From assembly GCA_964469495.1 (NCBI GenBank), contig CAYXYY010000030.1, positions 10,262 to 74,261 on the forward strand: a stretch of 64,000 nucleotides of DNA, read 5' to 3'. Shown piece by piece: positions 1 through 64,000 of this stretch; the stretch's first letter is position 1, and each line of letters opens with the position of its first letter. The DNA comes from an uncultured Planctomycetia bacterium. Its GTDB lineage: Bacteria > Omnitrophota > Gorgyraeia > S143-82. The translations under genes and the position numbers were made by a program. Below the pieces are notes generated by a model, which saw only the letters and a program-made list of their open reading frames with translations, was not told the DNA's origin and did no database searches.

Positions 1-916
1 GGCCGTTGCTCTGTGCCCATTGTCCCTTTAATATCTTTTTATCGCGCAAATATACATCAACAACCGTATTAACCTTTTTGTTGAGCAGGACCACATCACC
101 CTTATTAAGCGAAACAATTTCCTTCACAGGCATCTTCATCTTATCCAGCACAGCCCTGACAGGGGCAGAGGCAGACAACAATCCCCTACGCCACTTTTCC
201 ACTACCTCGCCTTTTGCTCCTTTAGAGGATTGCCTTGACAAGAGCATAGGGATAACAGGTTCTAATAAATTAATCGGATAACACAAACTCAAGATGCCTT
301 TGGTATCACCAACAGACACATCAAAACAGACTAACAAGACCAATTCATTAGGGGCAAGGACCTGCGCAAAATACGGATTACTCTCCTGATCCACAATCTT
401 GATATTGAAGGAAATAACAGATGACCAGACGTTTTTTAGTTCTGTGGTTATCTTATTTATTATGCGCCTTGCTACAACCCATTCTATCTCCGTAAGCTCT
501 CTATTCTTCACATCGATGGCCTTACCGGATCCTCCCAGCAATCTGTCGATAATGCTAATCAATACACTTGGATTTATCTCTAAAGCCATTTTCCCCTTTA
601 AAGGCGGCAATTCCAGAACGTTAAAACAGGTTGCCATGGGAACTGACAACAAAAACTCCTGATACGTAAGCTGATCAATAGACGAAATAGATACCTCTAT
701 AACGGAGCGAGTATAACCGGCTATGCTAAGGGCAAAGCTGCGCGCAAAAGATTCGTGTAAGGCACGCACCCTCCTTAAACCCTCCTTTGGAAACCTTTCC
801 GGATTTTTAAAATCATATACGCGGGCATTGCGCTTGCGCAGTTCTTCCTGAGTTAATCGCTTGGTGCTTGATAGAAGAGCATTTATCTCTTCCTGAGAAA
901 GTATCTTATCAGGCAT
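1..916 (-). CDS. fliM: Flagellar motor switch protein FliM. The 5' end is in the window; the 3' end runs off the left edge, with about 305 codons visible.
   Basis: My own minus-strand translation from the ATG at 916-914 gives MPDKILSQEEINALLSS, which contains the FliM N-terminal CheY-P-binding LSQxEIxALL motif. The frame is open for 305 codons to position 2. The visible end (GDVVLLNKKVNTVVDVYLRDKKILKG) resembles a SpoA/FliN-like domain. The ORF is missing from the supplied track because it has no stop in the window. Confidence 0.8.
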   Translation of the reverse strand, partial: MPDKILSQEEINALLSSTKRLTQEELRKRNARVYDFKNPERFPKEGLRRVRALHESFARSFALSIAGYTRSVIEVSISSIDQLTYQEFLLSVPMATCFNVLELPPLKGKMALEINPSVLISIIDRLLGGSGKAIDVKNRELTEIEWVVARRIINKITTELKNVWSSVISFNIKIVDQESNPYFAQVLAPNELVLLVCFDVSVGDTKGILSLCYPINLLEPVIPMLLSRQSSKGAKGEVVEKWRRGLLSASAPVRAVLDKMKMPVKEIVSLNKGDVVLLNKKVNTVVDVYLRDKKILKGQWAQSNG

Positions 917-3311
917 ATAATTTCACCCCTATTTTTTCTCCCAATTCTTTCCATAATGGCATTATATCTGGCATAATCCTTTCGCTATGCCGCTTCGTTA
1001 TATTAAAGTATATATTCTGCAACAGCCATATATCAACCTGAATTTTTATGCGGGAGACGACATCTAAAACACGTAACATTTTAGACAAAGACTCATAACT
1101 GACTTGTTCCTGTATAGCCAGGGCCTTTTGCCGTATTCCCTTATCCAACAGGCCCTTTATTTGCCCCACCTCAACAGATATCCCATACATGTCAATATCG
1201 TCTAATACAGAAATGATATGCGTATAATTTTCTTCGTCCATATCGCCATCAGAGATCAAGGCCTTCAGCCGGCCATTTAAAACCTCCTGCAAAACAAGGC
1301 TAAGCCCCGGAGGCAAAATATAATGCAGTTTTCTTAATCCAACAAAAAACAGATGATAAGCGTCATAAAGACTTTCAAAGGTCTCTTCAAACTGAGACAC
1401 GGTATCCTTTACAAGAAAGTCTATTATCTTTCGCCTTTCCTGCAGAAATACACTCTCAAGCGTATAATAGCTATGCCCAAAGTAATTGTCCATGGCGCGC
1501 ACTAATTCCGTCACATTATGTCCCTTAAATGCCCCTTCTACAGCCTCTAAAAACACGTCAAAATATTGTTCATCTATTCCCTGCTTTAGAGAACACCTCA
1601 CATCGTATGCGCCTGTATGCAGAGAGCAAAACTCAAAAGACTCCTCTTTTAGCGTGTTTAGAGACTTAACAAATATCTGTCCGGACGAAATGGAGAAATC
1701 ACTTAAACCGTCTCTAAAAAGTTCCTTTATCTGCGCATAATAACTATATGCCTTTTGTTGGACGGGCAAATCCGGAATAAAGTGCCTGCTTATAACAAAG
1801 TGGGCAGCTGCATCACTAATCGAAACCTCACGCATCTTTGCCATAACAGTATATACATATGCGCCGTCTTTAAATTCCGGGATATTGCTTTTTGCCCTGC
1901 CCAATATAGACAGATATTCCGCCTCTATGTCAGTTCCCAAATCCTTTAAAAGCTCTATCGCTCTGGCAGCATAAGCCAAGATCTGCGTGGCCTCCAATCC
2001 TGATATATCGTCAAAAAACCAACCACAACTCGTAAAAGCGAATAAAGAAAATTTGCAGGCCTCAAGGCCCGTAAATAATCTGACGAGCTCCTGATTAGAC
2101 AATGTTTTATTCAATTCCTTCTGCACCCATTCTTCGTGGTTGCCGAAAAGCATAACGTCTATATAATCCTTCTCCAGCTGAAATGGGTCAACGTCGGTAA
2201 TCTCGGCGGCAGTATTGGAAAAAACCTCTATTGTTTTCTCCCGTAAAAAGTCCATTGCATCGCGTAAAGGCGTGCGCCATTTTTGATTCCAGTCAGGCCC
2301 GCCTCCTATGTGGCATCCACAATCACTACGCCAACGCTCTACGCCGTGAGCGCAGCTCCAAGCAGTCCTTTCCTTAACGTCTACTTCAAAATCGACCCCG
2401 TATAAATCCAAAAACTCCGCATAGTTCAATAACTTAAAATCAGACTCTTTTATCCTCTTTATAGTATATGCCAAGGCCATTTCAGCAAACTTATGGTGAT
2501 GGCCATAAGTCTCTCCGTCAGTTGCGACATTCAGGAGCAATGCATCGACCTCTCCCAGAGGGAATTCAGCGCTGGCAACAGAGGCAAGCCTATTAAAGAA
2601 GGCCTCTCCGCTATTTAGAATGCCTGCGAAGGCAACGTCCTGCGCAATAGGGCCGTCATAGAAAAATAAAACAATACTCTTGCCTCCGGGCAAACGGCAT
2701 AAGTAAGGCACCCGGCCATCAATAGCAGAATCCACATCCTTCCAATGGCCTTTTAGTCTTCTAAATCTCTTGGCCTGATACGGAGATAAAATAGTAAATT
2801 TCAAACCATAATCAGCCAACACCTCCAACGTCTCTATATCAACCGCTGTTTCAGCAAGCCACATCCCTTCTGGATCTCTGTGGAAATGGCTGCGAAAGTC
2901 ATCTATACCCCATTTAATCTGAAGTTCTTTGTCCCTCCGCGTCGCCAACGGCATAATAATATGGTTATAAACCTGCGCAATGGCATTTCCATGGCCATGG
3001 TGTTGTTTTATACTCTTGGTATCTGCCTGAACAATCGCCTCGTATACATCCTGCTCATGTCTTTTAAGCCAACGCATCAGCGTTGGGCCGAAATTAAAAC
3101 TGATGTGCTCATAATTATTCATTATATCGATTATTTTACCTTCAGAATCCATAAGACGGGCAGCTGTATTAGGACGATAGCATTCTGCCGTTATTCGCTG
3201 GTTCCAGTCGTGATATGGATAAGCAGAATCCTGACGTTCTACGACGTCCAGCCATGGATTTTCTCTCGGCGGTTGATAAAAATGCCCATGCAGGCAAATA
3301 CACCTCTGCAT
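909..3311 (-). CDS. Glycoside hydrolase family 57 alpha-glucan enzyme (branching enzyme or amylopullulanase-like) with a C-terminal DUF3536-type extension.
   Basis: 800-aa ORF. The N-terminal motif CLHGHFYQPPRENPW is characteristic of GH57. Its stop (TGA, 909-911) overlaps the fliM start codon. Confidence 0.8.
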   Translation of the reverse strand: MQRCICLHGHFYQPPRENPWLDVVERQDSAYPYHDWNQRITAECYRPNTAARLMDSEGKIIDIMNNYEHISFNFGPTLMRWLKRHEQDVYEAIVQADTKSIKQHHGHGNAIAQVYNHIIMPLATRRDKELQIKWGIDDFRSHFHRDPEGMWLAETAVDIETLEVLADYGLKFTILSPYQAKRFRRLKGHWKDVDSAIDGRVPYLCRLPGGKSIVLFFYDGPIAQDVAFAGILNSGEAFFNRLASVASAEFPLGEVDALLLNVATDGETYGHHHKFAEMALAYTIKRIKESDFKLLNYAEFLDLYGVDFEVDVKERTAWSCAHGVERWRSDCGCHIGGGPDWNQKWRTPLRDAMDFLREKTIEVFSNTAAEITDVDPFQLEKDYIDVMLFGNHEEWVQKELNKTLSNQELVRLFTGLEACKFSLFAFTSCGWFFDDISGLEATQILAYAARAIELLKDLGTDIEAEYLSILGRAKSNIPEFKDGAYVYTVMAKMREVSISDAAAHFVISRHFIPDLPVQQKAYSYYAQIKELFRDGLSDFSISSGQIFVKSLNTLKEESFEFCSLHTGAYDVRCSLKQGIDEQYFDVFLEAVEGAFKGHNVTELVRAMDNYFGHSYYTLESVFLQERRKIIDFLVKDTVSQFEETFESLYDAYHLFFVGLRKLHYILPPGLSLVLQEVLNGRLKALISDGDMDEENYTHIISVLDDIDMYGISVEVGQIKGLLDKGIRQKALAIQEQVSYESLSKMLRVLDVVSRIKIQVDIWLLQNIYFNITKRHSERIMPDIMPLWKELGEKIGVKLYA

Positions 3312-3330
3312 TTATGCGCCCCTTTCTATC

Positions 3331-3687
3331 CTATTTTTTGAGATATAAAAACCGCTCCGATCTGGCATACTGGCCTTCATGCCAAGATATCGTTATGAGA
3401 CACCTCTGCAACTGGCCATCCTTTATGCCGTCTAATTCTGCCGGCGTTTGCGAAATAGCCCACGAATACCTGCCACTTGATCCTGTTGCAGGAACATTTT
3501 CTCCTGATTTTATCCTTTCTATGAGCTCCTGCCCAAGTTCAGCGACCTCCACCCATGCCTTGGCCCTGCTGTTGTGTTTCATCCCGGCAGAAAATGCAGG
3601 TAAAAGCCCCACGATACCAATAACCAAAATGGCGCCGGCAATCATTACCTCTAAAAGACTAAAACCACGTTTAGGCATATATGCCAC
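3331..3687 (-). CDS. Prepilin-type N-terminal cleavage/methylation domain protein (orphan pseudopilin or minor pilin).
   Basis: N-terminus KRGFSLLEVMIAGAILVIGIVGLL is a class III signal: G-F-S/T-L-hydrophobic-E followed by a hydrophobic helix. 118 aa. Confidence 0.7.
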   Translation of the reverse strand: MAYMPKRGFSLLEVMIAGAILVIGIVGLLPAFSAGMKHNSRAKAWVEVAELGQELIERIKSGENVPATGSSGRYSWAISQTPAELDGIKDGQLQRCLITISWHEGQYARSERFLYLKK

Positions 3688-3771
3688 CTTTGTTTTTTAT
3701 TTCTCTTATTATACTTGATATACGGGCTGAAAGGAAAAGAAAAAATCACAACACACAACAAATAAGACGAC

Positions 3772-4947
3772 TCACACGTGAGACAACAAACCACCCATTC
3801 GATCCACTATATCTCCCAAAAGGCCTGCATCCTTGTCTAACATATTCCCCCTTATTAAAACAGGCTCAAAAAATTCCGCGCGCAGACTTGACAACATATT
3901 TCTTAATTGCTCTGCCCCGCGTCCGCCCCAGCCGTAAGAAAATACACTCGCCACAACCTTTGCTTTCGGCCTTAAGGCATTTGTAAGATATGCGGCATAT
4001 ACAACCGCAGGATGCATACCGGCCAACACATAAGGCGATGCAAAAACCAGCGCCCCTGCATCAACCAATTCCATGGCGAATTGCCCGACATCTGACACAG
4101 ACAAGTTAACAGGAACCACAGTCATGCCCTTCTTAATAAGATTACTCGTCAAGACATCCACTATCCTCTGCGTGCTCCCATGCATTGAGACATAGGCAAT
4201 AACCACCTTTTTGTTCACCGAATCGGAAACCCAATCTCTATATGCATCTATTATCAAAGATGGCCTATCATAAACAGGCCCATGACTGGGCGCAATTTTA
4301 TCGATTGCCAACAGAGACAATTTCTCCAGATTCTTTTTTATCTGCTGACGGAAAGGCATCATTATCTCTGCATAATACCTTTTTGCATCCTGCAAAACCT
4401 TGCATTCATCTTCTACATATAGATTGCTCGCCGCCCTATGAGAACCAAAGAAATCACAAGAAAACAAAATTTTTTCCTCCTGCAAATAAGTGGACATCGT
4501 CTCAGGCCAGTGCACCCATGGCGTATAGATAAATTTCAACGTCATGCCGCCTAAATCCAATTCTTCCCCGTCATGGACTTCAATAAATTTCTCTTCAGGT
4601 ATGTGGAGCAGGTCCATTAAAAAACCTTTACACTTAGGATTGGTTATCACCTCTGCCATTGGATATCTTTCCAATACCGCAGGAATGGCTCCGGAATGGT
4701 CTTGTTCTGCATGATTGGCAACCACAAAATCCAGACTCGAAATATCAAGCTCGTTTAGATTCAAAAAAAGTTCTTTTTGTTTCGCAGGATCAACAGCATC
4801 TATCAAAACGGTTTTTACGCGGCCCCTGAGAAGGTAGGCATTATAACTCGTCCCGTCGGGCAAAGGGATAAGCTCATCAAAAATCTGTCTATCCCAGTCA
4901 ATTGCCCCAACAGAAAAAACATCCTTTGATAACTGGCGGACAGCCAT
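3772..4947 (-). CDS. fprA: Flavodiiron protein (FprA family, rubredoxin:oxygen/NO oxidoreductase). It has a metallo-beta-lactamase-like diiron domain and a flavodoxin domain.
   Basis: The HAEQDHSG metallo-beta-lactamase/diiron motif is present, with a C-terminal flavodoxin-like segment (KVVIAYVSMHGST). The likely start is MAVRQ, with ATG at 4945-4947. This start overlaps the rubredoxin stop by 1 nt. Confidence 0.85.
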   Translation of the reverse strand: MAVRQLSKDVFSVGAIDWDRQIFDELIPLPDGTSYNAYLLRGRVKTVLIDAVDPAKQKELFLNLNELDISSLDFVVANHAEQDHSGAIPAVLERYPMAEVITNPKCKGFLMDLLHIPEEKFIEVHDGEELDLGGMTLKFIYTPWVHWPETMSTYLQEEKILFSCDFFGSHRAASNLYVEDECKVLQDAKRYYAEIMMPFRQQIKKNLEKLSLLAIDKIAPSHGPVYDRPSLIIDAYRDWVSDSVNKKVVIAYVSMHGSTQRIVDVLTSNLIKKGMTVVPVNLSVSDVGQFAMELVDAGALVFASPYVLAGMHPAVVYAAYLTNALRPKAKVVASVFSYGWGGRGAEQLRNMLSSLRAEFFEPVLIRGNMLDKDAGLLGDIVDRMGGLLSHV

Positions 4948-5105
4948 CAAACCTCCTCGAACTGGTCTTTCCCAACACCGCAGACAGGACAAACCCAATC
5001 ATCAGCAATAGCTTCAAAAGGCGTGCCCGGCGATATGCCGCCATCAGGATCGCCTTTTTCGGGATCGTAAATATAATCACAAACAATACACCTATATCGC
5101 TTCAT
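4947..5105 (-). CDS. Rubredoxin
   Basis: [52 protein letters not shown] carries two CxxC pairs in the canonical rubredoxin arrangement. An RBS (AAAGGGGA) lies upstream of the internal Met at 5105. Confidence 0.85.
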
Positions 5106-5143
5106 AAAATCCCCTTTGTTAATAGACCGGATTTTAACACAAG

Positions 5144-5168
5144 AAAAGGCCTTAATAAAAGGCCTTTT
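5144..5168. terminator. Palindromic hairpin downstream of the hcp stop that could act as a rho-independent terminator. The stem AAAAGGCC pairs with GGCCTTTT around a 9-nt loop, and A/T runs flank it.
   Basis: Seen in the sequence at 5144-5168, immediately 3' of the hcp stop (5199) on the minus strand. The stem includes U-rich arms. Confidence 0.45.
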
Positions 5169-5198
5169 CTCGTTTCTGCAAAAAACAAAACACAATAA

Positions 5199-6500
5199 TT
5201 ACACGTTCACACTTCCAAGTATGGATTGTATATCTTCGTCAGCCGTTGATATCAACTTAAGATCATACTTGTCCACCAAAACCTTAAGTATTGCATCGTC
5301 AACCCATGCAGGTTTAATCGGCCCAAGATATATCCCTTTGATGTTCAGGGAAAGCAGCGTCCACAAGATAGCAACTGCCTTTTGTTCCATCCAAGAAACA
5401 ATCAAGTTCACAGGCAGGTCGTTAACACCAACATTGAACAAGTCTGCCAAGGCCGAAACGATCTCTATTGCATCTATGGCATCATTGCACTGGCCCAAAT
5501 CAATGAGACGAGGTATACCTTCGATCTCTCCCAAGTCCATATCATTAAATCTGAATTTACCACAAGCAAGTGTCAAAATAACCGTATCTTTTGGCAATTT
5601 CTCAACAAACTCTCTATAATATTGGGACATCTTAAATGGCGTGTCGCATCCCCCAACCAAGAAGAAGTTTCTAATCTTTCCTGCCTCCACCAGAGACTTT
5701 ATCTTATCAGCCAATCCAAGAACCGTGCCAGCGGAAAAACCTGTGGTGATAAAACGCTCCTCTTCTTCTTGAAGTTCAGGCAAAGACAAGGCCTTTTCTA
5801 TTACTGCAGAATAATCGTAATTATCTATATGAGGAACATCGGGAAGCCCCGCTATTCCGCACGTAAAAATCCTGTCTTTATAAGATTTATCCGGAATAAG
5901 CACGCAGTTAGAGGTCCCCAATATAGCCGCTTCGTATTTCTTAAACAGGGCCTTTTGATCATGCCATGCCCCGCCAAGGTTTCCGGCTAAATGTTTGAAC
6001 TTTTTCAGCTCAGGATAACCATGCGCAGGAAGCATTTCCGAATGCGTATAGACGTTAATACCCTTACCCTCTGTCTGTTTTAATAACTCGTAAAGGGCCT
6101 TTAGATTATGTCCTGTCACTATAATGGCCTTGCCCTTAACAGCCGAGGCGCGCACCTTCGTTGGAACAGGCTGGCCAAAGGCCTTTACATGAGCCTCTTT
6201 GAGCATCTTCATGGCCTTGAGATTTATCTGCCCTGCCTTCAGAGATAAGTCGATAAATCGCGCAATGTCAAAATTGACGTTAGTCAGCGTGGAATACAAG
6301 GCCTCCGCAAAAAACTCATTTATCTCATCATCAGAAGCTCCTAACTCCCTTGCATGAAAGGAATAAGCAGCTATCCCCTTTAACGCAAAAATCAGATTAT
6401 CCTGTAAATGCGCCAACACAGGGTCCTTGCCACAAACCCCATACTTTGTGCAGCCTTCTCCGTTTACTGTCTGAGAACACTGAAAACAAAACATATCCAT
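5199..6500 (-). CDS. hcp: Hybrid-cluster protein / hydroxylamine reductase (Hcp, prismane).
   Basis: [25 protein letters not shown] is the N-terminal Cys cluster of HCP. Further Cys/Glu/His ligand regions follow downstream. The start is at the internal Met (6500) with a GGAGGTG RBS. The ORF extension to 6644 is judged non-coding. Confidence 0.9.
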
Positions 6501-6543
6501 ATCAACACCTCCATTTTTAGTTGTTTTTACCCCCCCCAATATT

Positions 6544-6562
6544 TTGTTAGAACTACTAACAA
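6544..6562. promoter_or_regulatory. Perfect 7-5-7 palindrome, TTGTTAG-AACTA-CTAACAA, in the hcp/marR divergent promoter region. It is a candidate operator. A second inverted repeat, TTGAC-N13-GTCAA, lies at 6577-6599.
   Basis: Seen directly. The palindrome is centred about 53 nt upstream of the hcp start codon and about 140 nt upstream of the divergent MarR gene. Confidence 0.4.
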
Positions 6563-6695
6563 ATGAAATAATTATATTGACTTTTATACAATTTGTCAAT
6601 AATAATATATACATATATGAAAGCGGCAAGAAAAATGTAAGCATTGATAACTATCTTATAAAGATTAGGTCTGATAATAAAAAAATGAGGGAAGC

Positions 6696-7265
6696 ATGGA
6701 AGAGAAGATTGCGTTCTTATTGGAAAAGATATGTCTCGTGCACAAAAATCTGTTGTGGAAAATAGCCTCGGATGAAAAGCTGACGCCTACGCAGATTGAA
6801 ATAATATTTTTAATAGCATCTACTCGGCCAGAAAAGGCATTGACTTCGATAATCGCAAAAGAGCTCGGCCTTACCAAGCCGACTATCAGTGAATCGGTAA
6901 AATCTCTGAAATCCAAGGGAGTTGTCACAACTATGGCTCTTGGCGATAAAAGAAAACATGCGATCTTGCTTACGCCAAAAGGCAAGAAGATATTTCAAAA
7001 ACTAAGCAAACTTACGCAAACAACGAAAAGGTTTTTCAAGTCCGTTTCCAGTGAAAAACAGGAACTGTTGTTCGAAGTGCTTTTTGATTTTATTCAATAC
7101 CTGAGAGATAAAGGCCTTCTTACGAGATTGCGTGTTTGCCCGTTTTGCGGGAATCTACATTACAATAAACAATTAAAGGAATATTTTTGTTATCTTTCTT
7201 TAAAACCAATTACGTACAAGACAATGCAGACGAATTGCCCTGAATACGAAGAACCGTTGGCATAA
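6696..7265 (+). CDS. MarR-family winged-helix transcriptional regulator with a Cys-rich C-terminal extension (CPFCG...C...C).
   Basis: The helix-turn-helix wing region LTPTQIEIIFLIAS...IAKELGLTKPTISESVKSLKSKGVV is typical of MarR. Four Cys lie in the last 50 aa. The gene is divergent from hcp. Confidence 0.65.
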   Translation: MEEKIAFLLEKICLVHKNLLWKIASDEKLTPTQIEIIFLIASTRPEKALTSIIAKELGLTKPTISESVKSLKSKGVVTTMALGDKRKHAILLTPKGKKIFQKLSKLTQTTKRFFKSVSSEKQELLFEVLFDFIQYLRDKGLLTRLRVCPFCGNLHYNKQLKEYFCYLSLKPITYKTMQTNCPEYEEPLA

Positions 7266-7268
7266 AGG

Positions 7269-7910
7269 CTATTTAAAGACCTCTCCTGCCTGTTTATACC
7301 AAAACAAGAGGTCCAAATCTGCCATAGGAATGCCTGTTTTCTCGGAAAAGGCCATCATCTTATCCTCTATCTCCAGATATATGCTTTTTGTAAGACTATT
7401 GGGCACCCCTTTTATTACGCCAAATCTATGCAGGTTTTTCAGTATATGCCTGTCAAGTATAGCCAGCTCCAACCCTATACCTATGTTCCTCAAAAAATGG
7501 CTCGCCTCTTTTAATCCGAGCCCCTTGACATCCTTAACCAGATTTATTCTTATCTGTTTTGGAGAACCGGTGAGATACTTCTTCCAGCTAAATTCCGGAG
7601 ATAGAAAACGCTGTCTTGCCAAAATCAGGTATCGAGACTTATTAAAACGAAAACGCACAGGCCTTATGCCTTGCGCTATTTCTAACGCGTTTGCATTCCA
7701 CAACAGATTATTTCTATCCAAAAATTCCACGGCCTCCCAGCAGGCCTTGGCCTTTGACTGAGGCGTAAAAAGGCAAAATACAAGCTCCTTAAATATCCTT
7801 CTATCGTCCGCTGACTTCAAAAATCCCTGAAATTCCCTTACCCTTGACTGGATTTCATCCTTGATCTGCCTGTATAATTCAATCAGGTCATCCTGTTCTC
7901 TTGCTGCCAT
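7269..7910 (-). CDS. Archaeal-type (Ogg2-like) 8-oxoguanine DNA glycosylase / AP lyase. It belongs to the HhH-GPD superfamily.
   Basis: 213 aa. A helix-hairpin-helix with a Gly/Asp loop is present: VKGLGLKEASHFLRNIG...ILDRH. Size and motif fit the N-glycosylase/DNA lyase family. Confidence 0.6.
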   Translation of the reverse strand: MAAREQDDLIELYRQIKDEIQSRVREFQGFLKSADDRRIFKELVFCLFTPQSKAKACWEAVEFLDRNNLLWNANALEIAQGIRPVRFRFNKSRYLILARQRFLSPEFSWKKYLTGSPKQIRINLVKDVKGLGLKEASHFLRNIGIGLELAILDRHILKNLHRFGVIKGVPNSLTKSIYLEIEDKMMAFSEKTGIPMADLDLLFWYKQAGEVFK

Positions 7911-8670
7911 GATAATACTTTGCCGCTTCTTTTAATACAAACTCATTTACCAGCGTGTATCTTCTCCCGTCTATTTCCACATACGCGCCCTCATATGGAG
8001 GATACCAAAAGGCCCGAATCTTTCTCTCTATCTCTTCTTGACTATCTTTATTTGTTATCCTCCTAATCCTTTCAAATTCAGACCTATCGATATACCTGCC
8101 ATTGCCTTGTTTACGTCTTGGCACGCCGGACTTCTTTAGTTTAAATTCCAACATAACTTCCTTAAACAGTTCCAACAGATAATCCTGTGTTGTTTGCTCA
8201 AGAGAAAAGGCAGTTAACTCTTCGGAATTTATAGGGAATCTATTTACTTTAATTATATCCCCAGTGTCAAAATCCTGATCAACAAAATGCGCAGAGACGC
8301 CCCATTCTTTCAGTTTTTCGTATATCGCTATATTATAACCGCCAACCCCCCTAAAATCAGGCAAAGGCGCAGGATGAAAATTAATACACCCATATTTCGG
8401 TCCGGTAATGAGTGGCTCTTTTATTTTTTCCCAGAACAGATAAGACACAACCAGATCAACACCCCGCACTTTTTGCAATTCTTCATAAATCAAATCTTCT
8501 GACACTATTTTTATGTTATGTTTCTTCACTGTGTCTTTTAATGGATTGTGCCAGTGCAGTCTTTTATCCTCTAAAATAGCGCAGACAAACAGGACATTAA
8601 ACCCCTGCTCTATCAGAAATTCCAAGGCAAGACTTGCCCCCGGTTTTTTACCTAAAAAAATAACATCCAT
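7888..8670 (-). CDS. Formyltransferase-family protein (Fmt or sugar N-formyltransferase-like). Probably a dTDP-amino-sugar N-formyltransferase, given its position next to the rml genes.
   Basis: The formyl_trans_N signature is present: ...VVSYLFWEKI... then NFHPAPLPDFRGVGGYNIAIYE (the HxSLLP-like region). There is no tRNA-binding C-terminal domain. The gene is immediately upstream of rmlD in the same orientation. Confidence 0.6.
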   Translation of the reverse strand: MDVIFLGKKPGASLALEFLIEQGFNVLFVCAILEDKRLHWHNPLKDTVKKHNIKIVSEDLIYEELQKVRGVDLVVSYLFWEKIKEPLITGPKYGCINFHPAPLPDFRGVGGYNIAIYEKLKEWGVSAHFVDQDFDTGDIIKVNRFPINSEELTAFSLEQTTQDYLLELFKEVMLEFKLKKSGVPRRKQGNGRYIDRSEFERIRRITNKDSQEEIERKIRAFWYPPYEGAYVEIDGRRYTLVNEFVLKEAAKYYHGSKRTG

Positions 8671-8689
8671 AATCTATCCTCACTTATGC

Positions 8690-9550
8690 TTAATCTCCCC
8701 GCAAACTATCCCCTAAAAAATCTCTCACTGCCTCTTGCCAAGGACGCATTGTAATGCCTTTCTTAGAGGCAAGCGGGCTCCATACGGGCCGTCTCGCTTT
8801 TGTTGGAAATTCACTTGAACTTACAGGCAGGATACTCGCGCGCAAGCCAACAGCTGAAATTATCTCTGATGCAAACTCATACCATGAGCATATCCCGCTG
8901 TTGACGACGTGGTATATACCATATTCCCTGTCTGAAAGCGCGATATCCCAAATCATACCTGCTGCGTCTAACGCATATGTGGGACTCATAAAGATGTCGT
9001 TGACTACGTTGACAGTCTTCCTTTCCTTTGCCAGTTTTAGCATGGTATAGACGAAATTTCCGCCTTTGCCCATTGCCCCGGCCTTTCCGTATAGGCTCGC
9101 CAAACGCACTATGTAATGCCTCTGGCAATAACTCTGAGCAAATAACTCACCGGCATATTTTGATATGCCGTATGTGTTTATAGGCGCAGGGCAATCGTCT
9201 TCAAAATACGGCTCCTTTTTGCTGACTTTCCCTCCGTCAAACACATAATCTGTGCTTATATGCACGAGCCTTGCGCCGCATAACTGCGCGGCAATACTTA
9301 CGTGCTTCACGCCTATCGCATTCACATTCATCGCCAAATCAACATTCTCTTCTGCATCGTCTACCCTTGTGTAAGCGGCCGTATTGATAATTAGGTCCGG
9401 AGCCTGTTCTTTTATAATAGACAAAACAGAGGCCTGATGAGTGATATCCAAATCGTCTTGGGTAAGGCCTGTCAATGACACATCATCCGGGCATGTCCTC
9501 TTTAGGTCCGTTCCAAGTTGTCCGTCAACGCCTATCAAAAGCGCCTTCAT
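8690..9550 (-). CDS. rmlD: dTDP-4-dehydrorhamnose reductase
   Basis: MKALLIGVDGQLGTDL Rossmann N-terminus. The length (286 aa) and overall similarity fit RmlD. The stop overlaps the rmlB start. Confidence 0.85.
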   Translation of the reverse strand: MKALLIGVDGQLGTDLKRTCPDDVSLTGLTQDDLDITHQASVLSIIKEQAPDLIINTAAYTRVDDAEENVDLAMNVNAIGVKHVSIAAQLCGARLVHISTDYVFDGGKVSKKEPYFEDDCPAPINTYGISKYAGELFAQSYCQRHYIVRLASLYGKAGAMGKGGNFVYTMLKLAKERKTVNVVNDIFMSPTYALDAAGMIWDIALSDREYGIYHVVNSGICSWYEFASEIISAVGLRASILPVSSSEFPTKARRPVWSPLASKKGITMRPWQEAVRDFLGDSLRGD

Positions 9551-10593
9551 ATCAATCCCTCTTTTTTAAATTTTTCAACAAACCACTTCACTGTCTCATA
9601 AAGCCCCTCTTCAAACTTAACCTGCGGGGCCCATTGTAAAACGGATCTTATCTTTGATATATCCATTGCATAACGCCAATCATGTCCCGGACGATCTTTT
9701 ACAAAAGTAATATTTCGGCTATACGTCCCTTTCGGTTTATCCATAATGGTGTCTAAAATAGAACATATCTCTTGCGCCACTTCTATGTTTTTTCTCTCGC
9801 TCTCACCGCCTATATTAAATGTTTCGCCGCTATTTGCCTCGTGAAAAACAACATCAATAGCCCGGCAATGGTCGTATACAAATAGCCAATCGCGCGTATT
9901 TAATCCCTTGCCGTAAATCGGTATGGGCTTCATCTGAATGGCCGTCCTGATTACAGTGGGAATGAATTTCTCCGTATGCTGAAACGGGCCGTAATTATTG
10001 GAACAGTTTGTAATAACCACGTCCATATTATAGGTATGATAATAACTGCGCGCCAGCATATCACTGCCAGCCTTAGAGGCGCTGTAAGGGGAATTAGGCG
10101 CATACGGCATCTCTTCCGTGAAAAGGCCGGTATCTCCTAATGTGCCATATACCTCATCTGTTGAGATATGATGGAAACGGCACCCCTCATATCCTGCCTT
10201 GTATCTTCCCGGGCACTGCATCCAATAGTTATAGGCAGAATCCAAAAGCACGTGAGTCCCAAGGACATTTGTCTTTACAAAAACGCCCGGGTTTTCTATG
10301 GAATTGTCAACGTGGGATTCCGCTGCAAAGTGAATCACCCCTCTGATGTCGTATTTTTCAAATAGATCTTGCACTAAGGCCCTGTCGCATATATCGCCTT
10401 TAACAAAGATATAATTCGGATCTTTTTCCACAGGCCTTAGGTTATTGATATCAGAGGCATACGTCAATAAGTCAAGATTGACAATCCTGTAATTATCATA
10501 CCTGCCCAGAAAATATAGGATAAAATTTGCGCCTATAAATCCTGCGCCTCCTGTTATTAATATGGTTTTCTTATCATTCAAAGACATCGGCAT
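9547..10593 (-). CDS. rmlB: dTDP-glucose 4,6-dehydratase
   Basis: ILITGGAGFIGANF glycine-rich motif and a YxxxK catalytic region (YSASKAGSDML) are present. 348 aa. Confidence 0.9.
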   Translation of the reverse strand: MPMSLNDKKTILITGGAGFIGANFILYFLGRYDNYRIVNLDLLTYASDINNLRPVEKDPNYIFVKGDICDRALVQDLFEKYDIRGVIHFAAESHVDNSIENPGVFVKTNVLGTHVLLDSAYNYWMQCPGRYKAGYEGCRFHHISTDEVYGTLGDTGLFTEEMPYAPNSPYSASKAGSDMLARSYYHTYNMDVVITNCSNNYGPFQHTEKFIPTVIRTAIQMKPIPIYGKGLNTRDWLFVYDHCRAIDVVFHEANSGETFNIGGESERKNIEVAQEICSILDTIMDKPKGTYSRNITFVKDRPGHDWRYAMDISKIRSVLQWAPQVKFEEGLYETVKWFVEKFKKEGLI

Positions 10594-11125
10594 TACTTAA
10601 CAGCGGAAGGGATTTATCCTTTTCAGATATTATCAACTCATTTACGTCAAAAGGCCAATCAATATTTATATCTTTATCATCAAAGCGGACGCCTCTATCG
10701 CTGTCTTTATTATAGTAATTATCCACTTTATATGCCACAACCGTCCCGTCTTTTAAGGCAACAAATCCATGGCCAAAACCACGCGGGATAAAAAGCTGCC
10801 GTTTGTTCTCTGAAGAAAGCTCCAGTCCAAACCATTTCCCAAAATTAGGGCTGGATTTTCTAAGGTCAACGGCAACGTCAAACACAGCACCGCACACGAC
10901 TCTGACCAGTTTTGCCTGCGCAAATGGCGGCAACTGGTAATGTATTCCGCGCAACACGCCCTTAGAGGAAAGGGATTCATTATCCTGCAAAAACCCATAA
11001 GAGCCTTTTAGAAGTTCTGCGAAAAACGACTTGCGGTACGTCTCCAAAAAATATCCACGTTCATCCTTATACACATCAGGCTCTATAATAAAAACCCCGC
11101 CTAAAGGTGTGCCTATTAATTTCAA
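10574..11125 (-). CDS. rmlC: dTDP-4-dehydrorhamnose 3,5-epimerase
   Basis: 183-aa cupin-type protein. The RGIHYQ and [10 protein letters not shown] motifs are conserved RmlC signatures. Confidence 0.85.
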
Positions 11126-12006
11126 ATCCCCTCCTTACTAACAACCTCTAACAGATACTGGCCGTAATCAGTGTTTGAGAGTTTTTCAATCAAACTCTTA
11201 AACCCGCTGAAATCTATCCAGCCATTTCTATAGGCTATCTCCTCTATACAACCTATCATAAGTCCTGTCTTGTTTTCTATTGTGGCAACGAATTTTCCTG
11301 CTTCCAAAAAACTCTCGTGAGTGCCTGCGTCAAACCACGCAAACCCGCGGCCAAGCAGTTTTACCCTTAATTGATTATTCTGAAGATACATAGAATTTAC
11401 AGACGTGATTTCTATTTCTCCCCTGTCAGACGGTAAAACCTTTTTTGCATAATTCACAGCATTTTTATCGTAAAAATACATACCAACAACTGCATAATTT
11501 GATTTCGGGTTGTCCGGTTTTTCTTCAATAGACAAGACATTGCCTTTATCGTCAAATTCAAGTATTCCAAAATTTCCCGGGTCCTTTACGTTATAACCGA
11601 ACACATAAGCCCCTTTGTTTTCCTCTATTTCCTTGCGCGCGCTCTGCATAAGATTAACCAAGTCATGGCCGAAAAACACGTTATCTCCCAACATATAACA
11701 AACGCTGTCTCCCTGAAGGAAATCTTCTGCCAATAAAAGCCCTTCAGCCAATCCCCTTGGTTTTGGCTGCTCTGCGTATTCTATGCGCATTCCCAAAGAA
11801 GAACCATCGGAAAACAACGACACAAAATCGGTTTTATCCTGCGGATTAACGATAAACAGAACATCCCTTATCCCGCACAACATCGCCAGTGAAAGCGGAT
11901 AATATATCATGGGTTTGTTGTAAATCGGCAACAGATGTTTATTTACCGCCACTGTCACAGGGGCGAGCCTGCTGCCTGTGCCCCCCGCTAATATTACAGC
12001 CTTCAT
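11122..12006 (-). CDS. rmlA: Glucose-1-phosphate thymidylyltransferase
   Basis: [19 protein letters not shown]-terminal nucleotidyltransferase motif. 294 aa. Confidence 0.9.
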
Positions 12007-12060
12007 ACCATCTCCTTTTTACGATTAAATCTGCAAAAAGTAAATTATATCACACAAAGT

Positions 12061-12858
12061 CTATTTTTTAGCAAAGATATCTTGATTAAGCCTGCCAAAG
12101 GAATCAAAACAGCTCTTTCTAGTAAATACGATTGTCATCAATACGCTAAATACCGTGCTTACCAATATAGCAGACATTATCATTATCTGATATTTGATGG
12201 CAACAACCGGGTCTGCGCCCCCCAAAATCACGCCTGTCATCATCCCCGGCAAAGAAACTATGCCCATCGTGGCCATTGCAGCAAGTGTTGGTTGCAAGGC
12301 AAGCCGCATACTCTCTTTTAAGAACGGCAATGTTGCCTCACTTACGGTTGCGCCGTTTGCAATCAAGAAGAGGTATTTCTTATAGTGTTCTTTTATGCCT
12401 TTATAAAACGACGATATGCCGACTATGCTTCCTCTAAGGGAATTGCCCAGCACCATCCCACCCAACACTATCAGATATCTTGCATCAAATATGAAATCCA
12501 ATCTAACCACAAATATATTCAAAAACAACACCACAAAAAACGTTGCTGTGAAAAAAGAGGCAAAGGCAGGCCACAATACATATTTCACGGATAAATAAGA
12601 CCGCCCTATGGCCGAGAAAACAGCGACTATAACCATCACTATAAGCCAAACTACGTTTATAAACGGGTTATTTAATTTGAATATATATACCAAGAATACT
12701 CCTATAAGCGCCAATTGCAAAGACATTCTCAAAAATGAAAAGATTATCTGTCTGACAAGGCCCAAGCCAAAACGAAGGCTCAAAAATATCGGGATACATA
12801 ACAGGCTGACAGCCAATAAAAGCGCCGGCAACGACAGATTAACGGTCTCTTGAGTCAT
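12061..12858 (-). CDS. ABC transporter permease of the FetB/YbbM type (UPF0014), a putative iron-export permease.
   Basis: 265-aa polytopic membrane protein. It overlaps and is co-oriented with the upstream ABC ATPase. Its size and topology match FetB-like permeases. Confidence 0.55.
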   Translation of the reverse strand: MTQETVNLSLPALLLAVSLLCIPIFLSLRFGLGLVRQIIFSFLRMSLQLALIGVFLVYIFKLNNPFINVVWLIVMVIVAVFSAIGRSYLSVKYVLWPAFASFFTATFFVVLFLNIFVVRLDFIFDARYLIVLGGMVLGNSLRGSIVGISSFYKGIKEHYKKYLFLIANGATVSEATLPFLKESMRLALQPTLAAMATMGIVSLPGMMTGVILGGADPVVAIKYQIMIMSAILVSTVFSVLMTIVFTRKSCFDSFGRLNQDIFAKK

Positions 12859-13480
12859 TTACTACCCCTATCTCTACGGCATTGGTAATCCCGCTATGCC
12901 AAACCTCATCATGAGATATAACCAGAACCGTCCAGTCCTTTTTAGACAAAAACAGGCCCGCTGTTTTTTCTTTTAATCGCTTATCCAAAAATGCGGTTGG
13001 CTCGTCTAATATAAAAACATCTCTGTTCAAGCTCAATAAGGACACTATGCCAATTCTCTGCCTCTGGCCTCCTGACAAATCCATTATATCTTTATCCATA
13101 ATAGACAAAGGTAGTCCAAAAAAATCAAACCAGTTTTTTATATCCCCCATCTTATCTCCCAAATGGTGGTTTACACTGAAAGAAAAAAGGAATTCAAACC
13201 ACCCCCTAACACTTAACTGTGGCAGCGATACGTCTTGATCAAGGTAAGCGCACAACCTGCGCACATTGCAGATGGTATCAGGCGAGAGCTCATTGCCATT
13301 AAACAAAACGCTTCCTTTATCTGCCAATTCAATACCTAAAATAATCCTAAACAAGGTGCTTTTACCCGCGCCTGAACCTCCTTTTATCAGGACCTTTCCG
13401 CCCTTTTCCACGAACAGATTGAAATCCTGTAATACGGGTTCTTTCTTATAACTCTTGTATAATGACCTGCACTCTATCAC
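12839..13480 (-). CDS. ABC transporter ATP-binding protein (FetA-like).
   Basis: Walker A GGSGAGKST, signature LSGGQRQR, and Walker B ILDEP. 213 aa. Confidence 0.8.
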   Translation of the reverse strand: MIECRSLYKSYKKEPVLQDFNLFVEKGGKVLIKGGSGAGKSTLFRIILGIELADKGSVLFNGNELSPDTICNVRRLCAYLDQDVSLPQLSVRGWFEFLFSFSVNHHLGDKMGDIKNWFDFFGLPLSIMDKDIMDLSGGQRQRIGIVSLLSLNRDVFILDEPTAFLDKRLKEKTAGLFLSKKDWTVLVISHDEVWHSGITNAVEIGVVNDSRDR

Positions 13481-14217
13481 CGTCTTTCCACCATCTTTTT
13501 GAGTTGCTCTATCTCTCTTTGCCTAAGCAATCTAAACTCACCTTCTTTAAGCCTGCCAAGTCTGATTGGCCCAAAGGCAACCCTCAACAAGTCAATAACA
13601 GGATAACCCAAAAGCGCAAACATACGCCTTATCTGCCTTTTTTTACCCTCTTTCATAAACAGGCGAACAACTGTATGGTTCATAGAGGCGCGTTCCACCC
13701 GCGCCTTGCACGGCAAACCCTTAAAATCCGGAAACTCAAACCCGCTCTCTATCTTAGCGATAGCCTCTATTGGCAACCGTCCTTTTACCTTTACAAGATA
13801 TTCCTTTGTTATGCCGTATTTAGGATGCAGGAGTTTGTGTATAATTTCGCCGTCATCCGTAAATAAAAGCAGGCCTCTGGTATCCTTGTCTAATCTGCCA
13901 ACCGGTTTTAATTTGATATACTCATCAGGCAATAAATCCATGACAATCCTTTTGGCAAACCTGTCTTTGAGTGTCGTCGTATATCCCGCTGGTTTGTTCA
14001 AGATGCCGTACTGCAAAGACGGCAAAGATAACGTCTTGCCCTGAAACTCTACGATATCTCCAACAGAGACCTTTATGCCTATCTGATCCCTCTTAACCCT
14101 TGTGCCGTTAAAAAAGATTTGGCCACTCTTTATTGGTTTATCTGCCTGCCTCCGGGAACAACCAATAGACTTTGCAACAAAGGCATTTAGTCTTAACGGT
14201 TTGGCCTTAACGCTCAT
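13477..14217 (-). CDS. rRNA pseudouridine synthase of the RsuA/RluB/RluF family, with an N-terminal S4 domain.
   Basis: An S4-like N-terminus (RLNAFVAKSIGCSRRQADKPIKSG) is followed by the catalytic GRLDKDTRGLLLFTDDG motif. Confidence 0.8.
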   Translation of the reverse strand: MSVKAKPLRLNAFVAKSIGCSRRQADKPIKSGQIFFNGTRVKRDQIGIKVSVGDIVEFQGKTLSLPSLQYGILNKPAGYTTTLKDRFAKRIVMDLLPDEYIKLKPVGRLDKDTRGLLLFTDDGEIIHKLLHPKYGITKEYLVKVKGRLPIEAIAKIESGFEFPDFKGLPCKARVERASMNHTVVRLFMKEGKKRQIRRMFALLGYPVIDLLRVAFGPIRLGRLKEGEFRLLRQREIEQLKKMVERR

Positions 14218-14223
14218 CGCAGC

Positions 14224-14928
14224 CTATCCCGTGCTCCTGAAAAGCGCCCAATCCCCCTCTTGCATAATATATTCCTTGCCTTCCAACTTCAATCTCCCTG
14301 ACTGCCTTACTGCGGAAAGGCTGCCCAACTCTATTATGTCGTCATATTTTGCAATCTCTGCCCTGACAAAACCACGGGCAATATCCGTGTGTATAATGCC
14401 TGCGCATTCATGGGCAGTCTGGCCCAGACGAAACATCCATGCATGGGAATCCTTCTCCCCAGCTGTAAAAAATATACCTCGTCCGAAAATAGCCCACCAC
14501 AAGTCAGGCAAATCAGAGATCTGCGCGTTGCTATCTTCAAGAACAATATACGGAAGCAGGCTGTATATGGGATATTCATTTAACCTGCCTGCCTCATCCT
14601 GCGAGATATCACCCTGTTTTATGCCGTCATACAACGGCCTTTCACTCTCAAGCAATGCCATTGCCTTCTCCAATAATGCCTTGTCCTGAGAGGCCTCTTT
14701 GAGCTTCCTGTCTATAAAATCCATATCGTCAACGATCAGGTCAAAGAGCGCTTCCTGACTGCATATAATGCCTTCGCATGTATTTATCCTATCCTTGCCA
14801 AGAAAAAATGCGGATGCCGGCACGATTTCCTTTGATTTAAAAATCCCCTTCAAGGCCTTTAACCGATCATCTGGTATCTTAACCTTATTTTTAGGGAAGT
14901 TATCCAATCCCAAAACCGCTATATTCAT
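14224..14928 (-). CDS. YchF-like protein reduced to the helical insertion and the C-terminal TGS/DUF933 domain. The G-domain P-loop is missing.
   Basis: The C-terminus AGIIHTDIARGFVRAEIAKYDD...GRLKLEGKEYIMQEGD parallels the YchF TGS domain (IHTDFEKGFIRAE...EGKDYIVKDGD). The N-terminus MNIAVLGLDNFPKNK has no GxxxxGKS. There are only 234 aa, and the upstream gene's stop overlaps the start, so no missing exon is possible. Confidence 0.5.
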   Translation of the reverse strand: MNIAVLGLDNFPKNKVKIPDDRLKALKGIFKSKEIVPASAFFLGKDRINTCEGIICSQEALFDLIVDDMDFIDRKLKEASQDKALLEKAMALLESERPLYDGIKQGDISQDEAGRLNEYPIYSLLPYIVLEDSNAQISDLPDLWWAIFGRGIFFTAGEKDSHAWMFRLGQTAHECAGIIHTDIARGFVRAEIAKYDDIIELGSLSAVRQSGRLKLEGKEYIMQEGDWALFRSTG

Positions 14929-16643
14929 TTTGAGTTATCTCCTTTCTGCTCCCAAAAACTTACCACAGCCCTTAAACTTCCTGATGGACTATTATGCACA
15001 ATAAATCGCTCAAAGTAAAGCGTATCTGGATTGACCCATATGTTTATATAATCTCCATCCCTATCCTGAAATTTCAGGACTATCTTACCGTTATCCTTAA
15101 CAGATGCAATGAGTTTTGCGTTTGATAAAGCCCTGATAAGGCCTTGCAAAGAGAAGTTATCCAACATCTCCATCGCAGTTTTATACTGCGCGCTGTCTTT
15201 TTTTATCGGCGCTTGTCTTGAACCTTCTACTGAGAACAAATCATCTGCCTTGCGCCTGCAAGATATAAACAGGTATCCTGTGCCATCGAAGACCTTCCCC
15301 TGCATCTCCGCCTCTAAATCCGGCAAAAATTGGATAGAGGCCATTGCCTCTAATGCGCCGAATTGGCCTATTGGAATGGAAGAGTTTACCAATATAGCAT
15401 CTGCGCGATATCTCTTCCTGAAACGATTCGCATCTATAGCCTTTTGAATGTCTATTTCAGCGTTTGAACCATTCACCTCAAATCCGCCATACTCCAACGC
15501 CTTGATAAGCCAATCACCTGTTGTCTTAAGCTGAGAAAACATCTGTTTATCCACCCTTTGCAATACCAACATCTGATTACGCAAACAAGGGACATCCAGC
15601 CTATTTATACAATCCTGGGCAGTGACATAATATAAATAACCATCGTCAGGAGTATAGGATTTTAATCTTTGCAGCAGGCCCAAAAACTTGGCGCGCGAGT
15701 CTTTATCCTGCGGCATATCCGCATATACTCTGGCAAGAAGCCTGAGCATAGATATCTTGTGTTTTTTCCCATTAATGCGATTTAGATAAGACTCGCAAAT
15801 CTCTCTAACTTCTTTTGATTCCATTGCATTTGTTTCCAGCGACCACTTGGCGGAAGACTTGGCCACTATTCTTTTAAACTCCTTTGACTTATCGTCAATC
15901 CTGAGGCCCAACAAAAGCTGCCTGGCCGCCTCCTGTTTCTGGCGAGAACGAAAATCCCTGTCTTCGCCTTTAAGCATATCCAATAACTTAAGGTCTATAT
16001 CCTCATCTGAGACAATATGGCCTGACTTGTCCACCTTTATATCTAATTGCTTTAACAGATTCACAATACGTTTATCAGGATGGCCCCTATAATACACATA
16101 AAGCCTTGCAATACGTTGCGCCACTATATCATCGGAAAGCCACAGGTTTATAACCTTATGTACGATCTCTTTGTTCCCTGTGATAAAAAACTCTATCCAC
16201 AATACGTCCGGGTCCTGTTCAAAATCCGTAATATCTACCTTTTTTTGCGATTCAGCCTGTTTAATAACCTTTGCCCGCTCAGGGAACTCTTTTTTTAATT
16301 CAGCTAAGGCCTGCCTTGCCTGAAGGGTCCCTGCTTTACCCATTGCCAAAACCACCAAAGAAAATCCGGTTTTTGCAACCTTACGGGCCAAGTCCTTATA
16401 GTCTTTTGTCAAGTCAGGATATATCTGCAACATTCTTGCAAAACAATAAACCATAGGCATTATATCCCTGCCATTAAAAGCCCCTTTTTCCGCCTGACGG
16501 CACACTGCATTAAGCCCGGAAAGAACCTCAGATTTGTTCGGATTTTTATAAAATCCCCTTGGAAAGGCATTGCCAAAACCGCTATTAATAAATCCGAAGA
16601 AAATGGAAAACACCAACAAAAACACAAACCGTTTTTTAATCAT
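14925..16643 (-). CDS. Hypothetical secreted protein (572 aa) with an N-terminal signal peptide.
   Basis: Long ORF whose hydrophobic N-terminus (VFLLVFSIFFGFINSGFG) looks like a signal peptide. I recognise no catalytic motif. Confidence 0.45.
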   Translation of the reverse strand: MIKKRFVFLLVFSIFFGFINSGFGNAFPRGFYKNPNKSEVLSGLNAVCRQAEKGAFNGRDIMPMVYCFARMLQIYPDLTKDYKDLARKVAKTGFSLVVLAMGKAGTLQARQALAELKKEFPERAKVIKQAESQKKVDITDFEQDPDVLWIEFFITGNKEIVHKVINLWLSDDIVAQRIARLYVYYRGHPDKRIVNLLKQLDIKVDKSGHIVSDEDIDLKLLDMLKGEDRDFRSRQKQEAARQLLLGLRIDDKSKEFKRIVAKSSAKWSLETNAMESKEVREICESYLNRINGKKHKISMLRLLARVYADMPQDKDSRAKFLGLLQRLKSYTPDDGYLYYVTAQDCINRLDVPCLRNQMLVLQRVDKQMFSQLKTTGDWLIKALEYGGFEVNGSNAEIDIQKAIDANRFRKRYRADAILVNSSIPIGQFGALEAMASIQFLPDLEAEMQGKVFDGTGYLFISCRRKADDLFSVEGSRQAPIKKDSAQYKTAMEMLDNFSLQGLIRALSNAKLIASVKDNGKIVLKFQDRDGDYINIWVNPDTLYFERFIVHNSPSGSLRAVVSFWEQKGDNSK

Positions 16644-16662
16644 CAGCCCTCCTTGTACAAGG

Positions 16663-17346
16663 TCATTTTTCTACTGTTAAATTATAAGGCAAAATCGGTA
16701 TGGCGCCTTTAATCAACACAGGCAACATATCTTCTTTGCGAAAAAATACAATCACCTTTTTGGGCCTGCTGGAAACCATAACAGAAGAAAACCTGCCTAT
16801 CCTCGTATTTATAACGCGGTCTTTACCGACTATTATCTCCAACAACTGTTTTGGCAGCTGCAGTTTCATCCCTGTTTGAGGCCTCTGCCCCTGCTGCCAC
16901 AATCTATAAATAAAGGCAAAGACGTTATCTATCGGCAATGATTGTTTAAGGGCCGCAATCTGTTTGCCATTCTTTGTGATGCGCACCTCCTTATCTGCAT
17001 AATTATAATCCTCTATAATCTCCTCAGACATGCCCAGATAGGTCAACTGGCGAAATATCTTGTAAGGATAAAGCGTTTTTTCATCTAAATATATGTCCTC
17101 TTTATCTTTTAACTGGGGCGTGCGCACCTCTACCTGAAGATGCTCACATTCAATTCCATCCAGACGCGTCTTGCCAAAGACATGCCATTTGGCCCGGCCT
17201 ATCCTTACCATACCTATTTTTACCACGTATGACAAATCCCTCTTTTCCACTGCATAACCCCTTCCCGGACAAAACAACAGAATCAAAAGAATAGATATCA
17301 ACCTACCCATAACCACCCCTTTCACCGACTGGTTAAATATATCCAC
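16663..17346 (-). CDS. Hypothetical secreted protein, possibly DUF3108-like.
   Basis: A signal peptide (LISILLILLFCPGRGYA) precedes a mostly beta-strand-like sequence. It lies immediately downstream of the FeoB-like gene. Confidence 0.35.
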   Translation of the reverse strand: MDIFNQSVKGVVMGRLISILLILLFCPGRGYAVEKRDLSYVVKIGMVRIGRAKWHVFGKTRLDGIECEHLQVEVRTPQLKDKEDIYLDEKTLYPYKIFRQLTYLGMSEEIIEDYNYADKEVRITKNGKQIAALKQSLPIDNVFAFIYRLWQQGQRPQTGMKLQLPKQLLEIIVGKDRVINTRIGRFSSVMVSSRPKKVIVFFRKEDMLPVLIKGAIPILPYNLTVEK

Positions 17347-19316
17347 CCCATTGCAACTAATAAAGAAACCACTCCAAAAACAACTGCCCTCCTGCTCCTA
17401 ACGGCAATCGGGCAATTAGGCAAAAATGCCAGTAAAACCGACCACAACACCACCAAATCAAACGACAACCTGATTTTCCCTGAATACAATAATGCCGCCA
17501 ACAATAAAAAAACTGCTTTACTGATAATCAAGGCGAGCGTAAATATTGATTTAACAGCAAAACTGTGTTGAAGAAAATCAACCCCCATCGGACGTATTTT
17601 CATCAAATAGGATATAATCCCGGCAACAAATGTCAAAACAAAAAATAACCAAAGTCCCGCTTTTCTTAAAAACGCGCTTACATATATAAATGCCTGGCCA
17701 AAAACAAAACCTGGTTTAGGCAAGGCATACGGAGGCAGGTCCATAACCAAAGGCCGGCCTTCCGCAGAAACATTATCAATGCGTTTATATAATAAAAGGG
17801 ACGATAAGATAGACAAAAGGATAAATGCCAATAACAATAATATCCTCTCCGGCATAGGCACACCTGCAATATAGAATATGCAACTCAATACCAATACCTT
17901 GCCTATGCAAATAAACTGCGGGGCAATAGATGTAGGGCAGGCTAATGGACAAACAGCTGATTTAAGGAGCTCCTGAAAAACAACACCATGAAAACCTATC
18001 CTGTGCAAGGCAGAATCCAAAAGAAAACCTATGCGTTTTATATAATTGCTCTGTTTAAAGCCTTCAAACAACACAAAACTAAACAATAAAAATGCGGAAA
18101 CCAAGAAAACCCCGCCGCCAGCGTAAACAAGGGCGCTTAATACGACAAATCCTGTTGAGGAAAGCCATTGGCATAAATTGCTAAACCCCGCAAACAAAAA
18201 AACGCCTGCCTCAAGCAGGGCAAAAACAGATGCAAACAAAAGGACAAACGCCATTGGCAAACCCAATACAGGATTCAAAAACAACGTATCCAACATCCGA
18301 GAAACAGAGATGCGCCTGCACATAGAAGAGCGCTCCACCTCGCGCAAAAGCCCGTTTACAAAACCAAAACGCGCTTCTTCAATTATTCTGCGCGCCTCTT
18401 TGCCAAACTTTGCTTCAACGCCATTTATAACCTTTTCTCTTTCCATTAACAACTTAGGCAACAAGGTATCCTTGACGTTTGAAAAAACAATAGGGCAATT
18501 TTCCTTATCTTCCAAACAAAAAAGGACAAACGGATATGCCATCTTTCCAACCGATTCAGAAACTGCCAAAAGCATTGGCGATAACAGCTTGACAAATTCA
18601 TCTGATAGAGGGAATAAAGGATAATTATCCACATCGCAGGAAACAATAGCCTGAAGAGCTATATCCCAAAACACGCAATTATCCGTTATACGATTTGCGT
18701 CAAAAACCTTAACTCGCAACAATCGGGAAAGGGCATCAATATCTATCTCCTTACACTCCTCGATTAACCCGGATATCACGATAAAAAATCTAACGCGGGC
18801 CTGTAAAAATACCGCGGCTGTTGTGATACCCGCAAACATATCCTTATAATCAAAATACAAGACAAATCCCTCAAACCGGCCGTCAAAGAAGTTTTGCAAC
18901 CGGCCGCTCAATGAGGCCTTCCCTGAAAACGAGGCCCTTCCTAAAAACTCACATGAAAGCATATTATTATTCGTGCGAAGACAAGAACTGCCAATACCAT
19001 TTCCAAGCAAGGAATCAAAATTATCAACATCAACTCTGCCAACGGTAAATAACCCTAAACGAACAGAATTATCTTTAGATAAGGGCCTGACAATAACGTG
19101 CCGGGACAATCCAGCTCCTATCGCAAACCTGTCTGCGCCTACCTCCACCTTAAACGGGCCGCCGCCTCCCATCTTATTCAAGAGAACCAATTGCGCGCCC
19201 GGAACAATGCCCATATCCGACAACCTAAGCTGCGCTTGCCTTCCGCAAGAGATCCTCACCACATAAAGAGGCACACCGATAGGCGCATCAGCAAGGGTGG
19301 TAATATCTCTTTCCAT
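17322..19316 (-). CDS. FeoA-FeoB-like fusion protein. It has an N-terminal FeoA SH3-like domain, a region with a degenerate GTPase P-loop, and a C-terminal FeoB-type membrane domain.
   Basis: N-terminus VVRISCGRQAQLRLSDMGIVPGAQLVLL is FeoA-like. LGRASFSGKASL resembles a FeoB G1 motif (GNPNSGKTTL) with one inserted residue and T->A. The membrane domain contains the FeoB-typical VMDLPPYALPKPG motif. 664 aa. Confidence 0.5.
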   Translation of the reverse strand: MERDITTLADAPIGVPLYVVRISCGRQAQLRLSDMGIVPGAQLVLLNKMGGGGPFKVEVGADRFAIGAGLSRHVIVRPLSKDNSVRLGLFTVGRVDVDNFDSLLGNGIGSSCLRTNNNMLSCEFLGRASFSGKASLSGRLQNFFDGRFEGFVLYFDYKDMFAGITTAAVFLQARVRFFIVISGLIEECKEIDIDALSRLLRVKVFDANRITDNCVFWDIALQAIVSCDVDNYPLFPLSDEFVKLLSPMLLAVSESVGKMAYPFVLFCLEDKENCPIVFSNVKDTLLPKLLMEREKVINGVEAKFGKEARRIIEEARFGFVNGLLREVERSSMCRRISVSRMLDTLFLNPVLGLPMAFVLLFASVFALLEAGVFLFAGFSNLCQWLSSTGFVVLSALVYAGGGVFLVSAFLLFSFVLFEGFKQSNYIKRIGFLLDSALHRIGFHGVVFQELLKSAVCPLACPTSIAPQFICIGKVLVLSCIFYIAGVPMPERILLLLAFILLSILSSLLLYKRIDNVSAEGRPLVMDLPPYALPKPGFVFGQAFIYVSAFLRKAGLWLFFVLTFVAGIISYLMKIRPMGVDFLQHSFAVKSIFTLALIISKAVFLLLAALLYSGKIRLSFDLVVLWSVLLAFLPNCPIAVRSRRAVVFGVVSLLVAMGWIYLTSR

Positions 19317-19507
19317 TAATCCACCTTATAAAATCTATCCTGAGAACCATACGGCGAGATCTTAAACTCCACCTTCTTACAACACTTCGGGCAAAAACCG
19401 ACATATGCACTGCGGGCATTGTTTAAATAAATGCGCTGATAGACATTGCAACAGTCAAATATAATACCAATAAACGCGCGCTTTGACTTGGGCCTATGAC
19501 TATTCAT
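19316..19507 (-). CDS. Small Cys-rich protein (about 63 aa from the internal Met). It may be a FeoB-associated Cys-rich protein.
   Basis: The motifs DCC...CPKCC are present. It lies immediately upstream of the FeoAB-like gene on the same strand and overlaps the 3' end of panB. The coding call is uncertain. Confidence 0.25.
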   Translation of the reverse strand: MNSHRPKSKRAFIGIIFDCCNVYQRIYLNNARSAYVGFCPKCCKKVEFKISPYGSQDRFYKVD

Positions 19508-20294
19508 ATATGTTCTCTTCCTTAGGGAAATTCCCCTGCCTGACTTCTTCAACGTATTGAGAAACAGCGCTGTTATAAGCCTGCCATACGTCGCTATACG
19601 ATTTCACAAACTTGGGCCGAAACTTATCAAACGCGCCGACAACATCGTCAAACACAAGGACCTGTCCATCAGTATAACGTCCGGCGCCGATCCCTATAAC
19701 AGGTATAGCAAGCTGTTCACTAATACGCCTGCCAAGTTGTTCAGGCACACATTCAAGCACTAATGAGAAACATCCCGCCTCCTGCAATCGCACGGCCTCT
19801 TCTAGCAATGCATCCTGCGAGGCATCGTCTCTGCCCTGCACCTTAAATCCGGATCGATTAACAAGGCTCTGTGGAGTAAGCCCGATATGGCCCATAACCT
19901 CTATGCCGATATCCCTCATTGCCTTTACGTCATCAATAATCTTGGGATTTGCGCCTTCCAATTTTACAGCATTTGCCCTGCCCTGCTGTAAAAATCTAAT
20001 CGCGTTTTTAACGCTCTCTTCAGCAAGCACGCCATAAGAACCAAAAGGCATATCTGCAACAACAAAGCTCTCCTGCGCGCCCTGCCTTACAGCTGAAACA
20101 AACAACAACATCTCATCCACGCTTATAGGAATAGTGGACGGCCTTCCTAAAAACGTCATAGCAAGAGAATCCCCGACAAGGATAATGTCAACCCCGTTTT
20201 CCTCGCAGGCCATCGCCGTCGGCGCGCTATAGGCCGTGAGCATCACAATAGGCTCTTTGCCCTTTTTATCTTGTATGAAATTCACATTCCGCAT
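19500..20294 (-). CDS. panB: 3-methyl-2-oxobutanoate hydroxymethyltransferase (ketopantoate hydroxymethyltransferase).
   Basis: IVMLTAYSAPTAMACEENGVDIILVGDSLAMTFLG is the conserved PanB N-terminal region. 264 aa. Confidence 0.9.
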   Translation of the reverse strand: MRNVNFIQDKKGKEPIVMLTAYSAPTAMACEENGVDIILVGDSLAMTFLGRPSTIPISVDEMLLFVSAVRQGAQESFVVADMPFGSYGVLAEESVKNAIRFLQQGRANAVKLEGANPKIIDDVKAMRDIGIEVMGHIGLTPQSLVNRSGFKVQGRDDASQDALLEEAVRLQEAGCFSLVLECVPEQLGRRISEQLAIPVIGIGAGRYTDGQVLVFDDVVGAFDKFRPKFVKSYSDVWQAYNSAVSQYVEEVRQGNFPKEENIYE

Positions 20295-20911
20295 ATTAAC
20301 CTCATTAAAAACTCCATCATAGGATATAGAATATACACAAAAAACCCTGAAAACAACAAAAGCAACAGCACAATCGTGCCATAACGCGCAATCTGCATAT
20401 ACCGCTTGTACAATGCATCTGGCATAAACAATCCCGCAATAGATGCCCCGTCAAGCGGGGGAACAGGCATCAGATTGAACGCAGCCAATAACAGATTTAT
20501 TTTAAGCCCATATACGGCTATAATCAAGACATAAGGATTTTGGGAGAAAGTTCGCATCACAAGGCAGGAGATCATTGCTAACAACAGGTTTGCCAAAGGC
20601 CCTGCCAATGCGCATAACGCCATTGCTATGCGCGGATTTTGCAGTTTTGTAAATTTTAAAGGATTTACAGGCACGGGTAATGCCCATGCAAACAAAACAG
20701 GGCTGTGCGTTATATAAAGCAAAAAAGGTACAAGTAAGGTTCCAACAGGATGCACGTGTTTTATTGGATTCAGCGATAATCTTCCGGCCTTTGCGGCGGT
20801 ATCATCACCAAGCCAAAAGGCAGCAATACCGTGGGCGATCTCATGCAGGATTATGGAATATATAAGAACAAGGATAACAAGCGCCCAGAAAACAACACCG
20901 GAAGCAGGCAT
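20282..20911 (-). CDS. Site-2 protease family (peptidase M50) membrane zinc metalloprotease.
   Basis: HEIAHGIAA HExxH motif inside a transmembrane helix. Multiple TM segments. 209 aa. Confidence 0.8.
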   Translation of the reverse strand: MPASGVVFWALVILVLIYSIILHEIAHGIAAFWLGDDTAAKAGRLSLNPIKHVHPVGTLLVPFLLYITHSPVLFAWALPVPVNPLKFTKLQNPRIAMALCALAGPLANLLLAMISCLVMRTFSQNPYVLIIAVYGLKINLLLAAFNLMPVPPLDGASIAGLFMPDALYKRYMQIARYGTIVLLLLLFSGFFVYILYPMMEFLMRLICGM

Positions 20912-20912
20912 A

Positions 20913-21305
20913 TCAATCCCCGGCCTGTTTCACAATATCATAGGCAATCTTTACAGCAATGTCTGTATCAGGGATAAGTTTGGCTGTCTTACGCGCCTGC
21001 ACGGTCAAAAACGCCTTGCCATTACTGTTATCCTTTACATCCACCTCCACATAATATTTCCCAAATATCTTTTCTGCATAAATATGCATAGATTCTTCAT
21101 CCACCTCTTCAATCCTGCCGCGAGAACTGAGATAATCCAAGGCAGAATCAAATACCACAGCTGGCGACTTTTCAACAGGCAGATCAACAGAATCATTGCT
21201 TATCATAATCCCGCCTATAACCCCTGTCCCTAACAACATCGCGGCGCATCCGGACGAAAACAACACGGCCAAGACAAATAATAACCTAAATAAGACACCC
21301 CTCAT
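20913..21305 (-). CDS. Hypothetical lipoprotein.
   Basis: The signal peptide ends in the lipobox LFSSGC. 130 aa. Confidence 0.5.
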   Translation of the reverse strand: MRGVLFRLLFVLAVLFSSGCAAMLLGTGVIGGIMISNDSVDLPVEKSPAVVFDSALDYLSSRGRIEEVDEESMHIYAEKIFGKYYVEVDVKDNSNGKAFLTVQARKTAKLIPDTDIAVKIAYDIVKQAGD

Positions 21306-21314
21306 AATCCCCTC

Positions 21315-21815
21315 CTATGTGCTTAAAAAATCCCAATGTAAAACCTCAGACAAAGGCCTTTTTTCTTTTGAAACAGGTTCTCCCTCAGGATAACCAACAG
21401 CAATAACACTTATAAGGCGCAGTCCCCTGCTATTAACGAATCCTAAAACATCATCGCAGTAATCCTTTTTATCTCCTGCAATCCAGCATGCCCCTAACTG
21501 CAGGGCCGAAGCAGCAAGCAAAATATGCGCTGTCGCAGCAGAACCATCTTCAAGATAATACTTGGTATCCTTTGAAAGCACAACAATAGCAGCCGGAGCC
21601 GAAGCCAAAAACGCGCCATTGGGTTTTACAATATCGGCCAACTGCTTTATCCTATTGGTATCCGTGATAATAACAAACTCCCAAGGTTGTTCATTTCTCG
21701 CAGTTGGCGCAAGACGCGCGGAATCAACGAGCTTCACCAGCAAATCCCTTTCAACAGGTGCCTGTCTAAACTTGCGAACACTGCGCCTCTCTTTAACTGC
21801 CTCAAAAAAATCCAT
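21315..21815 (-). CDS. Nitroreductase-family protein.
   Basis: RRSVRKF...APTARNEQPWEFVIITD is the classic nitroreductase N-terminal FMN-binding motif. Confidence 0.8.
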   Translation of the reverse strand: MDFFEAVKERRSVRKFRQAPVERDLLVKLVDSARLAPTARNEQPWEFVIITDTNRIKQLADIVKPNGAFLASAPAAIVVLSKDTKYYLEDGSAATAHILLAASALQLGACWIAGDKKDYCDDVLGFVNSRGLRLISVIAVGYPEGEPVSKEKRPLSEVLHWDFLST

Positions 21816-22288
21816 TATCCCTTCCCCTTCCTGACATCGTCTCCAAACATCCCTTCCAATTCCCGCATAAACTGCCTAACGTCCTTAAACTGCCTGTAAA
21901 CCGAGGCAAACCTCACATATGCAACCTCATCCAATATAGCCAATTTGTCCATCACCATCTCGCCGATATCCTTTGAAGAGACCTCCATATCCGCCTTTGA
22001 ACGCAAGGCCTTTTCTATATCCTCCACAATCCGCTCTATTTTCTCAATACTGACAGGCCTTTTCTCACATGCCTTAATAATCCCTCCTATCACCTTATTT
22101 CTGTCAAAGGCCTCTCGCCTGCCGTCTCGTTTCGTCACAAATAATGGCGCAAGCTCAACATGCTCATATGTGGTAAACCTCTTGCCACAGGAAAGGCATT
22201 CTCTCCTTCGGCGGATAACCGTGCCATCGTCATTCTCACGAGAATCAACCACCTTATCAGAGACATCACCGCAATAAGGGCAACGCAT
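21815..22288 (-). CDS. nrdR: Transcriptional repressor NrdR.
   Basis: [42 protein letters not shown] is a zinc ribbon followed by an ATP-cone. The N-terminus is nearly universal among NrdR proteins. Confidence 0.9.
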
Positions 22289-22290
22289 AC

Positions 22291-22746
22291 CTATTCACCA
22301 TCCTTTACATCTACCTTTCTCACCAAAATCTGCGCCTCGTTTAAAAACTCCTCGGCAAGTTCGTCCGGGTATCCCTCTGCAATCACAATTTCCTTGATGC
22401 CGGCATTAATCAACATCTTTGCGCATATAATACACGGTTGATTAGTCACATACATCACACTGCCCTTTAAACTAACGCCATGAAGAGCCGCTTGAATAAT
22501 GGCATTCTGCTCGGCATGGAGCCCTCGGCAAAGCTCGTGTCTTTGCCCGGAAGGCACGTTGAGCTTTTCCCTGAGGCACCCGGTTTCACTACAATGCCTA
22601 ATCCCTGAAGGCGCGCCATTATAACCACTTGCCAGAATATGCTTATCCTTGACAGCCACAGCACCTACTTTTCTGCGCAAGCAGGTTGAACGTTGCCTTA
22701 CCAAAAATGCAATTCGCATAAAATATTCATCCCAGCTAGGACGCAC
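22291..22746 (-). CDS. dCMP deaminase (ComEB-like cytidine/deoxycytidylate deaminase).
   Basis: HAEQNAI...[14 protein letters not shown] zinc-binding H(A)E and PCxxC motifs. 151 aa. Confidence 0.85.
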
Positions 22747-23800
22747 TTAAACCAAACCTCCTCTTTAATGCCGCAGATGCAAACACATCATCAAATGCAT
22801 CTATCACATCCTGAACAGATATGTTTTGCAGGCAAATAAAACCCTTCCTGCACTTATGAGCAAGACAAACCTCACAAGTTGCCTTGTGCAAAACAGCCTT
22901 ATTGCTCGTCAAAGGAGCCCAACGCTGGGGCGAAAGCCCCGAGTCATTTCTGCCAAATATAACCACACATGCCAATCCCAAGGCAGCCGCAATATGCACA
23001 GGCCCGCTGTCATTTGAGATTATGATATCGCACCCAGACAATATTTCAACCGTTTCTTTGAGGCTTACCCCTGTTTTGTCCAAAACAAAACCATATTCTT
23101 CCGTTTGTTGCAGGATCATTTTGGCATTAGTGGCCTCGTTTTTATCACCTATCAAGATTACATCCAACTCTCTGCCTAACAAAACCTTTATAACCTCAAT
23201 GAAATTTTCTATCGGCCAACGTTTGGAAGGGCAACTCGCTCCTGTATGAACAGCAATGATAGGCCTTTCATTGCGAAAAGTCCTGCCCGGCACATTTAAT
23301 CTTGGTTCAGGCCTTTTCCACTTAGCAATCTCTAACATCGGCAAAAACAACATATTATATTGCGCTTCATGCATAAGGCCGTAACGCTTGGTATCCTCTA
23401 TCGTATTGGTTAAGAAAAACCTGCCACCTTTTACAGCCCACCCATAACGCCTTTTAATCCTGGACAAAAACAAAAGCAGATGCAGGCGAAAATTTGAATT
23501 TAAGGCAATCACCACATCAAACTCTTGGGATTTCAACTGCCTTGCAAAAGAAAAGAGATTGGACAGCTTCTTCATCTCCCTTTTATCATATACGAAAAAC
23601 CCGTCATTGGGTTCAACAAATTCCATCAACGGCCTATTAATAGGCGCAATGAGCCAGTATATCTTTGCATCAGGATAAGCCTGTCTTATCTCCTTGGCAA
23701 ATGGAATAGACAAAATAAAATCGCCTATTCTATCAGTCCTGCAAATGAGAATCCTTTTTAACTGCCCCATAACTCCCCTTATAATAAAAATTGGCCGCAT
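22736..23800 (-). CDS. Glycosyltransferase family 9 (ADP-heptose:LPS heptosyltransferase-like).
   Basis: [17 protein letters not shown]-terminus and a GT-B C-terminal half ([16 protein letters not shown]). 354 aa. Confidence 0.8.
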
Positions 23801-23900
23801 TAATTATACCACATAAAACCATAAGCCCAAACTTATGAGTATATAGGATTTATTTGCAAGAATAATATCCCTATAACTATATAAGTAACATAAATTTGTG

Positions 23901-23928
23901 TTGACAAGTCATTACAATTGGTTATAGT
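23901..23928 (+). promoter_or_regulatory. Sigma70-like promoter for the pseudopilin operon: TTGACA, a 16-nt spacer, then TATAGT. An AGGAGG RBS lies at 23941-23946.
   Basis: Seen directly, 22 nt upstream of the ATG at 23950. The -35 is a perfect consensus. Confidence 0.45.
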
Positions 23929-23949
23929 TTTAAGTAAACAGGAGGCCGG

Positions 23950-24522
23950 ATGCAAAAGTGGTTATACGCAGATAAAAAGGGATTTTCCCTAATCGAGGTA
24001 TTGATTGCAACTACGATACTTGCTATATCCATAGTTGCAGGATTAACTGCGTATATCAGTGGAGAGAAATACGTCAAAGCGGCCAGGACGCGGGATGCCG
24101 CTTATATGATCCTAACGCAGGAAGCGGAAGAACTGCTTTCTATGGACTTTAATTATTTATCAGGGCAAAGTTACTACAGTTTTTCTTTTGACGGAACAGG
24201 GGCGAACCTTAATAAAACAGGAAGCAATGTCATCATTTCTTGTGATCCGAATGACCTGCTTTCAAACGCCCCATACAAGGCCGCTCACTTTGACCCGCAT
24301 GGCCTGAAAGGCGCTATTAGGGTTTATATCAGCAAGGTTAATGGATCAAATGACAACCTGCTCGATGTCAAGATAGTCCTGTGTTATCAAATAGACAACG
24401 TGATTGTAGGCGAAGATAAAAATCTAAATGGATCATTAGAGATCGTGGAAGATAGTGATAGTGATGGCGAGATAGATTCTCCATTGACATTGAATATGTC
24501 CATATCAAGGATAGGCGTATGA
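23950..24522 (+). CDS. Prepilin-type N-terminal cleavage/methylation domain protein (pseudopilin or minor pilin, 190 aa).
   Basis: KKGFSLIEVLIATTILAISIVAGL class III signal. Confidence 0.7.
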   Translation: MQKWLYADKKGFSLIEVLIATTILAISIVAGLTAYISGEKYVKAARTRDAAYMILTQEAEELLSMDFNYLSGQSYYSFSFDGTGANLNKTGSNVIISCDPNDLLSNAPYKAAHFDPHGLKGAIRVYISKVNGSNDNLLDVKIVLCYQIDNVIVGEDKNLNGSLEIVEDSDSDGEIDSPLTLNMSISRIGV

Positions 24523-25130
24523 GAAAAGAGCAGGGATTTACATTAGTAGAACTTCTGATAGCTATGGCAATCGCCGTGATCATTGCCGGCGGGTTTCTTG
24601 CCGCTGGTATGCTTATGATACGGGGGACTAATTCCACAAACCAAAAGATACAGATTCAATACGAGTTTGATAGGACATGCCATGATATTTATAACCTGTT
24701 AATCAATACAGACAAAAGCCATATCAATCAGATTATCACAACGTCTCCCGCTCCCGATGCAATAGGAACAGGTATTATATTTCAGATCCCAACAATAGAC
24801 ACAAATGGATCTTTCACAACAAGTTCAGGTATATTAGTTTGGGGAGATGGACAGACTAAAAACCATTACATACGCATAAGACAGGATGAAAACAATGATG
24901 TTGTGATGGAAAAAATTACTAGTCTCTCTGGCCCTACAATAGTGGAGAAGAAAATCTTGATAAAAGACTGTTCAATGCAAATAAGGGGCGCTTTTATCAA
25001 CAACAGCGGGGCATTGGAATACAACAACGCGACTCCTTCTATACTGGACATCTCTTTTGAAAAACAGGATAAATACTTCACAAATCAGAAATACAAAAAA
25101 CACATCCATATTACGCTGAGAGTGCACTAA
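24519..25130 (+). CDS. Prepilin-type N-terminal cleavage/methylation domain protein (pseudopilin or minor pilin, 203 aa).
   Basis: EQGFTLVELLIAMAIAVIIAGGF class III signal. Its start overlaps the stop of the upstream pseudopilin. Confidence 0.7.
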   Translation: MRKEQGFTLVELLIAMAIAVIIAGGFLAAGMLMIRGTNSTNQKIQIQYEFDRTCHDIYNLLINTDKSHINQIITTSPAPDAIGTGIIFQIPTIDTNGSFTTSSGILVWGDGQTKNHYIRIRQDENNDVVMEKITSLSGPTIVEKKILIKDCSMQIRGAFINNSGALEYNNATPSILDISFEKQDKYFTNQKYKKHIHITLRVH

Positions 25131-26184
25131 TCAGGATTTATTCCCAGCGGAAAGCTCATCCAATATCCTTGAGGTGTATGGCAATGTGCACTTGTTGCAA
25201 ATGGCCATCTTTCTATAATTGCCTTCCCAATGCCATCTACGCATCTTCTCGTATTCCTCTCCATGCCAGATTTCATACAAGCTGTCTGTTTTTGCATTTC
25301 CAAGTTTTAAGGACACATCTAAATCTCCGCAACAAGGCGTTATTGTGCCATCCCATATAACAAACATCCTCTGCCATAATTGAGCGCATACAAAATCGTC
25401 TTCCGAGCCGTCTACCTTGGCAATATAGCGGTTATCCGCCTCTTTATCCTCGCCAAGATAATTGACATAATTCACAAACGTAACAAGATCAACTTTATCT
25501 TTCCAAAAATCATAGAATTCATCCACCTCGTCAAGGTTCTCTTTCATCTTCACCATTGACACGCGCACACAAGGCTTTCTCATTCCTTTTCTGTCGCGCA
25601 ACGCAACAAAATCCTCGACATTCCTCACGACCTCTTCAAAAACAGCTCCAACCCTTATCTGCTCGTACCTTTCCTTTTTTATCGAATCAAAGGATATAAT
25701 TATTCTATCTATGCCGGCATCCAAAACCCTTTCAGCCAAATCGCCCTTTAACAGGACACCATTTGTGTTAAATTGCACGTCAACAACTCCATTGTTTTTC
25801 GCGTATTTAATCATCTCCGGCAACTGCTTATGTAATAGGGGCTCGCCTGTGTAATTTAATTTCACTGCGTAAAGCCCATATTTGGCCCCTTCGTCTATTA
25901 TCTTCTTGTAAAGATCAAAATCCATAAAACCAAGCCTGTCCTTGTGTTTTGAGTCAAAATCCACCAGCGTCCTATAACACATAGGGCACTTCAAATTACA
26001 AAACGACGTGCTTTCCAGATCCAGATTTAAAGGGAATTCAGGGACATCACCCTTTTGTGGAAGTTCATTCCACAACCTACGGTATTCTTTATAACGATCT
26101 CCTAGGGCATCTTCACAAGGAAGCCATTCCACGTCCTTGACTTCCTCATATGTTGGATTGATTTTCACTTTTTTTTCCGCCATA
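25131..26184 (-). CDS. Radical SAM enzyme with a C-terminal Cys-rich partial-SPASM or twitch-like domain (about 351 aa from MAEKK).
   Basis: The CNLKCPMC CxxxCxxC radical SAM cluster lies about 70 aa from the N-terminus. C-terminal cysteines follow: C...CCGD...CNKC. The likely start is the ATG at 26182-26184, with a GAGGGGGA RBS. The ORF extension to 26261 is rejected. Confidence 0.7.
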
Positions 26185-26418
26185 CATCCCCCTCTACAAT
26201 TTATTGACATCAAAAAGGACCGCCTTGCCGTGGAATAGACATAGCCTGAACCCCAAAACAAAGTGGGAACTCGCCTTATGCCCCACGGGACACAAGGACG
26301 ACAGTCCCCTGTTTCAAGGTGTTGGTTCAGCTACGTGCCTATACCTCACGAACAAGGCAGTACCCATTACTAATAATAACAAAACCCGGATAAAAAGGCA
26401 ATCTTTATAAAAAGCGAT

Positions 26419-27474
26419 TTATCTTATGTAAACAAACGCGCCTTTTCTTTTTATTTCCCCGTTCAATTCCAGTTTCATCAACTCCTTCAATACATACGAG
26501 GCATCTTTTTGCAAAGCGAGACATATTTCTTCCACATCAAGACGGCATTTTTTATTTAACAATTTTAGTATGGGATGTGGATTTCCATTATACTTATCAA
26601 TTATATATTCTCTTTCTCTTTGATTTTTTAACACAGCGGTCTTTCTATTTATTCCCATACTCAACAAGACATCTTCAACCGACAAAAGAGGGATTGCGCC
26701 GTCAAATATCAGCTTATTGCTACCCATAGAATTAACAGCATTTATCTGCCCGGGAAGACTAAACACATCTCTGCCCAAATCAAGACTAAATCCGGCGGTA
26801 ATCAAAGCGCCGCTCCTTTTGCCCGCCTCCATTACCAACAGCACCTCTGATAAGGCGCTTATTATGCGATTTCTGCGAGGAAAGTTATATCTCATCGGCG
26901 GAACAAACGGCGGATATTCGCTGATTACAACGCCTCCTAGGCCTATTATGCGTTCGCTTAATGCCCTGTTTTGCTTTGGATACATATCGGCCAAACCACT
27001 GCCAATAACAGCAGCGGTAATGCCGCCTGCCTTTAACGCGCCTTTATGCGCATACGTATCTATTCCTATTGCAAGTCCGCTAATGACTGATATGTTCAAC
27101 TGCGCCAGTTCATATGCAAAACTCTGCGCGGCATTCAATCCATAGGCGCTTGCCCTGCGCGAGCCAACTATACCGACTCGTCTGCTATTATTTAATCTGC
27201 TCACATCACCCTCCACAAACAATACAATCGGCGCATCTTGAAGGTCCAATAAGGCCTCCGGATATGCCTTATCCCAGATGCTTATCAGACTAACATCGTT
27301 ATTCTCTATAAATGACCTTGCTTTCTCAAATTCATCGCTGTTTCTAATTTTTTCAATCTTTTCTCTATATAAACCAAAAAACTCCTGCGCGGAAGAACAA
27401 GAACGGGCCTGTTTTACGGCCTTTTTTTTATCATACAAAAAGGCTATACCCAATTTTAATGAAAGGATATCCAT
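26419..27474 (-). CDS. dprA: DNA-processing protein DprA (Smf).
   Basis: Rossmann-like DprA core with IVSGLAIGIDTYAHKGAL and a C-terminal winged-helix-like tail. 351 aa. Confidence 0.85.
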   Translation of the reverse strand: MDILSLKLGIAFLYDKKKAVKQARSCSSAQEFFGLYREKIEKIRNSDEFEKARSFIENNDVSLISIWDKAYPEALLDLQDAPIVLFVEGDVSRLNNSRRVGIVGSRRASAYGLNAAQSFAYELAQLNISVISGLAIGIDTYAHKGALKAGGITAAVIGSGLADMYPKQNRALSERIIGLGGVVISEYPPFVPPMRYNFPRRNRIISALSEVLLVMEAGKRSGALITAGFSLDLGRDVFSLPGQINAVNSMGSNKLIFDGAIPLLSVEDVLLSMGINRKTAVLKNQREREYIIDKYNGNPHPILKLLNKKCRLDVEEICLALQKDASYVLKELMKLELNGEIKRKGAFVYIR

Positions 27475-27478
27475 AGCA

Positions 27479-28552
27479 TTACTGGCTCATTACTTGCGTC
27501 AATGTAAATAAAGGCAAGAACATTGCTATGACAATAAAACCAACCATTAATCCCATAAAAACTATGAGAAACGGCTCTAATATAGACGTCAACGATCCAA
27601 CCAATACATCTATCTCATCATCAAATGTCTGCGCTATCTCCATAAGCATAGACGGCAGGTTTCCGGTCTCCTCACCGACACTTACCATTTCAACAAAAAG
27701 AGGGACAAAGACTTTCGGATTAGATCTCAAAAACGGCGTTATATTCTCTCCCTCTTCAACCAACAACGCCATCTGTCCTATTAAGGATTTGAACACCTGA
27801 TTATTAATCGTCTCTTTGACAACAGCTAATGCAGATAATATCGGCACGCCGCTTGCAAGCAGCGTCCCTAACATATGGGCAAAGACGCTCAAATAGAACT
27901 TTTTCAATAACGGCCCTATTACAGGCAATTTCAACACAAAATTATCAAACTTATACCTTAACGCCGGAACTTGCAACAGATAATTAAAACCCAATATCAA
28001 TAATGTTATTATGCCTATGCCTATATACCATTTGGACCTTATAAACGTTGAGACTGCCAATAAAAAGCGCGTTGGCCCCGGCAGGGCTTCTCCATATTCT
28101 GCAAACATCTTCATAAAAGATGGGACAACAAACGTCATTATAACCAATAAAATTATCAAAGCTATGGCCAAAATAAATGCAGGATACACAAATGCTGATA
28201 TCACTTTTCTCTTTGTCTTTTGCTGTTTTTCTAGAAAAACCGATAATCTGTGAAAGATCTCCTCCAGCGCGCCCCCCAATTCAGCCGCCTTGACCATATT
28301 AGTAAAATAATACGGAAAAACCTGTGGGAAGTTTTCCATTGCCCCTGACAACGGCTCGCCTTGTTCAACTTGCAAAGCAAGAGATGAAACTATCGCTTTC
28401 ATCTCATCATCGCTCATCTGGTCTGAAAGCGTTTTTAAGGCGCGAACCAACGGAATCCCAGACTTGAGCATTACATACAACTGGCGGGAAAAATAAACAA
28501 GCTGCCCTGAATGTCTTTTCCAGGGCAGCTTTATCCTGATATTGGAAAACAT
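27479..28552 (-). CDS. Type II secretion / type IV pilus platform protein (GspF/PilC/ComGB family).
   Basis: 357-aa polytopic protein with the GspF-family repeated cytoplasmic domain pattern, for example ...LSALAVVKETINN... The overall similarity fits. Confidence 0.75.
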   Translation of the reverse strand: MFSNIRIKLPWKRHSGQLVYFSRQLYVMLKSGIPLVRALKTLSDQMSDDEMKAIVSSLALQVEQGEPLSGAMENFPQVFPYYFTNMVKAAELGGALEEIFHRLSVFLEKQQKTKRKVISAFVYPAFILAIALIILLVIMTFVVPSFMKMFAEYGEALPGPTRFLLAVSTFIRSKWYIGIGIITLLILGFNYLLQVPALRYKFDNFVLKLPVIGPLLKKFYLSVFAHMLGTLLASGVPILSALAVVKETINNQVFKSLIGQMALLVEEGENITPFLRSNPKVFVPLFVEMVSVGEETGNLPSMLMEIAQTFDDEIDVLVGSLTSILEPFLIVFMGLMVGFIVIAMFLPLFTLTQVMSQ

Positions 28553-28553
28553 C

Positions 28554-29786
28554 TTATTTTACTGTATCGCCGACTTGTATCTCCTCATCTCCATAGATGT
28601 CAAGTATATCAGCTGCGCAGATCTTTTTCCTGACCATTACAACCTTAACACGCGCTATCTTTGTGCCATCTCTTAACACATCAAACTCCATATCCTTGAC
28701 AACGCCGTCTTTCTCCCCTATATCCACTACAACAAAGTTATTAGCTTCATTGACCGCTATAACCTTACCTTTTAACTTAAGGCCGGCGGATACAACCGAG
28801 CTGTCTTTATCCACGACTATCGGCGGCAGATCCACAATAGAAGATTTGGACGTATTATCCACCTTTTTCTTGACTGTGCTCATTTTATCCGTCATTTCCA
28901 TTATATTAGAGATACCTTCACGTATAATCGTATCCATATCCTCCAAGTTTCTCTTAAGCACATCTCTCTCTTCCTCTGTTGAAGCCAACTGCCTTTCAAG
29001 ATAGGTCTCTGATTTCGTGAGTTTCATCACGCGCGTCTTCATCTGTTTGTTCTCGCTATCTATTTTATCAAGCATCTGCCTCATAGCGCGGCGGTTTTCC
29101 TTCTCTCTCACAAAATCTCTTGAAAGGATTGCAACCATCCTTCTCGTATAATCAAGCTGTCTTTGAAGTTCGTCATTCTTTCTTTCCAGATTAGACAACT
29201 TTATCTCCAATTCCAATTTTTTCTGCAGGGCTTCTTTCCTATCCAATTTTGCCTGACGCAGCTCTGATTTAAGCTCGTCTATCTTTGCCTGAAGCTCGGC
29301 CTTGCTCTGAACAACGTCCGCCCAAAAATCATCTTGAGGAATCTCTTTAACCTCTTTCTTGGCAAGTTTCTTTTCTTCTTCCAACGTCTTGACTTTTACC
29401 TTTAATTCACCCAATTCTTCCTTTTTCTTGTCTAATTCGTCCTCCAGATCCGAAACTTTATCCTTTAACTTCGCCTTATCTTTCAAGACTTCTTCATATT
29501 TTGTCTTATAATTTTGTTTCTCCAGCTTCAAGGAATCAATCTGCGATTTATATGCGGTAATATCCTTCTCAAGGGAGGAAATCTTTGACTGCAATGAGGC
29601 CTTTTCTTTCTTTAAATTGCCTATATCCGTGTTGAGCTTGGAAAGTTTGGCATCGTATTTTCTGACTGTCTCTCTAAGGGAGCGTTTCAGTCCCTCTGAT
29701 TGAGAATAAAACTGAAAAGCAACACCCAAGACAACCAGAATCAATACAACTAATCCGACGATAAGAACCTTAGACTTATCCATCAT
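28554..29786 (-). CDS. Membrane-anchored long coiled-coil protein with a small C-terminal beta-rich domain.
   Basis: An N-terminal TM helix (VLIVGLVVLILVVLGVAF) is followed by about 300 aa of heptad-rich K/E/L sequence. The C-terminus is GKVIAVNEANNFVVVDIGEKDGV... There is a 1-nt gap to the downstream GspF-like gene. Confidence 0.45.
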   Translation of the reverse strand: MMDKSKVLIVGLVVLILVVLGVAFQFYSQSEGLKRSLRETVRKYDAKLSKLNTDIGNLKKEKASLQSKISSLEKDITAYKSQIDSLKLEKQNYKTKYEEVLKDKAKLKDKVSDLEDELDKKKEELGELKVKVKTLEEEKKLAKKEVKEIPQDDFWADVVQSKAELQAKIDELKSELRQAKLDRKEALQKKLELEIKLSNLERKNDELQRQLDYTRRMVAILSRDFVREKENRRAMRQMLDKIDSENKQMKTRVMKLTKSETYLERQLASTEEERDVLKRNLEDMDTIIREGISNIMEMTDKMSTVKKKVDNTSKSSIVDLPPIVVDKDSSVVSAGLKLKGKVIAVNEANNFVVVDIGEKDGVVKDMEFDVLRDGTKIARVKVVMVRKKICAADILDIYGDEEIQVGDTVK

Positions 29787-29826
29787 CCCCCCTTTTTTGG
29801 ATACAACTATCCTAACTTAAAAAAAA

Positions 29827-31041
29827 CTATAACTGGGCAAATACATTTCTCATCACAAGGCTAGATGCGCCTAATGCAACCGAATACTCACCTAACCTTG
29901 AAGGCACTATCCTCACCGCGGCTGCCATCTCATGAAACGCCCATGAATCCACTGTAGAGCGGATCTCATCCATTAATTCACTGCCCAATCTTTCTATCCC
30001 GCCGCCAATAATCAAGACCTGCGGATTAAGCAAATTCGTCAAAAATGCCGCCTTTAATCCAAGACACTTTGCCTTTTCTCTAATAACTTCCTTAACCAAA
30101 GCATCTCCTTTGGCAGCAGCCTCAATCACCTTATCAAAATCCAATTTATCCAAATCACCGCCCAAAGACTGAACAAGCGGACTTATATCGTCTCTCTTCT
30201 TTTTCAATCGTTTTTTCAACTCAGCAATAATACCTAAATCAGCAGGCACCCGGCTTGTAAAACAGGCCTCAGCAGGTGATTCCCCCTCATTGGCAATAGA
30301 AAGTTCTCCCGCGCTTCCTGTACTGCCGCGATAAAGTTCACCATTAAGTATTATACCACACCCAACGCCGGAGAACAAATATAACATATTCTCAACATCA
30401 GAATCCAGATAAAACCAGTACTCTCCAAAAGCAGAAACAGTGGCATCATTTTCAACTAAAACAGGCAGGCCAAAATCCCTTTCTATGTATTCTCTCAAAG
30501 GCACATAAATAGACACATAATCCAATTTATCGTCGCCAACCTTTTCCGGCCACTTTATCGTCCCTGCCTGACGGTTTACAACCCCTCCAATACCTATACC
30601 AATTCCCTTTATCTTAGACTTATCACCGTCAAACTGCCCCATAAGTTCGGACAAAATTTTCCTTATAGTTGAAAGGATATCCTTTATCCCCATTGTCTCA
30701 GGCTTTATCTTTATCTCGCTGAGTATCTGGCCGTCTATGTTCGTAATAACAGCAACCAGTGAATTCATATTCACGCCAACACCAATCGCATATGAGGCAT
30801 CGGCATTGAGATCCAATAGTACTGCCCGCCGTCCGCCCTGTGAAACGTCCAAATCCTTTTCAACAACCAAATCCGTATCTATGAAGTGATTGATATAGTT
30901 GGTCACTGTGACGACGTTAAGCCCGACCATATTAGAGATTTCCGCCTTGGTAAGAGGACCGGCCTTACGCAAACTCTCCAATATAGCTACGTTTCGTCTG
31001 GCTCTTTCGCTAAAACGAACGTTATCTTTTAGGCCCTCCAT
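29827..31041 (-). CDS. ROK-family transcriptional regulator (NagC/XylR-like).
   Basis: An N-terminal HTH (LTKAEISNMVGLNVVTVTNYINHFI) is followed by a ROK sugar-kinase-like fold with GIGIGIGGVV and a Cys/His zinc site. Confidence 0.8.
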   Translation of the reverse strand: MEGLKDNVRFSERARRNVAILESLRKAGPLTKAEISNMVGLNVVTVTNYINHFIDTDLVVEKDLDVSQGGRRAVLLDLNADASYAIGVGVNMNSLVAVITNIDGQILSEIKIKPETMGIKDILSTIRKILSELMGQFDGDKSKIKGIGIGIGGVVNRQAGTIKWPEKVGDDKLDYVSIYVPLREYIERDFGLPVLVENDATVSAFGEYWFYLDSDVENMLYLFSGVGCGIILNGELYRGSTGSAGELSIANEGESPAEACFTSRVPADLGIIAELKKRLKKKRDDISPLVQSLGGDLDKLDFDKVIEAAAKGDALVKEVIREKAKCLGLKAAFLTNLLNPQVLIIGGGIERLGSELMDEIRSTVDSWAFHEMAAAVRIVPSRLGEYSVALGASSLVMRNVFAQL

Positions 31042-31053
31042 CTTAACTCCTTT

Positions 31054-33753
31054 CTAAAACTGCTTTTCATACACTAATCTAAAAATATGCCTCGTATCCA
31101 ATGCGCTCATATGCCAGTAATCGCTGTCCGAATCATATCCGGCATATTCTCCCCACATCGCCTTTAGATATTCTTCTTCTGAGAAATTATATTTATATCC
31201 CACAAAAAAGTTGTTGTGAGACTCGTAATCCAAATTTCCTTCTATTTCATACTTATACACGTCGTATAAACGTGAATACGTATATGAGAAAAACATCTCT
31301 GCCTTTGGTCCGAGTTTATATAATGCCTCAAACCCAAAGTGACTGCCATTGTCGTCTATGCCCGGCATTGCATATTTATTCTGGTTCTTTGTAAAAGAAA
31401 ACGTAAGCTGTAAATCCTCTAACGGAGTTAAACCAGTCTTCATTTTTATTATATGATAATAATCATATGGGGGCAAGCCAAATATGCTCTGATCGTATAA
31501 AAAAGGAACAATTTTATCCCACATATAATCGCCTATTATTTCATCTGTGACATAAGTGCTGCACAAAAGTACCCTTGGGAAAACCATAGGGTCATTTGTC
31601 TCTTCAAAACCGAGTTCAAAATAGGCATTATCGTCGATATCATAACGGCCGGCTATACCAAAATGGCCGATAGAAGGATCCTTTCCCGCCTCTATTGCCG
31701 TGTTTTGCAAAGCCTCATTTTGCCCGCTGTAATAGTCGCTGATGTCATATAGGTTGTCCGCATAGATTAACGGGTCCTTATCAACCTCTGTATCAGGCAA
31801 TGCCTTATACCAAGCCAAGGCTTTCAATGTTAACTTATCAACAGGTGAAGCCGTTGCCTCTAATCTGCCAAGGGTCTCTATGGGAACGCCTCCATCACTA
31901 TGGACGTTTCTGACAAACACGTCCCAATTCGTATTCCATAAATCGAAATTCGCATATATCCCGGCAGCGGACCTGCCTCTGTCTATCCCATCGCCATAAG
32001 TCTCTATGCCTTTCTTGCGATTTTCTTCTTCGTCAAAGGTTATGTGCTTGCTCGCCTCTGTCTCTATCCTCGTATATCTATATGAGGAAAGTCCCGGTGA
32101 AAATTTATCTCCCATATAGTTATAGTAAAATTCTATTTTATTAATAGGCCAATGCAATGGTTGGAATTTTATTCCATATGCATAATCATCATAATACGTT
32201 TTCGTATCGTTGGCTTCATCAATTGTTGAAGAACTGTGGGCAACCTCACCTGATACCAAAACACCAAACAATTGTTTTGCCCCATCAATAGCCCACACAT
32301 AATTTTCAGCCTCAAGGTCATCACTGTCATTGAATCCCAGCTTTGAACTAAAAAAGGCTCCTATATAATCATTGGAATCGTCCTCAAAATAATATTTCCA
32401 ACGCGTTGCCCCGTCCAATGAATTGACATCTGAATAATCATCCCACAATGTCATAGGCAAGGCAATTGTGGCTTGCCCTTCAACAGAACCTTCTTTAATA
32501 GAAAAGCTGGCTCCCCTTAAATACGTAAGCCTTTCCCATTCACTATCACGAACGTATGCAGATATATTATGCTGCCATTTCCCTCCTTTAAGCGGATATC
32601 CAGGCCTTAAAAACCTACGGCTTGGGCTATACGTATCTATCCACGGGCTTTCTTCCCAATCTTTCCTATTATCAGAAAGCCGCATAAGATCGTCGCTCTT
32701 CAACGCCTCTTGCTGCGATGAAATCAGAAATACTTTGCCGCTAAATCCATCCGATTCATTTCCGTAATCAAACCATAGTTTTCTGATTATATTCCACCTC
32801 TCGTGGAGATCTTCCCCCCCAATTGTATTGAAATCAGTGTACCAATCATAAATACCCGTTGGAGTGTATGGAGAAAGTTTTCCATCAACTACCTTGATAT
32901 TGTTAAAAACCAATATATTGCCATATTTTGTCCTGAATGTTTCATTCATTGTCTGCCCGGTTGCAAAGAAATATTTCAATCTAACATTTGCTGAATCCAA
33001 ACCATTCGTACTTGTCACCTCGGCATCTATTGTGCCAACGTATGACCATGGGTCCAAAACTAATTGCGCATACAAATTTATCGCATCAGAAAAATCTGTA
33101 TCTATATTTAGTTCCAGTCTATCATAGACCTTTGGATCAAACGTATTTTCATGTTCTTCACCCCAGATATAGCGCCAGTTCTTCTCGTATGGAACAGCAT
33201 TCTTATCCGGATTGGCATCCTTCCATAGTATATCTCCGTCGGAATTCACCTCCCCTGCCAATCTGATCTTACCTGTTATATGGACATTAGAATCGGTTTT
33301 ATCCTCTGCAGACTCACTCGGCATGTGTGTTATAGGCGCAGGTTTTTTAGGAGATATTTCTGAAGGGCTTTGCATAACCTTATTCGATCCTGCAGCCAGT
33401 TTCTGTTCCATATACGCCTTCATTGCAAACCTGCCTGCGTTTTCTTCTTCATGCAAGGCCCTTTCCCCCTCTTCCAAACTCGCCAAAAAATCTGCCATTG
33501 CAACCTTTTTTTTCTGCTCCTCGCATAAGATTTCAACACCTTTTAGAGACACAATAACAGCCAATGCTTCTTTATTTTCCGGATCTTGATCTAATGCAGA
33601 TAATGCATCTTCATAGGCTGATTGATAGTCTTTCATGGCAAATTCCTCTTTGGCAAGTTGGGCATAATAACTTGCCTGACTAGCCCTTGCAATTCCCTGC
33701 GCCAAAAACGTTATCAATAAAAAAAATAATAAAACTCTTTCTATTCTAAACAC
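31054..33753 (-). CDS. Large secreted protein (899 aa) with an N-terminal TPR-like segment and an aromatic C-terminus. It is probably an outer-membrane beta-barrel.
   Basis: It has a signal peptide and ends ...RLVYEKQF. The C-terminal half is rich in Y/W/G/D, as in beta-barrels. It is the first gene of the glycan-utilisation-like cluster. Confidence 0.4.
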   Translation of the reverse strand: MFRIERVLLFFLLITFLAQGIARASQASYYAQLAKEEFAMKDYQSAYEDALSALDQDPENKEALAVIVSLKGVEILCEEQKKKVAMADFLASLEEGERALHEEENAGRFAMKAYMEQKLAAGSNKVMQSPSEISPKKPAPITHMPSESAEDKTDSNVHITGKIRLAGEVNSDGDILWKDANPDKNAVPYEKNWRYIWGEEHENTFDPKVYDRLELNIDTDFSDAINLYAQLVLDPWSYVGTIDAEVTSTNGLDSANVRLKYFFATGQTMNETFRTKYGNILVFNNIKVVDGKLSPYTPTGIYDWYTDFNTIGGEDLHERWNIIRKLWFDYGNESDGFSGKVFLISSQQEALKSDDLMRLSDNRKDWEESPWIDTYSPSRRFLRPGYPLKGGKWQHNISAYVRDSEWERLTYLRGASFSIKEGSVEGQATIALPMTLWDDYSDVNSLDGATRWKYYFEDDSNDYIGAFFSSKLGFNDSDDLEAENYVWAIDGAKQLFGVLVSGEVAHSSSTIDEANDTKTYYDDYAYGIKFQPLHWPINKIEFYYNYMGDKFSPGLSSYRYTRIETEASKHITFDEEENRKKGIETYGDGIDRGRSAAGIYANFDLWNTNWDVFVRNVHSDGGVPIETLGRLEATASPVDKLTLKALAWYKALPDTEVDKDPLIYADNLYDISDYYSGQNEALQNTAIEAGKDPSIGHFGIAGRYDIDDNAYFELGFEETNDPMVFPRVLLCSTYVTDEIIGDYMWDKIVPFLYDQSIFGLPPYDYYHIIKMKTGLTPLEDLQLTFSFTKNQNKYAMPGIDDNGSHFGFEALYKLGPKAEMFFSYTYSRLYDVYKYEIEGNLDYESHNNFFVGYKYNFSEEEYLKAMWGEYAGYDSDSDYWHMSALDTRHIFRLVYEKQF

Positions 33754-33778
33754 TACAATCCTCCTTTAAAATAACTAT

Positions 33779-35170
33779 TTATCCAGAGTGTTCTGTTAGT
33801 TCTTTAATCGAACTCTTTACGGCTAAACTCTGCAACTGGCTAGGAGTCTCTCCCTGCCAAAGCGCCTTTAGGACATAATAGGCCTTTTTAGGAATTCTCT
33901 TATTGATACCCTTCTCCCCTTTGCGTCTAGATATTCTAACTATGCCCCACCATTCCTCATTCATATTTAAATTTTTCGGAGCAGCTATATCATGATAATA
34001 GCCTCCACAAGACCAATCCCCTTTCATATCGTGCACCATCCAGGATTTTGGATTAAAATGGTCGCTCTTCCACCATTCATCCGTCCATTCAAAAACTATT
34101 CCTCCTAAAACGTTTCCCCATCCTTTATTCCCGGGCAAATTTTTGCTTATCTCTTTCCACAACTCGCCTATATATAAAGATTGGATGGCCTCATCTTCCC
34201 TTTTTTGGACAGCATCAAGACTGTCTGCCCCAAATTCCATTACAAAGAACGGCTTCTTCCACATATGATGCATATCTCTCCACACATGCCCGAAACTCTT
34301 CCCCAAAAACAGTGTCAATCCAGCGATATCAACGTTTTTACATTCATCCCCGGCTATATCCATAAAACGCGTTCCCCCATTTCCAAGGGCAACGACTCGG
34401 GAAGGATCCATTTGTTTAATCATACCTGCCAATTCATTGACAAAAGAATAATAAATCCTGGCTTTCTCTTCCCTGCGTTTCATGGGGTCCCGTTCCTTTA
34501 TCAATTCCGGTGTTGTCCAGACATTAACGTTTTCTGGACCAAAAGAAAAATTGTTTTCATTACCCAAAACCCACATAATAATGCCCGGTTCATCTTTTAA
34601 CTGCCTCACCATATTCAATACTTCCTGCTTTACATATGAACGGAATGTCCCATCAGCATAATTTGGACTGTTCCAAAAACCAAGCCAATTACCCATAATA
34701 GTATAGATACCGTATTCTTCATACATATACCTTATAAACTGCTTTGCGGCCTCTATATCCGGACTGAGGCAATAAAATCTTATCACGTTAGCCCCCATCT
34801 GCTTTATCAACGGCCCGTCAACATCCGCTAATCTTTTCCCCTGCTTAAAGAAATCAAATTCCCAATTCTTTCCCGGAGGTATTGGTTGATAGACAACTCC
34901 CTTTATAACAAAAGGCCTTCCATATACAGAGAGTATCTGCTGTCCATTATTTGTGGGCACGATTTCAGATATCTTACCCGCAACCTTGATTTCCTTTGTT
35001 GAGAAAGAATTATTATTTCCATTGGCAGATGCCTCAACAGACGCATTATTCAAGAACAAAACAAAACCCATCAAGAACATATAATAGAGTGAGGGGGCAA
35101 CAAGCCCCCTCACTAATACTCTCCAACAGGTCTTTCTATCTATGTGTTTATTCTTCAAAAACAACATCAT
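33779..35170 (-). CDS. Secreted clan GH-A TIM-barrel glycoside hydrolase (GH2/GH5-like catalytic domain only).
   Basis: It has a signal peptide. WVLGNENNF matches the GH-A acid/base motif (WSLGNE in GH2). It is a paralog of the 36412-38328 gene. Confidence 0.55.
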   Translation of the reverse strand: MMLFLKNKHIDRKTCWRVLVRGLVAPSLYYMFLMGFVLFLNNASVEASANGNNNSFSTKEIKVAGKISEIVPTNNGQQILSVYGRPFVIKGVVYQPIPPGKNWEFDFFKQGKRLADVDGPLIKQMGANVIRFYCLSPDIEAAKQFIRYMYEEYGIYTIMGNWLGFWNSPNYADGTFRSYVKQEVLNMVRQLKDEPGIIMWVLGNENNFSFGPENVNVWTTPELIKERDPMKRREEKARIYYSFVNELAGMIKQMDPSRVVALGNGGTRFMDIAGDECKNVDIAGLTLFLGKSFGHVWRDMHHMWKKPFFVMEFGADSLDAVQKREDEAIQSLYIGELWKEISKNLPGNKGWGNVLGGIVFEWTDEWWKSDHFNPKSWMVHDMKGDWSCGGYYHDIAAPKNLNMNEEWWGIVRISRRKGEKGINKRIPKKAYYVLKALWQGETPSQLQSLAVKSSIKELTEHSG

Positions 35171-36344
35171 CTAAATAAAACACGGCTCCTTCAGGATTGA
35201 CATCGGCATTTGTAACCCAGCAAAAACCGCCTATGATATAGGACATATCTTTCCCTGAAAGGTCTATCGTGTACTGCTTCCATTCAGTAGTTAACACTAT
35301 AGGACCTATATCTGCTGCATCTGAATCCGAATACTTGCCCTGAACACCTCCTACCTTGAACTGCTCAATCCTTTCTCCGCCTTTCTCTCCTCTTGCCCAA
35401 AACGTCAACTTCTTGGCCTTGCTAAGATCATATCCACCATCCAAAAGGCCCCAATTGTTTGCAGGATTAAGCCAATAAACACCAGCCCATCTTGCGCCTT
35501 GCGATGCCTTTGCTGTGTATTCAAAACGAATACAGGTATCACCGCTATGAGGATTCTCTTCAGATGCCTCATCCATCTTTATATCACCCCAGTCTCCCAT
35601 ATAACCGGATGGCACATAATGGTTATTAACAGACCTCTTGTCTGTATAAACAGCAAACGGCATAGGTTCTGCGCCTTTCAGGTTTGCCTTTAAGTCAGGA
35701 TCATACTCAAGTTTGATATCATCGAGGTAAAACGTACATCCGTCGGGATTCTGCCCCGCCTGCAAAATAAAAGCAAAACCGCCACTGATATAGCTCAAAT
35801 CCTTTCCAACGAGATTTATCGTATACTGCTGCCACTCATCACTAAGCTGTACAGGGCCAAAATCCACTTCCGTTGTATCTGCATAAGAACCCTTGATGCC
35901 TCCTACTATAAACTTAGCGATTATTTCATCTCCGTACTCTCCTCTTGCCCAGAAGGTCAATTTATTCATTGCAGATAAATCATAACCACCCTGCTTAGTT
36001 CCCCAGTTATTTGCGGGATTCTGCCAATAGACCCCAACCCAACCTTTCTTCTGACTTTTGTCAGCAGTATAAATAACCTGGATGCAGGTCTTGCCTTCTT
36101 TTACGTTTTCCGTGTATTCCTCATTCAAACGAACATCATTGTAATCGCCCATATAACCCGATGGGATATAGTGATTACCCGGAGCCCCTTTGTCGGAATA
36201 TATATAAAATAAATCCTTGTTGGAAACCTGAATTCCTTCCGTCTTTGCCGCGTGCGCCATTCCACAGGCAAAGAATACCCCTGCTAAGATGACTGCCCAA
36301 ATCCTGCGCATAACCATACCTCCTTTTTTAGACCTATAACACAA
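35148..36344 (-). CDS. Secreted protein made of two tandem ~190-aa repeats. It is probably a carbohydrate-binding protein.
   Basis: The internal duplication is obvious: ...NHYIPSGYMGDYNDVRLNE...GWVGVYWQNPANNWG...GGYDLS...KLTFWARGE versus ...NHYVPSGYMGDWGDIKMDE...RWAGVYWLNPANNWG...GGYDLS...KLTFWARGE. A signal peptide is present. The likely start is an internal Met near 36317. Confidence 0.5.
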   Translation of the reverse strand: MCYRSKKGGMVMRRIWAVILAGVFFACGMAHAAKTEGIQVSNKDLFYIYSDKGAPGNHYIPSGYMGDYNDVRLNEEYTENVKEGKTCIQVIYTADKSQKKGWVGVYWQNPANNWGTKQGGYDLSAMNKLTFWARGEYGDEIIAKFIVGGIKGSYADTTEVDFGPVQLSDEWQQYTINLVGKDLSYISGGFAFILQAGQNPDGCTFYLDDIKLEYDPDLKANLKGAEPMPFAVYTDKRSVNNHYVPSGYMGDWGDIKMDEASEENPHSGDTCIRFEYTAKASQGARWAGVYWLNPANNWGLLDGGYDLSKAKKLTFWARGEKGGERIEQFKVGGVQGKYSDSDAADIGPIVLTTEWKQYTIDLSGKDMSYIIGGFCWVTNADVNPEGAVFYLDDVVFEE

Positions 36345-36411
36345 TTTACCTTATTTTGCTATTTTACACAAATAATCCCTTTTAGTCAAATACTTTTAAA
36401 AAAAGTTTTAA

Positions 36412-38328
36412 TTAATCCATCCATGCTTTTCGTAAATATTCATATGCTTTTCTAACAACGCGCATAAAGGGACTATATTCAGGATCTCCCTGTCCTGTTA
36501 TTCCAAGCCACTCCTCATACATAAAACCATCCAAAAACGGCCCAGCCCATCTGGTTTCCGTATTATGTTTAAACGGCTCATATGCCTTCCACCATTCATC
36601 CGTCCATTCAAATGCAAAACCACCAATAGAATTGCCAACGCCCCAATCGTAATCAGCAGAATTGTAAAGTATATCCTCCCAACAACCGAGGTAATACATG
36701 GCCTGACCTTCTTCCGCGGCCTCAACAGACAGGCCCTTGCCATAAGCAGGACACCCGTACTCTGTTATCATAGCCGCTTTATCAGGAGCCAAGACAAAAA
36801 CCTTTTCCCAGATGTCTCCAAAACCGGCATTCCCGCGATATGCGTTCATCCCAACAATATCAACATCCGGGCAATACTTGGCCAGTTTATCCAAAAACAG
36901 CACATCGCCATTACATATGGCAACCGGCCTTGTGGGATCTATTTTTTTTATCATCTTCGCCACCTCATTTACGAATTTATAATATGCATCCGGTTTTTCT
37001 TTTGCATTATTAGCAACGCCATAGTTGTTTTCATTGCCCAAAAGCCAAAACAATACATACGGTTCATCCTTAAATTGCTCGACCAATTCTTTTACGTGAC
37101 GCTTCATATTCTCCTGCTGTTTTTTATTCGTATAATCCGTTCCCTCTTCCCATGTAGCTCCACTGCCTATGGTATACATACCAAGGAAATCACTCATAAC
37201 AAAACGTATGCCAAAACGCTCGTACATATCTTTTAATAATATCTTGTTTAATTTTTCTTCCGGCAGACGATATATCCTAAGGGTATTAGCGCCCATCTCT
37301 TTAAGCAGGCTTAAATCGCCCACTGCCGACTCATCTTTGTCCTGCTTTCCGTTTCTGTTCCAGTCAATCCACGCGTCATACGGCCCGTCGATTAATCCGT
37401 TTTTATTATAGTCATAAAACATCCAGTTGCGCATCGTACCGTCATCCGGACTCTGACCTATCTTTGTGGTAGCATATGTAATCCCCTTGATTATATACGG
37501 CTTGCCATCAACCAATAACTGCCACGAGCCGTCTTTGTACTTTACAAGCTGCGTGTTTTTGCCTCCCTTTTTCTCAACTATATCTTTTAGTCCATGTTTC
37601 CTTTTGTGAGGCAAGACATCATCTTCACTTTCAACGTGTACTATCTTGCCCGGCCATACAACAACTTGGTCATTTAAGATGTTATTATCTTCTCCATTCT
37701 TTATAATTATTTTGGCATCAACCAGTTTCATCTTTAATTCAGGATATCTCCTTGTCAAATACCTTATCCGATGCAGAGAGGCAGGCCCTATATACCAAGG
37801 GGTATGCCAATAGGTCCAGCCATTTGCATAGGGGAAATGTATCACTATAGAATAATAGGCCTTTATTGCGTGCTTTATCAGGCCTGCTTCCTCTAAAATA
37901 GTTGCTATGTAAAACTGTCTTACGCCCGGCGGTTCAGGGGCAGAACACCATTTATAAAAATTTGCAAGCAAGTCCCTGCCATGAACAAAATCCCAATGAT
38001 TGCCCTTTAATAATCCCTGTTTTTTATATTCTATATACTTGGGATCCCAACGAAAACTCGTGGAGTTCGGGTAAATACCTTCTCCTGTTGCATTGGCAAG
38101 GCCCTCCTGATCCTTTACAACGTATTTATACTGAGCAGTTCCCACATTCTGAAATTCTCCATACTTTTCATAATCCACTATGTCTTCCTTGCCGTAGTTA
38201 TAAAGAGAAAACGCGGGAGAAGGCAATGGATTGGTATAAGGAAGGAATGTTTCTCTTTTTGCGCATGCAGAAGAGACCATTAATAAAAAACACATGCCTA
38301 TGCAGATTAATGATCTCGATCTATTCAT
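36412..38328 (-). CDS. Secreted clan GH-A TIM-barrel glycoside hydrolase (638 aa). It is a paralog of 33779-35170 with an additional N-terminal domain.
   Basis: It has a signal peptide and the motifs WLLGNENNYG and ITEYGCPAYG. The C-terminus (EEWLGITG) is shared with its paralog. Confidence 0.55.
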   Translation of the reverse strand: MNRSRSLICIGMCFLLMVSSACAKRETFLPYTNPLPSPAFSLYNYGKEDIVDYEKYGEFQNVGTAQYKYVVKDQEGLANATGEGIYPNSTSFRWDPKYIEYKKQGLLKGNHWDFVHGRDLLANFYKWCSAPEPPGVRQFYIATILEEAGLIKHAIKAYYSIVIHFPYANGWTYWHTPWYIGPASLHRIRYLTRRYPELKMKLVDAKIIIKNGEDNNILNDQVVVWPGKIVHVESEDDVLPHKRKHGLKDIVEKKGGKNTQLVKYKDGSWQLLVDGKPYIIKGITYATTKIGQSPDDGTMRNWMFYDYNKNGLIDGPYDAWIDWNRNGKQDKDESAVGDLSLLKEMGANTLRIYRLPEEKLNKILLKDMYERFGIRFVMSDFLGMYTIGSGATWEEGTDYTNKKQQENMKRHVKELVEQFKDEPYVLFWLLGNENNYGVANNAKEKPDAYYKFVNEVAKMIKKIDPTRPVAICNGDVLFLDKLAKYCPDVDIVGMNAYRGNAGFGDIWEKVFVLAPDKAAMITEYGCPAYGKGLSVEAAEEGQAMYYLGCWEDILYNSADYDWGVGNSIGGFAFEWTDEWWKAYEPFKHNTETRWAGPFLDGFMYEEWLGITGQGDPEYSPFMRVVRKAYEYLRKAWMD

Positions 38329-38914
38329 TATTACACTCCTTTTCTAACTGCTTTAATTTGGCGGAGGCCTCTTCTTTGATGCTCCAATACCAGCCGCGGG
38401 GGTCCCAATTCTGAGACAATGGAAATTTTTCTATAGCAGACTCATAATTTGATTTTGCATTATCACAGTCCCCCATCTTTTGATAACTTTCTGCTTTTAC
38501 GTAATACGACGCGCCGACAGCGTTTAACTCTTTATACTTAAGTTCATCCCCTGCCTTTGGAAAGTGTCCATGTAAGGCCTTTTGCTGACTCAATGCATTA
38601 GATTCAAACCGCTTTATACAGATATCCGCCAGTTTTATAGCGTCTTCATATGCCCTGGCGCCCAAAGCGGCCCATGCCTTTTGTATTACCTTTTCTGCGG
38701 GGGCTTCATCCATTTCCTTCCAATCAACGTCTATGTGCACAGTCTTATCCGTGGTATCTTCCGTAATTAATATATCTTTAGGAAAGACAGGGGCGCCCTT
38801 GCTTGCCGGCTTTAACGTAAGCCTAAACCCCTCTTCTTTATTTTCATCACATCCTGATATAAAAAACACAGAACAAAACAAAGACACTGACAAAAAAATT
38901 GCCCAGATATTCAT
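38321..38914 (-). CDS. Lipoprotein with a TPR-like repeat.
   Basis: The lipobox FISGC follows a signal peptide. A helical hairpin-repeat region (AYEDAIKLADICI...YYVKAESYQKMGDCDNAKSNYESAI) follows. The start is taken at the internal Met. Confidence 0.45.
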   Translation of the reverse strand: MNIWAIFLSVSLFCSVFFISGCDENKEEGFRLTLKPASKGAPVFPKDILITEDTTDKTVHIDVDWKEMDEAPAEKVIQKAWAALGARAYEDAIKLADICIKRFESNALSQQKALHGHFPKAGDELKYKELNAVGASYYVKAESYQKMGDCDNAKSNYESAIEKFPLSQNWDPRGWYWSIKEEASAKLKQLEKECNNE

Positions 38915-38930
38915 AAGTCCTCTCTTTCTG

Positions 38931-39770
38931 TTATTGGCCTGTGAGGGCACCGGCTGTAATACCTTTTATAATGTGCCTCTGCATCAGCAGATAAACTATT
39001 ATCACGGGGACAACCGTGATAGTCATACCTGCCATCAACAATGGATAGTTGACAAGGTGGGCGCCCTGAAACACCATAAGGCCTCTTGGCAAAGGCATCT
39101 TCGCCTTGTCCTGTAATATCAACATAGCGAGCAGATATTCATTCCACACCGCCAAGGTATTAAATATGATAACAACAGCCAAAGCAGGCATTGCCAAAGG
39201 AATAGCGACATGTCTCCATATACCAAGTTTGGAACATCCGTCTATCCTTGCCGCATCTTCCAACTCCCTTGGCAATTTATCGAAAAAGGTTTTTAACAAA
39301 AATATAGCAAATGGCAATCCCATATTTATTTGCGGCAATATATAACCTATTCGCGTATTCACCAGTCCCAAGTTCTTTAAGAGAACAAACAATGCGATAA
39401 ACGCGCCGGGAATAGGGATCATCATCGTTGCAATCAATATGATATAAAGCGCGCCTTTAAAAGGAAACTCCAATCTAGAAAAGGCAAAAGCGGCCAATGA
39501 GGATAGAATAACAATAAAAAAGACCACAACAAAGGTATAAAATAAACTATTTAAGAAAAATTGGCCAAATCCTCCCTGCGTCCAGGCCAATGCGAAATTT
39601 TCCCAACGCGGAGAGATAGGGAACAAACTCATATCCGTAAAAATACCATATTGACTTTTTAAAGAAGAGGTAAACATCCAGTAAAGGGGAAATAAACAAG
39701 AAAGGGCCACAGCGGAAAGGACCGTATAGATACCGATATAACCCAATACCTTTTTTACCTTATACCACAC
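38931..39770 (-). CDS. Carbohydrate ABC transporter permease (MalG-like).
   Basis: 279 aa with six TM segments. An EAA-loop-like DAARIDGCSKLGIWRHVAIP motif is present. Confidence 0.85.
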   Translation of the reverse strand: MWYKVKKVLGYIGIYTVLSAVALSCLFPLYWMFTSSLKSQYGIFTDMSLFPISPRWENFALAWTQGGFGQFFLNSLFYTFVVVFFIVILSSLAAFAFSRLEFPFKGALYIILIATMMIPIPGAFIALFVLLKNLGLVNTRIGYILPQINMGLPFAIFLLKTFFDKLPRELEDAARIDGCSKLGIWRHVAIPLAMPALAVVIIFNTLAVWNEYLLAMLILQDKAKMPLPRGLMVFQGAHLVNYPLLMAGMTITVVPVIIVYLLMQRHIIKGITAGALTGQ

Positions 39771-39774
39771 AATC

Positions 39775-40746
39775 TCACTCCTGTTTCATCTTTTTGGAAA
39801 CCCACAACTGAAACATTGACACGCTCAACAACAACACCCCAAAGACTATACCTTGGGCGCATGCATATCCAAATCTGCCAGCGCCCTGCATAGACGCCAA
39901 AATCCTCGTTACAGGAACCTCAGTGTGATATGACGGGCCGCCATTTGTCGTCGCCGCAATAATGTCGTAAATCTGCATACTTCCCAAGATAGTCAGAATA
40001 GAGACCAAAATAAATACAGGTATCATCAACGGCACTGTAATGTATATAAACCTGTGCCATGCATTGGCGCCATCCACTCTTGCCGCCTCGTAAATCTGAT
40101 GTGGGATATTCTGCAGACCCGCCAATAATATAACGAATCCCCATCCAAATCCACGCCACATGTGCACAACTGCAACGGCATTTAAGGCCGTTGCGGGATT
40201 CGAAAGCCAGTCCCTAACCAAGTGCTGCATACCCATTTTTACCAATGCGAAATTTAAAATCCCGTCAGGATACCTGAAAATCCATTTCCAGATAAGACCG
40301 ATAACAATACCTGATAATACCGGGGGCAGATAGAATATAACCCTATACACATGGCCTCCCCTGATATCCTTTGCGCACATAAGGGCCAAAATCAAGGCCA
40401 CGCCATTTTGTATCGTCAATGCCAAGAACGTAATCCACGAGGCATTTAGCACAGACGCCCACCAAACCTTATCGTGCAATACTTCAATAAAGTTCTGCAT
40501 TCCGACAAAGGTCATGTGTTTTGAAAGCCCGTCCCATGCCATTGTGGAAAGCTGAAACACCTTAAAAAATGGATACAGGCCAAAGACAATAAACAATATA
40601 AACGCGGGAAGCACAAATAAATAGTTAGTCAAGATATTGGGATCCTTAAAGGACTTCTTTAAATATTCGAGATTTTCTTTTGCATCATTTATATACTTAC
40701 GTACAAGCGCATTTATCTTTTCATTGCTCTTATCTACAAATGCCAT
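39775..40746 (-). CDS. Carbohydrate ABC transporter permease (MalF-like).
   Basis: EAARVDGANAWHRFIYITVPL EAA motif. 323 aa. Confidence 0.85.
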   Translation of the reverse strand: MAFVDKSNEKINALVRKYINDAKENLEYLKKSFKDPNILTNYLFVLPAFILFIVFGLYPFFKVFQLSTMAWDGLSKHMTFVGMQNFIEVLHDKVWWASVLNASWITFLALTIQNGVALILALMCAKDIRGGHVYRVIFYLPPVLSGIVIGLIWKWIFRYPDGILNFALVKMGMQHLVRDWLSNPATALNAVAVVHMWRGFGWGFVILLAGLQNIPHQIYEAARVDGANAWHRFIYITVPLMIPVFILVSILTILGSMQIYDIIAATTNGGPSYHTEVPVTRILASMQGAGRFGYACAQGIVFGVLLLSVSMFQLWVSKKMKQE

Positions 40747-40797
40747 TGCATTACGCTCCTTTTAATTATTGGCCATAAAAACACCTGCCAATAACAA

Positions 40798-42117
40798 TTA
40801 TTTCTGTTTTTCCATCTGTTTTTTCTTCAACTTATCCAGTTCTTCAGCAACCTGCTGAGGAGTCTTTTCCTGTATAATAATGGCCTGTAAGCCTTTACTA
40901 AACGCCTCTTGCACAACAGGATCTTCCTGAACAGGGAAGGTATCCGGATGATAAGCATACTTCATTGCCTCCAAAAAACCCTTAACCTTATCAGGGACAA
41001 GATCTATGCAATTCTTATTTGCCGGTATGTTTTTCGTTTCAATAGCCCATTCCTTTTGCTGTTCAGGCATTGTAAGCCACTTCAAAAACTCAACAGCCAA
41101 ATCCTTTTTTGAGGATTTCGCATTGACAACGAGTCTCGTGCCTGCCCCTCCCCAGATTCCAACTGGATTGGCATTCGACACCTTTGGGGGAAGCATAACC
41201 CCATAGTCAAGAGGTTTGGCAGCCTCTTTTGTCATTTCATCATAAACATTAACCGCCCAGGAACCATTAAACGCCAATGCAGCCCTTCCAAGGGAAAAAT
41301 TCAATTCTGCCTCTTTATTGGACAAAATAACTATACCACTTGCAAAAAGGCCCTTTTTAGCAAGTTGATCAAACAAAGAAAATACCTTTATCCAATCCGG
41401 ATCCGTATAAGAAACCTCTCCTCTGTAAGTCGCCAGCATCTTGTTTTCACCCATAATATTCCAGGCAAAATTAGATGCAAGACAACTGGCAAGCCACGGC
41501 TCACCAAATCCGCTTATAAGATAATCAACACCTGTTGCCTTTACCTTTTCTCCGGCTTTCACAAACTCTTCCCACGTAACAGGCGGATTGTCAGGATCAA
41601 TGCCCGCCTTTTTAAATATATCCTTATTATAGATAAACTGGATAGTGACCACGTCCAACGGCACCTCATAAATGCCGGCAGGAACCTTGAACTCATTGCC
41701 TTCGGAAAAAGAAACGGAATTAATCGCCTGCCTAAAAAACTGTTTTTTCCACTCGGAATCGTTCTTTTTCATTTCAGCTGACAATGGCATTACATGTCCG
41801 GACTTTATAAAATTGGCCTTATCTCTTTTACTTCCCAAAATACCATAGATCTCCGGCAAGGTATCCGTTTGAGCAGATGCCATAATCTTTTGTTTATATG
41901 CCTCGGAAGGAGAAAAAAGCTCCATCTTTACGTATATGCCTGTTTTTTCATAGTATTTTTTGGAAAGTTTTTCTAAAACATCTTGCCTGTCGGAGAGCCA
42001 GTGCCACATGGTAAGTTGTTTTTCAGGCGGGACATCTATCTTATCCTTTTTTACAGCGCACCCTGAAATCAAAACCGCTGCGAAAATACCTATCATCAAT
42101 CCCATTATTCGGCGCAT
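40798..42117 (-). CDS. Extracellular solute-binding protein of a sugar ABC importer. It is a lipoprotein.
   Basis: The lipobox LISGC follows a signal peptide. The 439-aa family-1 SBP size and pattern fit. Confidence 0.8.
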   Translation of the reverse strand: MRRIMGLMIGIFAAVLISGCAVKKDKIDVPPEKQLTMWHWLSDRQDVLEKLSKKYYEKTGIYVKMELFSPSEAYKQKIMASAQTDTLPEIYGILGSKRDKANFIKSGHVMPLSAEMKKNDSEWKKQFFRQAINSVSFSEGNEFKVPAGIYEVPLDVVTIQFIYNKDIFKKAGIDPDNPPVTWEEFVKAGEKVKATGVDYLISGFGEPWLASCLASNFAWNIMGENKMLATYRGEVSYTDPDWIKVFSLFDQLAKKGLFASGIVILSNKEAELNFSLGRAALAFNGSWAVNVYDEMTKEAAKPLDYGVMLPPKVSNANPVGIWGGAGTRLVVNAKSSKKDLAVEFLKWLTMPEQQKEWAIETKNIPANKNCIDLVPDKVKGFLEAMKYAYHPDTFPVQEDPVVQEAFSKGLQAIIIQEKTPQQVAEELDKLKKKQMEKQK

Positions 42118-42174
42118 AATGCCTCCTTTGTGCTAACATGCGGATTAATAATTTACCAAGTCAACGCCAGTCTG

Positions 42175-44052
42175 TCAAGCAGTCGCCAAATTAAAAGGCG
42201 AAACCTCTTTTCCCTTTTCCTCCATAAAAGTCTTTAGGCGTTTTTCTTGTTCATCAAATGCCTCGAATACAATATCCGGTGTTTTATTTTCTTTGTCAGA
42301 ATATATTCCCCTCATTCTATCCAATTTAGCCAGCCAATTTTCCACGTTGATGGTAAATTGCCGCTCATAATCCTTTTCAGTATAATCTATATTCAGAACC
42401 TTCGCAAAAAGCGATTTCAAGTCTTCGTACAATGGAATCATACCAATAGGGGTTTCTATTGCCCCTGCCTCATCATACACCCTTTTCTCCATCCACTTCA
42501 GCCACACGCGTTTATGGTGCATACCGGTCAGATATTTTCCGTCTTTTTTCTGGAAATAGTTCACGCCAAAGACCTTTGGGACGTCATTTACATCCTTAAC
42601 GAACTCCAAGTAATTTGCAATATACACGCCTATGGGTATAGACAAGAAGTCAAGATTTGCCATAGGGTTAAACTTCCGCACACCCTGCTTGCCCAAAGTC
42701 GCTGCTGTTGTCTCTGATTCCAGACAAGAGGCCATTGTAATAATCCCATGCGCCCAATCAAAGCTCTCAAACACAGGCACCCAAGTATCAGAATCCCTTC
42801 CACCAAAAATAAGTCCGCTGAGTTTAACGCCTTCAGGGTTTTCAAGCAGTTCATTATCACAATTCTTTAAATAAGAAAGTCTGATGGTATATCTTGCATT
42901 CGGATGAGAATAAGGGATCTCATTACCGGCATCATCTTTCTTGCCCTTGCGCCAGTGCCCGGCAAAGTTCTCTCCCTCTTCAGGAATCGGCCGACCATCA
43001 CCCTGCCAATAAGGCTGCCCATTGTTTATCAATACGTTTGAAAATATAACCTCGCGAGGAGAAGTCAACACGTCCCAAATCACAGGGTCGTCCTTTGGGT
43101 TTACGTCTTTAATAATACCGAAAATGCCCCTCTCTACGTTAACGGCATACACCGACCCGTTCTTTTTTCTCAAATAAGATATATCATCGCCTAAAACCGT
43201 CTCGCCCTCAACCATACACGTTGACGTCTTTCCGCAAGCGCTGGGAAAAGCGCCGGAAAAGAATGTCCTCCTCTGTTTGTCTTTATTATTGACCGCCATA
43301 AGAAACATATGCTCTGCAAGCCATCCCTCTCTGCTAGCCTTGTTTATAGCAAGGCGCAAGGCCAGTTTCTTCATTCCCACAGTATTTCCGGCGTACTGAG
43401 AATTAGCAGTATATACAATTTCATCTTCCAAATCTATATAAACCCTTCTCTTATCTATGTCCACGCTATTGCCTCTATCATCTAACCTTCCAGCTGAATG
43501 GACAAATCTAAAAAATTTCAAAGAATCCTGCTGCTTAATTGCATCATATGCCGGCCTATACAAGATATCCTCCGAATGGGCAACATAAGCGGAATCCGTA
43601 ATCTGCACTGCATATAAGGAGAAATCACCTCCAACAGGCCCGAGTCCTAAAAACAGGACATACATCTCTTTGCCTTTCATAGAATCCTTAAGCAAACCGC
43701 AAATCTCTTTTACGCCTTCCTCTTTATCAATAACATTCAGGGACTTTGGCAAATCCATATTCGGAGAAACCAAAAATTTTGTGTTAGCCTTATCCCTTGC
43801 CTGATCCTTTGGCCCATCAAAATGCACAGTATGGCCTTCTGTTTTTAATGGCCTCTCTTCTTTATTGGCAATGGCTTTGTTTCGAATATATTCAATATCC
43901 TCTTTAGAGTCAGTTCTGACAAAAATAGAATCAGGATTACACAGCAAAGCAACTTCATCGATAAAATCCAGAATACGCTTATCCTTTACTCCATTCAATG
44001 CCTGAAAACTTTTTTCAGAACACAGTCTTTGCAAGATCGTATAGCCTGCCAT
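42175..44052 (-). CDS. pckG: Phosphoenolpyruvate carboxykinase (GTP).
   Basis: FPSACGKTS kinase-1a P-loop and overall GTP-PEPCK similarity. 625 aa. Confidence 0.9.
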   Translation of the reverse strand: MAGYTILQRLCSEKSFQALNGVKDKRILDFIDEVALLCNPDSIFVRTDSKEDIEYIRNKAIANKEERPLKTEGHTVHFDGPKDQARDKANTKFLVSPNMDLPKSLNVIDKEEGVKEICGLLKDSMKGKEMYVLFLGLGPVGGDFSLYAVQITDSAYVAHSEDILYRPAYDAIKQQDSLKFFRFVHSAGRLDDRGNSVDIDKRRVYIDLEDEIVYTANSQYAGNTVGMKKLALRLAINKASREGWLAEHMFLMAVNNKDKQRRTFFSGAFPSACGKTSTCMVEGETVLGDDISYLRKKNGSVYAVNVERGIFGIIKDVNPKDDPVIWDVLTSPREVIFSNVLINNGQPYWQGDGRPIPEEGENFAGHWRKGKKDDAGNEIPYSHPNARYTIRLSYLKNCDNELLENPEGVKLSGLIFGGRDSDTWVPVFESFDWAHGIITMASCLESETTAATLGKQGVRKFNPMANLDFLSIPIGVYIANYLEFVKDVNDVPKVFGVNYFQKKDGKYLTGMHHKRVWLKWMEKRVYDEAGAIETPIGMIPLYEDLKSLFAKVLNIDYTEKDYERQFTINVENWLAKLDRMRGIYSDKENKTPDIVFEAFDEQEKRLKTFMEEKGKEVSPFNLATA

Positions 44053-44139
44053 AATAAACCTCCTTCATCTAAAAAGCGACATCATCAGATGCTGATAGAA
44101 CCTTTATTTTACATAAAAAACTTAGAAATGCAAAGGGTT

Positions 44140-45684
44140 TTATCTCTGTTTATTCATGGCAAACAATCGCCTTATAAAATCATCTGCCATAAACTTGATA
44201 AATCTATATGTATCCCTTACTGGATTAATATGGCTTTTTGCATCCTCGTGATAAATGCTTTTAACCGGCACAGATAGAATATCCCATTTTTTATCACGCA
44301 CCCGCAATATTATATCTGTTTCTATTTCATACTTATCCCCTGAAAGCGCATCGGGATTAATAGCCGACAGCCTTACCAAACGAAAGCCACACTGCGTATC
44401 TTCTATCCATTTCCCAACATAAAGGGATATAATCAAGGACATAATCCTGTTCGTAAAAAGGCGAATAATCGGCATATCTTGCGGATTGCGCAATCTTGAA
44501 CCGCATACCATACCAACGTTTTCAAAAGCGCACTCCAAAAACTTATCTATATCTTCGCTAACGTGCTGGCCGTCGGCATCCATAAGCAATGCCCATTTAA
44601 ATCCCTTGCGTTTGGCGTATCCCAGCCCCTCTTTTATTGCAACACCCTTGCCTTCATTGCACGAAAAAGACACCACGTCTATCCAAGGATAACCCGCAAG
44701 AACCTCCATAGTATTGTCGGTAGATCCGTCGTTGATAACTATTATATGGTAATTCAACGGCCTAAGCTCGCCCAGGACCCTGCCTATTATCTTTGCCTCA
44801 TTATACGCAGGAATAATAATACAAAGTTCTTTCGCATCTATCTGCTCCGGGGCTTCGTTTATATGCCCAAACATATACCATTGGCCGTAATATTTACTAA
44901 CACACCCCTCTATTGCCCTTGCGCAAAGCTGATGAACCTGTTCTCTGCTTTTCCCTTCAGGATAAATAGGGGCAGATATATTCAGCGTATAGGTACCGTC
45001 TTGGTTTCTTACGGAAAAAGTCGGCACAATGGGGCAATTCTTTCTAACGGCAAACGTTGCCGGGCCGGCAGGCATAAGTATCCTCCTTCCGAAAAATTCA
45101 GCTGGCAAAACCGCCCTTTTGCCTGAAAAATCCCAATCCCCAACCAATGCAAGGCACTTATCCCCGTTCAAAACCCTCAGGCATTTTGATACAGAACCCG
45201 TGGGTATTATCTTTAAATTATGAGCAAGCCTGCCTTGGTCAAAAAAATCATTGATGCGGCCATCCTTATGGGGCAAGGCAATGGCATACATATCATAACC
45301 GGCCTCTCCCAACCGCATCCCGCCAGCCTCCCAATTGCCTATATGAGCCGTAAGCAGGATAACGCCCCTGCCCTTTAAAACGGCCTCTTTCAAAAAAGCC
45401 TCATTGTCTATATCCACCCTCTTCATCAGGGCGGTTTTGTCAACGGAAAACCAGATAAAATCCGCCCAATATTTTACGAACTCACACAACACCTTTCTTC
45501 CGTCCCAAAATGCCCGCCAATACCTAAAATCCTCGCCTTGGGCAAGGCGGAAATTTCTAACAATCCGCTTTTGGTCTGCAGGGGATAAAAAGTATTTTAT
45601 GCTTGCAAAAAAACATAATACCGCCTTGCTTTGAGATGGAAATCTCGGGATTAAAAACCTTGCTATTCTATAAACCCACCACAT
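44140..45684 (-). CDS. Bifunctional fusion. The N-terminal half is a lysophospholipid/lipid A-type acyltransferase (LPLAT, HtrB/LpxL-like). The C-terminal half is a GT2 glycosyltransferase (DPM1-like).
   Basis: The N-terminal half contains RGVILLTAHIGNWE, the HtrB-like acyltransferase motif. The C-terminal half contains IIPAYNEAKII...VINDGSTDNT...DADGQH, the GT2 DxD region. 514 aa. Confidence 0.7.
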   Translation of the reverse strand: MWWVYRIARFLIPRFPSQSKAVLCFFASIKYFLSPADQKRIVRNFRLAQGEDFRYWRAFWDGRKVLCEFVKYWADFIWFSVDKTALMKRVDIDNEAFLKEAVLKGRGVILLTAHIGNWEAGGMRLGEAGYDMYAIALPHKDGRINDFFDQGRLAHNLKIIPTGSVSKCLRVLNGDKCLALVGDWDFSGKRAVLPAEFFGRRILMPAGPATFAVRKNCPIVPTFSVRNQDGTYTLNISAPIYPEGKSREQVHQLCARAIEGCVSKYYGQWYMFGHINEAPEQIDAKELCIIIPAYNEAKIIGRVLGELRPLNYHIIVINDGSTDNTMEVLAGYPWIDVVSFSCNEGKGVAIKEGLGYAKRKGFKWALLMDADGQHVSEDIDKFLECAFENVGMVCGSRLRNPQDMPIIRLFTNRIMSLIISLYVGKWIEDTQCGFRLVRLSAINPDALSGDKYEIETDIILRVRDKKWDILSVPVKSIYHEDAKSHINPVRDTYRFIKFMADDFIRRLFAMNKQR

Positions 45685-45685
45685 A

Positions 45686-46798
45686 TCAAATCTCTAATAC
45701 AAGATGGGCAAGCCCCAGAGAAGAGTTAGGCCTTGCCAGCCTCAAGGCATTGGTATGCAGTTTTTGCCATACTTTTTTATCTTTAAGAATCCTATCCAAC
45801 CGCCTCGCGGCCTCCTTGCCGTCTTCCGCGCGCAAGGCAATCCTGTGTTTTAATAAAAACCTCAGATTATTATATTCCTGCCCGGGAAGGGAATTCATTA
45901 TTATCATAGGCAGGCCCTTGGCCATTGCCTCTGAAACGGTAAGGCCTCCCGCCTTTGTGATAATCACATCCGATGCCTCCATCAACTCGTCAACATTATC
46001 CACGTATGCAAAATTTATCATTGTATGCCGCAATTTCGGCCTTAACCTCTGCAAGGACTTATATAAGCGTTTGTTCGTCCCGCAGATACTGATTATGGCA
46101 AAACGCCTTTCCAGCTTGTCTATCTCCTTTACCACCTTTTTAAAAGGGCCAATACCTTGCCCGCCGCCCATAATCAAGACAACCGGCATATCATCCGGAA
46201 CGCGGAGCTGTCTCTTTATCTTTTGTTTTGCTTTCGGTATTGCAAACCTGGGATCTATCGGTATGCCCAAAACCTTTATCTTGTCTGGATCCACTCCCTT
46301 TTTGAGCATCCTTTCGCGCACATCGTCGGATGCCACCACAAAGAAATCCACTTCAGGAGATATCCAAAAAGAATGAGGCGCATAATCGGTAAGCACGGCA
46401 AACAATTTAAACTGATGGCCGCTCTGCCTCTTATAAGACGACAATATCTCGCAAGGAAATGCCTGCGTAGTTATCACCACATCGGGATTGTGTTTTTTCA
46501 TCAAGCTATGAACCTTTTTCTCAACTTGCTTATATACGAATTTCCTAATCCTTGACGTTGACCTAATGACTCTCGGATTGTCGTACATAACCTGCCATAT
46601 GATAGGCGCTGTTTTTATCACTCCCATATACATACTATTGACAACCTTCTCTATGATAGGAAACACATAATTGAAGAAGTTCATACTAATCATTTCCGTC
46701 TTGGGAGCTAACGATAAAATCGCCTTTTCTATGGCCATTGCCGCGCTCTTATGCCCGGATATATTGGATATGTACAATATCATCACCTTTTTATTCAT
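45686..46798 (-). CDS. GT28-family glycosyltransferase (MGDG synthase / processive diacylglycerol glycosyltransferase-like).
   Basis: MGDG_synth-like N-terminus (VMILYISNISGHKSAAMAIEKA) and a GT-B C-terminal half (ITKAGGLTVSEAMAKGLPMII). 370 aa. Confidence 0.7.
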   Translation of the reverse strand: MNKKVMILYISNISGHKSAAMAIEKAILSLAPKTEMISMNFFNYVFPIIEKVVNSMYMGVIKTAPIIWQVMYDNPRVIRSTSRIRKFVYKQVEKKVHSLMKKHNPDVVITTQAFPCEILSSYKRQSGHQFKLFAVLTDYAPHSFWISPEVDFFVVASDDVRERMLKKGVDPDKIKVLGIPIDPRFAIPKAKQKIKRQLRVPDDMPVVLIMGGGQGIGPFKKVVKEIDKLERRFAIISICGTNKRLYKSLQRLRPKLRHTMINFAYVDNVDELMEASDVIITKAGGLTVSEAMAKGLPMIIMNSLPGQEYNNLRFLLKHRIALRAEDGKEAARRLDRILKDKKVWQKLHTNALRLARPNSSLGLAHLVLEI

Positions 46799-47033
46799 CT
46801 TTATCTCCTACAATCTCCGCCAGGACCATATCCTCGCCCAATTTCTCGCCTTGTTTTTTCAAAATTTCTTTTACCGTTCCATCAACAGGGCTGGGCACCA
46901 CAAACGAGGCCTTATCCGTAACCAATTCAACAAGGTCCTGCCCCTGCTTGACAAAACCACCTTCCTTTACCAGCCATTCCACAATGACCGCATTTTTGAA
47001 ATCATCGCCTATATCGGGAATCCTTACAAACAT
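46791..47033 (-). CDS. Stand-alone biotin/lipoyl-attachment domain protein (about 80 aa).
   Basis: FVRIPDIGDDFKNAVIVEWLVKEGGFVKQGQDLVELVTDKASFVVPSPVDGTV is a lipoyl-domain fold, and the lipoyl-lysine sits in the TDKAS context. The start is taken at the internal Met. It overlaps the lipB 3' end by about 10 nt. Confidence 0.55.
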   Translation of the reverse strand: MFVRIPDIGDDFKNAVIVEWLVKEGGFVKQGQDLVELVTDKASFVVPSPVDGTVKEILKKQGEKLGEDMVLAEIVGDKDE

Positions 47034-47629
47034 AGCCCCTCCAAAACTATTATCAAATTCCTTTGCAGGGCTTTTACCAAATCGTCCCTGCTGACTTTGA
47101 CATTGGCAAACACGCCATCCTCGCCGCAAGGGTATACGCGCTCATTTACACTATCGTCCAATTTATACGTAATGCCGGCGCCAAACCTCGTAATCCAATG
47201 CCTAACCCCTACACCAAAAGAGGCCACCTTTCCCATTCCAATCCAAAGCCCCCTGTTGCGCCGTTCAATCCCTCTTATGTTCATATCAAACAGTGAAGAA
47301 TAAACGACGTCTTCCAATAATTGCATCCATTCCTTGATGCCAAGGCCTATGGCCTTTAGATTCATTATAACATAGAACATCAACTGCCCGGGGAAATGAG
47401 CGGTTATGCTCCCTCCCCTATTTACTTTTATAAGTTCAACGTCCGAGCCATCTTCCCTAAACAGTCTGCCAACAGGCAGTTTCCCCACAGTAAAAACCAT
47501 TGGATGTTCCGCAAATATAACAACGGCCTTCTGGCCGCCTGTTATATCCGGATTTGATGCAATCTCCTCCTGCCTTTTCAAAAACTCCTTATAATCTATC
47601 AACCCCAAGTCTATCTTTTCAAGAAACAT
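47024..47629 (-). CDS. lipB: Lipoyl(octanoyl) transferase LipB.
   Basis: 201 aa. LipB-like N-terminus, and a C-terminal NRGG...TAHFPGQL...region containing the catalytic Cys/Lys context. Confidence 0.75.
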   Translation of the reverse strand: MFLEKIDLGLIDYKEFLKRQEEIASNPDITGGQKAVVIFAEHPMVFTVGKLPVGRLFREDGSDVELIKVNRGGSITAHFPGQLMFYVIMNLKAIGLGIKEWMQLLEDVVYSSLFDMNIRGIERRNRGLWIGMGKVASFGVGVRHWITRFGAGITYKLDDSVNERVYPCGEDGVFANVKVSRDDLVKALQRNLIIVLEGLCL

Positions 47630-47640
47630 AATAAGGCCTA

Positions 47641-48303
47641 TTATATAATCTCAAAAGCAGACCTCAAAGATTTTATTGCCTTTACTCTATCTTCCGCGCG
47701 GAAGATAAAACTGCCGGCAACCAATATATCAACTCCGGCTTTGGCAGTTAAACGCGCGCTCTCGGCATTAATACCGCCGTCCACAGAAATCATCCCCTCA
47801 AACACCTTTCTAATCTCCCTTATCTTCTCAACAGCAACCGGCATAAACTCCTGCCCGCCAAATCCCGGCTCAACAGACATCACCAAAATCATGTCCAAGT
47901 CAGATAAAAATGGCATAAGTTCTGCAACCTCTGTTGCCGGTTTTATTGACAGGCCAGCCTTTGCACCTTTGCTCTTCACAATAGAAATAAACTCCTTTAC
48001 TTCATCTTGGCTTGAAAACGCCTCTATGTGCGCGGTCAAAAATCGCGCGCCTGCGTCCAAAAACGCATTTGCATATCTATTGGGATTCTCTATCATCAAG
48101 TGTACGTCCAAAGGAACATCTGTTATCTTATTTATGGCCTTGACAATAAAAGGGCCTATGGTGATATTCGGCACAAAATGCCCGTCCATAACATCTACGT
48201 GCCACAGGTCTGCCAAAGGCTCCACGTCTGCAATATCCTTGAAAAGGCACGAGAAATCCGCTGAAAGCAAAGAAGGCGCAATAAGGCCCTTATTCAACTC
48301 CAT
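47641..48303 (-). CDS. rpe: Ribulose-phosphate 3-epimerase.
   Basis: IAPSLLSADF...HVDVMDGHFVPNITIGP is an almost invariant Rpe N-terminus. Confidence 0.9.
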   Translation of the reverse strand: MELNKGLIAPSLLSADFSCLFKDIADVEPLADLWHVDVMDGHFVPNITIGPFIVKAINKITDVPLDVHLMIENPNRYANAFLDAGARFLTAHIEAFSSQDEVKEFISIVKSKGAKAGLSIKPATEVAELMPFLSDLDMILVMSVEPGFGGQEFMPVAVEKIREIRKVFEGMISVDGGINAESARLTAKAGVDILVAGSFIFRAEDRVKAIKSLRSAFEII

Positions 48304-49264
48304 CCAACAGCTCCTTTACCCTTGACAACAACTCATCCAAACCAAACCCTGTCTTTGCGCTGGCAATCACAACAGGGACGTCCTTTCCAAAATCCGCAAC
48401 ACACCTTTTTATCTTTCCTATATTATCCACAAGATCTGCCTTATTTAAAACAACTATTTGCCTCTTTTTGAGTATATCAGGATTATAAAGCCTCATCTCC
48501 TCATTTATCTTGGAAAATCTATTTAACAATTCCGCGCAGTCATCAATATCGGAAACGTCAATAACATGCAGGAGCATCCTTGCCCGTTCTATGTGCTTTA
48601 AGAACTTATCCCCTAAACCCCTGCCTTTGTGCGCGCCCTCAATAAGTCCGGGCATATCCGCTATTACTATCTCAAGATCAGGCAACGCCCCTATGACCGG
48701 GTTTTTTGTCGTAAAGTGATATTCCGCTGTCTTTGCGCCAGCGCCTGTCAGCGCATTAAGCAGGCTTGATTTACCCACACTTGGAAATCCTACAATCCCC
48801 ACATCGGATATATACTTGAGCTCCAGTATAAGTTCCCGCTCTTCCCCGGGCTTTGGAGGGACGACCTCTTTATCCTTTGTATAAGCATTGCCCACGCCGC
48901 CTCTGCCACCCTTTGCAACAACAACGGAATCACCAGGCTTATCAAGAGATTTCAATACCTTCCCGGAGAATGCATCTTTGACTATCGTTCCCGGCGGGAC
49001 ATTTAAAACAAGCGGGTCTCTATCCTTGCCACGTTTTCTGCTGCTACTGCCGTGCCCGCCGCGTTTTCCCTTGAAATGTTGTCTAAAATGGAAGGCCCGC
49101 AAGGTATTTAAGGATTCGTCGGCCTCAACGATTATATCAGAGCCGTCTCCCCCGCAACCGCCATCGGCCCGAGGAAACCGCATACGCCTGTTCTTGAAAA
49201 AACTGCGACAGCCCTTTCCGCCATCGCCGGCCTTGACCCAGACCTTGACAAAATCAATAGCCAT
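48290..49264 (-). CDS. obg: GTPase Obg (Obg fold plus G domain; no long C-terminal domain).
   Basis: FVKVWVKAGDGGKGCRSFFKN... glycine-rich Obg fold. G domain with GFPSVGKSSLLNALT, DMPGLIEGA and NKAD motifs. Confidence 0.9.
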   Translation of the reverse strand: MAIDFVKVWVKAGDGGKGCRSFFKNRRMRFPRADGGCGGDGSDIIVEADESLNTLRAFHFRQHFKGKRGGHGSSSRKRGKDRDPLVLNVPPGTIVKDAFSGKVLKSLDKPGDSVVVAKGGRGGVGNAYTKDKEVVPPKPGEERELILELKYISDVGIVGFPSVGKSSLLNALTGAGAKTAEYHFTTKNPVIGALPDLEIVIADMPGLIEGAHKGRGLGDKFLKHIERARMLLHVIDVSDIDDCAELLNRFSKINEEMRLYNPDILKKRQIVVLNKADLVDNIGKIKRCVADFGKDVPVVIASAKTGFGLDELLSRVKELLDGVE

Positions 49265-49273
49265 TACCGAGTA

Positions 49274-49519
49274 TTAAGCCGCAGGCTCAATAGAAACTAT
49301 TCTAGGCTTTGGGAAAGAAACTCGCCCGTCAGTCAAAGCAAATAACGTATAATCCCTTCCCATTCCAACGTTTTTGCCGGGTTTAAACTTCGTGCCTCTC
49401 TGCCTGACAATAATTGTCCCGGCCTTAACTGCTTGGCCTGCAAAACGTTTTAACCCTAAAAACTTAGGCTTACTATCGCGGCCGTTTTTGGAGCTGCCCA
49501 TTCCTTTTTTATGCGCCAT
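49274..49519 (-). CDS. rpmA: 50S ribosomal protein L27.
   Basis: [52 protein letters not shown] is a canonical L27. Confidence 0.9.
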
Positions 49520-49561
49520 AGCAAATCACCTCTCTATTAATTGATATAGGCTATACATATA

Positions 49562-49873
49562 TTATTTTGAAATCGCGCTTATCTTTACCTTGGTGATGGG
49601 CTGACGGTGGCCTCTCTTAACGCGATACTTATGCCTTCTCCTAAACTTAAAAATAACAACCTTCTTGCCCTTTTTCTGTTCCTCAACAGAGGCCTTTACC
49701 TGCGCGCCTTCTATATAAGGATTTCCAACGTAAATCTTCTCTCCGTCGGAATACATCAAAACCTTGTCAAAGACTACCTCTTTGCCTTCTTCCGCGCTTA
49801 TCTTTTCTATCTCAAGAACGCTGTCTTCCTCCACTTTATACTGCTTTCCACCCCATTCTATTACTGCATACAT
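49562..49873 (-). CDS. rplU: 50S ribosomal protein L21.
   Basis: MYAVIEWGGKQYKVEEDSVLEIEKI... is a canonical L21. Gene order rplU-rpmA-obg. Confidence 0.9.
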   Translation of the reverse strand: MYAVIEWGGKQYKVEEDSVLEIEKISAEEGKEVVFDKVLMYSDGEKIYVGNPYIEGAQVKASVEEQKKGKKVVIFKFRRRHKYRVKRGHRQPITKVKISAISK

Positions 49874-49968
49874 AATCCTACCTCCTAACGTGCCTTCACA
49901 AAATCTCTATTATAGAAAGTTTACTTTATACACCAATTTTTAAACAATTGCAATGAAAATTTATCACA

Positions 49969-50664
49969 TCACATACAGGCTGTCAAGCCGCTCAATCTCA
50001 GGACATCCCCGCCAACATAGCGCACCACAGATTCGTTATGGGAGATTAATATCATTGAAAATCCGAATTCCGTTTGCAAATCCAAGATTAAATCCAATGC
50101 CTGCTTGCGCAAAGATGCGTCCAATGCAGAGGTCGGTTCATCTAACAACAGCACCTTTGGCCTCAATATCAAGGCCTGAGCCAGCATCGCCCTCTGCGCC
50201 ATGCCCCCGCTCAATTGAAAAGGATAAGAAAACGCAAAACGCCCTTCCATTCCCATTTTCTTAAGCAAGGCAAGGGCCTCTGCATAGGCGTCCTCTTTTG
50301 TCATTTCCCTGACTAAGACGGCCGAGTCTGTTACCTGGTCTATAACCCTCATCATAGGGTTCATATAAGTTCTCGGCTGTTGAAACAAACAGGCAAACCC
50401 CTTCCCCCTGAAAACAGGACTGCCCGCAAAATCCACGCCAAGGCCTTCTATGCCAACAATCCCCTGAACCTGACTGCTTTTAGGCAGGATGCCTAATAAG
50501 GCAAACAAAATAGAACTCTTGCCTATGCCTGACGGCCCTGCAATACAAAGCCTCCCACCGCGTTTAATGGAAAAATTCAATCCATCATCAAACAACCATT
50601 TTCCTAAAACAGGCTCTGTATATCGGATATTTAGGCCCTGAACAAACAAATCGCCAACAGCCAT
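49969..50664 (-). CDS. ABC transporter ATP-binding protein (orphan; no cognate permease adjacent).
   Basis: Walker A GPSGIGKSS, signature LSGGMAQRA, and Walker B LLLDEPTSALD. 231 aa. Confidence 0.75.
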   Translation of the reverse strand: MAVGDLFVQGLNIRYTEPVLGKWLFDDGLNFSIKRGGRLCIAGPSGIGKSSILFALLGILPKSSQVQGIVGIEGLGVDFAGSPVFRGKGFACLFQQPRTYMNPMMRVIDQVTDSAVLVREMTKEDAYAEALALLKKMGMEGRFAFSYPFQLSGGMAQRAMLAQALILRPKVLLLDEPTSALDASLRKQALDLILDLQTEFGFSMILISHNESVVRYVGGDVLRLSGLTACM

Positions 50665-50676
50665 AGCGTTTTTCCT

Positions 50677-51768
50677 TTATAAAGAGGATTCTATGTTCTT
50701 CATTAAATCAGGCAGGTATTTTTTCCAAGAAAGCTCCTTTTCTATAATAGATAGGGCCTCTTCCTTATAGCTTTGCCTTGCCTTTTCGTCAGACATCAAG
50801 CGTTCAAGCACATAATCAAAGTGTTTTCTATCCTTTATATCAACGGCAAGTTCCAAGTCCTTCCAAATGCCCTTTTTGGGCAAAATGCTAACGCCGCCCG
50901 CCTTCCATATCTGCCAATACACGCTGTCCCACCCGCTCTCATTGAACACAGAAGGCAAATGAAGCACCAAAGGCACAGACTGCACCGCCTCGGCTAAGGC
51001 CTTAAAAGAAGGATAACCCAACAGAATATCTTGCATTTCCCAAGAAAACTGACTCAAACGCTTCTTCAATAAGCTTCTGTACTTCTGCATATAGTAATAA
51101 TCTATATCATCCAACAGCTTTATCTCTAAAAGAGTTCCCCGAATTATCTCAGGTAAATATGATGATACATTGTCAAAATCCGGATTGTCCATTTTAATGG
51201 CCCTCTCATACACGGACATATATTCCTGTGAATATCCCACGAAATTCCTGTCCTCATCTATTATAGATTGCCACAAAAAAATCTTATTTGACTGTGGCCT
51301 TGCAACTATTTTCTTCTGTCTTAGATATCCCATAGACAACGGCAGAAAGGACACGTTTTCCATACCAGAGCGATTTGCCAATTTCAAATACGCTTTGTTA
51401 GCAAAAGTAAACTGTTTACAATTTTTCATAATACGAAATAGCGTAATCCATCTCTTTATTGTTTCAAAAGGCAAATCCATATTAATGGAAATATATGGTA
51501 TTTCCTTGATTTCTAATAAAGGAATCTTCATCATACCGAATTCTTTAATCAGATCAAAGATATAAGAACCATAGGTAAAAATCACATCTGGCCTGTTTTT
51601 TGATAAGAAATCCTCAAACTGGGCCATATTATCCCTAAAGTAATCCAAGTTTTCCTTGAATATGATAACATTATATCCTAATCGTTCGAGTTCATATGCG
51701 ATATCCCTGTTGAGCAAGAAATCCTCTAGAACAAGCCCGGGAAAAAACATAATCTTACGTATCTTCAA
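50677..51768 (-). CDS. Hypothetical protein, possibly a CgeB/DUF3880-like glycosyltransferase-fold protein. It is in the flagellar glycosylation island.
   Basis: 363 aa with no clear motif. Its stop overlaps the start of the Maf-like gene. Confidence 0.3.
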   Translation of the reverse strand: MKIRKIMFFPGLVLEDFLLNRDIAYELERLGYNVIIFKENLDYFRDNMAQFEDFLSKNRPDVIFTYGSYIFDLIKEFGMMKIPLLEIKEIPYISINMDLPFETIKRWITLFRIMKNCKQFTFANKAYLKLANRSGMENVSFLPLSMGYLRQKKIVARPQSNKIFLWQSIIDEDRNFVGYSQEYMSVYERAIKMDNPDFDNVSSYLPEIIRGTLLEIKLLDDIDYYYMQKYRSLLKKRLSQFSWEMQDILLGYPSFKALAEAVQSVPLVLHLPSVFNESGWDSVYWQIWKAGGVSILPKKGIWKDLELAVDIKDRKHFDYVLERLMSDEKARQSYKEEALSIIEKELSWKKYLPDLMKNIESSL

Positions 51769-53672
51769 ATCAAACCTTCCTTTTTATATAGTTTCAAGGA
51801 ATCTCTATATAGGTCCAAGACGTCCTTTGAGGCCTTCATTATGCCCTCCCAAAATGCCAGTATAGTCTCAAACCTATCCTTATGAGAAACATCTTCTGTA
51901 AATGTCAGATACTTCTTTACCAGCAACGTCACCATACCTGCCAGAAGCTGGCAAAAACCTATCTCCTCCTCATAGTCCTCAAACAGTTTATCTATTATAG
52001 TATTTACCTTCAATAAATCCTGCTCCTGCCAGACGTTTTTCCTTCTCCCTTTCTTATATATCTGTTCTATTGTTCCAAATGCCTTTTTAACGTCTTTATT
52101 AAGTCCGTTATACCGCCTGATAATCTTTCTCATCTTCTTTGATATCCCCTTCATATCAATATCCGCCACAGAGTATCTCGCAAAAACCTCTGCTCTGCCC
52201 ATTATATCCATATCAGGTTGAAGGCCCTTACAGAACCTTTCGTAGGCCTCATCAGGCGGCATATTAACCGCGCCTTTTATCTTCATTCCCCTCGTCTTTG
52301 CGTCAATAACGTTTACTCTTAGAGAATCTATCATCCTTTCAAAGGTTATGCCAAAGGTAAGAAAGATGGGCTCGGTAATCACCTCCCCGCCGTCAACCGC
52401 TTCTACCCTTTCCAAAAATGTCAAACTCTTCTTCGTTGGGTCATCGCTATTTATCTTTAACAACAATTCGTTGCCTGCCCTATCTTTGACTATTGTCAAT
52501 TTTCTCTGATAAGAAACACCGGGAACGTACGCCTCATCTATATCAGGATAAGAGAGATCCTGTCCTATCAGGATAATCGGGTCCCCTCCCATATAAAATG
52601 CAAACAAAAAGGCCATATGCGATGTTGTCGGCCCTTTAACCATATTAGATTTAAAGTGAAAATACCCCTGTAAATAATGGTTATAATACGTCGTAAACAT
52701 AGGGCCTTTCCACATAGGGAATATCTCCGAATACATATCGCTATCCGCTATAAGAATAATATCCTTCATATCCTCCTCAGAAACGCCTTCATAGTGCCGT
52801 TTATTTTCAGGCGTAAAATCCATTCCTATCACAAAGTCCGGTTTAACGCCGTTTTTTAACAAAGGCTTTAGGGCAGTATCAACTGCAACGATGGGCGCCT
52901 TTCCCTTTGCCTTTTTCAAGACATCTATGGCGGTTTTCAAGGAAGGGCCCGGTGAAACACAAAAAATCGGCCTGTCTTTAAAAGCAGATAGCCAACCTTC
53001 AACGCCGGGACACTTGACCAAGTAAGGTAAATTCCTAAAGGAATTCTCCATTGTCTTAAAACTAACGACCAAGACCGTTGTCGCCATTGTACTGCTATAC
53101 ATTATATCGTCTTCCACAACCGTTTTTAACTGACTGAACTTCTCAGGGAATAATCTGGTTATGGGTTCGTAAAACATCAAAAGCGGCCGCCATAAGACCC
53201 TTGGCTGGTTTTTCTTGTTGATTATATTCATCGCCTCTATGGCAGTTGCTCCGACAACAAACGTAATGCGCTCGTCCATTATCCAACTGGTAATGTCTCT
53301 GGCAGACAAGAGCAGCCTAAACAAACTCAAATCAGCCTCCAATACATTTATACTCTCAAGACGCTCTTCCAAAAGCAGGTCTATATGATAACCAAGCCCT
53401 ATTCCAAATACAAATACCTCCAGCCTCTTTGTGAAATCATAGGATTTCACAAACCTCTCTGCCTCTTTTTCAGGGTCATATCTGCTGTGCAGGTATTTCT
53501 TTGAACCGTTATCTACAAAGACAATAGTCTTGCTTCCGTTTTGGGCATCATCCAGAACAAAACGGCCTGAGAGAGGTGTTGACTTTACCTTTTGATATAG
53601 ATTGAAGTCTTTGCTTTTAAGCGCATCTAAGTTTTTCTCCAATATAGTGTATTGTTCCACATCGCTTGGCAT
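51765..53672 (-). CDS. Motility-associated factor (Maf)-like protein with a DUF115 (MptE-like) domain. It is a putative flagellin nonulosonic-acid or glycan transferase.
   Basis: The central region FCVSPGPSLKTAIDVLKKAKGKAPIVAVDTALKPLLKNGVKPDFVIGMDF matches the DUF115 core of Maf proteins. 635 aa. It lies 5' of the fliC-fliD block. Confidence 0.6.
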   Translation of the reverse strand: MPSDVEQYTILEKNLDALKSKDFNLYQKVKSTPLSGRFVLDDAQNGSKTIVFVDNGSKKYLHSRYDPEKEAERFVKSYDFTKRLEVFVFGIGLGYHIDLLLEERLESINVLEADLSLFRLLLSARDITSWIMDERITFVVGATAIEAMNIINKKNQPRVLWRPLLMFYEPITRLFPEKFSQLKTVVEDDIMYSSTMATTVLVVSFKTMENSFRNLPYLVKCPGVEGWLSAFKDRPIFCVSPGPSLKTAIDVLKKAKGKAPIVAVDTALKPLLKNGVKPDFVIGMDFTPENKRHYEGVSEEDMKDIILIADSDMYSEIFPMWKGPMFTTYYNHYLQGYFHFKSNMVKGPTTSHMAFLFAFYMGGDPIILIGQDLSYPDIDEAYVPGVSYQRKLTIVKDRAGNELLLKINSDDPTKKSLTFLERVEAVDGGEVITEPIFLTFGITFERMIDSLRVNVIDAKTRGMKIKGAVNMPPDEAYERFCKGLQPDMDIMGRAEVFARYSVADIDMKGISKKMRKIIRRYNGLNKDVKKAFGTIEQIYKKGRRKNVWQEQDLLKVNTIIDKLFEDYEEEIGFCQLLAGMVTLLVKKYLTFTEDVSHKDRFETILAFWEGIMKASKDVLDLYRDSLKLYKKEGLI

Positions 53673-53734
53673 AAGAATATCCCCTTATTATATTGACAAA
53701 CCCCTTGTTCTCTCTTAAAATATCTCTCATTACT

Positions 53735-53807
53735 GCCGGGATAGCTCAGGAGGTAGAGCGCAGGCCTGAAAAGCCTGGCGTCCCCAGTTCGACTCTGGGT
53801 CCCGGCA
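53735..53807 (+). tRNA. tRNA-Phe (anticodon GAA), 73 nt. CCA is not encoded.
   Basis: I folded it by hand. Acceptor GCCGGGA/TCCCGGC, D-stem GCTC/GAGC, anticodon stem CAGGC/GCCTG with loop CTGAAAA, T-stem CCCAG/CTGGG with T-loop TTCGACT. It is followed by a T-run. Confidence 0.85.
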
Positions 53808-53811
53808 CTTT

Positions 53812-55368
53812 TTATTTTCTATTAATAAAGTACTCCTTCCATAACCATAAAATATGTCTCATTATAACCGGCTGTGGATAACTTTCAAACCGTTTTGTTA
53901 TCTGCCCAAATGAACACGGAAAAGGCATAGACAGGATATCCTTCAAAAGCTTCACGGACATATCCTCTCCATGCGCCTCATATAAAAACAACCCGGATTT
54001 ACCTTCCACGACATCCCTTCCAAATTCGGTTATCTCAAATTGCGCATCTTCAAACATTATGTCTTCTGTCATATAATGCGCAAAGAGTTTAGAAAAAGGC
54101 ATCTTCCACTTCACGTCCCTTTCTCCTGCCGGGTGTTCCATTGCGCCATTTTTCAACCTATCCCACAGTCTTTCGTACTGTTTTACAACCTCTTTCCAAG
54201 AAAACCTTTCCTTTACAAGTTCCAACGCGCGATTTCCCATTCGCTCTGCCAATGACCTGTCGGAAGAAATCCTGCGCATACGGTCCAGAAGCATATCAAT
54301 GGAAACCACTGTGGTTTGGGCAAACGCGAAATGCGACATATTCTCATACATAAAAACCGCTTCTCTTTCTATTTGCTCCCACACATCTAATGAAGCAATC
54401 GTATCAATCAAAAATCCTGTTTCACCATCAACAACTATTGACTTGTATCCGTCCCAATCACTTGCAATAACCGGAAGGCCGTAACTAGCGGCTTCAAGCA
54501 AGGTCAGGCCAAAGGTCTCCTGCAAATTATCGCTAAGAGAGATAAAACAATCCGCCAAGCTGTATAATAATGCCTTCTCATCTTCATTGATATCCTCATA
54601 GACCTTAACCCTGCCTGCAAGGTTATGCTTTTCTATAAACATCCTTACTATGTGGGAATAATTGCTTTCAGCCGAACTGCCGGCAATAATCATCCGCGCG
54701 TCTTTGTTTTCTTTTGATAAAAGATAAAATGCCCTAATCATTGGAAACAAATCTGCCTTACTATATTCAGATATCCTTCCTATATACAGGAAAACAAAGC
54801 TATCCTCATCATAACCAGCGCGCTGTTTTGCATCGTTTACCCGCGCGTTTTCTTCCGCGCCAAATGGTATAACATCAATATAAGGAGCAGATTTTAATCC
54901 TAAATACGCAAAGGCATTTTCCAAAACGGTTTTTGCCGTCGGACTCGTTGCAACGATAGCATCCCAACTTTGACACACATCGTATTTCATAAATTCCAAC
55001 ATAAAACGCGGATAACTAATAGAATGCGTCAGCCCAAACACAGGCACAGACCTTGCAAATACATTGCGCCAAGAAGCCACCGGTCCAATACACACGTCCG
55101 GCTGAAGAATAACCTGATAATCGTTTCTCAGAAACAGGCGTTTTGCCTCATTGCGCAAAAACACCTTTACCCTTTTTCCCCGAGCGCCGGATAAGAATCC
55201 GGCTGATTTGAAGAAATTCTCCCTTTCATATAAATCGCCCAGAAAAAAATGAACCTCATCTATTGAGGAATAATCTAGTATAGCGGATAAAAGGGATTGG
55301 TTGGCAACTGTCCTGCCATAAACACCTCTGGACTCTGATAGAGAATCAAAGCATGCAATCGCCTTCAT
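53812..55368 (-). CDS. Glycosyltransferase family 4 (GT-B, group 1) with a long N-terminal extension.
   Basis: The C-terminal GT4 motif SLSDNLQETFGLTLLEAASYGLPVIASDWDGYKSIVVDGETGFL is present. 518 aa. Its start abuts the fliS stop. Confidence 0.75.
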   Translation of the reverse strand: MKAIACFDSLSESRGVYGRTVANQSLLSAILDYSSIDEVHFFLGDLYERENFFKSAGFLSGARGKRVKVFLRNEAKRLFLRNDYQVILQPDVCIGPVASWRNVFARSVPVFGLTHSISYPRFMLEFMKYDVCQSWDAIVATSPTAKTVLENAFAYLGLKSAPYIDVIPFGAEENARVNDAKQRAGYDEDSFVFLYIGRISEYSKADLFPMIRAFYLLSKENKDARMIIAGSSAESNYSHIVRMFIEKHNLAGRVKVYEDINEDEKALLYSLADCFISLSDNLQETFGLTLLEAASYGLPVIASDWDGYKSIVVDGETGFLIDTIASLDVWEQIEREAVFMYENMSHFAFAQTTVVSIDMLLDRMRRISSDRSLAERMGNRALELVKERFSWKEVVKQYERLWDRLKNGAMEHPAGERDVKWKMPFSKLFAHYMTEDIMFEDAQFEITEFGRDVVEGKSGLFLYEAHGEDMSVKLLKDILSMPFPCSFGQITKRFESYPQPVIMRHILWLWKEYFINRK

Positions 55369-55371
55369 TCC

Positions 55372-55812
55372 TTATGCAACCTTTTTCAACTGCTCCTGGC
55401 CGCTGTTGGAAGATTCTTGATCTTGATTCTGCGTTTCTTCATTTTGCGGATTAGTCAACATCTGCGCCCATGCATCCCTTATAGCGGAAAGCCATGATAT
55501 CACTTGTTCCAAAAGCTGAGGCTCTTTTCTCAAATTCGCGACAACAGAACTCTGATAACAAAAGTTGTATATTGCGCGCAGGTTGTCCGAAATCTCTCCT
55601 GCATCATCGTTTAATGCCAAGGTAAGCTCCGATAAGATGCGTCTTGCGCGAAACAGCTTTTCATTACACATCTCATATTCCTTGTTAATCATATGCTCCT
55701 TGGCCTCTGAAAAAAACCTTATCATCCCATTATACAGGTAAAGCACTGCCTTACCGGGACTGGCCGTCTCTAAATTCATTTGGCGATAACGCGCATAGGC
55801 ATTCTTTAACAT
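55372..55812 (-). CDS. fliS: Flagellar export chaperone FliS.
   Basis: MLKNAYARYRQMNLETASPGKAVLYLYNGMIRF is a typical FliS N-terminus. 146 aa. It is immediately downstream of fliD. Confidence 0.85.
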   Translation of the reverse strand: MLKNAYARYRQMNLETASPGKAVLYLYNGMIRFFSEAKEHMINKEYEMCNEKLFRARRILSELTLALNDDAGEISDNLRAIYNFCYQSSVVANLRKEPQLLEQVISWLSAIRDAWAQMLTNPQNEETQNQDQESSNSGQEQLKKVA

Positions 55813-55826
55813 ACAACCCCCTCTTT

Positions 55827-58800
55827 TTACTTCTTGGACGAACTAGGCAATTGCGATATCTGCTGGCCAAGCCACGAACTCATAGAATTCATCTGCCCCA
55901 TCAAAGACTCCATCTGAGTAAACTGCGCATACAAAAATTCCTTTCTCTTATCTAACCTTGCCTGCAAGGATTCTATCTGCTCGTCAAATAGATCTATGTT
56001 GTCCTCGCTGGCATCTATCTCATTTGCAATAAGGCCCACCTCAGGGTCGGTCAAATATCCGAGCCTGCCATTAATACGCAGGCCTACCCCCCTTGCCTCT
56101 GTCGCCTGAACCTCAACTATTCTCGCATAGCCATCGGCTCCGGTCAATTTATTAAAACGTATCTTATCTGTGTAATACGGCAGGGAAAAATAATGATATA
56201 TCTCCTCATCCGCATTACTGGAAACGCTCATATAATCATTCCACTGATTGTTATACCAATATTGCAATGTATATCCTGTAAGGCGTTGTGAAAGACTGCT
56301 TACAGTATTTAATGTCACCTTATACAAGGATATCTTTTGCGAAAAATCCACCTCAAACCACGCATTGCTCTCATTTTGAACCGCATTTTGCCAGCCATTC
56401 ACTCCAGCGCCGAATTCGTCTTCATCTGTGTTGCCATTAATCGCATCGCTAGGACTAAATCCTGTATAGGACGACGATGCGCTTGCGCTTCCCCCATTTG
56501 CACTGGAAGCCATATTCACCTGATAACTAAACAGCCTTTCAACGGCCGCTGCATCGTCATTCAGCTTTTCCTGAAGGGTTGTCTCATCCAGTTCAAGCTT
56601 TCCCGAACTATTCATAGATATACCTATCGCGGATATATGGTTCATCGTATTCGGCAAACCGTCAACAGCGCTGTTAACCATATTAAACAATTGTGTCTGA
56701 AGTGTCATAATAGAAACGCTTCCGAGCAGGATACCTGATTCCCCTGTTTCAGTATCATAATCAATCGCATCGTCAATGTATTCCATAATACTGTTAAAAC
56801 CGTCCACAAAATCCTGAACAGCGGTGGTTATCTCCTCAAGATCTCTTTCTACTTTTAATGTAACCGGAGTATCTGACTCAGATAAAAGGGATATACTCAA
56901 ACCTGTAATCGCGTTTTTTATAGTATTACTGTGACCCGTCACAACCAAGCCTGAATTAGAATCATCCCCAACAAAGACAACGGCATCATCGGCCTTAACA
57001 GAATCGCTAAAAGTCAGTGTATCCCCGCTAAGACGGGAATCAACGACAATCCGCCCCAAAGAACCCTCATACTTGCTGGTAATGACCAGCCTGTATGGAT
57101 TTATTCCGCTTCCATCATTCAAAACATATGCGCTGACCTTATCCGTTGCATCATTGATAGAGCTTACTACATCGTCCAAATCATCGGTGCTAGACACCGT
57201 TATACTTATTTTATTTGCCCCGTCATAACTCGTATTGGCAATCCCGCTTGTCTCTTCAATGCCAAGGCTTTGAGAGACTGAATTATCCTCTATGTATAGA
57301 TACCCCTCCTCGCCTGTCGTGTCCTTTATAATCAACCCGGCCCCATTTGAATCAATGCTCGCTTCAACCCCTATGCCTGACGCGTTTATTTTATCTACAA
57401 TATCGCTCAAAAACCTGTCCGTGGAACTCACTGAGATGGTAGCAACTGCACCTGAACGGTCCGTAATAGTAAAAGAACCAGTCGTAATACCTGCAAAGTT
57501 ATTCAACGCCGCCAAGGATTTATCTCCCAAAACAGACGTCAGATATTCCCCTGTAATAGAGCTGCCTGATGAACTCGTTGCTATGCCAAGATCCTCTGCC
57601 GTATTAGAGCTGTTTATACTTGAAATAGAAAGAGTGCCTGTACCTGCGGTATTATCTGTAATTACCAAACTCAAACCATCGGAAGAAAGGCTTGCCGTAA
57701 TCCTGCCGCCATTGTCTGTGTCATTGTTTATAGCGCTTATAATATCGCCAATAGTTGACGAACCATCTATATTTACGTCAATAGTCGTACCGTCTTTTGC
57801 AATTATCCTGATGTCATCAAGTCCACTTGCAGTCCTGACACCTGCGCCATCCAGCACATAACTCAACGCGCTAGAAGTGCTCAAATACAGGATTGCATCG
57901 CCGGTAATAGTCGTGCCTGCGCTGGCGCCATCAATTCCAAGACTGGCGGCCGCGCCATTGCCGTCTATGACCCATAACTGTCCGGTTGAACCGCTGGTAT
58001 CAGTGATAAGCAGGCCCGTGCCTGCGCTATTAACTGATACACTTACGCGAAGCGCGCTCGTATTATTTATAATATCCACAACATCCTGAATAGTCCTTGC
58101 GCTGGATATGTCAATACTTGCAGTTGTGCCTGACTTGTCCCGTATCTGAAACCAAGTGCCTGATACGCCACTCTGCCCGTTTAAAAAGGCAAGCTGCCTG
58201 TCATTAATAGGGCTGAATATATCCTCCCCTGCAAGTTGGGAACTGTCTATGCCGGATGTATTCAATATACCTAAATCATCGGCCGTTGTTGAATCTATCT
58301 CATATACATAAATAGGATCGCCTCCACCGGTCGTGTCTACCAAATTAATAGCATTGCCGGTTGAATCCAAAGTTGCGGTTATTCCAATAGATGCGGCATT
58401 TATAGCATCCAATACATCCTGCACAGTCGTTGCGCTGGACAAATCTATGCTCGCGCTTGCGCCTGAACGGTCCGTTATCTTTATCCTGCCAAGAGCAACT
58501 CCCATACCGTCATTTAACTTGGACAACGCGGTTGTTCCTGATAAATAAGCGAGGTCGTCTCCGTGTTTTTTCTGTTGAACAGAAGTTGATGACTTTATGT
58601 TCAAACTTTCAGCCGTCTTGCCTCCATTCATCTCCTCTATCTTTAAATCATATGCCTCATCCCCTGTCAGATCTAGGACAATAATCCCATCCCCTGTATC
58701 ATTTACCCTTGCCAAAACGCTTATACTTGATTTATTATTGATTGCATCGATAACATCGCCTATTGTCTTGATACTCTCTTCATCACTCAAGTCAATGCTA

Positions 58801-60311
58801 ACTACATTCCCTGCACGGTCTGTAATTTTTATCTTTCCATAATCCATTCCCTCTCCGCCATTTAAATCGGACAAAAGCGTTGCGCGCGAAATATATTGCA
58901 AATGCACATCTGTGCCATTTAAAACCCCGCTGGAGTTTGCCGAACCCAAAATCCCAAGGTCCGACGCAGTTGTGCTTCCGCCTTCGGCAATACTCATCGT
59001 GCCTGTCCCGCCTGCGCTGTCAACCAGCTTAATACCATCCTTTGCGCTGTTAATAGAGGCCGTAACGGATACTGAAGCGCTGTTTATCGCATCCAATACG
59101 TCCTGCAAGGTCTCAGCGGAAGACAGGTCTATAGTGGCAACCGCGCCTGCGCTGTCAGTTATTACGATTGAACCGGCAGCAACTCCGCTGCCTCCGTTAA
59201 ATCTGGAAAGCAATACGTCGTTTAATCCTGCAATCAATGCCTTACCTGTAATATATGTTCCGGATGAAGTCCCTGCGATACCCAAATCCTCTGCGCTATA
59301 ACTATTGTTTATGCTAGAGATAGTTAAAGTCCCTGTTCCGCTTGTATTATCTGTGATAAGCAACCTGTTGCCATCCGATGCGATAGAGGCCGTTATCTTG
59401 CCTCCATTTGCAGAATCATTGTTAATTGCATCTATTACATCGCCCAAAGTCGTTGCGCTGCTTAAGTTAACGTCAATAGTCGTGCCGTCTTTTGCAATTA
59501 TCCTGATGTCGTCTCCTGATGCATAAGTCCTTATACCTGTTTTCTCGTTTAAAAGCCTTAAATCCGTTCCCGAGGCTATATTGTTTATGTCTGATCCTGT
59601 AATAGTCGCGCCTGTTGTGGAACCCAAAATCCCCAAAGACTGCGCAGTCGTAGATTCTCCGACTTCCTGCACAATCAAGGATCCTGTCCCGCCGGATGTA
59701 TCGGTCAAAATAAACTTATCGCCAGAAACAGCAATAGACACCTCTATATCTGAATTATTGTTTATGGCATTTATTACATCGTCTATTGTCGTTGCCATAG
59801 ACAGGTCAATAACAGCCGACCCGCCGTCTTTGTCAATTATCCTAATAGAACCCCTTGAAATCCCTGCCTGTGAATTGATAAACTCAACAGAGGTATCCTT
59901 GTTAAGATATCCCCCTCCAAACTTTATAGTAAGGGTCCCACTGCCAATCGCGCTGTCTTTATCTATGATACCTTGGCTTATAACCTGATGCGCTTTGGCA
60001 AGGGATTTTACAGTCAAACTATAATTGCCCGGAATTGCCGTTGTATAGGCGCTTGCAGTTGCAACCGATTCATTGGTCGAGCTGACGGAATAAGATTTAT
60101 AAAGGGCAGGCCGGGATAAGGCATACGACTTCAGTTTAAAATCCAACAATTTTATATTTATCGTGCGCCACGCCTCTTTTTTCTGTTCTTCCAGCTCTTT
60201 CTTTGCCTGCAAGAGTTTTAACGGATAACTCTCCAGTTCTATGAGCTGATCCACAATATTTTGCGTATCTAACCCCGAGACTAATCCCGAGACACTATTG
60301 GTTCCAGGCAT
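55827..60311 (-). CDS. fliD: Flagellar filament capping protein FliD, unusually large (1494 aa). It has about ten tandem Flagellin-IN-like repeat modules and a discoidin (F5/8 type C)-like domain near the C-terminus.
   Basis: The N-terminus MPGTNSVSGLVSGLDTQNIVDQLIELE and the C-terminus ...LQARLDKRKEFLYAQFTQMESLMGQMNS are FliD N- and C-helical domains. The middle has reiterated modules of about 100-110 aa (IxItDrsGaxaxIDLSsAtTxxDVIDAINN...DtsGGTG...A.DLGI). The segment NAWFEVDFSQKISLYKVTL...GYTLQYWYNNQWNDY is F5/8-type-C-like. Confidence 0.8.
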   Translation of the reverse strand: MPGTNSVSGLVSGLDTQNIVDQLIELESYPLKLLQAKKELEEQKKEAWRTINIKLLDFKLKSYALSRPALYKSYSVSSTNESVATASAYTTAIPGNYSLTVKSLAKAHQVISQGIIDKDSAIGSGTLTIKFGGGYLNKDTSVEFINSQAGISRGSIRIIDKDGGSAVIDLSMATTIDDVINAINNNSDIEVSIAVSGDKFILTDTSGGTGSLIVQEVGESTTAQSLGILGSTTGATITGSDINNIASGTDLRLLNEKTGIRTYASGDDIRIIAKDGTTIDVNLSSATTLGDVIDAINNDSANGGKITASIASDGNRLLITDNTSGTGTLTISSINNSYSAEDLGIAGTSSGTYITGKALIAGLNDVLLSRFNGGSGVAAGSIVITDSAGAVATIDLSSAETLQDVLDAINSASVSVTASINSAKDGIKLVDSAGGTGTMSIAEGGSTTASDLGILGSANSSGVLNGTDVHLQYISRATLLSDLNGGEGMDYGKIKITDRAGNVVSIDLSDEESIKTIGDVIDAINNKSSISVLARVNDTGDGIIVLDLTGDEAYDLKIEEMNGGKTAESLNIKSSTSVQQKKHGDDLAYLSGTTALSKLNDGMGVALGRIKITDRSGASASIDLSSATTVQDVLDAINAASIGITATLDSTGNAINLVDTTGGGDPIYVYEIDSTTADDLGILNTSGIDSSQLAGEDIFSPINDRQLAFLNGQSGVSGTWFQIRDKSGTTASIDISSARTIQDVVDIINNTSALRVSVSVNSAGTGLLITDTSGSTGQLWVIDGNGAAASLGIDGASAGTTITGDAILYLSTSSALSYVLDGAGVRTASGLDDIRIIAKDGTTIDVNIDGSSTIGDIISAINNDTDNGGRITASLSSDGLSLVITDNTAGTGTLSISSINSSNTAEDLGIATSSSGSSITGEYLTSVLGDKSLAALNNFAGITTGSFTITDRSGAVATISVSSTDRFLSDIVDKINASGIGVEASIDSNGAGLIIKDTTGEEGYLYIEDNSVSQSLGIEETSGIANTSYDGANKISITVSSTDDLDDVVSSINDATDKVSAYVLNDGSGINPYRLVITSKYEGSLGRIVVDSRLSGDTLTFSDSVKADDAVVFVGDDSNSGLVVTGHSNTIKNAITGLSISLLSESDTPVTLKVERDLEEITTAVQDFVDGFNSIMEYIDDAIDYDTETGESGILLGSVSIMTLQTQLFNMVNSAVDGLPNTMNHISAIGISMNSSGKLELDETTLQEKLNDDAAAVERLFSYQVNMASSANGGSASASSSYTGFSPSDAINGNTDEDEFGAGVNGWQNAVQNESNAWFEVDFSQKISLYKVTLNTVSSLSQRLTGYTLQYWYNNQWNDYMSVSSNADEEIYHYFSLPYYTDKIRFNKLTGADGYARIVEVQATEARGVGLRINGRLGYLTDPEVGLIANEIDASEDNIDLFDEQIESLQARLDKRKEFLYAQFTQMESLMGQMNSMSSWLGQQISQLPSSSKK

Positions 60312-60357
60312 AAAACAACCCCTTTATAGATAAAATTTATCCAACCTAATAACAAAA

Positions 60358-60750
60358 TTATATATACTTATCCAAAATCATACCAACTGCATCGTGTATC
60401 TTTATCATAGCTTCCACCATCTCCTCAGGCGGAATCTCTTTAACGACCTCGTTGGTTTCAGGGTTTATCACCTCTACATATGCAAAATCCGTGCCATCGA
60501 CAAAGAGATGAAATTTTAAATCCTTGCTAAAGTCCTTCATCATATCATTCAGATTATCCACTGCCTCTTGGGCAAGAGACAGGACCTCTTCCTTGCTCAT
60601 TGATTGAATAGCGCCTGCCTGGCCATTAGACTCATCCTTGGGTGCTGAAAAGGCCTGTTTAACCGACTCCGTCACAGCCTCATCCTGCAGATTCTTCACT
60701 TCCGATGCATTCGGTTCTACAGGGCCTAGGCCTTTTATATCCATTTCCAA
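60358..60750 (-). CDS. flaG: Flagellar protein FlaG.
   Basis: 130 aa. It sits between fliC and fliD, as is typical. The C-terminal region (...FAYVEVINPETNEVVKEIPPEEM...) fits the FlaG family. Confidence 0.65.
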   Translation of the reverse strand: MEMDIKGLGPVEPNASEVKNLQDEAVTESVKQAFSAPKDESNGQAGAIQSMSKEEVLSLAQEAVDNLNDMMKDFSKDLKFHLFVDGTDFAYVEVINPETNEVVKEIPPEEMVEAMIKIHDAVGMILDKYI

Positions 60751-60800
60751 CTCCTTGTTATTGTTATAGTTTCGTTTTTAAAATTATTTAGCTTTCTGAG

Positions 60801-60830
60801 AAAAAAGGGGAGGGCAAGCCCTCCCCTTTT
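60801..60830 (-). terminator. Rho-independent terminator after fliC: GGGGAGGGC-AA-GCCCTCCCC followed by a U-run on the minus-strand transcript.
   Basis: Seen directly: a 9-bp GC-rich stem with an A6 tract on the plus strand, which is a U6 tract for the minus transcript. It is 8 nt downstream of the fliC stop. Confidence 0.65.
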
Positions 60831-60837
60831 ACCATCC

Positions 60838-62265
60838 TTAACCAAGCAACTGGAGTATTGACTGAGGGGCAACGTTTGCCTGAGCAAGCATAGCAGTGCC
60901 TGCCTGCATCAAGATCTGCAACCTCGTGAACTCCACCATCTCTGACGCCATATCAACGTCGCGGATACGCGACTCGGATGACTGTATGTTCTCGCGGGTC
61001 ACGCCAAGGTTTGCAATCGTGCTTTCCAGTGTATTCTTCTGGAACGCGCCAAGGGCAGACCTCTGGTCAGAAACATCATCTATGGCCTCGTCGATAATGT
61101 CTATTGCCGTTGCCGCGTTTGAATCCAGGTCATATGTCCCGCCTGACTTGATTGCCAAAAGGCCGTTAGAACCAGCTGTTGATGTGCCTAATTTATTGGC
61201 GCGCATAGAAGAGATAGAGATAGTCGCTATCTCATTGCTATCGCCGTTAGCGCCCAATACAAACCTCAAAAGCCCGGCAGTAACGCTCAAGTCGTTTGTC
61301 AAAGAAGAAGTGGAAGAGCTGTTATAGCTGGCATTTATGGTAATACCCATATTCTTAAACGTCCCTGACAATGCTATAAGCTCTAATCCACTGCCGGATG
61401 CAGAATATCCGTGTATAAGTCCGCCGATGTCCTGTCCAACATCTGCTTGTGTGCCACTTACAACATCTGCATCACCACTAATAACCAGAGATGCAGAACG
61501 GCCATATGACTTTGTGGCTATCATCAAACGATACCCACTTGTAGCAGTAGAAACCCATGCGCTTACCACCCCGGACAAAGAGGAATGGTGATTGATAGCG
61601 CTCACCACCTGTGCTATAGTGTTGCCATTGCTCAATGTAATCTGGATACCATTGACTGTGATACTCGTAACGTTCGCGGCTACACCTGTGCTCGCGCCTG
61701 TCATCGTTACGCCGCCGCTAACCTGTGCATAACTTGCTTCACGGGAAATGCGGTATGAAACAGTGCCTGTGCTGGCGTAGTTTCCTACGGAAACACTTGC
61801 AATCCTGTTGCTGTTGTTGACAGTTGCGGTGTTTCCAGAAGCGCCGTTAAGCAGGTATTTTCCTGCGTACTTTGTTGTGTTGGCAATTCTGTCAATAGAA
61901 TCAACAGAAGAGTCAACCTGCGCCTGGTCGGCCGCAATAGTTGCGCTGTCATTAGCACCTTCGTTAGCCGAATGCAATGCCAATGAACGAATAGAGTTTA
62001 AAAGTGTGTGCATCTCTGTCAATGCACCTTCAGCAGTCTGGACCATAGAAACCGCGTCTTCTGAGTTCTTTATTGCCTGATCCAAACCAGTAATATTTGC
62101 CCTCAATTTTTCTGAAATAACCAATCCGGCTGGGTCATCGCCAGCGCGGTTGATACGATAACCAGAAGAGAGCTTTTCAAGAGATTTTCTGATGGAACTA
62201 TCCGTCTTTGTCAAGTTCCACCACGCGTTTAACGCAGCGATATTGTGATTAATCCTTACGCCCAT
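60838..62265 (-). CDS. fliC: Flagellin.
   Basis: The N-terminus MGVRINHNIAALNAWWNLTKTDSSIRKSLEKLSSGYRINRAGDDPAGLVISEKLRANITGLDQAIKN and the C-terminus ...LQANVAPQSILQLLG are flagellin D0/D1. 475 aa. Confidence 0.9.
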   Translation of the reverse strand: MGVRINHNIAALNAWWNLTKTDSSIRKSLEKLSSGYRINRAGDDPAGLVISEKLRANITGLDQAIKNSEDAVSMVQTAEGALTEMHTLLNSIRSLALHSANEGANDSATIAADQAQVDSSVDSIDRIANTTKYAGKYLLNGASGNTATVNNSNRIASVSVGNYASTGTVSYRISREASYAQVSGGVTMTGASTGVAANVTSITVNGIQITLSNGNTIAQVVSAINHHSSLSGVVSAWVSTATSGYRLMIATKSYGRSASLVISGDADVVSGTQADVGQDIGGLIHGYSASGSGLELIALSGTFKNMGITINASYNSSSTSSLTNDLSVTAGLLRFVLGANGDSNEIATISISSMRANKLGTSTAGSNGLLAIKSGGTYDLDSNAATAIDIIDEAIDDVSDQRSALGAFQKNTLESTIANLGVTRENIQSSESRIRDVDMASEMVEFTRLQILMQAGTAMLAQANVAPQSILQLLG

Positions 62266-62394
62266 TTTAGCCTCCTTGCTTTTTTCACCCCATTAAAAGT
62301 CAACGTCCTTGTCAACTTTCCTTCCCCAGTCCAGCGCCCTTTTTTCTCCCTCACCTCCCTTCCAAGGAAACTGCTGTCTGAGCCTTCATATAAA

Positions 62395-62421
62395 TTATCG
62401 CCTGTTTTCTCTTTTTCTTTA
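62395..62421 (-). promoter_or_regulatory. Sigma28 (FliA)-type promoter for fliC: TAAA, a 15-nt spacer, then GGCGATAA on the minus strand. It would give a 5' leader of about 120 nt containing GGA motifs. An AAGGAGG RBS is present.
   Basis: The reverse complement of 62395-62421 reads TAAAG AAAAAGAGAAAACA GGCGATAA, against the consensus TAAA-N15-GCCGATAA. The fit is one mismatch. Confidence 0.5.
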
Positions 62422-62552
62422 ATACAAAAACCTATTTTTTGCTCATTTTGCAAAAATTCCCTTACAATCAAAACCCCTTACATCTCAATATGATACAAAA
62501 AAGGGGCATCCTAAGATGCCCCTTTAAAAGACAATCTTTCCAACAAAACGGA

Positions 62553-63857
62553 TTAAAAACTCCACCTCATACGCAAGTATACGTTTTTATCTTGTTCCAT
62601 CTGGCCAAACTCCGATGTGTCGCGCTTTCCCCAGATTAGATTTGCGCCAACCGTAACGTTGAAGTTATCCGTGACGTCCCAGCTCACATACGGCCTCCAA
62701 TAGGTATCCCTGTCTGTTTCGCTATAAAACACAAACAAGCCCGTACGCACTGTCTGGTTTTTAAATAGTTTTGTTAGACGCAATGTGCTAAGGTGGTAAT
62801 ACCTGTCATAAATAATGTCCCACGGCATACGCGCATCATAATAGTTGTTGTAATTCAGCATTTGCTCAAACAGGTGCTGAACACCTATACTAAAGTCATG
62901 TCCAAGGTCCTTTTCATAACCAACCAAAAACTTTACGCGGTCATTCGGGATAAGCCTATTGGTTCCGCTCCTGTCCTTGCGCGAATCATAATAACCGAAT
63001 TCAACACTGCCGATTCCCCTGAAAATAGCCCCTCTCAACGATGCGCCGTAAACCGACAGTCTTGGATAGAACACGACCTTGTTCATCTCGTCATAAAAAC
63101 CCCTCGGGCTCTTATAAAAGCCATCGTAAAAGTAAAACGCCCATTCATAACCCGAAACATTGCCGTACCAGCGCGCGGCGTATTCCGCATTGCCAAGCGT
63201 CCTGTCAGGCCTGTGAACAGAAAACGAAGAAGACGCGCCAACTATCCCCTGCTGAAATACGTCGTAAAAAGACAGCCTCGTGCCATTAGGCACTGTATTA
63301 GACTCCACAAACGGCAAATAGACCAAGTCTATATTCGAGTTTTTCAAATAAATAGAGGCCTTTGTGCCGTAAGACGGCTTTTTCAGGTATTCATCGTTCC
63401 TGCCGATAAAGAAAGAGACATAGTCCTTTGGGAACAGGTCATTGATAAACAGATAATCGCCGGTTCCCCAAGTAAATATCTGTTTTCCAAGTTTCACGTC
63501 CATAAAAGACGCAGGCGAAACAGACAAGGAAAACTCCCTAAAGGTCTTGTCCAAAGTCGTGTCAAAATACTCGTCTAATGTAAGCTCTGCCTTTATGTTA
63601 AGCTCTGCGTTCCAGTCGTATAAAAAGGCAGGATTCTCCGGAAAGAGCCTTGTCTTTAACTGGAGTTTCTGTTCTGCCAGATTGTAATGAGTGTGCTTTG
63701 TGTCTTCGTCGTGGTCAAACTTTACCCCAAAGTCAGTCTCTATAAACCCATATACCCTTGGCCCGTTTTTGCCAAGCCTAAAGGCATACGCCTTGGAAAA
63801 CAATCCTACGCACAAAGATAAAACGACAATGACAAATAATTGTTTTTTTACCATCAT
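62553..63857 (-). CDS. Putative outer-membrane beta-barrel protein (434 aa) with a signal peptide and a C-terminal Phe.
   Basis: Signal peptide MMVKKQLFVIVVLSLCVGLFSKAYA. Y/G/W-rich alternating pattern. It ends ...RMRWSF, an OMP beta-signal-like terminus. Confidence 0.5.
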   Translation of the reverse strand: MMVKKQLFVIVVLSLCVGLFSKAYAFRLGKNGPRVYGFIETDFGVKFDHDEDTKHTHYNLAEQKLQLKTRLFPENPAFLYDWNAELNIKAELTLDEYFDTTLDKTFREFSLSVSPASFMDVKLGKQIFTWGTGDYLFINDLFPKDYVSFFIGRNDEYLKKPSYGTKASIYLKNSNIDLVYLPFVESNTVPNGTRLSFYDVFQQGIVGASSSFSVHRPDRTLGNAEYAARWYGNVSGYEWAFYFYDGFYKSPRGFYDEMNKVVFYPRLSVYGASLRGAIFRGIGSVEFGYYDSRKDRSGTNRLIPNDRVKFLVGYEKDLGHDFSIGVQHLFEQMLNYNNYYDARMPWDIIYDRYYHLSTLRLTKLFKNQTVRTGLFVFYSETDRDTYWRPYVSWDVTDNFNVTVGANLIWGKRDTSEFGQMEQDKNVYLRMRWSF

Positions 63858-63878
63858 GGATTTATTTAACTTTTTTAT

Positions 63879-64000
63879 TCAATCCAACCATTTTCTCGGA
63901 GGCCTTCTAAGATATCTCTCTGTAAAGATATCATCAGGCAGACCGATGTCGTACTTTACCTCTGTAAAGTCCATCAAGGTCTCGCTCCCTGTCTCCAAGT
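63879..64000 (-). CDS. Partial ORF: the C-terminal 39 codons of a gene whose start lies beyond the right edge. Function unknown.
   Basis: Only one minus-strand frame is open from 63998 down to a TGA at 63879-63881 (...VKYDIGLPDDIFTERYLRRPPRKWLD*). There is no recognisable motif. The call is weak. Confidence 0.25.
   Translation of the reverse strand, partial: LETGSETLMDFTEVKYDIGLPDDIFTERYLRRPPRKWLD

Follow-up and report, generated by a model that had tools for sequence, protein, structure and literature searches.

A short YchF/OLA1-derived protein of Candidatus Omnitrophota, a probable pseudo-ATPase stripped of its nucleotide-binding motifs

YchF/OLA1 is conserved in nearly all cells, yet there is still debate on which of its activities is essential and on what its ATPase cycle is for. 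Among bacteria, 99.4% of the non-CPR genomes and 97.0% of the CPR genomes encode it, and it belongs to the bac120 marker set (PMC12641178, supplement). The 64-kb window studied here, that is, the whole stretch of DNA that was analysed, carries a gene for a YchF-like protein of only 234 aa, called mini-YchF below. A first-pass annotation of this DNA had described the protein as a YchF reduced to its helical insertion and TGS domain, from which the P-loop is absent. The locus raises the question of how much of YchF is left in such a protein, whether the gene is a functional one, and what an YchF devoid of its P-loop could do.

Anatomy of the short protein

The ORF runs without interruption from an ATG at 14928-14926 to a stop codon at 14224-14226. 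As had been seen earlier, the stop codon of the upstream gene overlaps its start: the ATG of mini-YchF and the TGA (14927-14925) of the upstream 572-aa ORF form an ATGA. The strings quoted from the translation are all present, MNIAVLGLDNFPKNK at residues 1-15, HTDIARGFVRAEI at residues 180-192 and EGKEYIMQEGD at residues 216-226. The features of the locus are collected in Table 1.

Table 1. Features of the mini-YchF locus (positions in the window)
Feature	Residues	Position	Strand	Evidence or remark
mini-YchF gene, complete, 234 aa + stop codon	1-234	14224..14928	(-)	ORF list; PF06071 E = 6.9e-29; hhalign to canonical YchF
First G-domain remnant (strand 1, degenerate P-loop position, VKIPDxRL hairpin)	1-57	14758..14928	(-)	deletions 1 and 2 lie here; MAFFT, hhalign
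Shortened alpha-helical (coiled-coil) domain	58-116	14581..14757	(-)	hhalign, MAFFT, helices in AlphaFold
G-domain return strand (LLPYIVLED) and short linker	117-150	14479..14580	(-)	deletion 5 lies here; MAFFT, hhalign gaps
YchF-type TGS domain (PF06071/DUF933), whole	151-234	14227..14478	(-)	PF06071 E = 6.9e-29
Shine-Dalgarno AAGGAG		14939..14944	(-)	10 nt 5' of the mini-YchF ATG, within the 3' end of the upstream gene; read from sequence
Upstream neighbour, 572-aa protein with hydrophobic, signal-peptide-like N-terminus		14925..16643	(-)	no domain match
Downstream neighbour, S4-domain pseudouridine synthase (RsuA/RluB type), rRNA-modifying		13477..14217	(-)	6 nt past the mini-YchF stop

The relationship to YchF was first examined by domain searches. 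In Pfam, PF06071 (YchF-GTPase_C, DUF933) matched residues 153-231 with E = 6.9e-29 and a score of 100.2 bits for a cut-off of 27 bits, showing that the C-terminal TGS/DUF933 resemblance proposed earlier is significant. No match to PF01926 (MMR_HSR1) or to another P-loop family was obtained in Pfam even at E <= 1. The YchF equivalog model of NCBIfam, TIGR00092, covered residues 153-232 only, with 103 bits, below its cut-off of 279.2 bits. In sequence searches of the PDB, the best solved relatives were YchF/OLA1 structures, matching residues 145-231 only, with H. influenzae YchF (1jal_A) at their head (E = 1.7e-20). The TGS domain shares 47-58% identity with canonical YchF TGS domains.

Comparison of profiles extended this likeness to almost the whole protein. 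Using hhalign, the short-family profile aligned to the canonical YchF profile with a probability of 100 and E = 8.2e-48, in a colinear manner from 14-233 against 43-365; residues 16-43 match YchF 44-71. This alignment backs the earlier view that the middle part corresponds to the YchF coiled-coil insertion. The idea of a protein reduced to helical insertion and TGS domain was however too narrow. Both are indeed kept, but strands of the G domain remain as well. As judged from the profile and fold comparisons, mini-YchF is a colinear miniature of the entire YchF fold.

A joint MAFFT alignment with canonical YchFs revealed five in-frame deletions. The first, of about 27 aa after GLDNFPK, removes the Walker A GK[ST], helix 1 and switch I. 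The second (18 aa) removes the G3 motif DxxG and switch II. The third (22 aa, RCFxDxxIxHVxGxVDPxxD), located just before the helical domain, takes away the catalytic His114 loop. The fourth (11-12 aa) shortens the basic tip of the helical hairpin, or coiled coil. This tip has 18 aa, 5 K+R and a net charge of 0 in mini-YchF, as compared to 29 aa, 8 K+R and +2 in canonical YchF. The fifth, of about 59 aa starting at the G4 position, removes G4 (NxxE), G5 and helices 6-7. At this place, mini-YchF reads ...IVLEDSN where the canonical YchF-specific G4 motif, defined as N(M/L/V)xE (PMC11814078), would begin.

The earlier observation that Walker A is missing is borne out by this alignment, with GLDNFPKNK at the P-loop position in place of the canonical GLPNVGKST, by the deletion of the helix-1 segment and by the lack of a PF01926 match. 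The loss goes further than the P-loop that had been named, since switch I, G3, the His114 loop, G4 and G5 are deleted as well. In the short family, the consensus of the P-loop region is G-x6-GK, which leads into a strand instead of a helix. We considered whether the GK found at residues 14-15 of most family members could provide the Walker lysine. This was rejected because register counting and hhalign both identify G14 as the Gly that ends switch I, six residues ahead of PD in the canonical VxVPDxRL. Moreover, the segment around residues 14-15 forms a strand in both AlphaFold models.

These two models were calculated with different alignments, either mixed and dominated by canonical YchFs (model 1, pLDDT 96.0, pTM 0.86) or made of 53 short-family sequences only (model 2, pLDDT 96.8, pTM 0.88), and they display one and the same compact fold. 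Strands are predicted at residues 2-6, 15-17, 34-36, 39-43, 53-57 (pLDDT > 90) and 127-130, and helices at residues 58-77, 83-94, 99-104, 110-116 and 144-148. The six strands are the remnant of the G domain and join the helical domain (58-116) to the TGS domain (151-234). Overall, 218 of the 234 residues superpose on YchF, with the three lobes in the same order and placement. The next-best structural matches are the TGS domains of RelA/SpoT and ThrRS.

The missing parts were also searched for elsewhere. When the whole window was scanned in six frames, a canonical YchF HMM detected only the mini-YchF ORF and, weakly, the Obg gene. As had been claimed, no frameshifted N-terminal part is visible upstream or elsewhere in the window, and the same search of all fetched loci yielded no further G-domain piece; a frameshifted or split gene was rejected on these grounds. 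A separately encoded G domain was rejected too, because the deletions are scattered within the protein, which leaves no way for such a domain to complement them.

Conservation of the family and its occurrence in the phylum

The exact protein (P0001) recurs on independent JGI and Logan contigs. Twelve close clusters of like length were found, 11 of them at 63-80% identity and one at 36%. A full-length family profile collected at least 53 clusters of 224-236 aa, scoring 245-307 bits, whereas canonical YchFs did not exceed 206 bits. With a profile restricted to the N-terminal 147 residues, 201 representatives among 1.84 billion were matched at E <= 1e-3. They were mostly proteins of 222-236 aa and fragments thereof, and canonical YchFs only appeared from about E = 1e-9.

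Within the short family, K15 and P126 are conserved at 98%, D20 at 90%, R22 at 92%, and L93, E94 and E96 at 90-98%. D68 is invariant and D63 is invariant or nearly so. In the TGS domain, F153, T155, H180, G186 and F187 are invariant. Most of the invariant or near-invariant residues of the remnant and of the helical domain are shared with canonical YchF, with the exception of K15. The dN/dS ratio, which rests on the one unsaturated pair of relatives (L004/L005), was 0.069 overall, with the N-terminal part at 0.086 and the TGS domain at 0.026. In pairs including the window gene, dS was saturated and dN was 0.16-0.32. As far as these sequence comparisons tell, mini-YchF is under purifying selection. 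The gene had been called intact, and the same architecture in at least 53 clusters, the dN/dS of the L004/L005 pair and the lack of a frameshift agree with this. For a form so conserved, and apparently so constrained, 'pseudo-ATPase' seems a fair description.

The canonical-length or intermediate proteins nearest to the N-terminal profile of the short family are partly reduced YchFs, namely P0258 (320 aa), P0253 (280 aa) and P0214/P0388 (357 aa, Verrucomicrobiota). In these members of the same family, the G domain is shortened or its motifs have decayed; the 357-aa Verrucomicrobiota 'DUF933 domain-containing proteins' have no DxxG. However, they retain most of the G domain and also a P-loop (GRPGVGKST, GLPGAGKKT, GAPRSGKST), whereas mini-YchF keeps neither, and their taxonomy is other than Omnitrophota or undefined. 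A protein search seeded with the canonical-length proteins nearest to the short family returned no Omnitrophota-named YchF. Much weaker matches, with 15-17% identity, link mini-YchF to the archaeal YchF-related GTPase (PRK09602; Pyrococcus horikoshii PH0525, 1WXQ) and to DRG/Rbg. The PRK09602 sequence match only reaches E = 0.014 over 36 residues and, unlike mini-YchF, these GTPases retain a working G domain.

A genome scan located members of the close subfamily in the representatives of four GTDB species, each a 'Candidatus Omnitrophota bacterium'; the short gene is carried, for instance, by GCA_018824865.1, GCA_053991635.1 and GCA_029932935.1. Two more members are named at NCBI as 'MAG: DUF933 domain-containing protein [Candidatus Omnitrophica bacterium]', with 31-33% identity to the window protein. 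The distribution of the short form is thus confined to Omnitrophota/Omnitrophica among all named members, and none from another phylum was identified among them. Because two of these Omnitrophota members are only 31-33% identical, the family spans deep branches of the phylum. The first-pass annotation did not recognise a described family. Indeed, no description of a P-loop-less YchF was found in the literature on YchF, Omnitrophota, DUF933 or pseudoGTPases, although NCBI already labels members as 'DUF933 domain-containing protein'.

Does mini-YchF stand in for YchF in these bacteria, or does it stand beside it? In our view, it is more likely than not that a genome with the short gene has no other YchF homologue. 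Neither the 64-kb window nor the loci studied around short genes, which amount to about 280 kb, contain a canonical ychF; this is a weak indication given the size sampled. Canonical-length YchF does exist in the phylum. In the part of the CheckM output of Seymour et al. (2023) that was available, PF06071 lies at residues 284-366 in JZ_2.bins.210 and at residues 299-382 in GCA_001804005.1, of class Omnitrophia, genus Omnitrophus (PMC10066038). The portion of their table at hand lists TIGR00092 for at least two genomes, 104 and 194, and does not list it for genome 190, which is 65-70% complete (PMC10066038). The same study left out three markers of the CheckM general bacterial set as systematically missing; PF06071 is not among them (PMC10066038). 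Contigs of the short-form genomes were not found in the available parts of these supplements (PMC10066038).

The canonical-length examples in the phylum are compatible with an alternative reading, in which carrier genomes also hold a YchF of the canonical type that hydrolyses ATP. Mini-YchF would then be an additional paralogue, the term used in the first-pass annotation, and might for instance compete for the same site on the ribosome or have a regulatory function. The sharp score gap between the short family and canonical YchF would also be expected from an old divergence. However, the canonical examples all belong to class Omnitrophia, and none of the genomes is seen to contain both forms. 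Together with the empty loci and with the indirect evidence from the marker set just mentioned, which fits one PF06071 protein per genome without proving it, this makes an extra paralogue rather unlikely in our view. A bolder proposal is that, in a large clade of Omnitrophota, the nucleotide-free miniature has replaced YchF as the sole homologue, as part of a wider remodelling of P-loop regulators and perhaps, in some of the clade, coupled to a dedicated EF-G encoded just upstream. We put this forward tentatively, as plausible but short of probable. On the subject of P-loop regulators, Der/EngA is reported to be systematically absent in the phylum. A FeoB-like protein encoded in the window is likewise without a detectable G domain.

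Gene neighbourhood and proposed role

In the window, mini-YchF is part of a tight minus-strand array made of the 572-aa protein, mini-YchF, the pseudouridine synthase (PF00849, E = 8.2e-25; S4, E = 1e-4), an ABC ATPase and a UPF0014 permease. The same pseudouridine synthase neighbour is found in loci L001, L002 and L014-L016. In L014-L016, a 569-aa counterpart of the 572-aa protein also stands upstream, but 115 nt away from mini-YchF. Thus, the trio of 572-aa-type protein, mini-YchF and pseudouridine synthase is kept in 80%-identical relatives. In L004, tyrS (tyrosyl-tRNA synthetase) lies directly upstream of mini-YchF, and the ORF layout of L005, considered as a layout only, matches that of L004.

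The distant branch of the family has another conserved order, namely lysine-2,3-aminomutase-like radical SAM, EF-G, mini-YchF, purH, folC, mnmE. EF-G stands directly 5' of mini-YchF in five of the six loci (L017, L018, L019, L021, L022), with gaps of 0-64 nt, and in L017-L021 mnmE is located two genes downstream. Of the EF-G copies, the two full-length ones that were scanned scored 820-874 bits on NF009381. This adjacency is missing from the subfamily of the window, in which neighbours vary, and no EF-G-like gene is present among the large ORFs of the window. The recurrent neighbours of mini-YchF are translation genes, without one universal partner.

We consider it reasonably probable that mini-YchF is a functional, lineage-specific derivative of YchF/OLA1 in Candidatus Omnitrophota, acting as a nucleotide-independent pseudo-ATPase that binds ribosomes or RNA; the binding is suggested by homology and by the gene neighbourhood. 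In YchF, His114 is needed for ATP hydrolysis (as cited in PMC11814078). The loss of every motif, G1 to G5 and His114, predicts that mini-YchF has no ATPase activity. According to this proposal, five in-frame deletions in a YchF/OLA1 ancestor would have stripped the whole nucleotide-binding and hydrolysis apparatus, plus the basic tip, and left a small beta-sheet core holding the helical and TGS domains in the YchF arrangement. Both ATP binding and ATP hydrolysis would have been lost. The protein could then bind the ribosome or RNA through its helical/TGS cleft without the help of a nucleotide, and might constitutively perform the hydrolysis-independent part of the YchF role, either subunit anti-association or the handling of ribosomes that are stalled or idle. 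Members of the distant branch possibly work with the EF-G encoded just upstream.

Such a role can be considered in the light of E. coli YchF, which sits on the 50S subunit at uL14, bL19 and H62, chiefly via its helical domain, and which binds the ribosome in the non-hydrolysed state, in a nucleotide-dependent conformation (PMC11814078). YchF increased the free-subunit peaks equally with ATP and with AMPPNP, showing that hydrolysis is not needed for its effect on subunits, and the TGS domain was proposed by the authors as the first contact with a stalled ribosome (PMC11814078). In E. coli YchF, the elements in contact with the 50S include a Lys-rich tip (K149/152/156/159), placed against H62, and the tip that follows helix 7. 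Both elements are deleted or weakened in mini-YchF. Therefore, the E. coli binding mode is not simply transferable to it. In addition, a protein without a nucleotide pocket might not take up the canonical nucleotide-dependent binding conformation. RsfS and eIF6 are passive anti-association factors that bind uL14; to our knowledge, mini-YchF has neither sequence nor fold in common with them. If mini-YchF sat at the E. coli YchF site (uL14/bL19), it could by analogy block subunit joining without energy, as RsfS and eIF6 do.

The loss of the 50S-contacting basic tip and of helix 7 would also be understandable if the scaffold had been repurposed off the ribosome, as a protein-protein adaptor or as a binder of tRNA or small RNA via the TGS domain. 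K15, conserved at 98% and missing in canonical YchF, the resemblance to the RelA/SpoT and ThrRS TGS domains and the heterogeneous neighbours in the window subfamily, including the secreted 572-aa protein and an ABC transporter, could be read in the same sense. However, D20, R22, D68, L93, H180, GF(I/V)RAE, EGK.Y and GD are kept as in canonical YchF. The continued conservation of these helical and TGS residues argues that the ancestral interaction surface has been retained. The recurrence of EF-G, tyrS, rluB-type and mnmE genes, all related to translation, also speaks against a role away from the ribosome, which we regard as improbable. Finally, a decaying pseudogene, or a normal ychF altered artefactually by an assembly error or a frameshift, is hardly credible despite the much shorter length and the metagenomic origin of the DNA assembly, because such readings are excluded by the conservation of the family (equal length and the same five deletions in at least 53 clusters from many assemblies), by the identical protein on independent contigs and by the dN/dS of 0.069 for L004/L005, to which add the Shine-Dalgarno and ATGA overlap, the absence of a G-domain fragment in any frame and the compact predicted fold (pLDDT 96-97).

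Classification and significance of mini-YchF

The closest known relatives of mini-YchF are the YchF/OLA1 proteins (TIGR00092; Obg family, TRAFAC class of P-loop NTPases; structures 1JAL for H. influenzae YchF, 5EE0 for rice OsYchF1, and 8W51/8KIE for E. coli YchF on the 50S). The likeness resides in the TGS domain and the helical hairpin, with the motifs PDxRL, ELxLxD, FFTxG, IHxDxxxGFxRAE, EGKxY and GD in common. On the other hand, mini-YchF has 234 aa as compared to about 363 aa, and Walker A, switch I, G3, His114, G4 and G5 are absent. Thus, it has the TGS domain and the inserted helical domain of the YchF/OLA1 subfamily, but neither G1-G5 nor His114, and its score is below that required of an equivalog. 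It also shows the traits of a pseudo-enzyme, which are full-length homology, motif loss and purifying selection. Given that all nucleotide-related traits are missing and that the TIGR00092 cut-off is not reached, mini-YchF should on sequence grounds be filed as a YchF-derived pseudo-ATPase and not as YchF.

This has a consequence for genome annotation. Since mini-YchF matches PF06071, which is a CheckM marker, and falls below the TIGR00092 cut-off, tools using one or the other should score these genomes differently. The short form being counted as 'present' via PF06071 may be why the loss of the ATPase went unremarked.

For the YchF family, mini-YchF represents a natural separation-of-function allele without a nucleotide pocket. 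The surfaces kept after the loss of the ATPase are the body of the helical hairpin, the TGS domain and the PDxRL hairpin, and the pocket, the His114 loop, the basic tip and helix 7 are dispensable in this protein. Mini-YchF also offers a small and, according to the predictions, well-folded protein for ribosome-binding and structural work. Its interest would be greater if it proved to be the sole YchF homologue in these bacteria. If it has truly replaced YchF there, the selectable core of YchF would be an ATP-independent scaffold of helical and TGS domains acting on the ribosome.

EF-G next to mini-YchF in the distant branch

In five loci from the distant branch of the mini-YchF family, whose members derive from YchF and lack the P-loop, the gene located directly 5′ of mini-YchF, 0-64 nt away, codes for EF-G (652-665 aa). 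The two full-length EF-G copies that were scanned with NF009381 gave scores of 820-874 bits. No str-operon context was visible around EF-G in these distant-branch loci. Upstream of the two genes were found a lysine-2,3-aminomutase-like radical SAM gene and two ATP-grasp genes; purH, folC and mnmE followed downstream, mnmE being seen in L017-L021. EF-G and mini-YchF may form a functional pair in this branch.

Coordinates of the genes considered, in the window or in the distant-branch loci
Feature	Location	Strand	Length	Remarks
572-aa ORF	window 14925..16643	-	572 aa	hydrophobic N-terminus; directly upstream of mini-YchF
FeoA-FeoB-like fusion	window 17322..19316	-	664 aa	domain matches
899-aa ORF	window 31054..33753	-	899 aa	no family assignment
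Obg GTPase	window 48290..49264	-	324 aa	GTP1_OBG and MMR_HSR1
FliD-like flagellar cap protein	window 55827..60311	-	1494 aa	FliD_N and FliD_C ends
EF-G	L017 8029-9990
EF-G	L018 2030-3991
EF-G	L019 2019-3977
EF-G	L021 1-1095
EF-G	L022 2003-4000

A FeoA-FeoB-like fusion and other large reading frames

Two genes away from mini-YchF, the window encodes a FeoA-FeoB-like fusion. Its FeoA domain is clear at residues 7-78, FeoB_Cyto and FeoB_C give weak matches, and the FeoB G domain (PF02421) was undetected, although the same model does match the Obg protein of the window. By eye, the Walker A (GRVDVDN), G3 and G4 positions are degenerate. In L014-L016, the loci of close relatives of the window mini-YchF, FeoA is also the sole domain match of the 663-aa counterpart. 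Besides mini-YchF, this fusion may represent another P-loop protein whose G domain is dead.

Family searches with the 572-aa ORF product yielded no assignment; a 569-aa counterpart is conserved in L014-L016. The 899-aa ORF product had no Pfam match at E ≤ 1e-5. The FliD-like protein is several-fold longer than usual FliD, with about 1000 residues inserted between its two terminal domains; this insert contains flagellin-IN motifs and a galactose-binding-like domain.

Other YchF variants and ribosome-associated GTPases

Database searches also returned shortened or motif-degenerate YchF variants outside the short family: P0253 (280 aa), P0258 (320 aa), P0208 (337 aa), P0202 (344 aa) and P0214/P0388 (357 aa). 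P0253 has GLPGAGKKT and no DxxG. In P0214/P0388, 'DUF933 domain-containing proteins' of Verrucomicrobiota, Walker A is retained but DxxG is missing, and a search with the G-domain model PF01926 gave no match. These variants could mark intermediate steps in the decay of the G domain or independent cases of it.

The window's Obg protein is a normal GTPase with GTP1_OBG and MMR_HSR1 domains. P-loop decay is therefore not a general feature of the Obg-family proteins that this genome encodes. We take the CheckM marker TIGR03594 to be the ribosome-assembly GTPase Der/EngA. In Seymour et al. (PMC10066038), this marker is described as systematically missing in Omnitrophota, as are PF13603 and PF02978. 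According to a second study (PMC12641178), ribosome-biogenesis factors are fewer in Omnitrophota than in CPR bacteria. Together with mini-YchF, the missing TIGR03594 and the few biogenesis factors hint that ribosome-associated GTPases have been reduced across the phylum.

Follow-up and report, generated by a model that had tools for sequence, protein, structure and literature searches.

The gene at 17322..19316 on the minus strand (P0001) encodes a 664-aa FeoAB-like fusion that is best read as a lineage-restricted, undescribed Feo-type metal permease with a putative pseudo-GTPase domain. The single ORF includes an N-terminal FeoA domain (residues 7–78) followed by NFeoB-like and permease regions that are colinear with those of FeoB, which is the architecture of a FeoAB fusion. 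The order predicted in the initial annotation of this DNA, FeoA followed by a degenerate GTPase region and a FeoB membrane domain, was confirmed by Pfam, BLASTP, hhalign and alignment.

Distribution of the family

Two word-indexed searches of 5.8e9 clusters revealed a cluster of 663 aa (P0002; 43% identity) as the only relative of the fusion, and no family members outside the P0002 lineage and the lineage of the window, i.e. the whole 64-kb stretch of DNA analysed here. The P0002 lineage derives from anoxic, hydrothermal sediment; in genomes from Guaymas Basin sediment, the ortholog of the fusion is part of the same operon. The gene order recurs in at least four independent sister-lineage assemblies (L001, L020, L021 and L022), and the fusion ORF occurs in at least eight assemblies. 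An exhaustive HMMER search with the middle 260 residues gave only two matches in 1.84 billion representatives and no members beyond the two lineages; none were added by a scan of GTDB species genomes or, using the small ORF described below, by a scan of JGI metagenomes. Against TIGR00437 the fusion scores 27.4 bits and does not reach the equivalog cutoff of 315.65.

FeoA and permease domains

The FeoA (SH3-like) domain (19083..19298, minus strand) was identified by Pfam PF04023 with 49.5 bits, above the gathering cutoff of 23, and it also matches the FeoA structure 3e19 in PDB (E 4e-6), as had been expected for the N-terminus. The domain is 59% identical between the fusion and the ortholog.

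The C-terminal part, residues 341–664 (17325..18296, minus strand), is a trimmed FeoB-type permease. BLASTP aligned residues 303–552 with a FeoB (25% identity, E 8e-19), and hhalign against 15 canonical FeoBs gave a probability of 99.5% (E 3e-22); together the two methods place FeoB homology at residues 303–660. The VMDLPPYALPKPG stretch corresponds in the alignment to ELPxYxxP, the 'Core CFeoB' motif. Hence the FeoB membrane domain proposed earlier is present. The Pfam profiles suggested for its verification were less decisive than that for FeoA, the only one above threshold: FeoB_C (PF07664) scored 24.0 bits, slightly under the cutoff of 26.6, and neither Gate (PF07670) nor, at E<=1, FeoB_N (PF02421) matched the fusion.

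In an alignment of 25 sequences, the invariant gate cysteines C456, C470 and C635 occupy the positions of enterobacterial C403, C432 and C677. The gate motifs are proposed Fe2+ ligand or sensor sites in P. aeruginosa FeoB (PMC4847171). The permease is 324 aa long, as compared with 370–476 aa in canonical FeoBs, and the 50–150 aa trimmed were in loops. A 15-residue Gate-1 segment after the first gate cysteine (xRxIDSPRERL), conserved in canonical FeoBs, is deleted. With this segment and the loops lost, the function of the permease may therefore have shifted. The fusion had been described as shorter than known FeoAB fusions, and it is indeed 122 aa shorter than the 786-aa P0059; however, the loss lies in the membrane domain and not in the soluble region.

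Relic G domain and helical domain

Profile-profile comparison, a shuffle control, alignment and an AlphaFold model indicate that the middle region is a relic FeoB G domain (residues about 81–230; 18627..19076, minus strand) and a relic helical (GDI/S) domain (residues about 231–340; 18297..18626, minus strand). Residues 162–205 match FeoB 104–150 colinearly in hhalign with a score of 27.3, as compared with 12.3±2.4 for shuffled sequences, none of which (0/150) reached it. Within the relic G domain, EIDIDALSRLLRVKVF aligns with canonical RIDIDALSARLGCPVV. The AlphaFold model with a pLDDT of 69, for which the alignment included canonical FeoBs and in which residues 95–140 (the G1–G3 half) fall below pLDDT 50, superposes on solved NFeoBs over about 265 columns with a target-normalised TM-score of 0.60–0.70. 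AF2 with a family-only alignment gave the order of β and α elements seen in a G domain; this alignment comprised 8 sequences (2 effective) and the mean pLDDT was 35, and only the secondary-structure order was used.

The helical domain is indicated by an hhalign match of residues 288–339 (P 3e-7), by modelled helices with pLDDT 73–86 that superpose on NFeoB, and by a score of 18.1 bits with FeoB_Cyto (PF17910), which is below the cutoff of 23.4. It terminates in a conserved RFGFVNGxxREV coupling segment. Seven conserved cysteines, C112, C122, C188, C214, C267, C274 and C333, lie within the relic G and helical region.

The motif columns of the alignment showed that G1, G2, G4 and G5 are missing from both family members. 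Thus, neither has kept the P-loop, the threonine of switch I, the NxxD motif for guanine specificity or G5, and a vestigial G3 glycine is the sole remnant of the nucleotide-contact motifs. None of the other P-loop GTPase Pfam models matches the fusion. In the initial annotation, the LGRASFSGKASL stretch was taken for a degenerate G1, an assignment that has to be revised, as MAFFT and hhalign agree in placing it at or just past G3 (DxxG)/switch II; the conserved 'SGK' (residues 131–133) belongs to the switch II region. The position that truly corresponds to G1 lies around residues 92–99 (VGRVDVDN), which are entirely without a P-loop. The reported lack of a canonical GxxxxGK[ST] and of G4 was correct, G5 being absent as well. 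The canonical GxxxxGK[ST] was found neither in the ORF nor in any of the six frames of 17000–19700. As there is no Walker A motif in any frame, the absence is not due to a frameshift; a G domain hidden in another frame was ruled out by tblastn and the six-frame motif scan, neither of which revealed a corrected frame that restores the G motifs.

Because G1, G2, G4 and G5 are missing in both known members, nucleotide, in the canonical sense, may not be needed for the fusion to work, and the earlier suggestion of nucleotide independence is upheld as a suggestion. Among the marks of a pseudo-GTPase, motif loss and purifying selection are observed, and the fold is suggested by the profile match and by the model, which had canonical FeoBs in its alignment and falls below pLDDT 50 in its G1–G3 half.

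Neighbouring genes

The gene upstream of the fusion (19316..19507, minus strand) encodes a small Cys-rich protein (DCC...CPxCC) of 63 aa. It is 75% identical to the product of a 67-aa gene in the operon of the ortholog, and its 63-aa form occurs in public collections. The ORF reported in the initial annotation is therefore real, but translation probably begins at ATG 19507 rather than at TTG 19552. It is translationally coupled on both sides, to panB upstream (ATGAATAG overlaps the panB stop) and to the fusion downstream (TAATG overlap). Apart from noise, no Pfam or NCBIfam match at E<=1 was found for the protein, and there was no match in PDB.

The downstream gene (16663..17310, minus strand) begins 11 nt past the fusion stop, is preceded by AAGGGGTGG, and, with the ATG at 17310 as start, encodes 215 aa. 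Like the small ORF, it is translationally coupled. The N-terminus of the product, MGRLISILLILLFCPGRGYA, is signal-peptide-like, and the protein is 64% identical to the neighbour of the ortholog. Thus, it is predicted to be secreted as proposed, but its assignment to DUF3108 (PF11306) is sub-threshold, with a score of 21 versus a cutoff of 26 bits over profile positions 1–96 of 209 only. Overlapping start and stop codons in the operon are conserved in both lineages. None of 17 canonical feo loci had the small ORF or the DUF3108-like protein.

No Fur box was found near the operon, counts being at chance. Promoter-like counts were near chance, and terminator-like sites were about twice as frequent as by chance, with none convincing at a gene boundary. 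The search for a second canonical feoB, proposed earlier as a check, was run within the 64-kb window and detected none; the sole FeoB_N-like match there, at 48.3–49.3 kb, is Obg.

Selection on the fusion gene

Comparison of the fusion with its ortholog gave pN 0.41 and pS 0.72 (saturated), with both frames intact (664 and 663 aa). pN is even across all four domains, the value for the pseudo-G domain (0.42) being about equal to that for the transmembrane region (0.40), and 12 of the 15 cysteines are conserved. With pN 0.41, as compared with 0.10–0.28 for its neighbours, the fusion changes at about double their rate, which indicates that constraint on it is relaxed.

The possibility that the gene is decaying was raised in the initial annotation, namely that a FeoAB fusion is becoming a pseudogene, with a dead G domain and an eroding membrane domain. 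No other gene in the syntenic block evolves as fast as the fusion (43% identity versus 59–87%), in which several Pfam domains are below threshold and the permease has deletions; noisy within-cluster dN/dS values, which at 2–11 changes per pair are underpowered, reach 0.4–0.8 in some pairs. However, the ORFs have stayed intact in two lineages despite saturated synonymous divergence, pN is far under saturation with constraint uniform over the domains, the cysteines and the FeoB gate motifs are kept, starts and stops are translationally coupled in both lineages, and the same ORF and synteny recur among the assemblies described above. Decay is therefore not supported and is considered highly improbable.

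Proposed function and alternatives

On balance, the fusion is probably a functional, lineage-restricted FeoA-FeoB derivative, in which FeoA, the helical domain and the permease core are kept and the G domain appears to persist only as a fold, as a pseudo-GTPase. The sequences suggest transport by the fusion and its independence from nucleotide. The host would be an anaerobic bacterium of sediments, in which the permease would still carry a soft divalent cation, probably Fe2+, across the inner membrane, with gating no longer governed by a GTP/GDP cycle. On the cytoplasmic side, the relic G and helical domains might serve as a plug that is fixed or regulated in another way and to which the tethered FeoA gives its docking; a further possibility is modulation of the permease by the co-translated small Cys-rich protein. 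A point against this reading is that canonical systems need the G domain for uptake (PMC4847171). In Bacteroides FeoAB, the fused FeoA cuts GTP hydrolysis about 50-fold and keeps the transporter 'on' (PMC8980893). The fusion could represent the end point of the trend seen in Bacteroides FeoAB, in which GTP hydrolysis is very slow.

A role other than iron import by a stand-alone permease would be rather unlikely. The protein would then be neofunctionalised or accessory: a sensor or regulator, a transporter for a different substrate (e.g. Mn2+), or a subunit that, within a hetero-oligomer, modulates a canonical FeoB encoded elsewhere. The trimmed permease without the conserved Gate-1 segment, the fast evolution of the fusion and the secreted proteins without assigned function in the operon are consistent with such a role; a Mn-transporting FeoB, P. 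gingivalis FeoB2, is cited in PMC8749426, and trimers reported for FeoB (PMC4847171) are in line with the hetero-oligomer version. Retention of the gate cysteines and the Core-CFeoB loop argues against it, as do the lack of a second feoB in the 64-kb window and the lack of any positive sign of an alternative substrate. It is doubtful that the G domain, once a GTP switch, now senses metal or redox state through cysteines, of which the relic G and helical region has seven conserved; together with FeoA and the CC...CPxCC mini-protein, such a sensor would gate a minimal FeoB pore by cytoplasmic Fe2+ or redox state, independently of nucleotide.

Even less probable is continued regulation by nucleotide, by which the fusion would be a divergent but active NTPase-gated FeoB with an unconventional NTP site at G126...S131-G132-K133 or on another surface. 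Residues S131, G132 and K133 do not differ between the two lineages and, in the manner of a P-loop, come after a β-strand, and some FeoBs are, according to PMC11406355, promiscuous NTPases. However, the SGK stretch is homologous to G3/switch II and does not lie between β1 and α1, and its spacing is GxxxxxGK. The lysine is followed by Ala in one lineage and by Ile in the other; hence, there is no Mg2+-coordinating Ser or Thr. Absence of the G4 and G5 base-recognition motifs and of the switch I threonine, and the failure of FeoB_N and all other P-loop GTPase models to match, are further evidence against an NTP site of this kind.

Comparison with known systems

Like the fusion, the FeoAB proteins of Bacteroides and Porphyromonas (e.g. 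of B. fragilis; PMC8980893) have an N-terminal FeoA joined to the soluble region of FeoB, with a helical (GDI) domain and a gate-motif permease further on, and both are without FeoC. GTP hydrolysis by B. fragilis FeoAB is extremely slow (PMC8980893). Known FeoAB fusions have canonical G1–G5 and bind GTP, whereas the protein described here is without all but the vestigial G3 glycine. With canonical FeoB (TIGR00437; FeoB_N, FeoB_Cyto, Gate, FeoB_C and Gate), the fusion shares colinear domains, the RFGF motif, the gate cysteines and the Core-CFeoB (E/D)LPxYxxP loop; it differs in having no FeoB_N or Gate match, sub-gathering FeoB_C and FeoB_Cyto, and no P-loop.

Outside the family, the fusion is most closely related to P0003 (E 8e-12), an uncharacterised 663-aa FeoB from Logan assembly SRR25429211. 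Its G1, G3 and G4 positions are degenerate, as in the fusion, and nucleotide-site loss has therefore occurred in at least one other FeoB. In contrast to the fusion, P0003 has a membrane domain that is canonical throughout (Gate 143 bits), keeps the C-terminal half of FeoB_N (38 bits), includes an N-terminal CxxxCxxC...C motif with no FeoA, and adjoins a porin-like gene.

Pseudo-GTPases, such as those in p190RhoGAP, have a G-domain fold without nucleotide binding and are found in eukaryotic signalling proteins. The fusion would be similar in that a G-domain-like fold without G motifs seems to be kept under selection, presumably as a structural or regulatory module; the likeness is one of concept, not of ancestry. 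A literature search revealed no prokaryotic transporter-linked pseudo-GTPase and no description of a FeoB with a degenerate NTPase domain. The fusion would thus add a prokaryotic, transporter-embedded case to the pseudo-GTPase concept.

For the most widespread bacterial importer of ferrous iron, the main unsolved problem is how the G domain is coupled to Fe2+ passage, be it as energy source, timer or gate. GTP hydrolysis by FeoB is reported to be too slow for powering transport (PMC4847171), and no full-length FeoB structure was found among the PDB sequences. A naturally selected FeoAB without a nucleotide site and with a minimal permease provides a ready test case for whether Feo transport needs GTP. 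If the fusion imports iron in a feo-null host, NTP turnover would be dispensable for the permease and the essential role of the G domain would be conformational.

The operon further suggests a new small Cys-rich partner protein. Like FeoC and the PF12669 Cys-rich FeoB-associated proteins, the 63-aa protein is small and co-encoded with a Feo permease. It differs from them in having no sequence match to either and no hydrophobic segment, in being encoded upstream and not downstream of the permease, and in its motif, CC-x18-CPxCC.

Domain content and distribution of the FeoAB-like fusion

The 664-codon ORF of the fusion (17322-19316, minus strand) is unbroken. Pfam places FeoA at residues 7-78 of the product (49.5 bits, cutoff 23), and two weaker matches fall below threshold: FeoB_C, spanning residues 493-540, reached 24.0 bits (cutoff 26.6), and FeoB_Cyto, spanning residues 287-327, reached 18.1 bits (cutoff 23.4). 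Neither FeoB_N nor Gate was matched. The FeoB equivalog model of NCBIfam gave 27 bits, below its cutoff of 316, and sequence matches in the PDB were to FeoA proteins only. Residues 303-552 align with a FeoB at 25% identity (E 8e-19). Thus, the initial annotation rightly described a FeoA start and a FeoB-type membrane end, and the middle region is anomalous as it had noticed.

This is a very rare family. When 5.8 billion protein clusters were searched by word index, a single close relative was found, P0002, a 663-aa ortholog from a Guaymas Basin lineage that is 43% identical over 98% of the length; NCBI MAGs and a JGI metagenome supplied the seven near-identical members of its cluster, and the remaining matches were distant canonical FeoBs. 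HMMER, run exhaustively over 1.84 billion representatives with a middle-region profile (residues 81-340), recovered the fusion and P0002 alone. No member was found in 185,579 species-representative genomes, which returned canonical FeoB/FeoAB loci only (22-28% identity), and a JGI metagenome scan with the small ORF upstream of the fusion gave no new contig besides the known one from Guaymas Basin hydrothermal sediment (IMG sample 3300013103). Genes for a heptosyltransferase, dTDP-rhamnose synthesis, nrdR and 6S RNA in the window indicate a diderm host. Rfam matches in the window were limited to this 6S RNA (26213-26366, minus strand; 57 bits) and one tRNA gene (53735-53807, plus strand).

Nucleotide-binding motifs

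Canonical FeoBs carry the motifs G(N/L)PNxGK(S/T) (G1), GxTV (G2), D(L/I/T)PG (G3) and N(M/L)xD (G4). In the family, the G1 position is occupied by VGRVDVDN/CGDFDVAA in the hhalign register and by PLSKDNSV in the MAFFT register, and the P-loop, the lysine and the Ser/Thr are all reported as missing in both. The switch I threonine of G2 and the whole of G5 are missing, and SGLI or RSLD replaces G4. The initial annotation had seen no clear G3 or G4, which holds for G4, while G3 is reduced to its glycine (EFLG and AFLG in the two lineages). By every sequence criterion, the middle of the fusion is a predicted pseudo-GTPase.

Origin of the middle region

Four lines of evidence say that the middle region derives from the FeoB G domain and helical domain. 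In hhalign comparison with 15 canonical FeoBs, family residues 92-660 were colinear with FeoB 17-700 (probability 99.5%, E 3e-22). Residues 81-215 alone matched the G-domain profile weakly, with residues 162-205 at the colinear position opposite FeoB 104-150 (score 27.3, P about 1e-3); column shuffles scored 12.3±2.4 (maximum 22.4), and none of 150 reached the observed value. The helical-domain end was matched by residues 288-339 (P 3e-7). In a MAFFT alignment of 25 sequences, the family EIDIDALSRLLRVKVF lies opposite the canonical RIDIDALSARLGCPVV (α4-β6), and D192, L196, S197 and L200 fall in near-invariant columns.

AlphaFold2 gave a poor model from the family-only alignment (pLDDT 35), with the order β-α-β-β-β-β-α-β-α-β-α over residues 84-225. 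The 25-sequence alignment, which contained canonical FeoBs, raised the mean pLDDT to 69 (62-86 for residues 150-330, below 50 for residues 95-140, the G1-G3 half). Among the 50 Foldseek matches listed, PDB hits were to NFeoB structures only, over ~265 aligned columns, with target-normalised TM-scores of 0.60-0.70 and 12-18% identity.

Membrane domain

C456, C470 and C635 are invariant over the 25 sequences and correspond to the cysteines of enterobacterial GFGCN (C403), SCG (C432) and PC (C677); L527, P528 and P533 in the Core-CFeoB loop show no variation either. Such gate cysteines are proposed pore and sensor residues in P. aeruginosa FeoB (PMC4847171), and the loop is a proposed metal-binding site (PMC11920956). 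The permease domain comprises 324 aa as compared with 370-476 aa in canonical FeoBs, and lacks a conserved 15-residue segment after the first gate cysteine (xRxIDSPRERL), the long loops on either side of the second gate, and the C-terminal tail. Hence, the overall shortening noticed in the initial annotation is real but is located in the permease and not in the soluble region.

Operon partners and surrounding genes

The small Cys-rich ORF reported upstream of the fusion was confirmed. The ATG at 19507 is its most likely start, and the resulting 63-aa product has an exact match in public collections. With 75% identity to the 67-aa gene of the ortholog locus, the ORF is much more strongly conserved than the transporter. 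The ATG of the small ORF and the panB stop overlap (ATGAATAG), as do its stop and the fusion start (TAATG), behind the Shine-Dalgarno sequence AAGGTGGA. The product has a CC-x18-CPxCC motif and no hydrophobic segment. Searches of Pfam, NCBIfam and the PDB gave no match to it, and it was rejected both as FeoC and as the Cys-rich PF12669 peptide that accompanies some Feo systems (PMC8749426).

The downstream gene begins 11 nt past the fusion stop, behind AAGGGGTGG. Its product has the expected signal-peptide-like N-terminus and is 64% conserved, and the DUF3108 match claimed for it is below threshold. Neither this protein nor the small ORF occurs at any of the 17 canonical feo loci examined, and they are not general Feo partners. 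No Fur-box-like site was found for the operon, and no convincing promoter or terminator between its genes. The DUF3108-like gene is followed, in a conserved same-strand block, by a gene for a secreted-looking 572-aa protein with no family match (14925-16643, minus strand; 49% identical to the 569-aa neighbour of the ortholog). About 4 kb downstream of the operon, an ABC ATPase and UPF0014 permease pair (12061-13480, minus strand) resembles the FetA/FetB iron-efflux transporter, with FetA among the top ATPase matches and FetB TIGR00245 at 123 bits, below the 410 cutoff. Over 14000-24000, plus-strand GC skew is markedly negative almost throughout, falling to about -0.4, and the minus strand carries nearly every gene, consistent with one long co-oriented gene array on one replichore.

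Gene order, selection and alternative explanations

The order nrdR, nitroreductase, a 130-135-aa ORF, M50 peptidase, panB, small ORF, fusion, DUF3108-like gene, 570-aa secreted protein and ychF-like gene is shared with the ortholog locus, and is kept in four independent assemblies. A tblastn search with four canonical FeoBs revealed no second feoB in the window, and matches to the fusion region were confined to the frame of the ORF. A FeoB_N-like match at 48.3-49.3 kb was rejected as a second feoB, being a canonical Obg (48290-49264, minus strand) with intact MMR_HSR1 and FeoB_N-like matches; ordinary TRAFAC GTPases of this genome thus retain their motifs. Since GxxxxGK[ST] is absent from all six frames of 17000-19700, the intact P-loop in a corrected frame for which the initial annotation had allowed was not recovered.

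Synonymous sites are saturated between the two lineages (pS 0.70-0.86), and a 2-kb ORF still open at 664 and 663 aa therefore indicates selection. Constraint is even over the domains (pN 0.28 for FeoA, 0.42 for the relic G domain, 0.48 for the helical domain and 0.40 for the TM domain; amino acid identity 59, 43, 34 and 42%, respectively, and 59-87% for neighbouring genes). Within-cluster dN/dS is about 0.1-0.4, at times higher, and with only 2-11 substitutions per pair is uninformative. The earlier suggestion of a decaying gene could draw on the fusion pN of 0.41, above that of its neighbours (0.10-0.28), but this value is well short of saturation, and open ORFs of nearly equal length and the conserved gene order make decay very improbable. 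The fusion is not an artefact.

In canonical Feo systems, the G domain is required for uptake and GTP hydrolysis is too slow to energise transport, hence the GTP-gated channel model for FeoB (PMC4847171). In B. fragilis FeoAB, the tethered FeoA makes GTP hydrolysis about 50 times slower and the GTP-bound 'on' state more stable (PMC8980893). The fusion looks like a putative end point of this trajectory: FeoA is retained, as are the pore cysteines and the coupling segment of the helical domain (RFGFVNGxxREV), the nucleotide pocket is lost, and the relic domain is constrained like the pore. For these reasons, the fusion is, on balance, probably a working Fe2+ (or similar soft-metal) permease with a nucleotide-blind cytoplasmic gate. 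A shifted function, for which loss of the Gate-1-side segment and loops would speak, or participation as a subunit with a canonical FeoB whose gene lies elsewhere, against which the window lacking another feoB argues, is possible though less probable. The cytosolic middle region has eight cysteines, of which seven (C112, C122, C188, C214, C267, C274 and C333) are conserved, and its cysteine content is 3.1-3.9% versus 0-2.5% in most canonical NFeoBs (4.0% in one canonical group). Together with the Cys-rich mini-protein, these residues suggest gating by metal or redox state instead of by GTP, a reading that seems rather unlikely. An unconventional NTP or phosphate site might be predicted around S131-G132-K133 of LGRASFSGKASL, three residues common to both lineages, but is quite unlikely: this stretch, initially taken as a P-loop-like G1, coincides with G3 or follows it closely, within the switch II region, K133 is followed by Ala or Ile, and the spacing of the glycine and lysine reads GxxxxxGK.

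Related systems and other putative P-loop-less proteins

Among known systems, the FeoAB fusion of Bacteroidetes and Firmicutes is the closest, with the same architecture. As the present fusion fails the defining G-domain tests of FeoB, the term FeoAB-derived variant suits it best, and not FeoB. A FeoB with a lost nucleotide site is not described in surveys of Feo architecture (PMC8749426, PMC8980893) or in papers found by a targeted literature search. The fusion is lineage-restricted. It would allow the purpose of the FeoB GTPase, a matter of long debate, to be addressed directly.

The nearest relative outside the family, P0003 (663 aa; L024 1498-3489, plus strand; Logan assembly SRR25429211), is degenerate at the G1, G3 and G4 positions too, whereas its permease is canonical and that of the fusion is trimmed. 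P0003 may be another FeoB without nucleotide binding, and loss of the site may therefore be recurrent among FeoBs. It has an N-terminal CDLNCSGCPFLTSC motif, and its gene adjoins a porin-like gene.

The 234-aa YchF-like protein (14224-14928, minus strand) matches YchF-GTPase_C (Pfam) and TIGR00092 (positions 287-366 of 368) over its last 80 residues only. At the N-terminus of YchF the P-loop GLPNVGKST is expected, and IAVLGLDNFPKNKV stands at this position. Lying 2.4 kb away from the fusion, it is a second putative GTPase derivative without a P-loop, and is conserved at 74% identity and equal length in two sister-lineage assemblies (L021 and L022).

What the first reader, a model, noticed from the sequence alone, without database searches (positions are those of the whole stretch)
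31054..42117. Polysaccharide-utilisation-like locus with paralogous clan GH-A hydrolases, a tandem-repeat putative CBM protein and an 899-aa secreted beta-barrel-like protein
Nine co-oriented genes sit under a ROK regulator. There are two secreted TIM-barrel hydrolases sharing WxLGNENN and identical C-terminal motifs; they are paralogues. Between them is a secreted protein made of two ~190-aa repeats with conserved aromatic clusters (GVYWxNPANNWG, KLTFWARGE). This is typical of carbohydrate-binding modules, but I cannot assign it to a CBM family. A TPR lipoprotein and an 899-aa signal-peptide protein ending in Phe are also present. The latter is possibly an outer-membrane glycan-capture or pore protein. 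A MalEFG-type importer completes the set, but the ATPase is absent from the locus. The substrate is unknown. The repeat protein may be an undescribed binding module.
Basis: partly seen in the sequence, partly recalled or inferred. Interest (0 to 1): 0.5.

Follow-up and report, generated by a model that had tools for sequence, protein, structure and literature searches.

The report
Conserved Omnitrophota beta-glucan harvesting gene cluster
This is a real sugar-polymer harvesting gene cluster, conserved across the uncultured phylum Omnitrophota, whose most conserved and apparently most strongly expressed product is a secreted double carbohydrate-binding-type protein of an uncharacterised family that other bacteria attach to beta-1,3-glucan enzymes.

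Summary
On the minus strand lie an ABC sugar importer (lipoprotein binding protein plus two permeases), a TPR lipoprotein, two paralogous clan GH-A hydrolases, a tandem-repeat secreted protein (REP), an 899-aa outer-membrane barrel and a ROK regulator.

- **Distribution:** the window is from Omnitrophota. The order importer / TPR+hydrolase / REP / hydrolase / variable gene / ROK recurs in nearly all 80 related genomes fetched. REP relatives were confirmed at 596 places in species-representative genomes.
- **Hydrolases:** they keep both catalytic glutamates. Their nearest solved relatives are GH158 beta-1,3-glucanases, but only the beta4-beta8 part aligns, and there is no room for the GH158 Ig domain.
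- **REP:** it folds (pLDDT 86.8) into two beta-sandwiches closest to CBM30, CBM11, CBM8 and CBM4. The same module is fused to GH17 catalytic domains in 16 of 58 multidomain relatives.
- **REP expression:** REP is the best-conserved product. A GGAGG ribosome-binding site precedes it in 94% of loci and a strong 3' hairpin follows it in 85%.
- **Barrel:** it is clade-specific. Most genomes carry a ~540-aa TPR-like protein in that slot.

Most likely function: capture, cleavage and import of a beta-glucan, probably beta-1,3-linked. The substrate is inferred, not shown. I rate it a new variant of a known kind, of moderate interest.

The parts
42150..42178 (-). Sigma-70-like promoter candidate (TTGACA-17-TAAATT, with TG) in the 57-bp PEPCK-SBP spacer
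   Evidence: A consensus match only. The number of such sites in the region is not above the shuffled expectation.
40798..42117 (-). Solute-binding lipoprotein of a CUT1 sugar ABC importer (lipobox LISGC)
   Evidence: Pfam SBP_bac_8 8.9e-37 and SBP_bac_1 5.2e-32. The N-terminus was read. The closest solved relatives are oligosaccharide binders (chito-oligosaccharide NagB1 1.4e-24, xylo-oligosaccharide 1.4e-18), so specificity cannot be inferred.
39775..40746 (-). ABC permease, MalF/UgpA-like
   Evidence: BPD_transp_1 5.3e-17. NCBIfam UgpA, GlcT and MalF hits are all below their cut-offs.
38931..39770 (-). ABC permease, MalG/UgpE-like
   Evidence: BPD_transp_1 1.2e-16. NCBIfam UgpE, GlcU and MalG hits are below their cut-offs.
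38321..38950 (-). TPR-like lipoprotein (lipobox FFISGC). It corresponds to the N-terminal domain of the large hydrolase in most other Omnitrophota.
   Evidence: Weak TPR_6 hit, 24.8 bits against a cut-off of 26.3. In most of the 66 full-length orthologues this domain and the hydrolase form one ~770-aa ORF. In the window the two ORFs overlap by 8 nt.
36412..38328 (-). GH638: lipoprotein hydrolase (lipobox VSSAC). It has an N-terminal helical region of unknown function and a clan GH-A TIM barrel. Acid/base is E433 (GNEN) and nucleophile is E523 (TEYG).
   Evidence: GH2_C 5.3e-11. Best solved relatives are GH158 9oro 1.5e-17 and 6pal 2.4e-12. The family profile gives 2.6e-15 and 5.6e-15. Both Glu are invariant in 30 orthologues.
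36319..36389 (-). REP expression signals: promoter-like TTGACT-17-TAAAAT (36389-36361) and the AGGAGG ribosome-binding site 7 nt before the ATG at 36311
   Evidence: GGAGG lies near the REP start in 94% of 47 loci, against 0-19% for SBP, permG and ROK. The promoter-like pair is seen in only 7 of 63 spacers.
35148..36311 (-). REP: secreted 387-aa protein made of two ~170-aa CBM-like beta-sandwich modules. Signature motifs are PSGxMGD, WxGxYWxxPxNNWG, FWARG and NPxGxxFYLDD.
35088..35114 (-). Strong stem-loop 34 nt downstream of the REP stop codon (11 bp, 8 G-C)
   Evidence: The 81-nt region folds at -29.4 kcal/mol, z = -4.1. A hairpin of at least -15 kcal/mol follows REP in 85% of 79 loci (median -25.6). 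After the other cluster genes the figure is 9-19% (median -6 to -10).
33779..35170 (-). GH463: secreted or anchored clan GH-A hydrolase, paralogue of GH638. Acid/base is E205 (GNEN) and nucleophile is E312 (MEFG). The start codon is uncertain.
   Evidence: GH2_C 2.7e-06, 27.2 bits. GH158 9oro 1.3e-05 for the single sequence. The family profile gives 6pal 1.8e-11 and 9oro 3.3e-11. 31% identity to GH638. Motifs. Invariant Glu in 30 orthologues. Many homologues carry a precomputed Pfam GH72 hit.
31054..33753 (-). OMP899: signal peptide, TPR and long helix, then a large beta-barrel ending in Phe. Clade-specific accessory of the cluster.
29827..31041 (-). ROK-family protein with an N-terminal winged HTH (NagC/Mlc-like regulator)
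   Evidence: ROK 1e-37, HTH_24 5.7e-05. NagC 2.6e-38 and glucokinase family 1.8e-39, both below their cut-offs. Conserved 3' of the cluster in most loci with enough flank.
28554..29786 (-). Coiled-coil membrane-anchored protein that follows ROK in most loci. Its link to the cluster is unknown.
   Evidence: Only coiled-coil Pfam noise. A syntenic homologue (about 26% identity) follows ROK in most loci.

Best explanation
The cluster is a cell-envelope machine, conserved across Omnitrophota, that captures, cleaves and imports an extracellular beta-glucan, most probably one with beta-1,3 linkages (laminarin, curdlan or mixed-linkage type).

Proposed steps:
1. Two retaining clan GH-A glucanases related to GH158 cut the polymer into oligosaccharides. 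One is a lipoprotein that normally carries a TPR domain; here that domain is split off as its own lipoprotein. The other is secreted or anchored by its signal sequence.
2. REP, a secreted protein of two CBM-like beta-sandwich modules, is made in excess. It has a strong ribosome-binding site and a protective or terminating 3' hairpin. It binds the glycan chains and holds them at the envelope.
3. In this clade a large outer-membrane barrel encoded next to the enzymes lets the glycan or its fragments cross the outer membrane.
4. A lipoprotein binding protein and two permeases import the oligosaccharides. They are powered by an ATPase encoded elsewhere.
5. A NagC/Mlc-like ROK protein controls expression.

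Shown here: the gene content, paralogy, folds, catalytic residues, synteny, and the expression signals around REP.

Inferred: the substrate, the location of each protein, the excess of REP, the role of the barrel, and the regulation.
For: Gene content and domains.

Both hydrolases keep the clan GH-A Asn-Glu acid/base and the Glu nucleophile. These align with the catalytic residues of GH158. The residues are E143/E229 in PMC13195107 and N136/E137/E220 in PMC7157763.

GH158 is the best solved relative, at E 1e-11 to 1e-17. GH2 enzymes score 1e-9 (GH638 family) or 4e-6 (GH463 family). Characterised GH158 enzymes are beta-1,3-glucanases. Pfam GH72 (beta-1,3-glucanosyltransferase) is passed by an orthologue (27.4 against 25.9) and is precomputed for many homologues.

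REP folds as two CBM-type beta-sandwiches. The same module, with the same signature residues, is fused to GH17 catalytic domains in 16 of 58 multidomain relatives scanned. One of those GH17 domains matches a solved beta-1,3-glucanosyltransferase at 2.9e-33.

Synteny holds across nearly all 80 loci. REP relatives were confirmed at 596 places in species-representative genomes.

REP is the most conserved product, with median identity 61%, against 47% for the binding protein and 46-56% for the hydrolases. GGAGG precedes it in 94% of loci and a strong hairpin follows it in 85%.

The binding protein's nearest solved relatives bind oligosaccharides.

The literature notes sugar transport plus glycolysis in most Gorgyraia and Velamenicoccia genomes (PMC10066038). 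It also notes binding proteins, permeases and glycosyl hydrolases downstream of Omnitrophota giant genes (10.1101/2023.11.21.568195).
Against: - No biochemical data exist for any member.
- Similarity to GH158 covers only about beta4-beta8 of the barrel. The GH158 Ig-like domain appears to be absent. Clan GH-A similarity alone does not fix specificity.
- The window holds no cytoplasmic beta-glucosidase or beta-1,3-oligoglucan phosphorylase that could finish the pathway.
- The binding protein's closest solved relatives bind chito-oligosaccharides, and the regulator is NagC-like. Both would fit an amino-sugar glycan as well.
- A phylum found in groundwater, sediments and reactors has no obvious universal source of beta-1,3-glucan.
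- The barrel is absent from the cluster in most genomes.
- The promoter-like element before REP is not conserved: 7 of 63 spacers.
Confidence: 0.55

Rival explanations
1. The machine is the same, but its target is a cell-surface or matrix polysaccharide of the host or prey cell. The cluster would then be part of the predatory or parasitic feeding apparatus of Omnitrophota. The glycan need not be a beta-1,3-glucan.
For: West-Roberts et al. report binding proteins, permeases and glycosyl hydrolases downstream of most giant genes and link them to prey cell-wall degradation. A 2026 preprint finds GH2-annotated enzymes as the most recurrent catalytic flanks of giant-protein loci. Conservation across the phylum fits a core lifestyle trait. 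The binding protein and ROK resemble chito-oligosaccharide and NagC systems.
Against: No giant gene lies in this 64-kb window; the largest ORF is 1494 aa, a FliD. Hosts of different Omnitrophota are diverse, so one conserved glycan target is hard to name. The two independent lines that point to beta-1,3-glucan (GH158/GH72 similarity and GH17 fusion partners) do not point to envelope amino-sugar polymers.
Confidence: 0.22
2. The cluster remodels and recycles a glucan made by the bacterium itself, in the periplasm or at the surface. The GH72/GH17-like enzymes would act as transglycosylases. REP would be an abundant structural glycan-binding component of the envelope. The importer would recover released fragments.
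For: The cluster is conserved across the phylum, and REP is conserved more strongly than the transporter. REP has high-expression signals typical of structural proteins. GH72 and many GH17 enzymes are transglycosylases (Pfam descriptions). The window neighbours are envelope-biogenesis genes: a lipid A acyltransferase-GT2 fusion, an MGDG-synthase-like GT, a heptosyltransferase and rhamnose synthesis genes.
Against: No glucan synthase (processive GT2 of the CrdS or NdvB type) was identified in the cluster or in any of the 80 loci. A catabolic-type ROK repressor and an oligosaccharide importer are typical of nutrient acquisition. No such polymer is known in Omnitrophota.
Confidence: 0.13
3. REP is not a glycan binder. 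It is a beta-sandwich adhesin or lattice protein, and its position among the hydrolases is a matter of co-expression only.
Against: The top structural matches are all CBMs. The commonest catalytic partner of the module is GH17, followed by co-occurring CBM11, CBM30 and CBM4_9 modules. The invariant residues are rich in Trp, Tyr, Asn and Gln, as in CBM binding clefts. REP sits between two glycosidases in nearly every locus.
Confidence: 0.07

Closest known systems
Bacteroides beta(1,3)-glucan utilisation loci with BuGH158 and surface glycan-binding proteins (Dejean et al. 2020, PMC7157763)
   Same: A GH158-type retaining clan GH-A enzyme is predicted to be a lipoprotein. Non-catalytic all-beta glycan-binding proteins are encoded beside the enzymes. 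An outer-membrane barrel, an importer and a regulator lie in one co-oriented cluster.
   Different: There is no SusC/SusD pair and no TonB-dependent plug. Import is by a binding-protein-dependent ABC system. The regulator is ROK, not a hybrid two-component system. The cluster has no GH16 or GH3. The enzymes lack room for the GH158 Ig-like domain. REP is not a SusE/F-type protein.
GH158(Pro), a processive beta-1,3-glucanase (PDB 9ORO and others; PMC13195107)
   Same: It is the best solved sequence relative of GH638 (E 1.5e-17). The acid/base and nucleophile Glu align.
   Different: Only about 135 residues align, from beta4 to just past the beta7 nucleophile. GH638 has a ~330-residue N-terminal extension and no C-terminal Ig-like domain. 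Residues that form the processive tunnel could not be mapped.
ABC-transporter-based glycan utilisation loci (CUT1 family, MalEFG/MsmEFG type) with a shared ATPase, as in Gram-positive bacteria and Thermotogae (own knowledge)
   Same: A lipoprotein binding protein plus two permeases sit beside secreted glycosidases and a repressor. The ATPase is encoded elsewhere.
   Different: The organism appears to be diderm: the window has an LPS heptosyltransferase, a lipid A acyltransferase and an OMP with a C-terminal Phe. An outer-membrane step is therefore needed. The locus is conserved across a phylum instead of being strain-variable.
CBM11, CBM30, CBM8 and CBM4: type B beta-sandwich carbohydrate-binding modules for beta-glucans
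   Different: Identity is 15-20%. The window protein hits no Pfam CBM model. Here the module occurs as a free-standing tandem pair instead of an appendage of an enzyme. Its ligand is unknown.
The malE-malF intercistronic hairpin of E. coli, which stabilises the upstream message so that the binding protein is made in excess (own knowledge; Newbury et al. 1987)
   Same: A strong stem-loop directly after the gene for a binding component, inside a co-oriented transport cluster, conserved in position but not in sequence.
   Different: Here it follows the CBM-like protein, not the transporter's binding protein. In some loci it has a T-run and looks like a true terminator (L002, L003). Its effect on expression is untested.
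Large outer-membrane barrels: chaperone-usher ushers (FimD/PapC), TonB-dependent receptors/SusC, and Deinococcus SlpA
   Same: A very large predicted barrel with a C-terminal Phe, plus an N-terminal periplasmic helical part as in SlpA-type proteins.

Membership tests
CAZy GH158 | Clan GH-A (beta/alpha)8 barrel with an Asn-Glu acid/base after beta4 and a Glu nucleophile after beta7 | tested here: met
   GNE433N and TE523YG in GH638, GNE205N and ME312FG in GH463. They align to the GH158 catalytic Glu residues and are invariant in 30 orthologues of each.
CAZy GH158 | Family-level sequence similarity over the whole catalytic domain (CAZy/dbCAN assignment) | tested here: inconclusive
   GH158 chains are the top PDB hits (E 1.5e-17 and 2.4e-12 for GH638; profiles 2.6e-15 and 1.8e-11). 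The alignments cover only about 80-180 residues. dbCAN was not available.
CAZy GH158 | C-terminal eight-stranded Ig-like domain packed on alpha7/alpha8 (PMC7157763, PMC13195107) | tested here: not met
   After the EWTDEWWK motif only 57 residues remain in GH638 and 95 in GH463, and these must also hold helix alpha8.
CAZy GH158 | [quoted passage not shown] | not testable with these tools
   Needs enzyme assays.
CAZy GH2 | N-terminal sugar-binding jelly-roll and Ig-like domains preceding the TIM barrel | tested here: not met
   Only Glyco_hydro_2_C is hit. There is no Glyco_hydro_2_N or Glyco_hydro_2. All NCBIfam beta-glucuronidase and beta-galactosidase hits fall far below their cut-offs.
CAZy GH72 (Pfam PF03198) | Score above the Pfam gathering cut-off (25.9 bits) | tested here: not met
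   The window proteins score 23.3 and 18.9 bits. One fused orthologue reaches 27.4, and many homologues carry a precomputed PF03198 hit. The relation is real but marginal.
Carbohydrate-binding module (generic, type B beta-sandwich) | Beta-jelly-roll fold resembling known CBMs | tested here: met
Carbohydrate-binding module (generic, type B beta-sandwich) | Occurs appended to carbohydrate-active catalytic modules | tested here: met
   16 of 58 multidomain relatives carry GH17 and 1 carries GH26. The P0205 GH17 domain matches 4wtp at 2.9e-33. The signature residues are shared.
Carbohydrate-binding module (generic, type B beta-sandwich) | Demonstrated carbohydrate binding | not testable with these tools
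   Needs affinity gels, ITC or glycan arrays.
Pfam CBM30 / CBM_11 | Score above the gathering cut-off | tested here: not met
   The window protein has no hit. CBM30 is reached by relatives P0193 (31.4) and P0207 (28.3). At E <= 1e-5, CBM30 and CBM_11 are each hit in two further relatives.
NCBIfam NF038128, choice-of-anchor J domain | Score above the curated cut-off (30 bits) | tested here: met
   39.7 bits, E 5.5e-10, residues 277-395 of the 398-aa ORF, which is the second repeat.
CUT1 (MalEFG-type) ABC importer | Family-1 solute-binding protein plus two BPD_transp_1 permeases | tested here: met
CUT1 (MalEFG-type) ABC importer | MalK/MsiK-type ATPase | tested here: not met
   None in the locus or the window. 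The only LSGGQ/Walker A gene, at about 13000-13400, belongs to another small ABC system. A shared ATPase elsewhere in the genome is assumed.
Bacteroidota polysaccharide utilisation locus (strict sense) | Adjacent SusC-like TonB-dependent transporter and SusD-like lipoprotein | tested here: not met
ROK-family transcriptional regulator (NagC/Mlc/XylR type) | ROK domain preceded by a winged helix-turn-helix | tested here: met
   ROK 1e-37 and HTH_24 5.7e-05. The N-terminal phosphate-1 region reads AIGVGVN instead of the DxGxT of ROK kinases. That reading is from the sequence and is my inference.
Outer-membrane beta-barrel protein | Signal peptide, transmembrane beta-barrel and C-terminal aromatic residue | tested here: met

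The most novel reading that the evidence does not exclude
The REP-centred cluster is the core carbohydrate-feeding interface of the whole host-dependent phylum Omnitrophota. REP would found a new, widespread carbohydrate-binding module family (3027 representative clusters), specific either for beta-1,3-glucan or for a host-surface glycan not yet identified. It would be produced in excess as a free glycan-trapping protein. The two hydrolases would form a new clan GH-A family, or a deep GH158 subfamily lacking the Ig domain.
Probability: 0.25. Interest if true: 0.65.

Novelty: new variant of a known kind. Interest (0 to 1): 0.45.

Why it matters
Omnitrophota are abundant, uncultured, mostly ultra-small bacteria thought to depend on hosts. 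What they eat is largely inferred from generic 'sugar transport plus glycolysis' annotations. This cluster is conserved across the phylum and gives a concrete, testable candidate for their main carbohydrate source. It offers three soluble proteins (REP and two hydrolases) that can be expressed and assayed without cultivating the organism. The REP module is also a large uncharacterised family that recurs on GH17 enzymes in other organisms. Defining its ligand would annotate thousands of proteins and could add a CBM family. If the outcome is ordinary, the locus is simply one more ABC-type beta-glucan utilisation locus.

Tried and rejected
- **AlphaFold database fold library:** afdb50 was not available for the barrel. 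PDB Foldseek gave only generic barrel matches.
- **V. archaeovorus proteomics paper:** Kizina et al. 2022 (10.1128/aem.02407-21, PMC9004380) is not held. I could not check whether the REP orthologue is abundant in that proteome.
- **Source organisms of the GH17-REP fusions:** the cluster look-up returned no names or taxonomy.
- **PF26410:** it is precomputed for several GH463 homologues but did not appear in the local Pfam scan.
- **Binding-protein specificity:** it could not be inferred. The top solved relatives bind chito-, xylo- and other oligosaccharides at similar low identity.
- **A conserved sigma-70 promoter before REP:** not supported, 7 of 63 spacers. Promoter-like and terminator-like counts in the region are not above shuffled expectation.
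- **Riboswitches or other regulatory RNAs in the cluster:** none. Rfam finds only a 6S RNA and a tRNA elsewhere in the window.
- **The TPR/GH638 split as a sequencing frameshift:** rejected. GH638 has its own signal peptide and lipobox, and three other genomes (L002-L004) have the same 635-637-aa form.
- **The barrel as a TonB-dependent or SusC transporter:** rejected. There is no plug or TonB Pfam hit, and TM-scores are low.
- **The ~540-aa TPR-like protein of other loci:** no homologue in this window.

Full report
**1. What is in the sequence**

Every ORF of 250 aa or more across the region is on the minus strand. GC skew is strongly negative across the whole window. In order of transcription the genes are:
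- a lipoprotein solute-binding protein (42117-40798)
- two ABC permeases (40746-39775 and 39770-38931)
- a 209-aa TPR-like lipoprotein (38950-38321)
- a 638-aa hydrolase, GH638 (38328-36412)
- the repeat protein, REP (36311-35148)
- a 463-aa hydrolase, GH463 (35170-33779)
- an 899-aa protein, OMP899 (33753-31054)
- a ROK protein with an N-terminal winged helix-turn-helix (31041-29827)

Pfam and NCBIfam confirm the transporter, ROK and TIM-barrel assignments. They find nothing for OMP899. For REP the only above-cut-off match is the NCBIfam 'choice-of-anchor J' domain on the second repeat; Pfam gives just a weak below-cut-off hit (PF15911, 18.1 bits).

- The REP halves are 56% identical (E 2e-72).
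- The hydrolases are 31% identical (E 7e-48).
- Both hydrolases contain GNEN and EWTDEWWK.

No MalK-type ATPase is in the window.

**2. Origin and conservation**

REP has 4720 database homologues at E <= 0.001. The best 120 are 55-100% identical to it. Wherever a source gives a name, it is Omnitrophota or a taxon commonly confused with it in bins.

In the 80 loci fetched, the order is binding protein, permease, permease, TPR domain, large hydrolase, REP, small hydrolase, one variable gene, ROK, coiled-coil protein. This order is kept wherever the contig is long enough.

Median identities to the window proteins:

| Protein | Median identity |
|---|---|
| REP | 61% |
| Permease (MalG-like) | 60% |
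| Permease (MalF-like) | 56% |
| GH638 | 56% |
| Binding protein | 47% |
| GH463 | 46% |
| ROK | 44% |

REP is therefore the most constrained product of the cluster.

Two features are specific to the window's clade (the window plus L002-L004):
- **TPR/GH638 split.** In most of the 66 full-length orthologues, the TPR domain and the large hydrolase form a single ORF of about 770 aa. Here they are two lipoproteins whose genes overlap by 8 nt. GH638 has acquired its own signal peptide and lipobox.
- **The variable slot.** About 40 of 46 informative loci hold a secreted ~540-aa TPR-like protein there. That protein has no homologue in this window. An OMP899 homologue occupies the slot in the window and in L003 and L004; the L002 contig ends before it. 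One locus (L074) has both. An OMP899 homologue lies somewhere within 10 kb of REP in 8 of 80 loci.

**3. The hydrolases**

GH158 chains are the best solved relatives by single-sequence and by profile search. GH2 enzymes follow at 1e-9 (GH638 family) or 4e-6 (GH463 family).

| Query | 9ORO (GH158) | 6PAL (GH158) |
|---|---|---|
| GH638, single sequence | 1.5e-17 | 2.4e-12 |
| GH638 family profile | 2.6e-15 | 5.6e-15 |
| GH463 family profile | 3.3e-11 | 1.8e-11 |

The alignments place E433 and E523 of GH638, and E205 and E312 of GH463, on the catalytic acid/base and nucleophile. Those residues were defined experimentally in BuGH158 (N136, E137, E220; PMC7157763). They were inferred structurally in GH158(Pro) (E143, E229; PMC13195107). 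These residues are invariant in 30 orthologues of each paralogue.

Characterised GH158 enzymes are retaining beta-1,3-glucanases. Pfam GH72, a beta-1,3-glucanosyltransferase family, is just below cut-off for the window proteins. It is above cut-off for a fused orthologue and is precomputed for many homologues.

Arguments against filing the two enzymes as GH158:
- Only the beta4-beta8 part aligns.
- The sequence after the EWTDEWWK motif is too short (57 and 95 residues) to hold the Ig-like domain that both solved GH158 structures have.

I call them GH158-related clan GH-A enzymes. Public annotations are inconsistent: 'hypothetical protein', 'GH2 TIM barrel-domain containing protein', 'beta-galactosidase/beta-glucuronidase' and 'endo-1,4-beta-mannosidase' all occur.

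**4. The repeat protein**

A profile search of 1.84 billion representatives finds 3027 clusters at E <= 0.001 and 768 at E <= 1e-30. Their architectures include one-module proteins of about 230 aa, tandem pairs, and proteins with up to six matched stretches.

I scanned 58 multidomain relatives with Pfam:
- 16 carry a GH17 domain.
- 1 carries GH26.
- A few carry CBM11, CBM30 or CBM4_9.
- The rest carry Ig, PKD, fn3 or beta-helix modules, or nothing recognisable.

One fusion, P0205, has a full GH17 domain that matches a solved beta-1,3-glucanosyltransferase at 2.9e-33. Its two REP-type modules share the window protein's signature residues.

So the module behaves as CBMs do. Its preferred catalytic partner is a beta-1,3-glucan-active family. 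This line of evidence points to the same substrate as the hydrolase similarity, and it is independent of it.

**5. Expression signals around REP**

- REP is preceded by a spacer of 100 nt in the window and a median of 111 nt elsewhere.
- In the window that spacer carries a promoter-like TTGACT-17-TAAAAT and an AGGAGG 7 nt before the ATG.
- GGAGG lies near the REP start in 94% of 47 loci. For the binding protein, a permease and ROK the figure is 0-19%.
- A stem-loop lies 34 nt after the stop codon. The region folds at -29.4 kcal/mol, z = -4.1.
- A hairpin of at least -15 kcal/mol follows REP in 85% of 79 loci, with a median of -25.6. After the other cluster genes the figure is 9-19%, with medians of -6 to -10.
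- The hairpin sequences differ between loci. Some have a T-run and look like true terminators (L002, L003).
- The promoter-like pair is not conserved: 7 of 63 spacers.

I infer that REP is made in excess over its neighbours. That is expected for a stoichiometric binder, and it resembles the malE-malF arrangement of E. coli (own knowledge).

**6. The barrel**

It is therefore a large outer-membrane barrel of no solved family, with no sign of a plug or a TonB box. A role as the outer-membrane passage for glycan or fragments is plausible. That role rests only on its position in the cluster.

**7. Mechanism and rivals**

The best-supported reading is capture, cleavage and import of a beta-glucan, probably beta-1,3-linked, under ROK control. 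My confidence is 0.55 for the machine as described and somewhat lower for the specific linkage.

Weak points:
- The window holds no cytoplasmic beta-glucosidase or phosphorylase.
- The binding protein and regulator have a chito-oligosaccharide/NagC flavour.
- There is no obvious universal source of beta-1,3-glucan for this phylum.

Rivals:
- The same machine aimed at host or prey surface glycans, as the literature suggests for genes downstream of giant genes.
- Remodelling and recycling of a glucan made by the cell itself.
- A non-glycan adhesin role for REP.

**8. Novelty**

The logic of the locus is well known: glycosidases, a binding module, an ABC importer and a repressor. The cluster has been mentioned in passing as 'solute binding proteins, transporters and glycosyl hydrolases' near giant genes and as 'GH2' flanks.

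As far as I could find, these points are new:
- the phylum-wide synteny
- the GH158 relation, with the catalytic residues placed
- recognition of REP as a CBM-type module family that recurs on GH17 enzymes
- REP's dedicated high-expression signals
- the two clade-specific rearrangements

I rate it a new variant of a known kind, interest 0.45.

Noticed in passing
window 35088-35114 (-), and the equivalent position in L002-L081: A strong stem-loop directly after the REP stop codon is conserved in position but not in sequence: 85% of 79 loci, median -25.6 kcal/mol. After the other cluster genes the figure is 9-19%.
   Followed up: yes
window 38321-38328; L012:7468-9852 and other loci: In most Omnitrophota the TPR lipoprotein and the large hydrolase are one ~770-aa ORF. 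In the window's clade they are split into two lipoproteins with an 8-nt gene overlap.
   Followed up: yes
L012:12440-14170 and about 40 other loci: A secreted ~540-aa TPR-like protein of unknown function normally fills the slot between the small hydrolase and ROK. This window lacks it, and the 899-aa barrel sits there instead.
   Followed up: partly
window 28554-29786 (-): A 410-aa membrane-anchored coiled-coil protein with a small C-terminal beta domain follows ROK in most loci (about 26% identity). Its function is unknown. In the window it abuts a PilC/T2SS-F gene (27479-28552).
   Followed up: partly
window 26213-26366 (-): A 6S RNA (Rfam RF00013, 57.1 bits) overlaps the 5' end of the mechanically listed radical-SAM ORF (25131-26261). 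The true start of that ORF is probably further downstream.
   Followed up: no
window 53735-53807 (+): A tRNA on the plus strand, in a window where all 34 plausible protein genes of at least 250 aa are on the minus strand. GC skew is -0.10 to -0.31 throughout.
   Followed up: no
window 55827-60311 (-): An unusually long FliD filament-cap protein (1494 aa) with a galactose-binding-like insert. A flagellin gene (60838-62265) and a Maf-type flagellin glycosyltransferase (51765-53672) lie nearby.
   Followed up: no
window 909-3311 (-): A GH57 plus DUF3536 protein (800 aa), probably alpha-glucan/glycogen-related (own knowledge). This is carbohydrate metabolism separate from the cluster.
   Followed up: no
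window 44140-45684 (-): A single ORF fuses a lipid A biosynthesis acyltransferase domain to a GT2 glycosyltransferase. An MGDG-synthase-like GT28 lies just upstream of it (45686-46798). PEP carboxykinase (42175-44052) lies directly upstream of the cluster in this genome only.
   Followed up: no
P0189 (1745 aa), P0202 (2442 aa), P0217 (2917 aa): Very large proteins from unknown organisms carry up to six stretches that match the REP module. The module is therefore also used in giant multi-repeat surface proteins.
   Followed up: partly
window 33779-35170 (-): The start codon of the small hydrolase is ambiguous. ATG 35170 overlaps REP by 23 nt and reads through the hairpin. GTG 35113 sits at the base of the hairpin. 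ATG 35080 lies after the hairpin but leaves a signal peptide with no charged N-region.
   Followed up: partly
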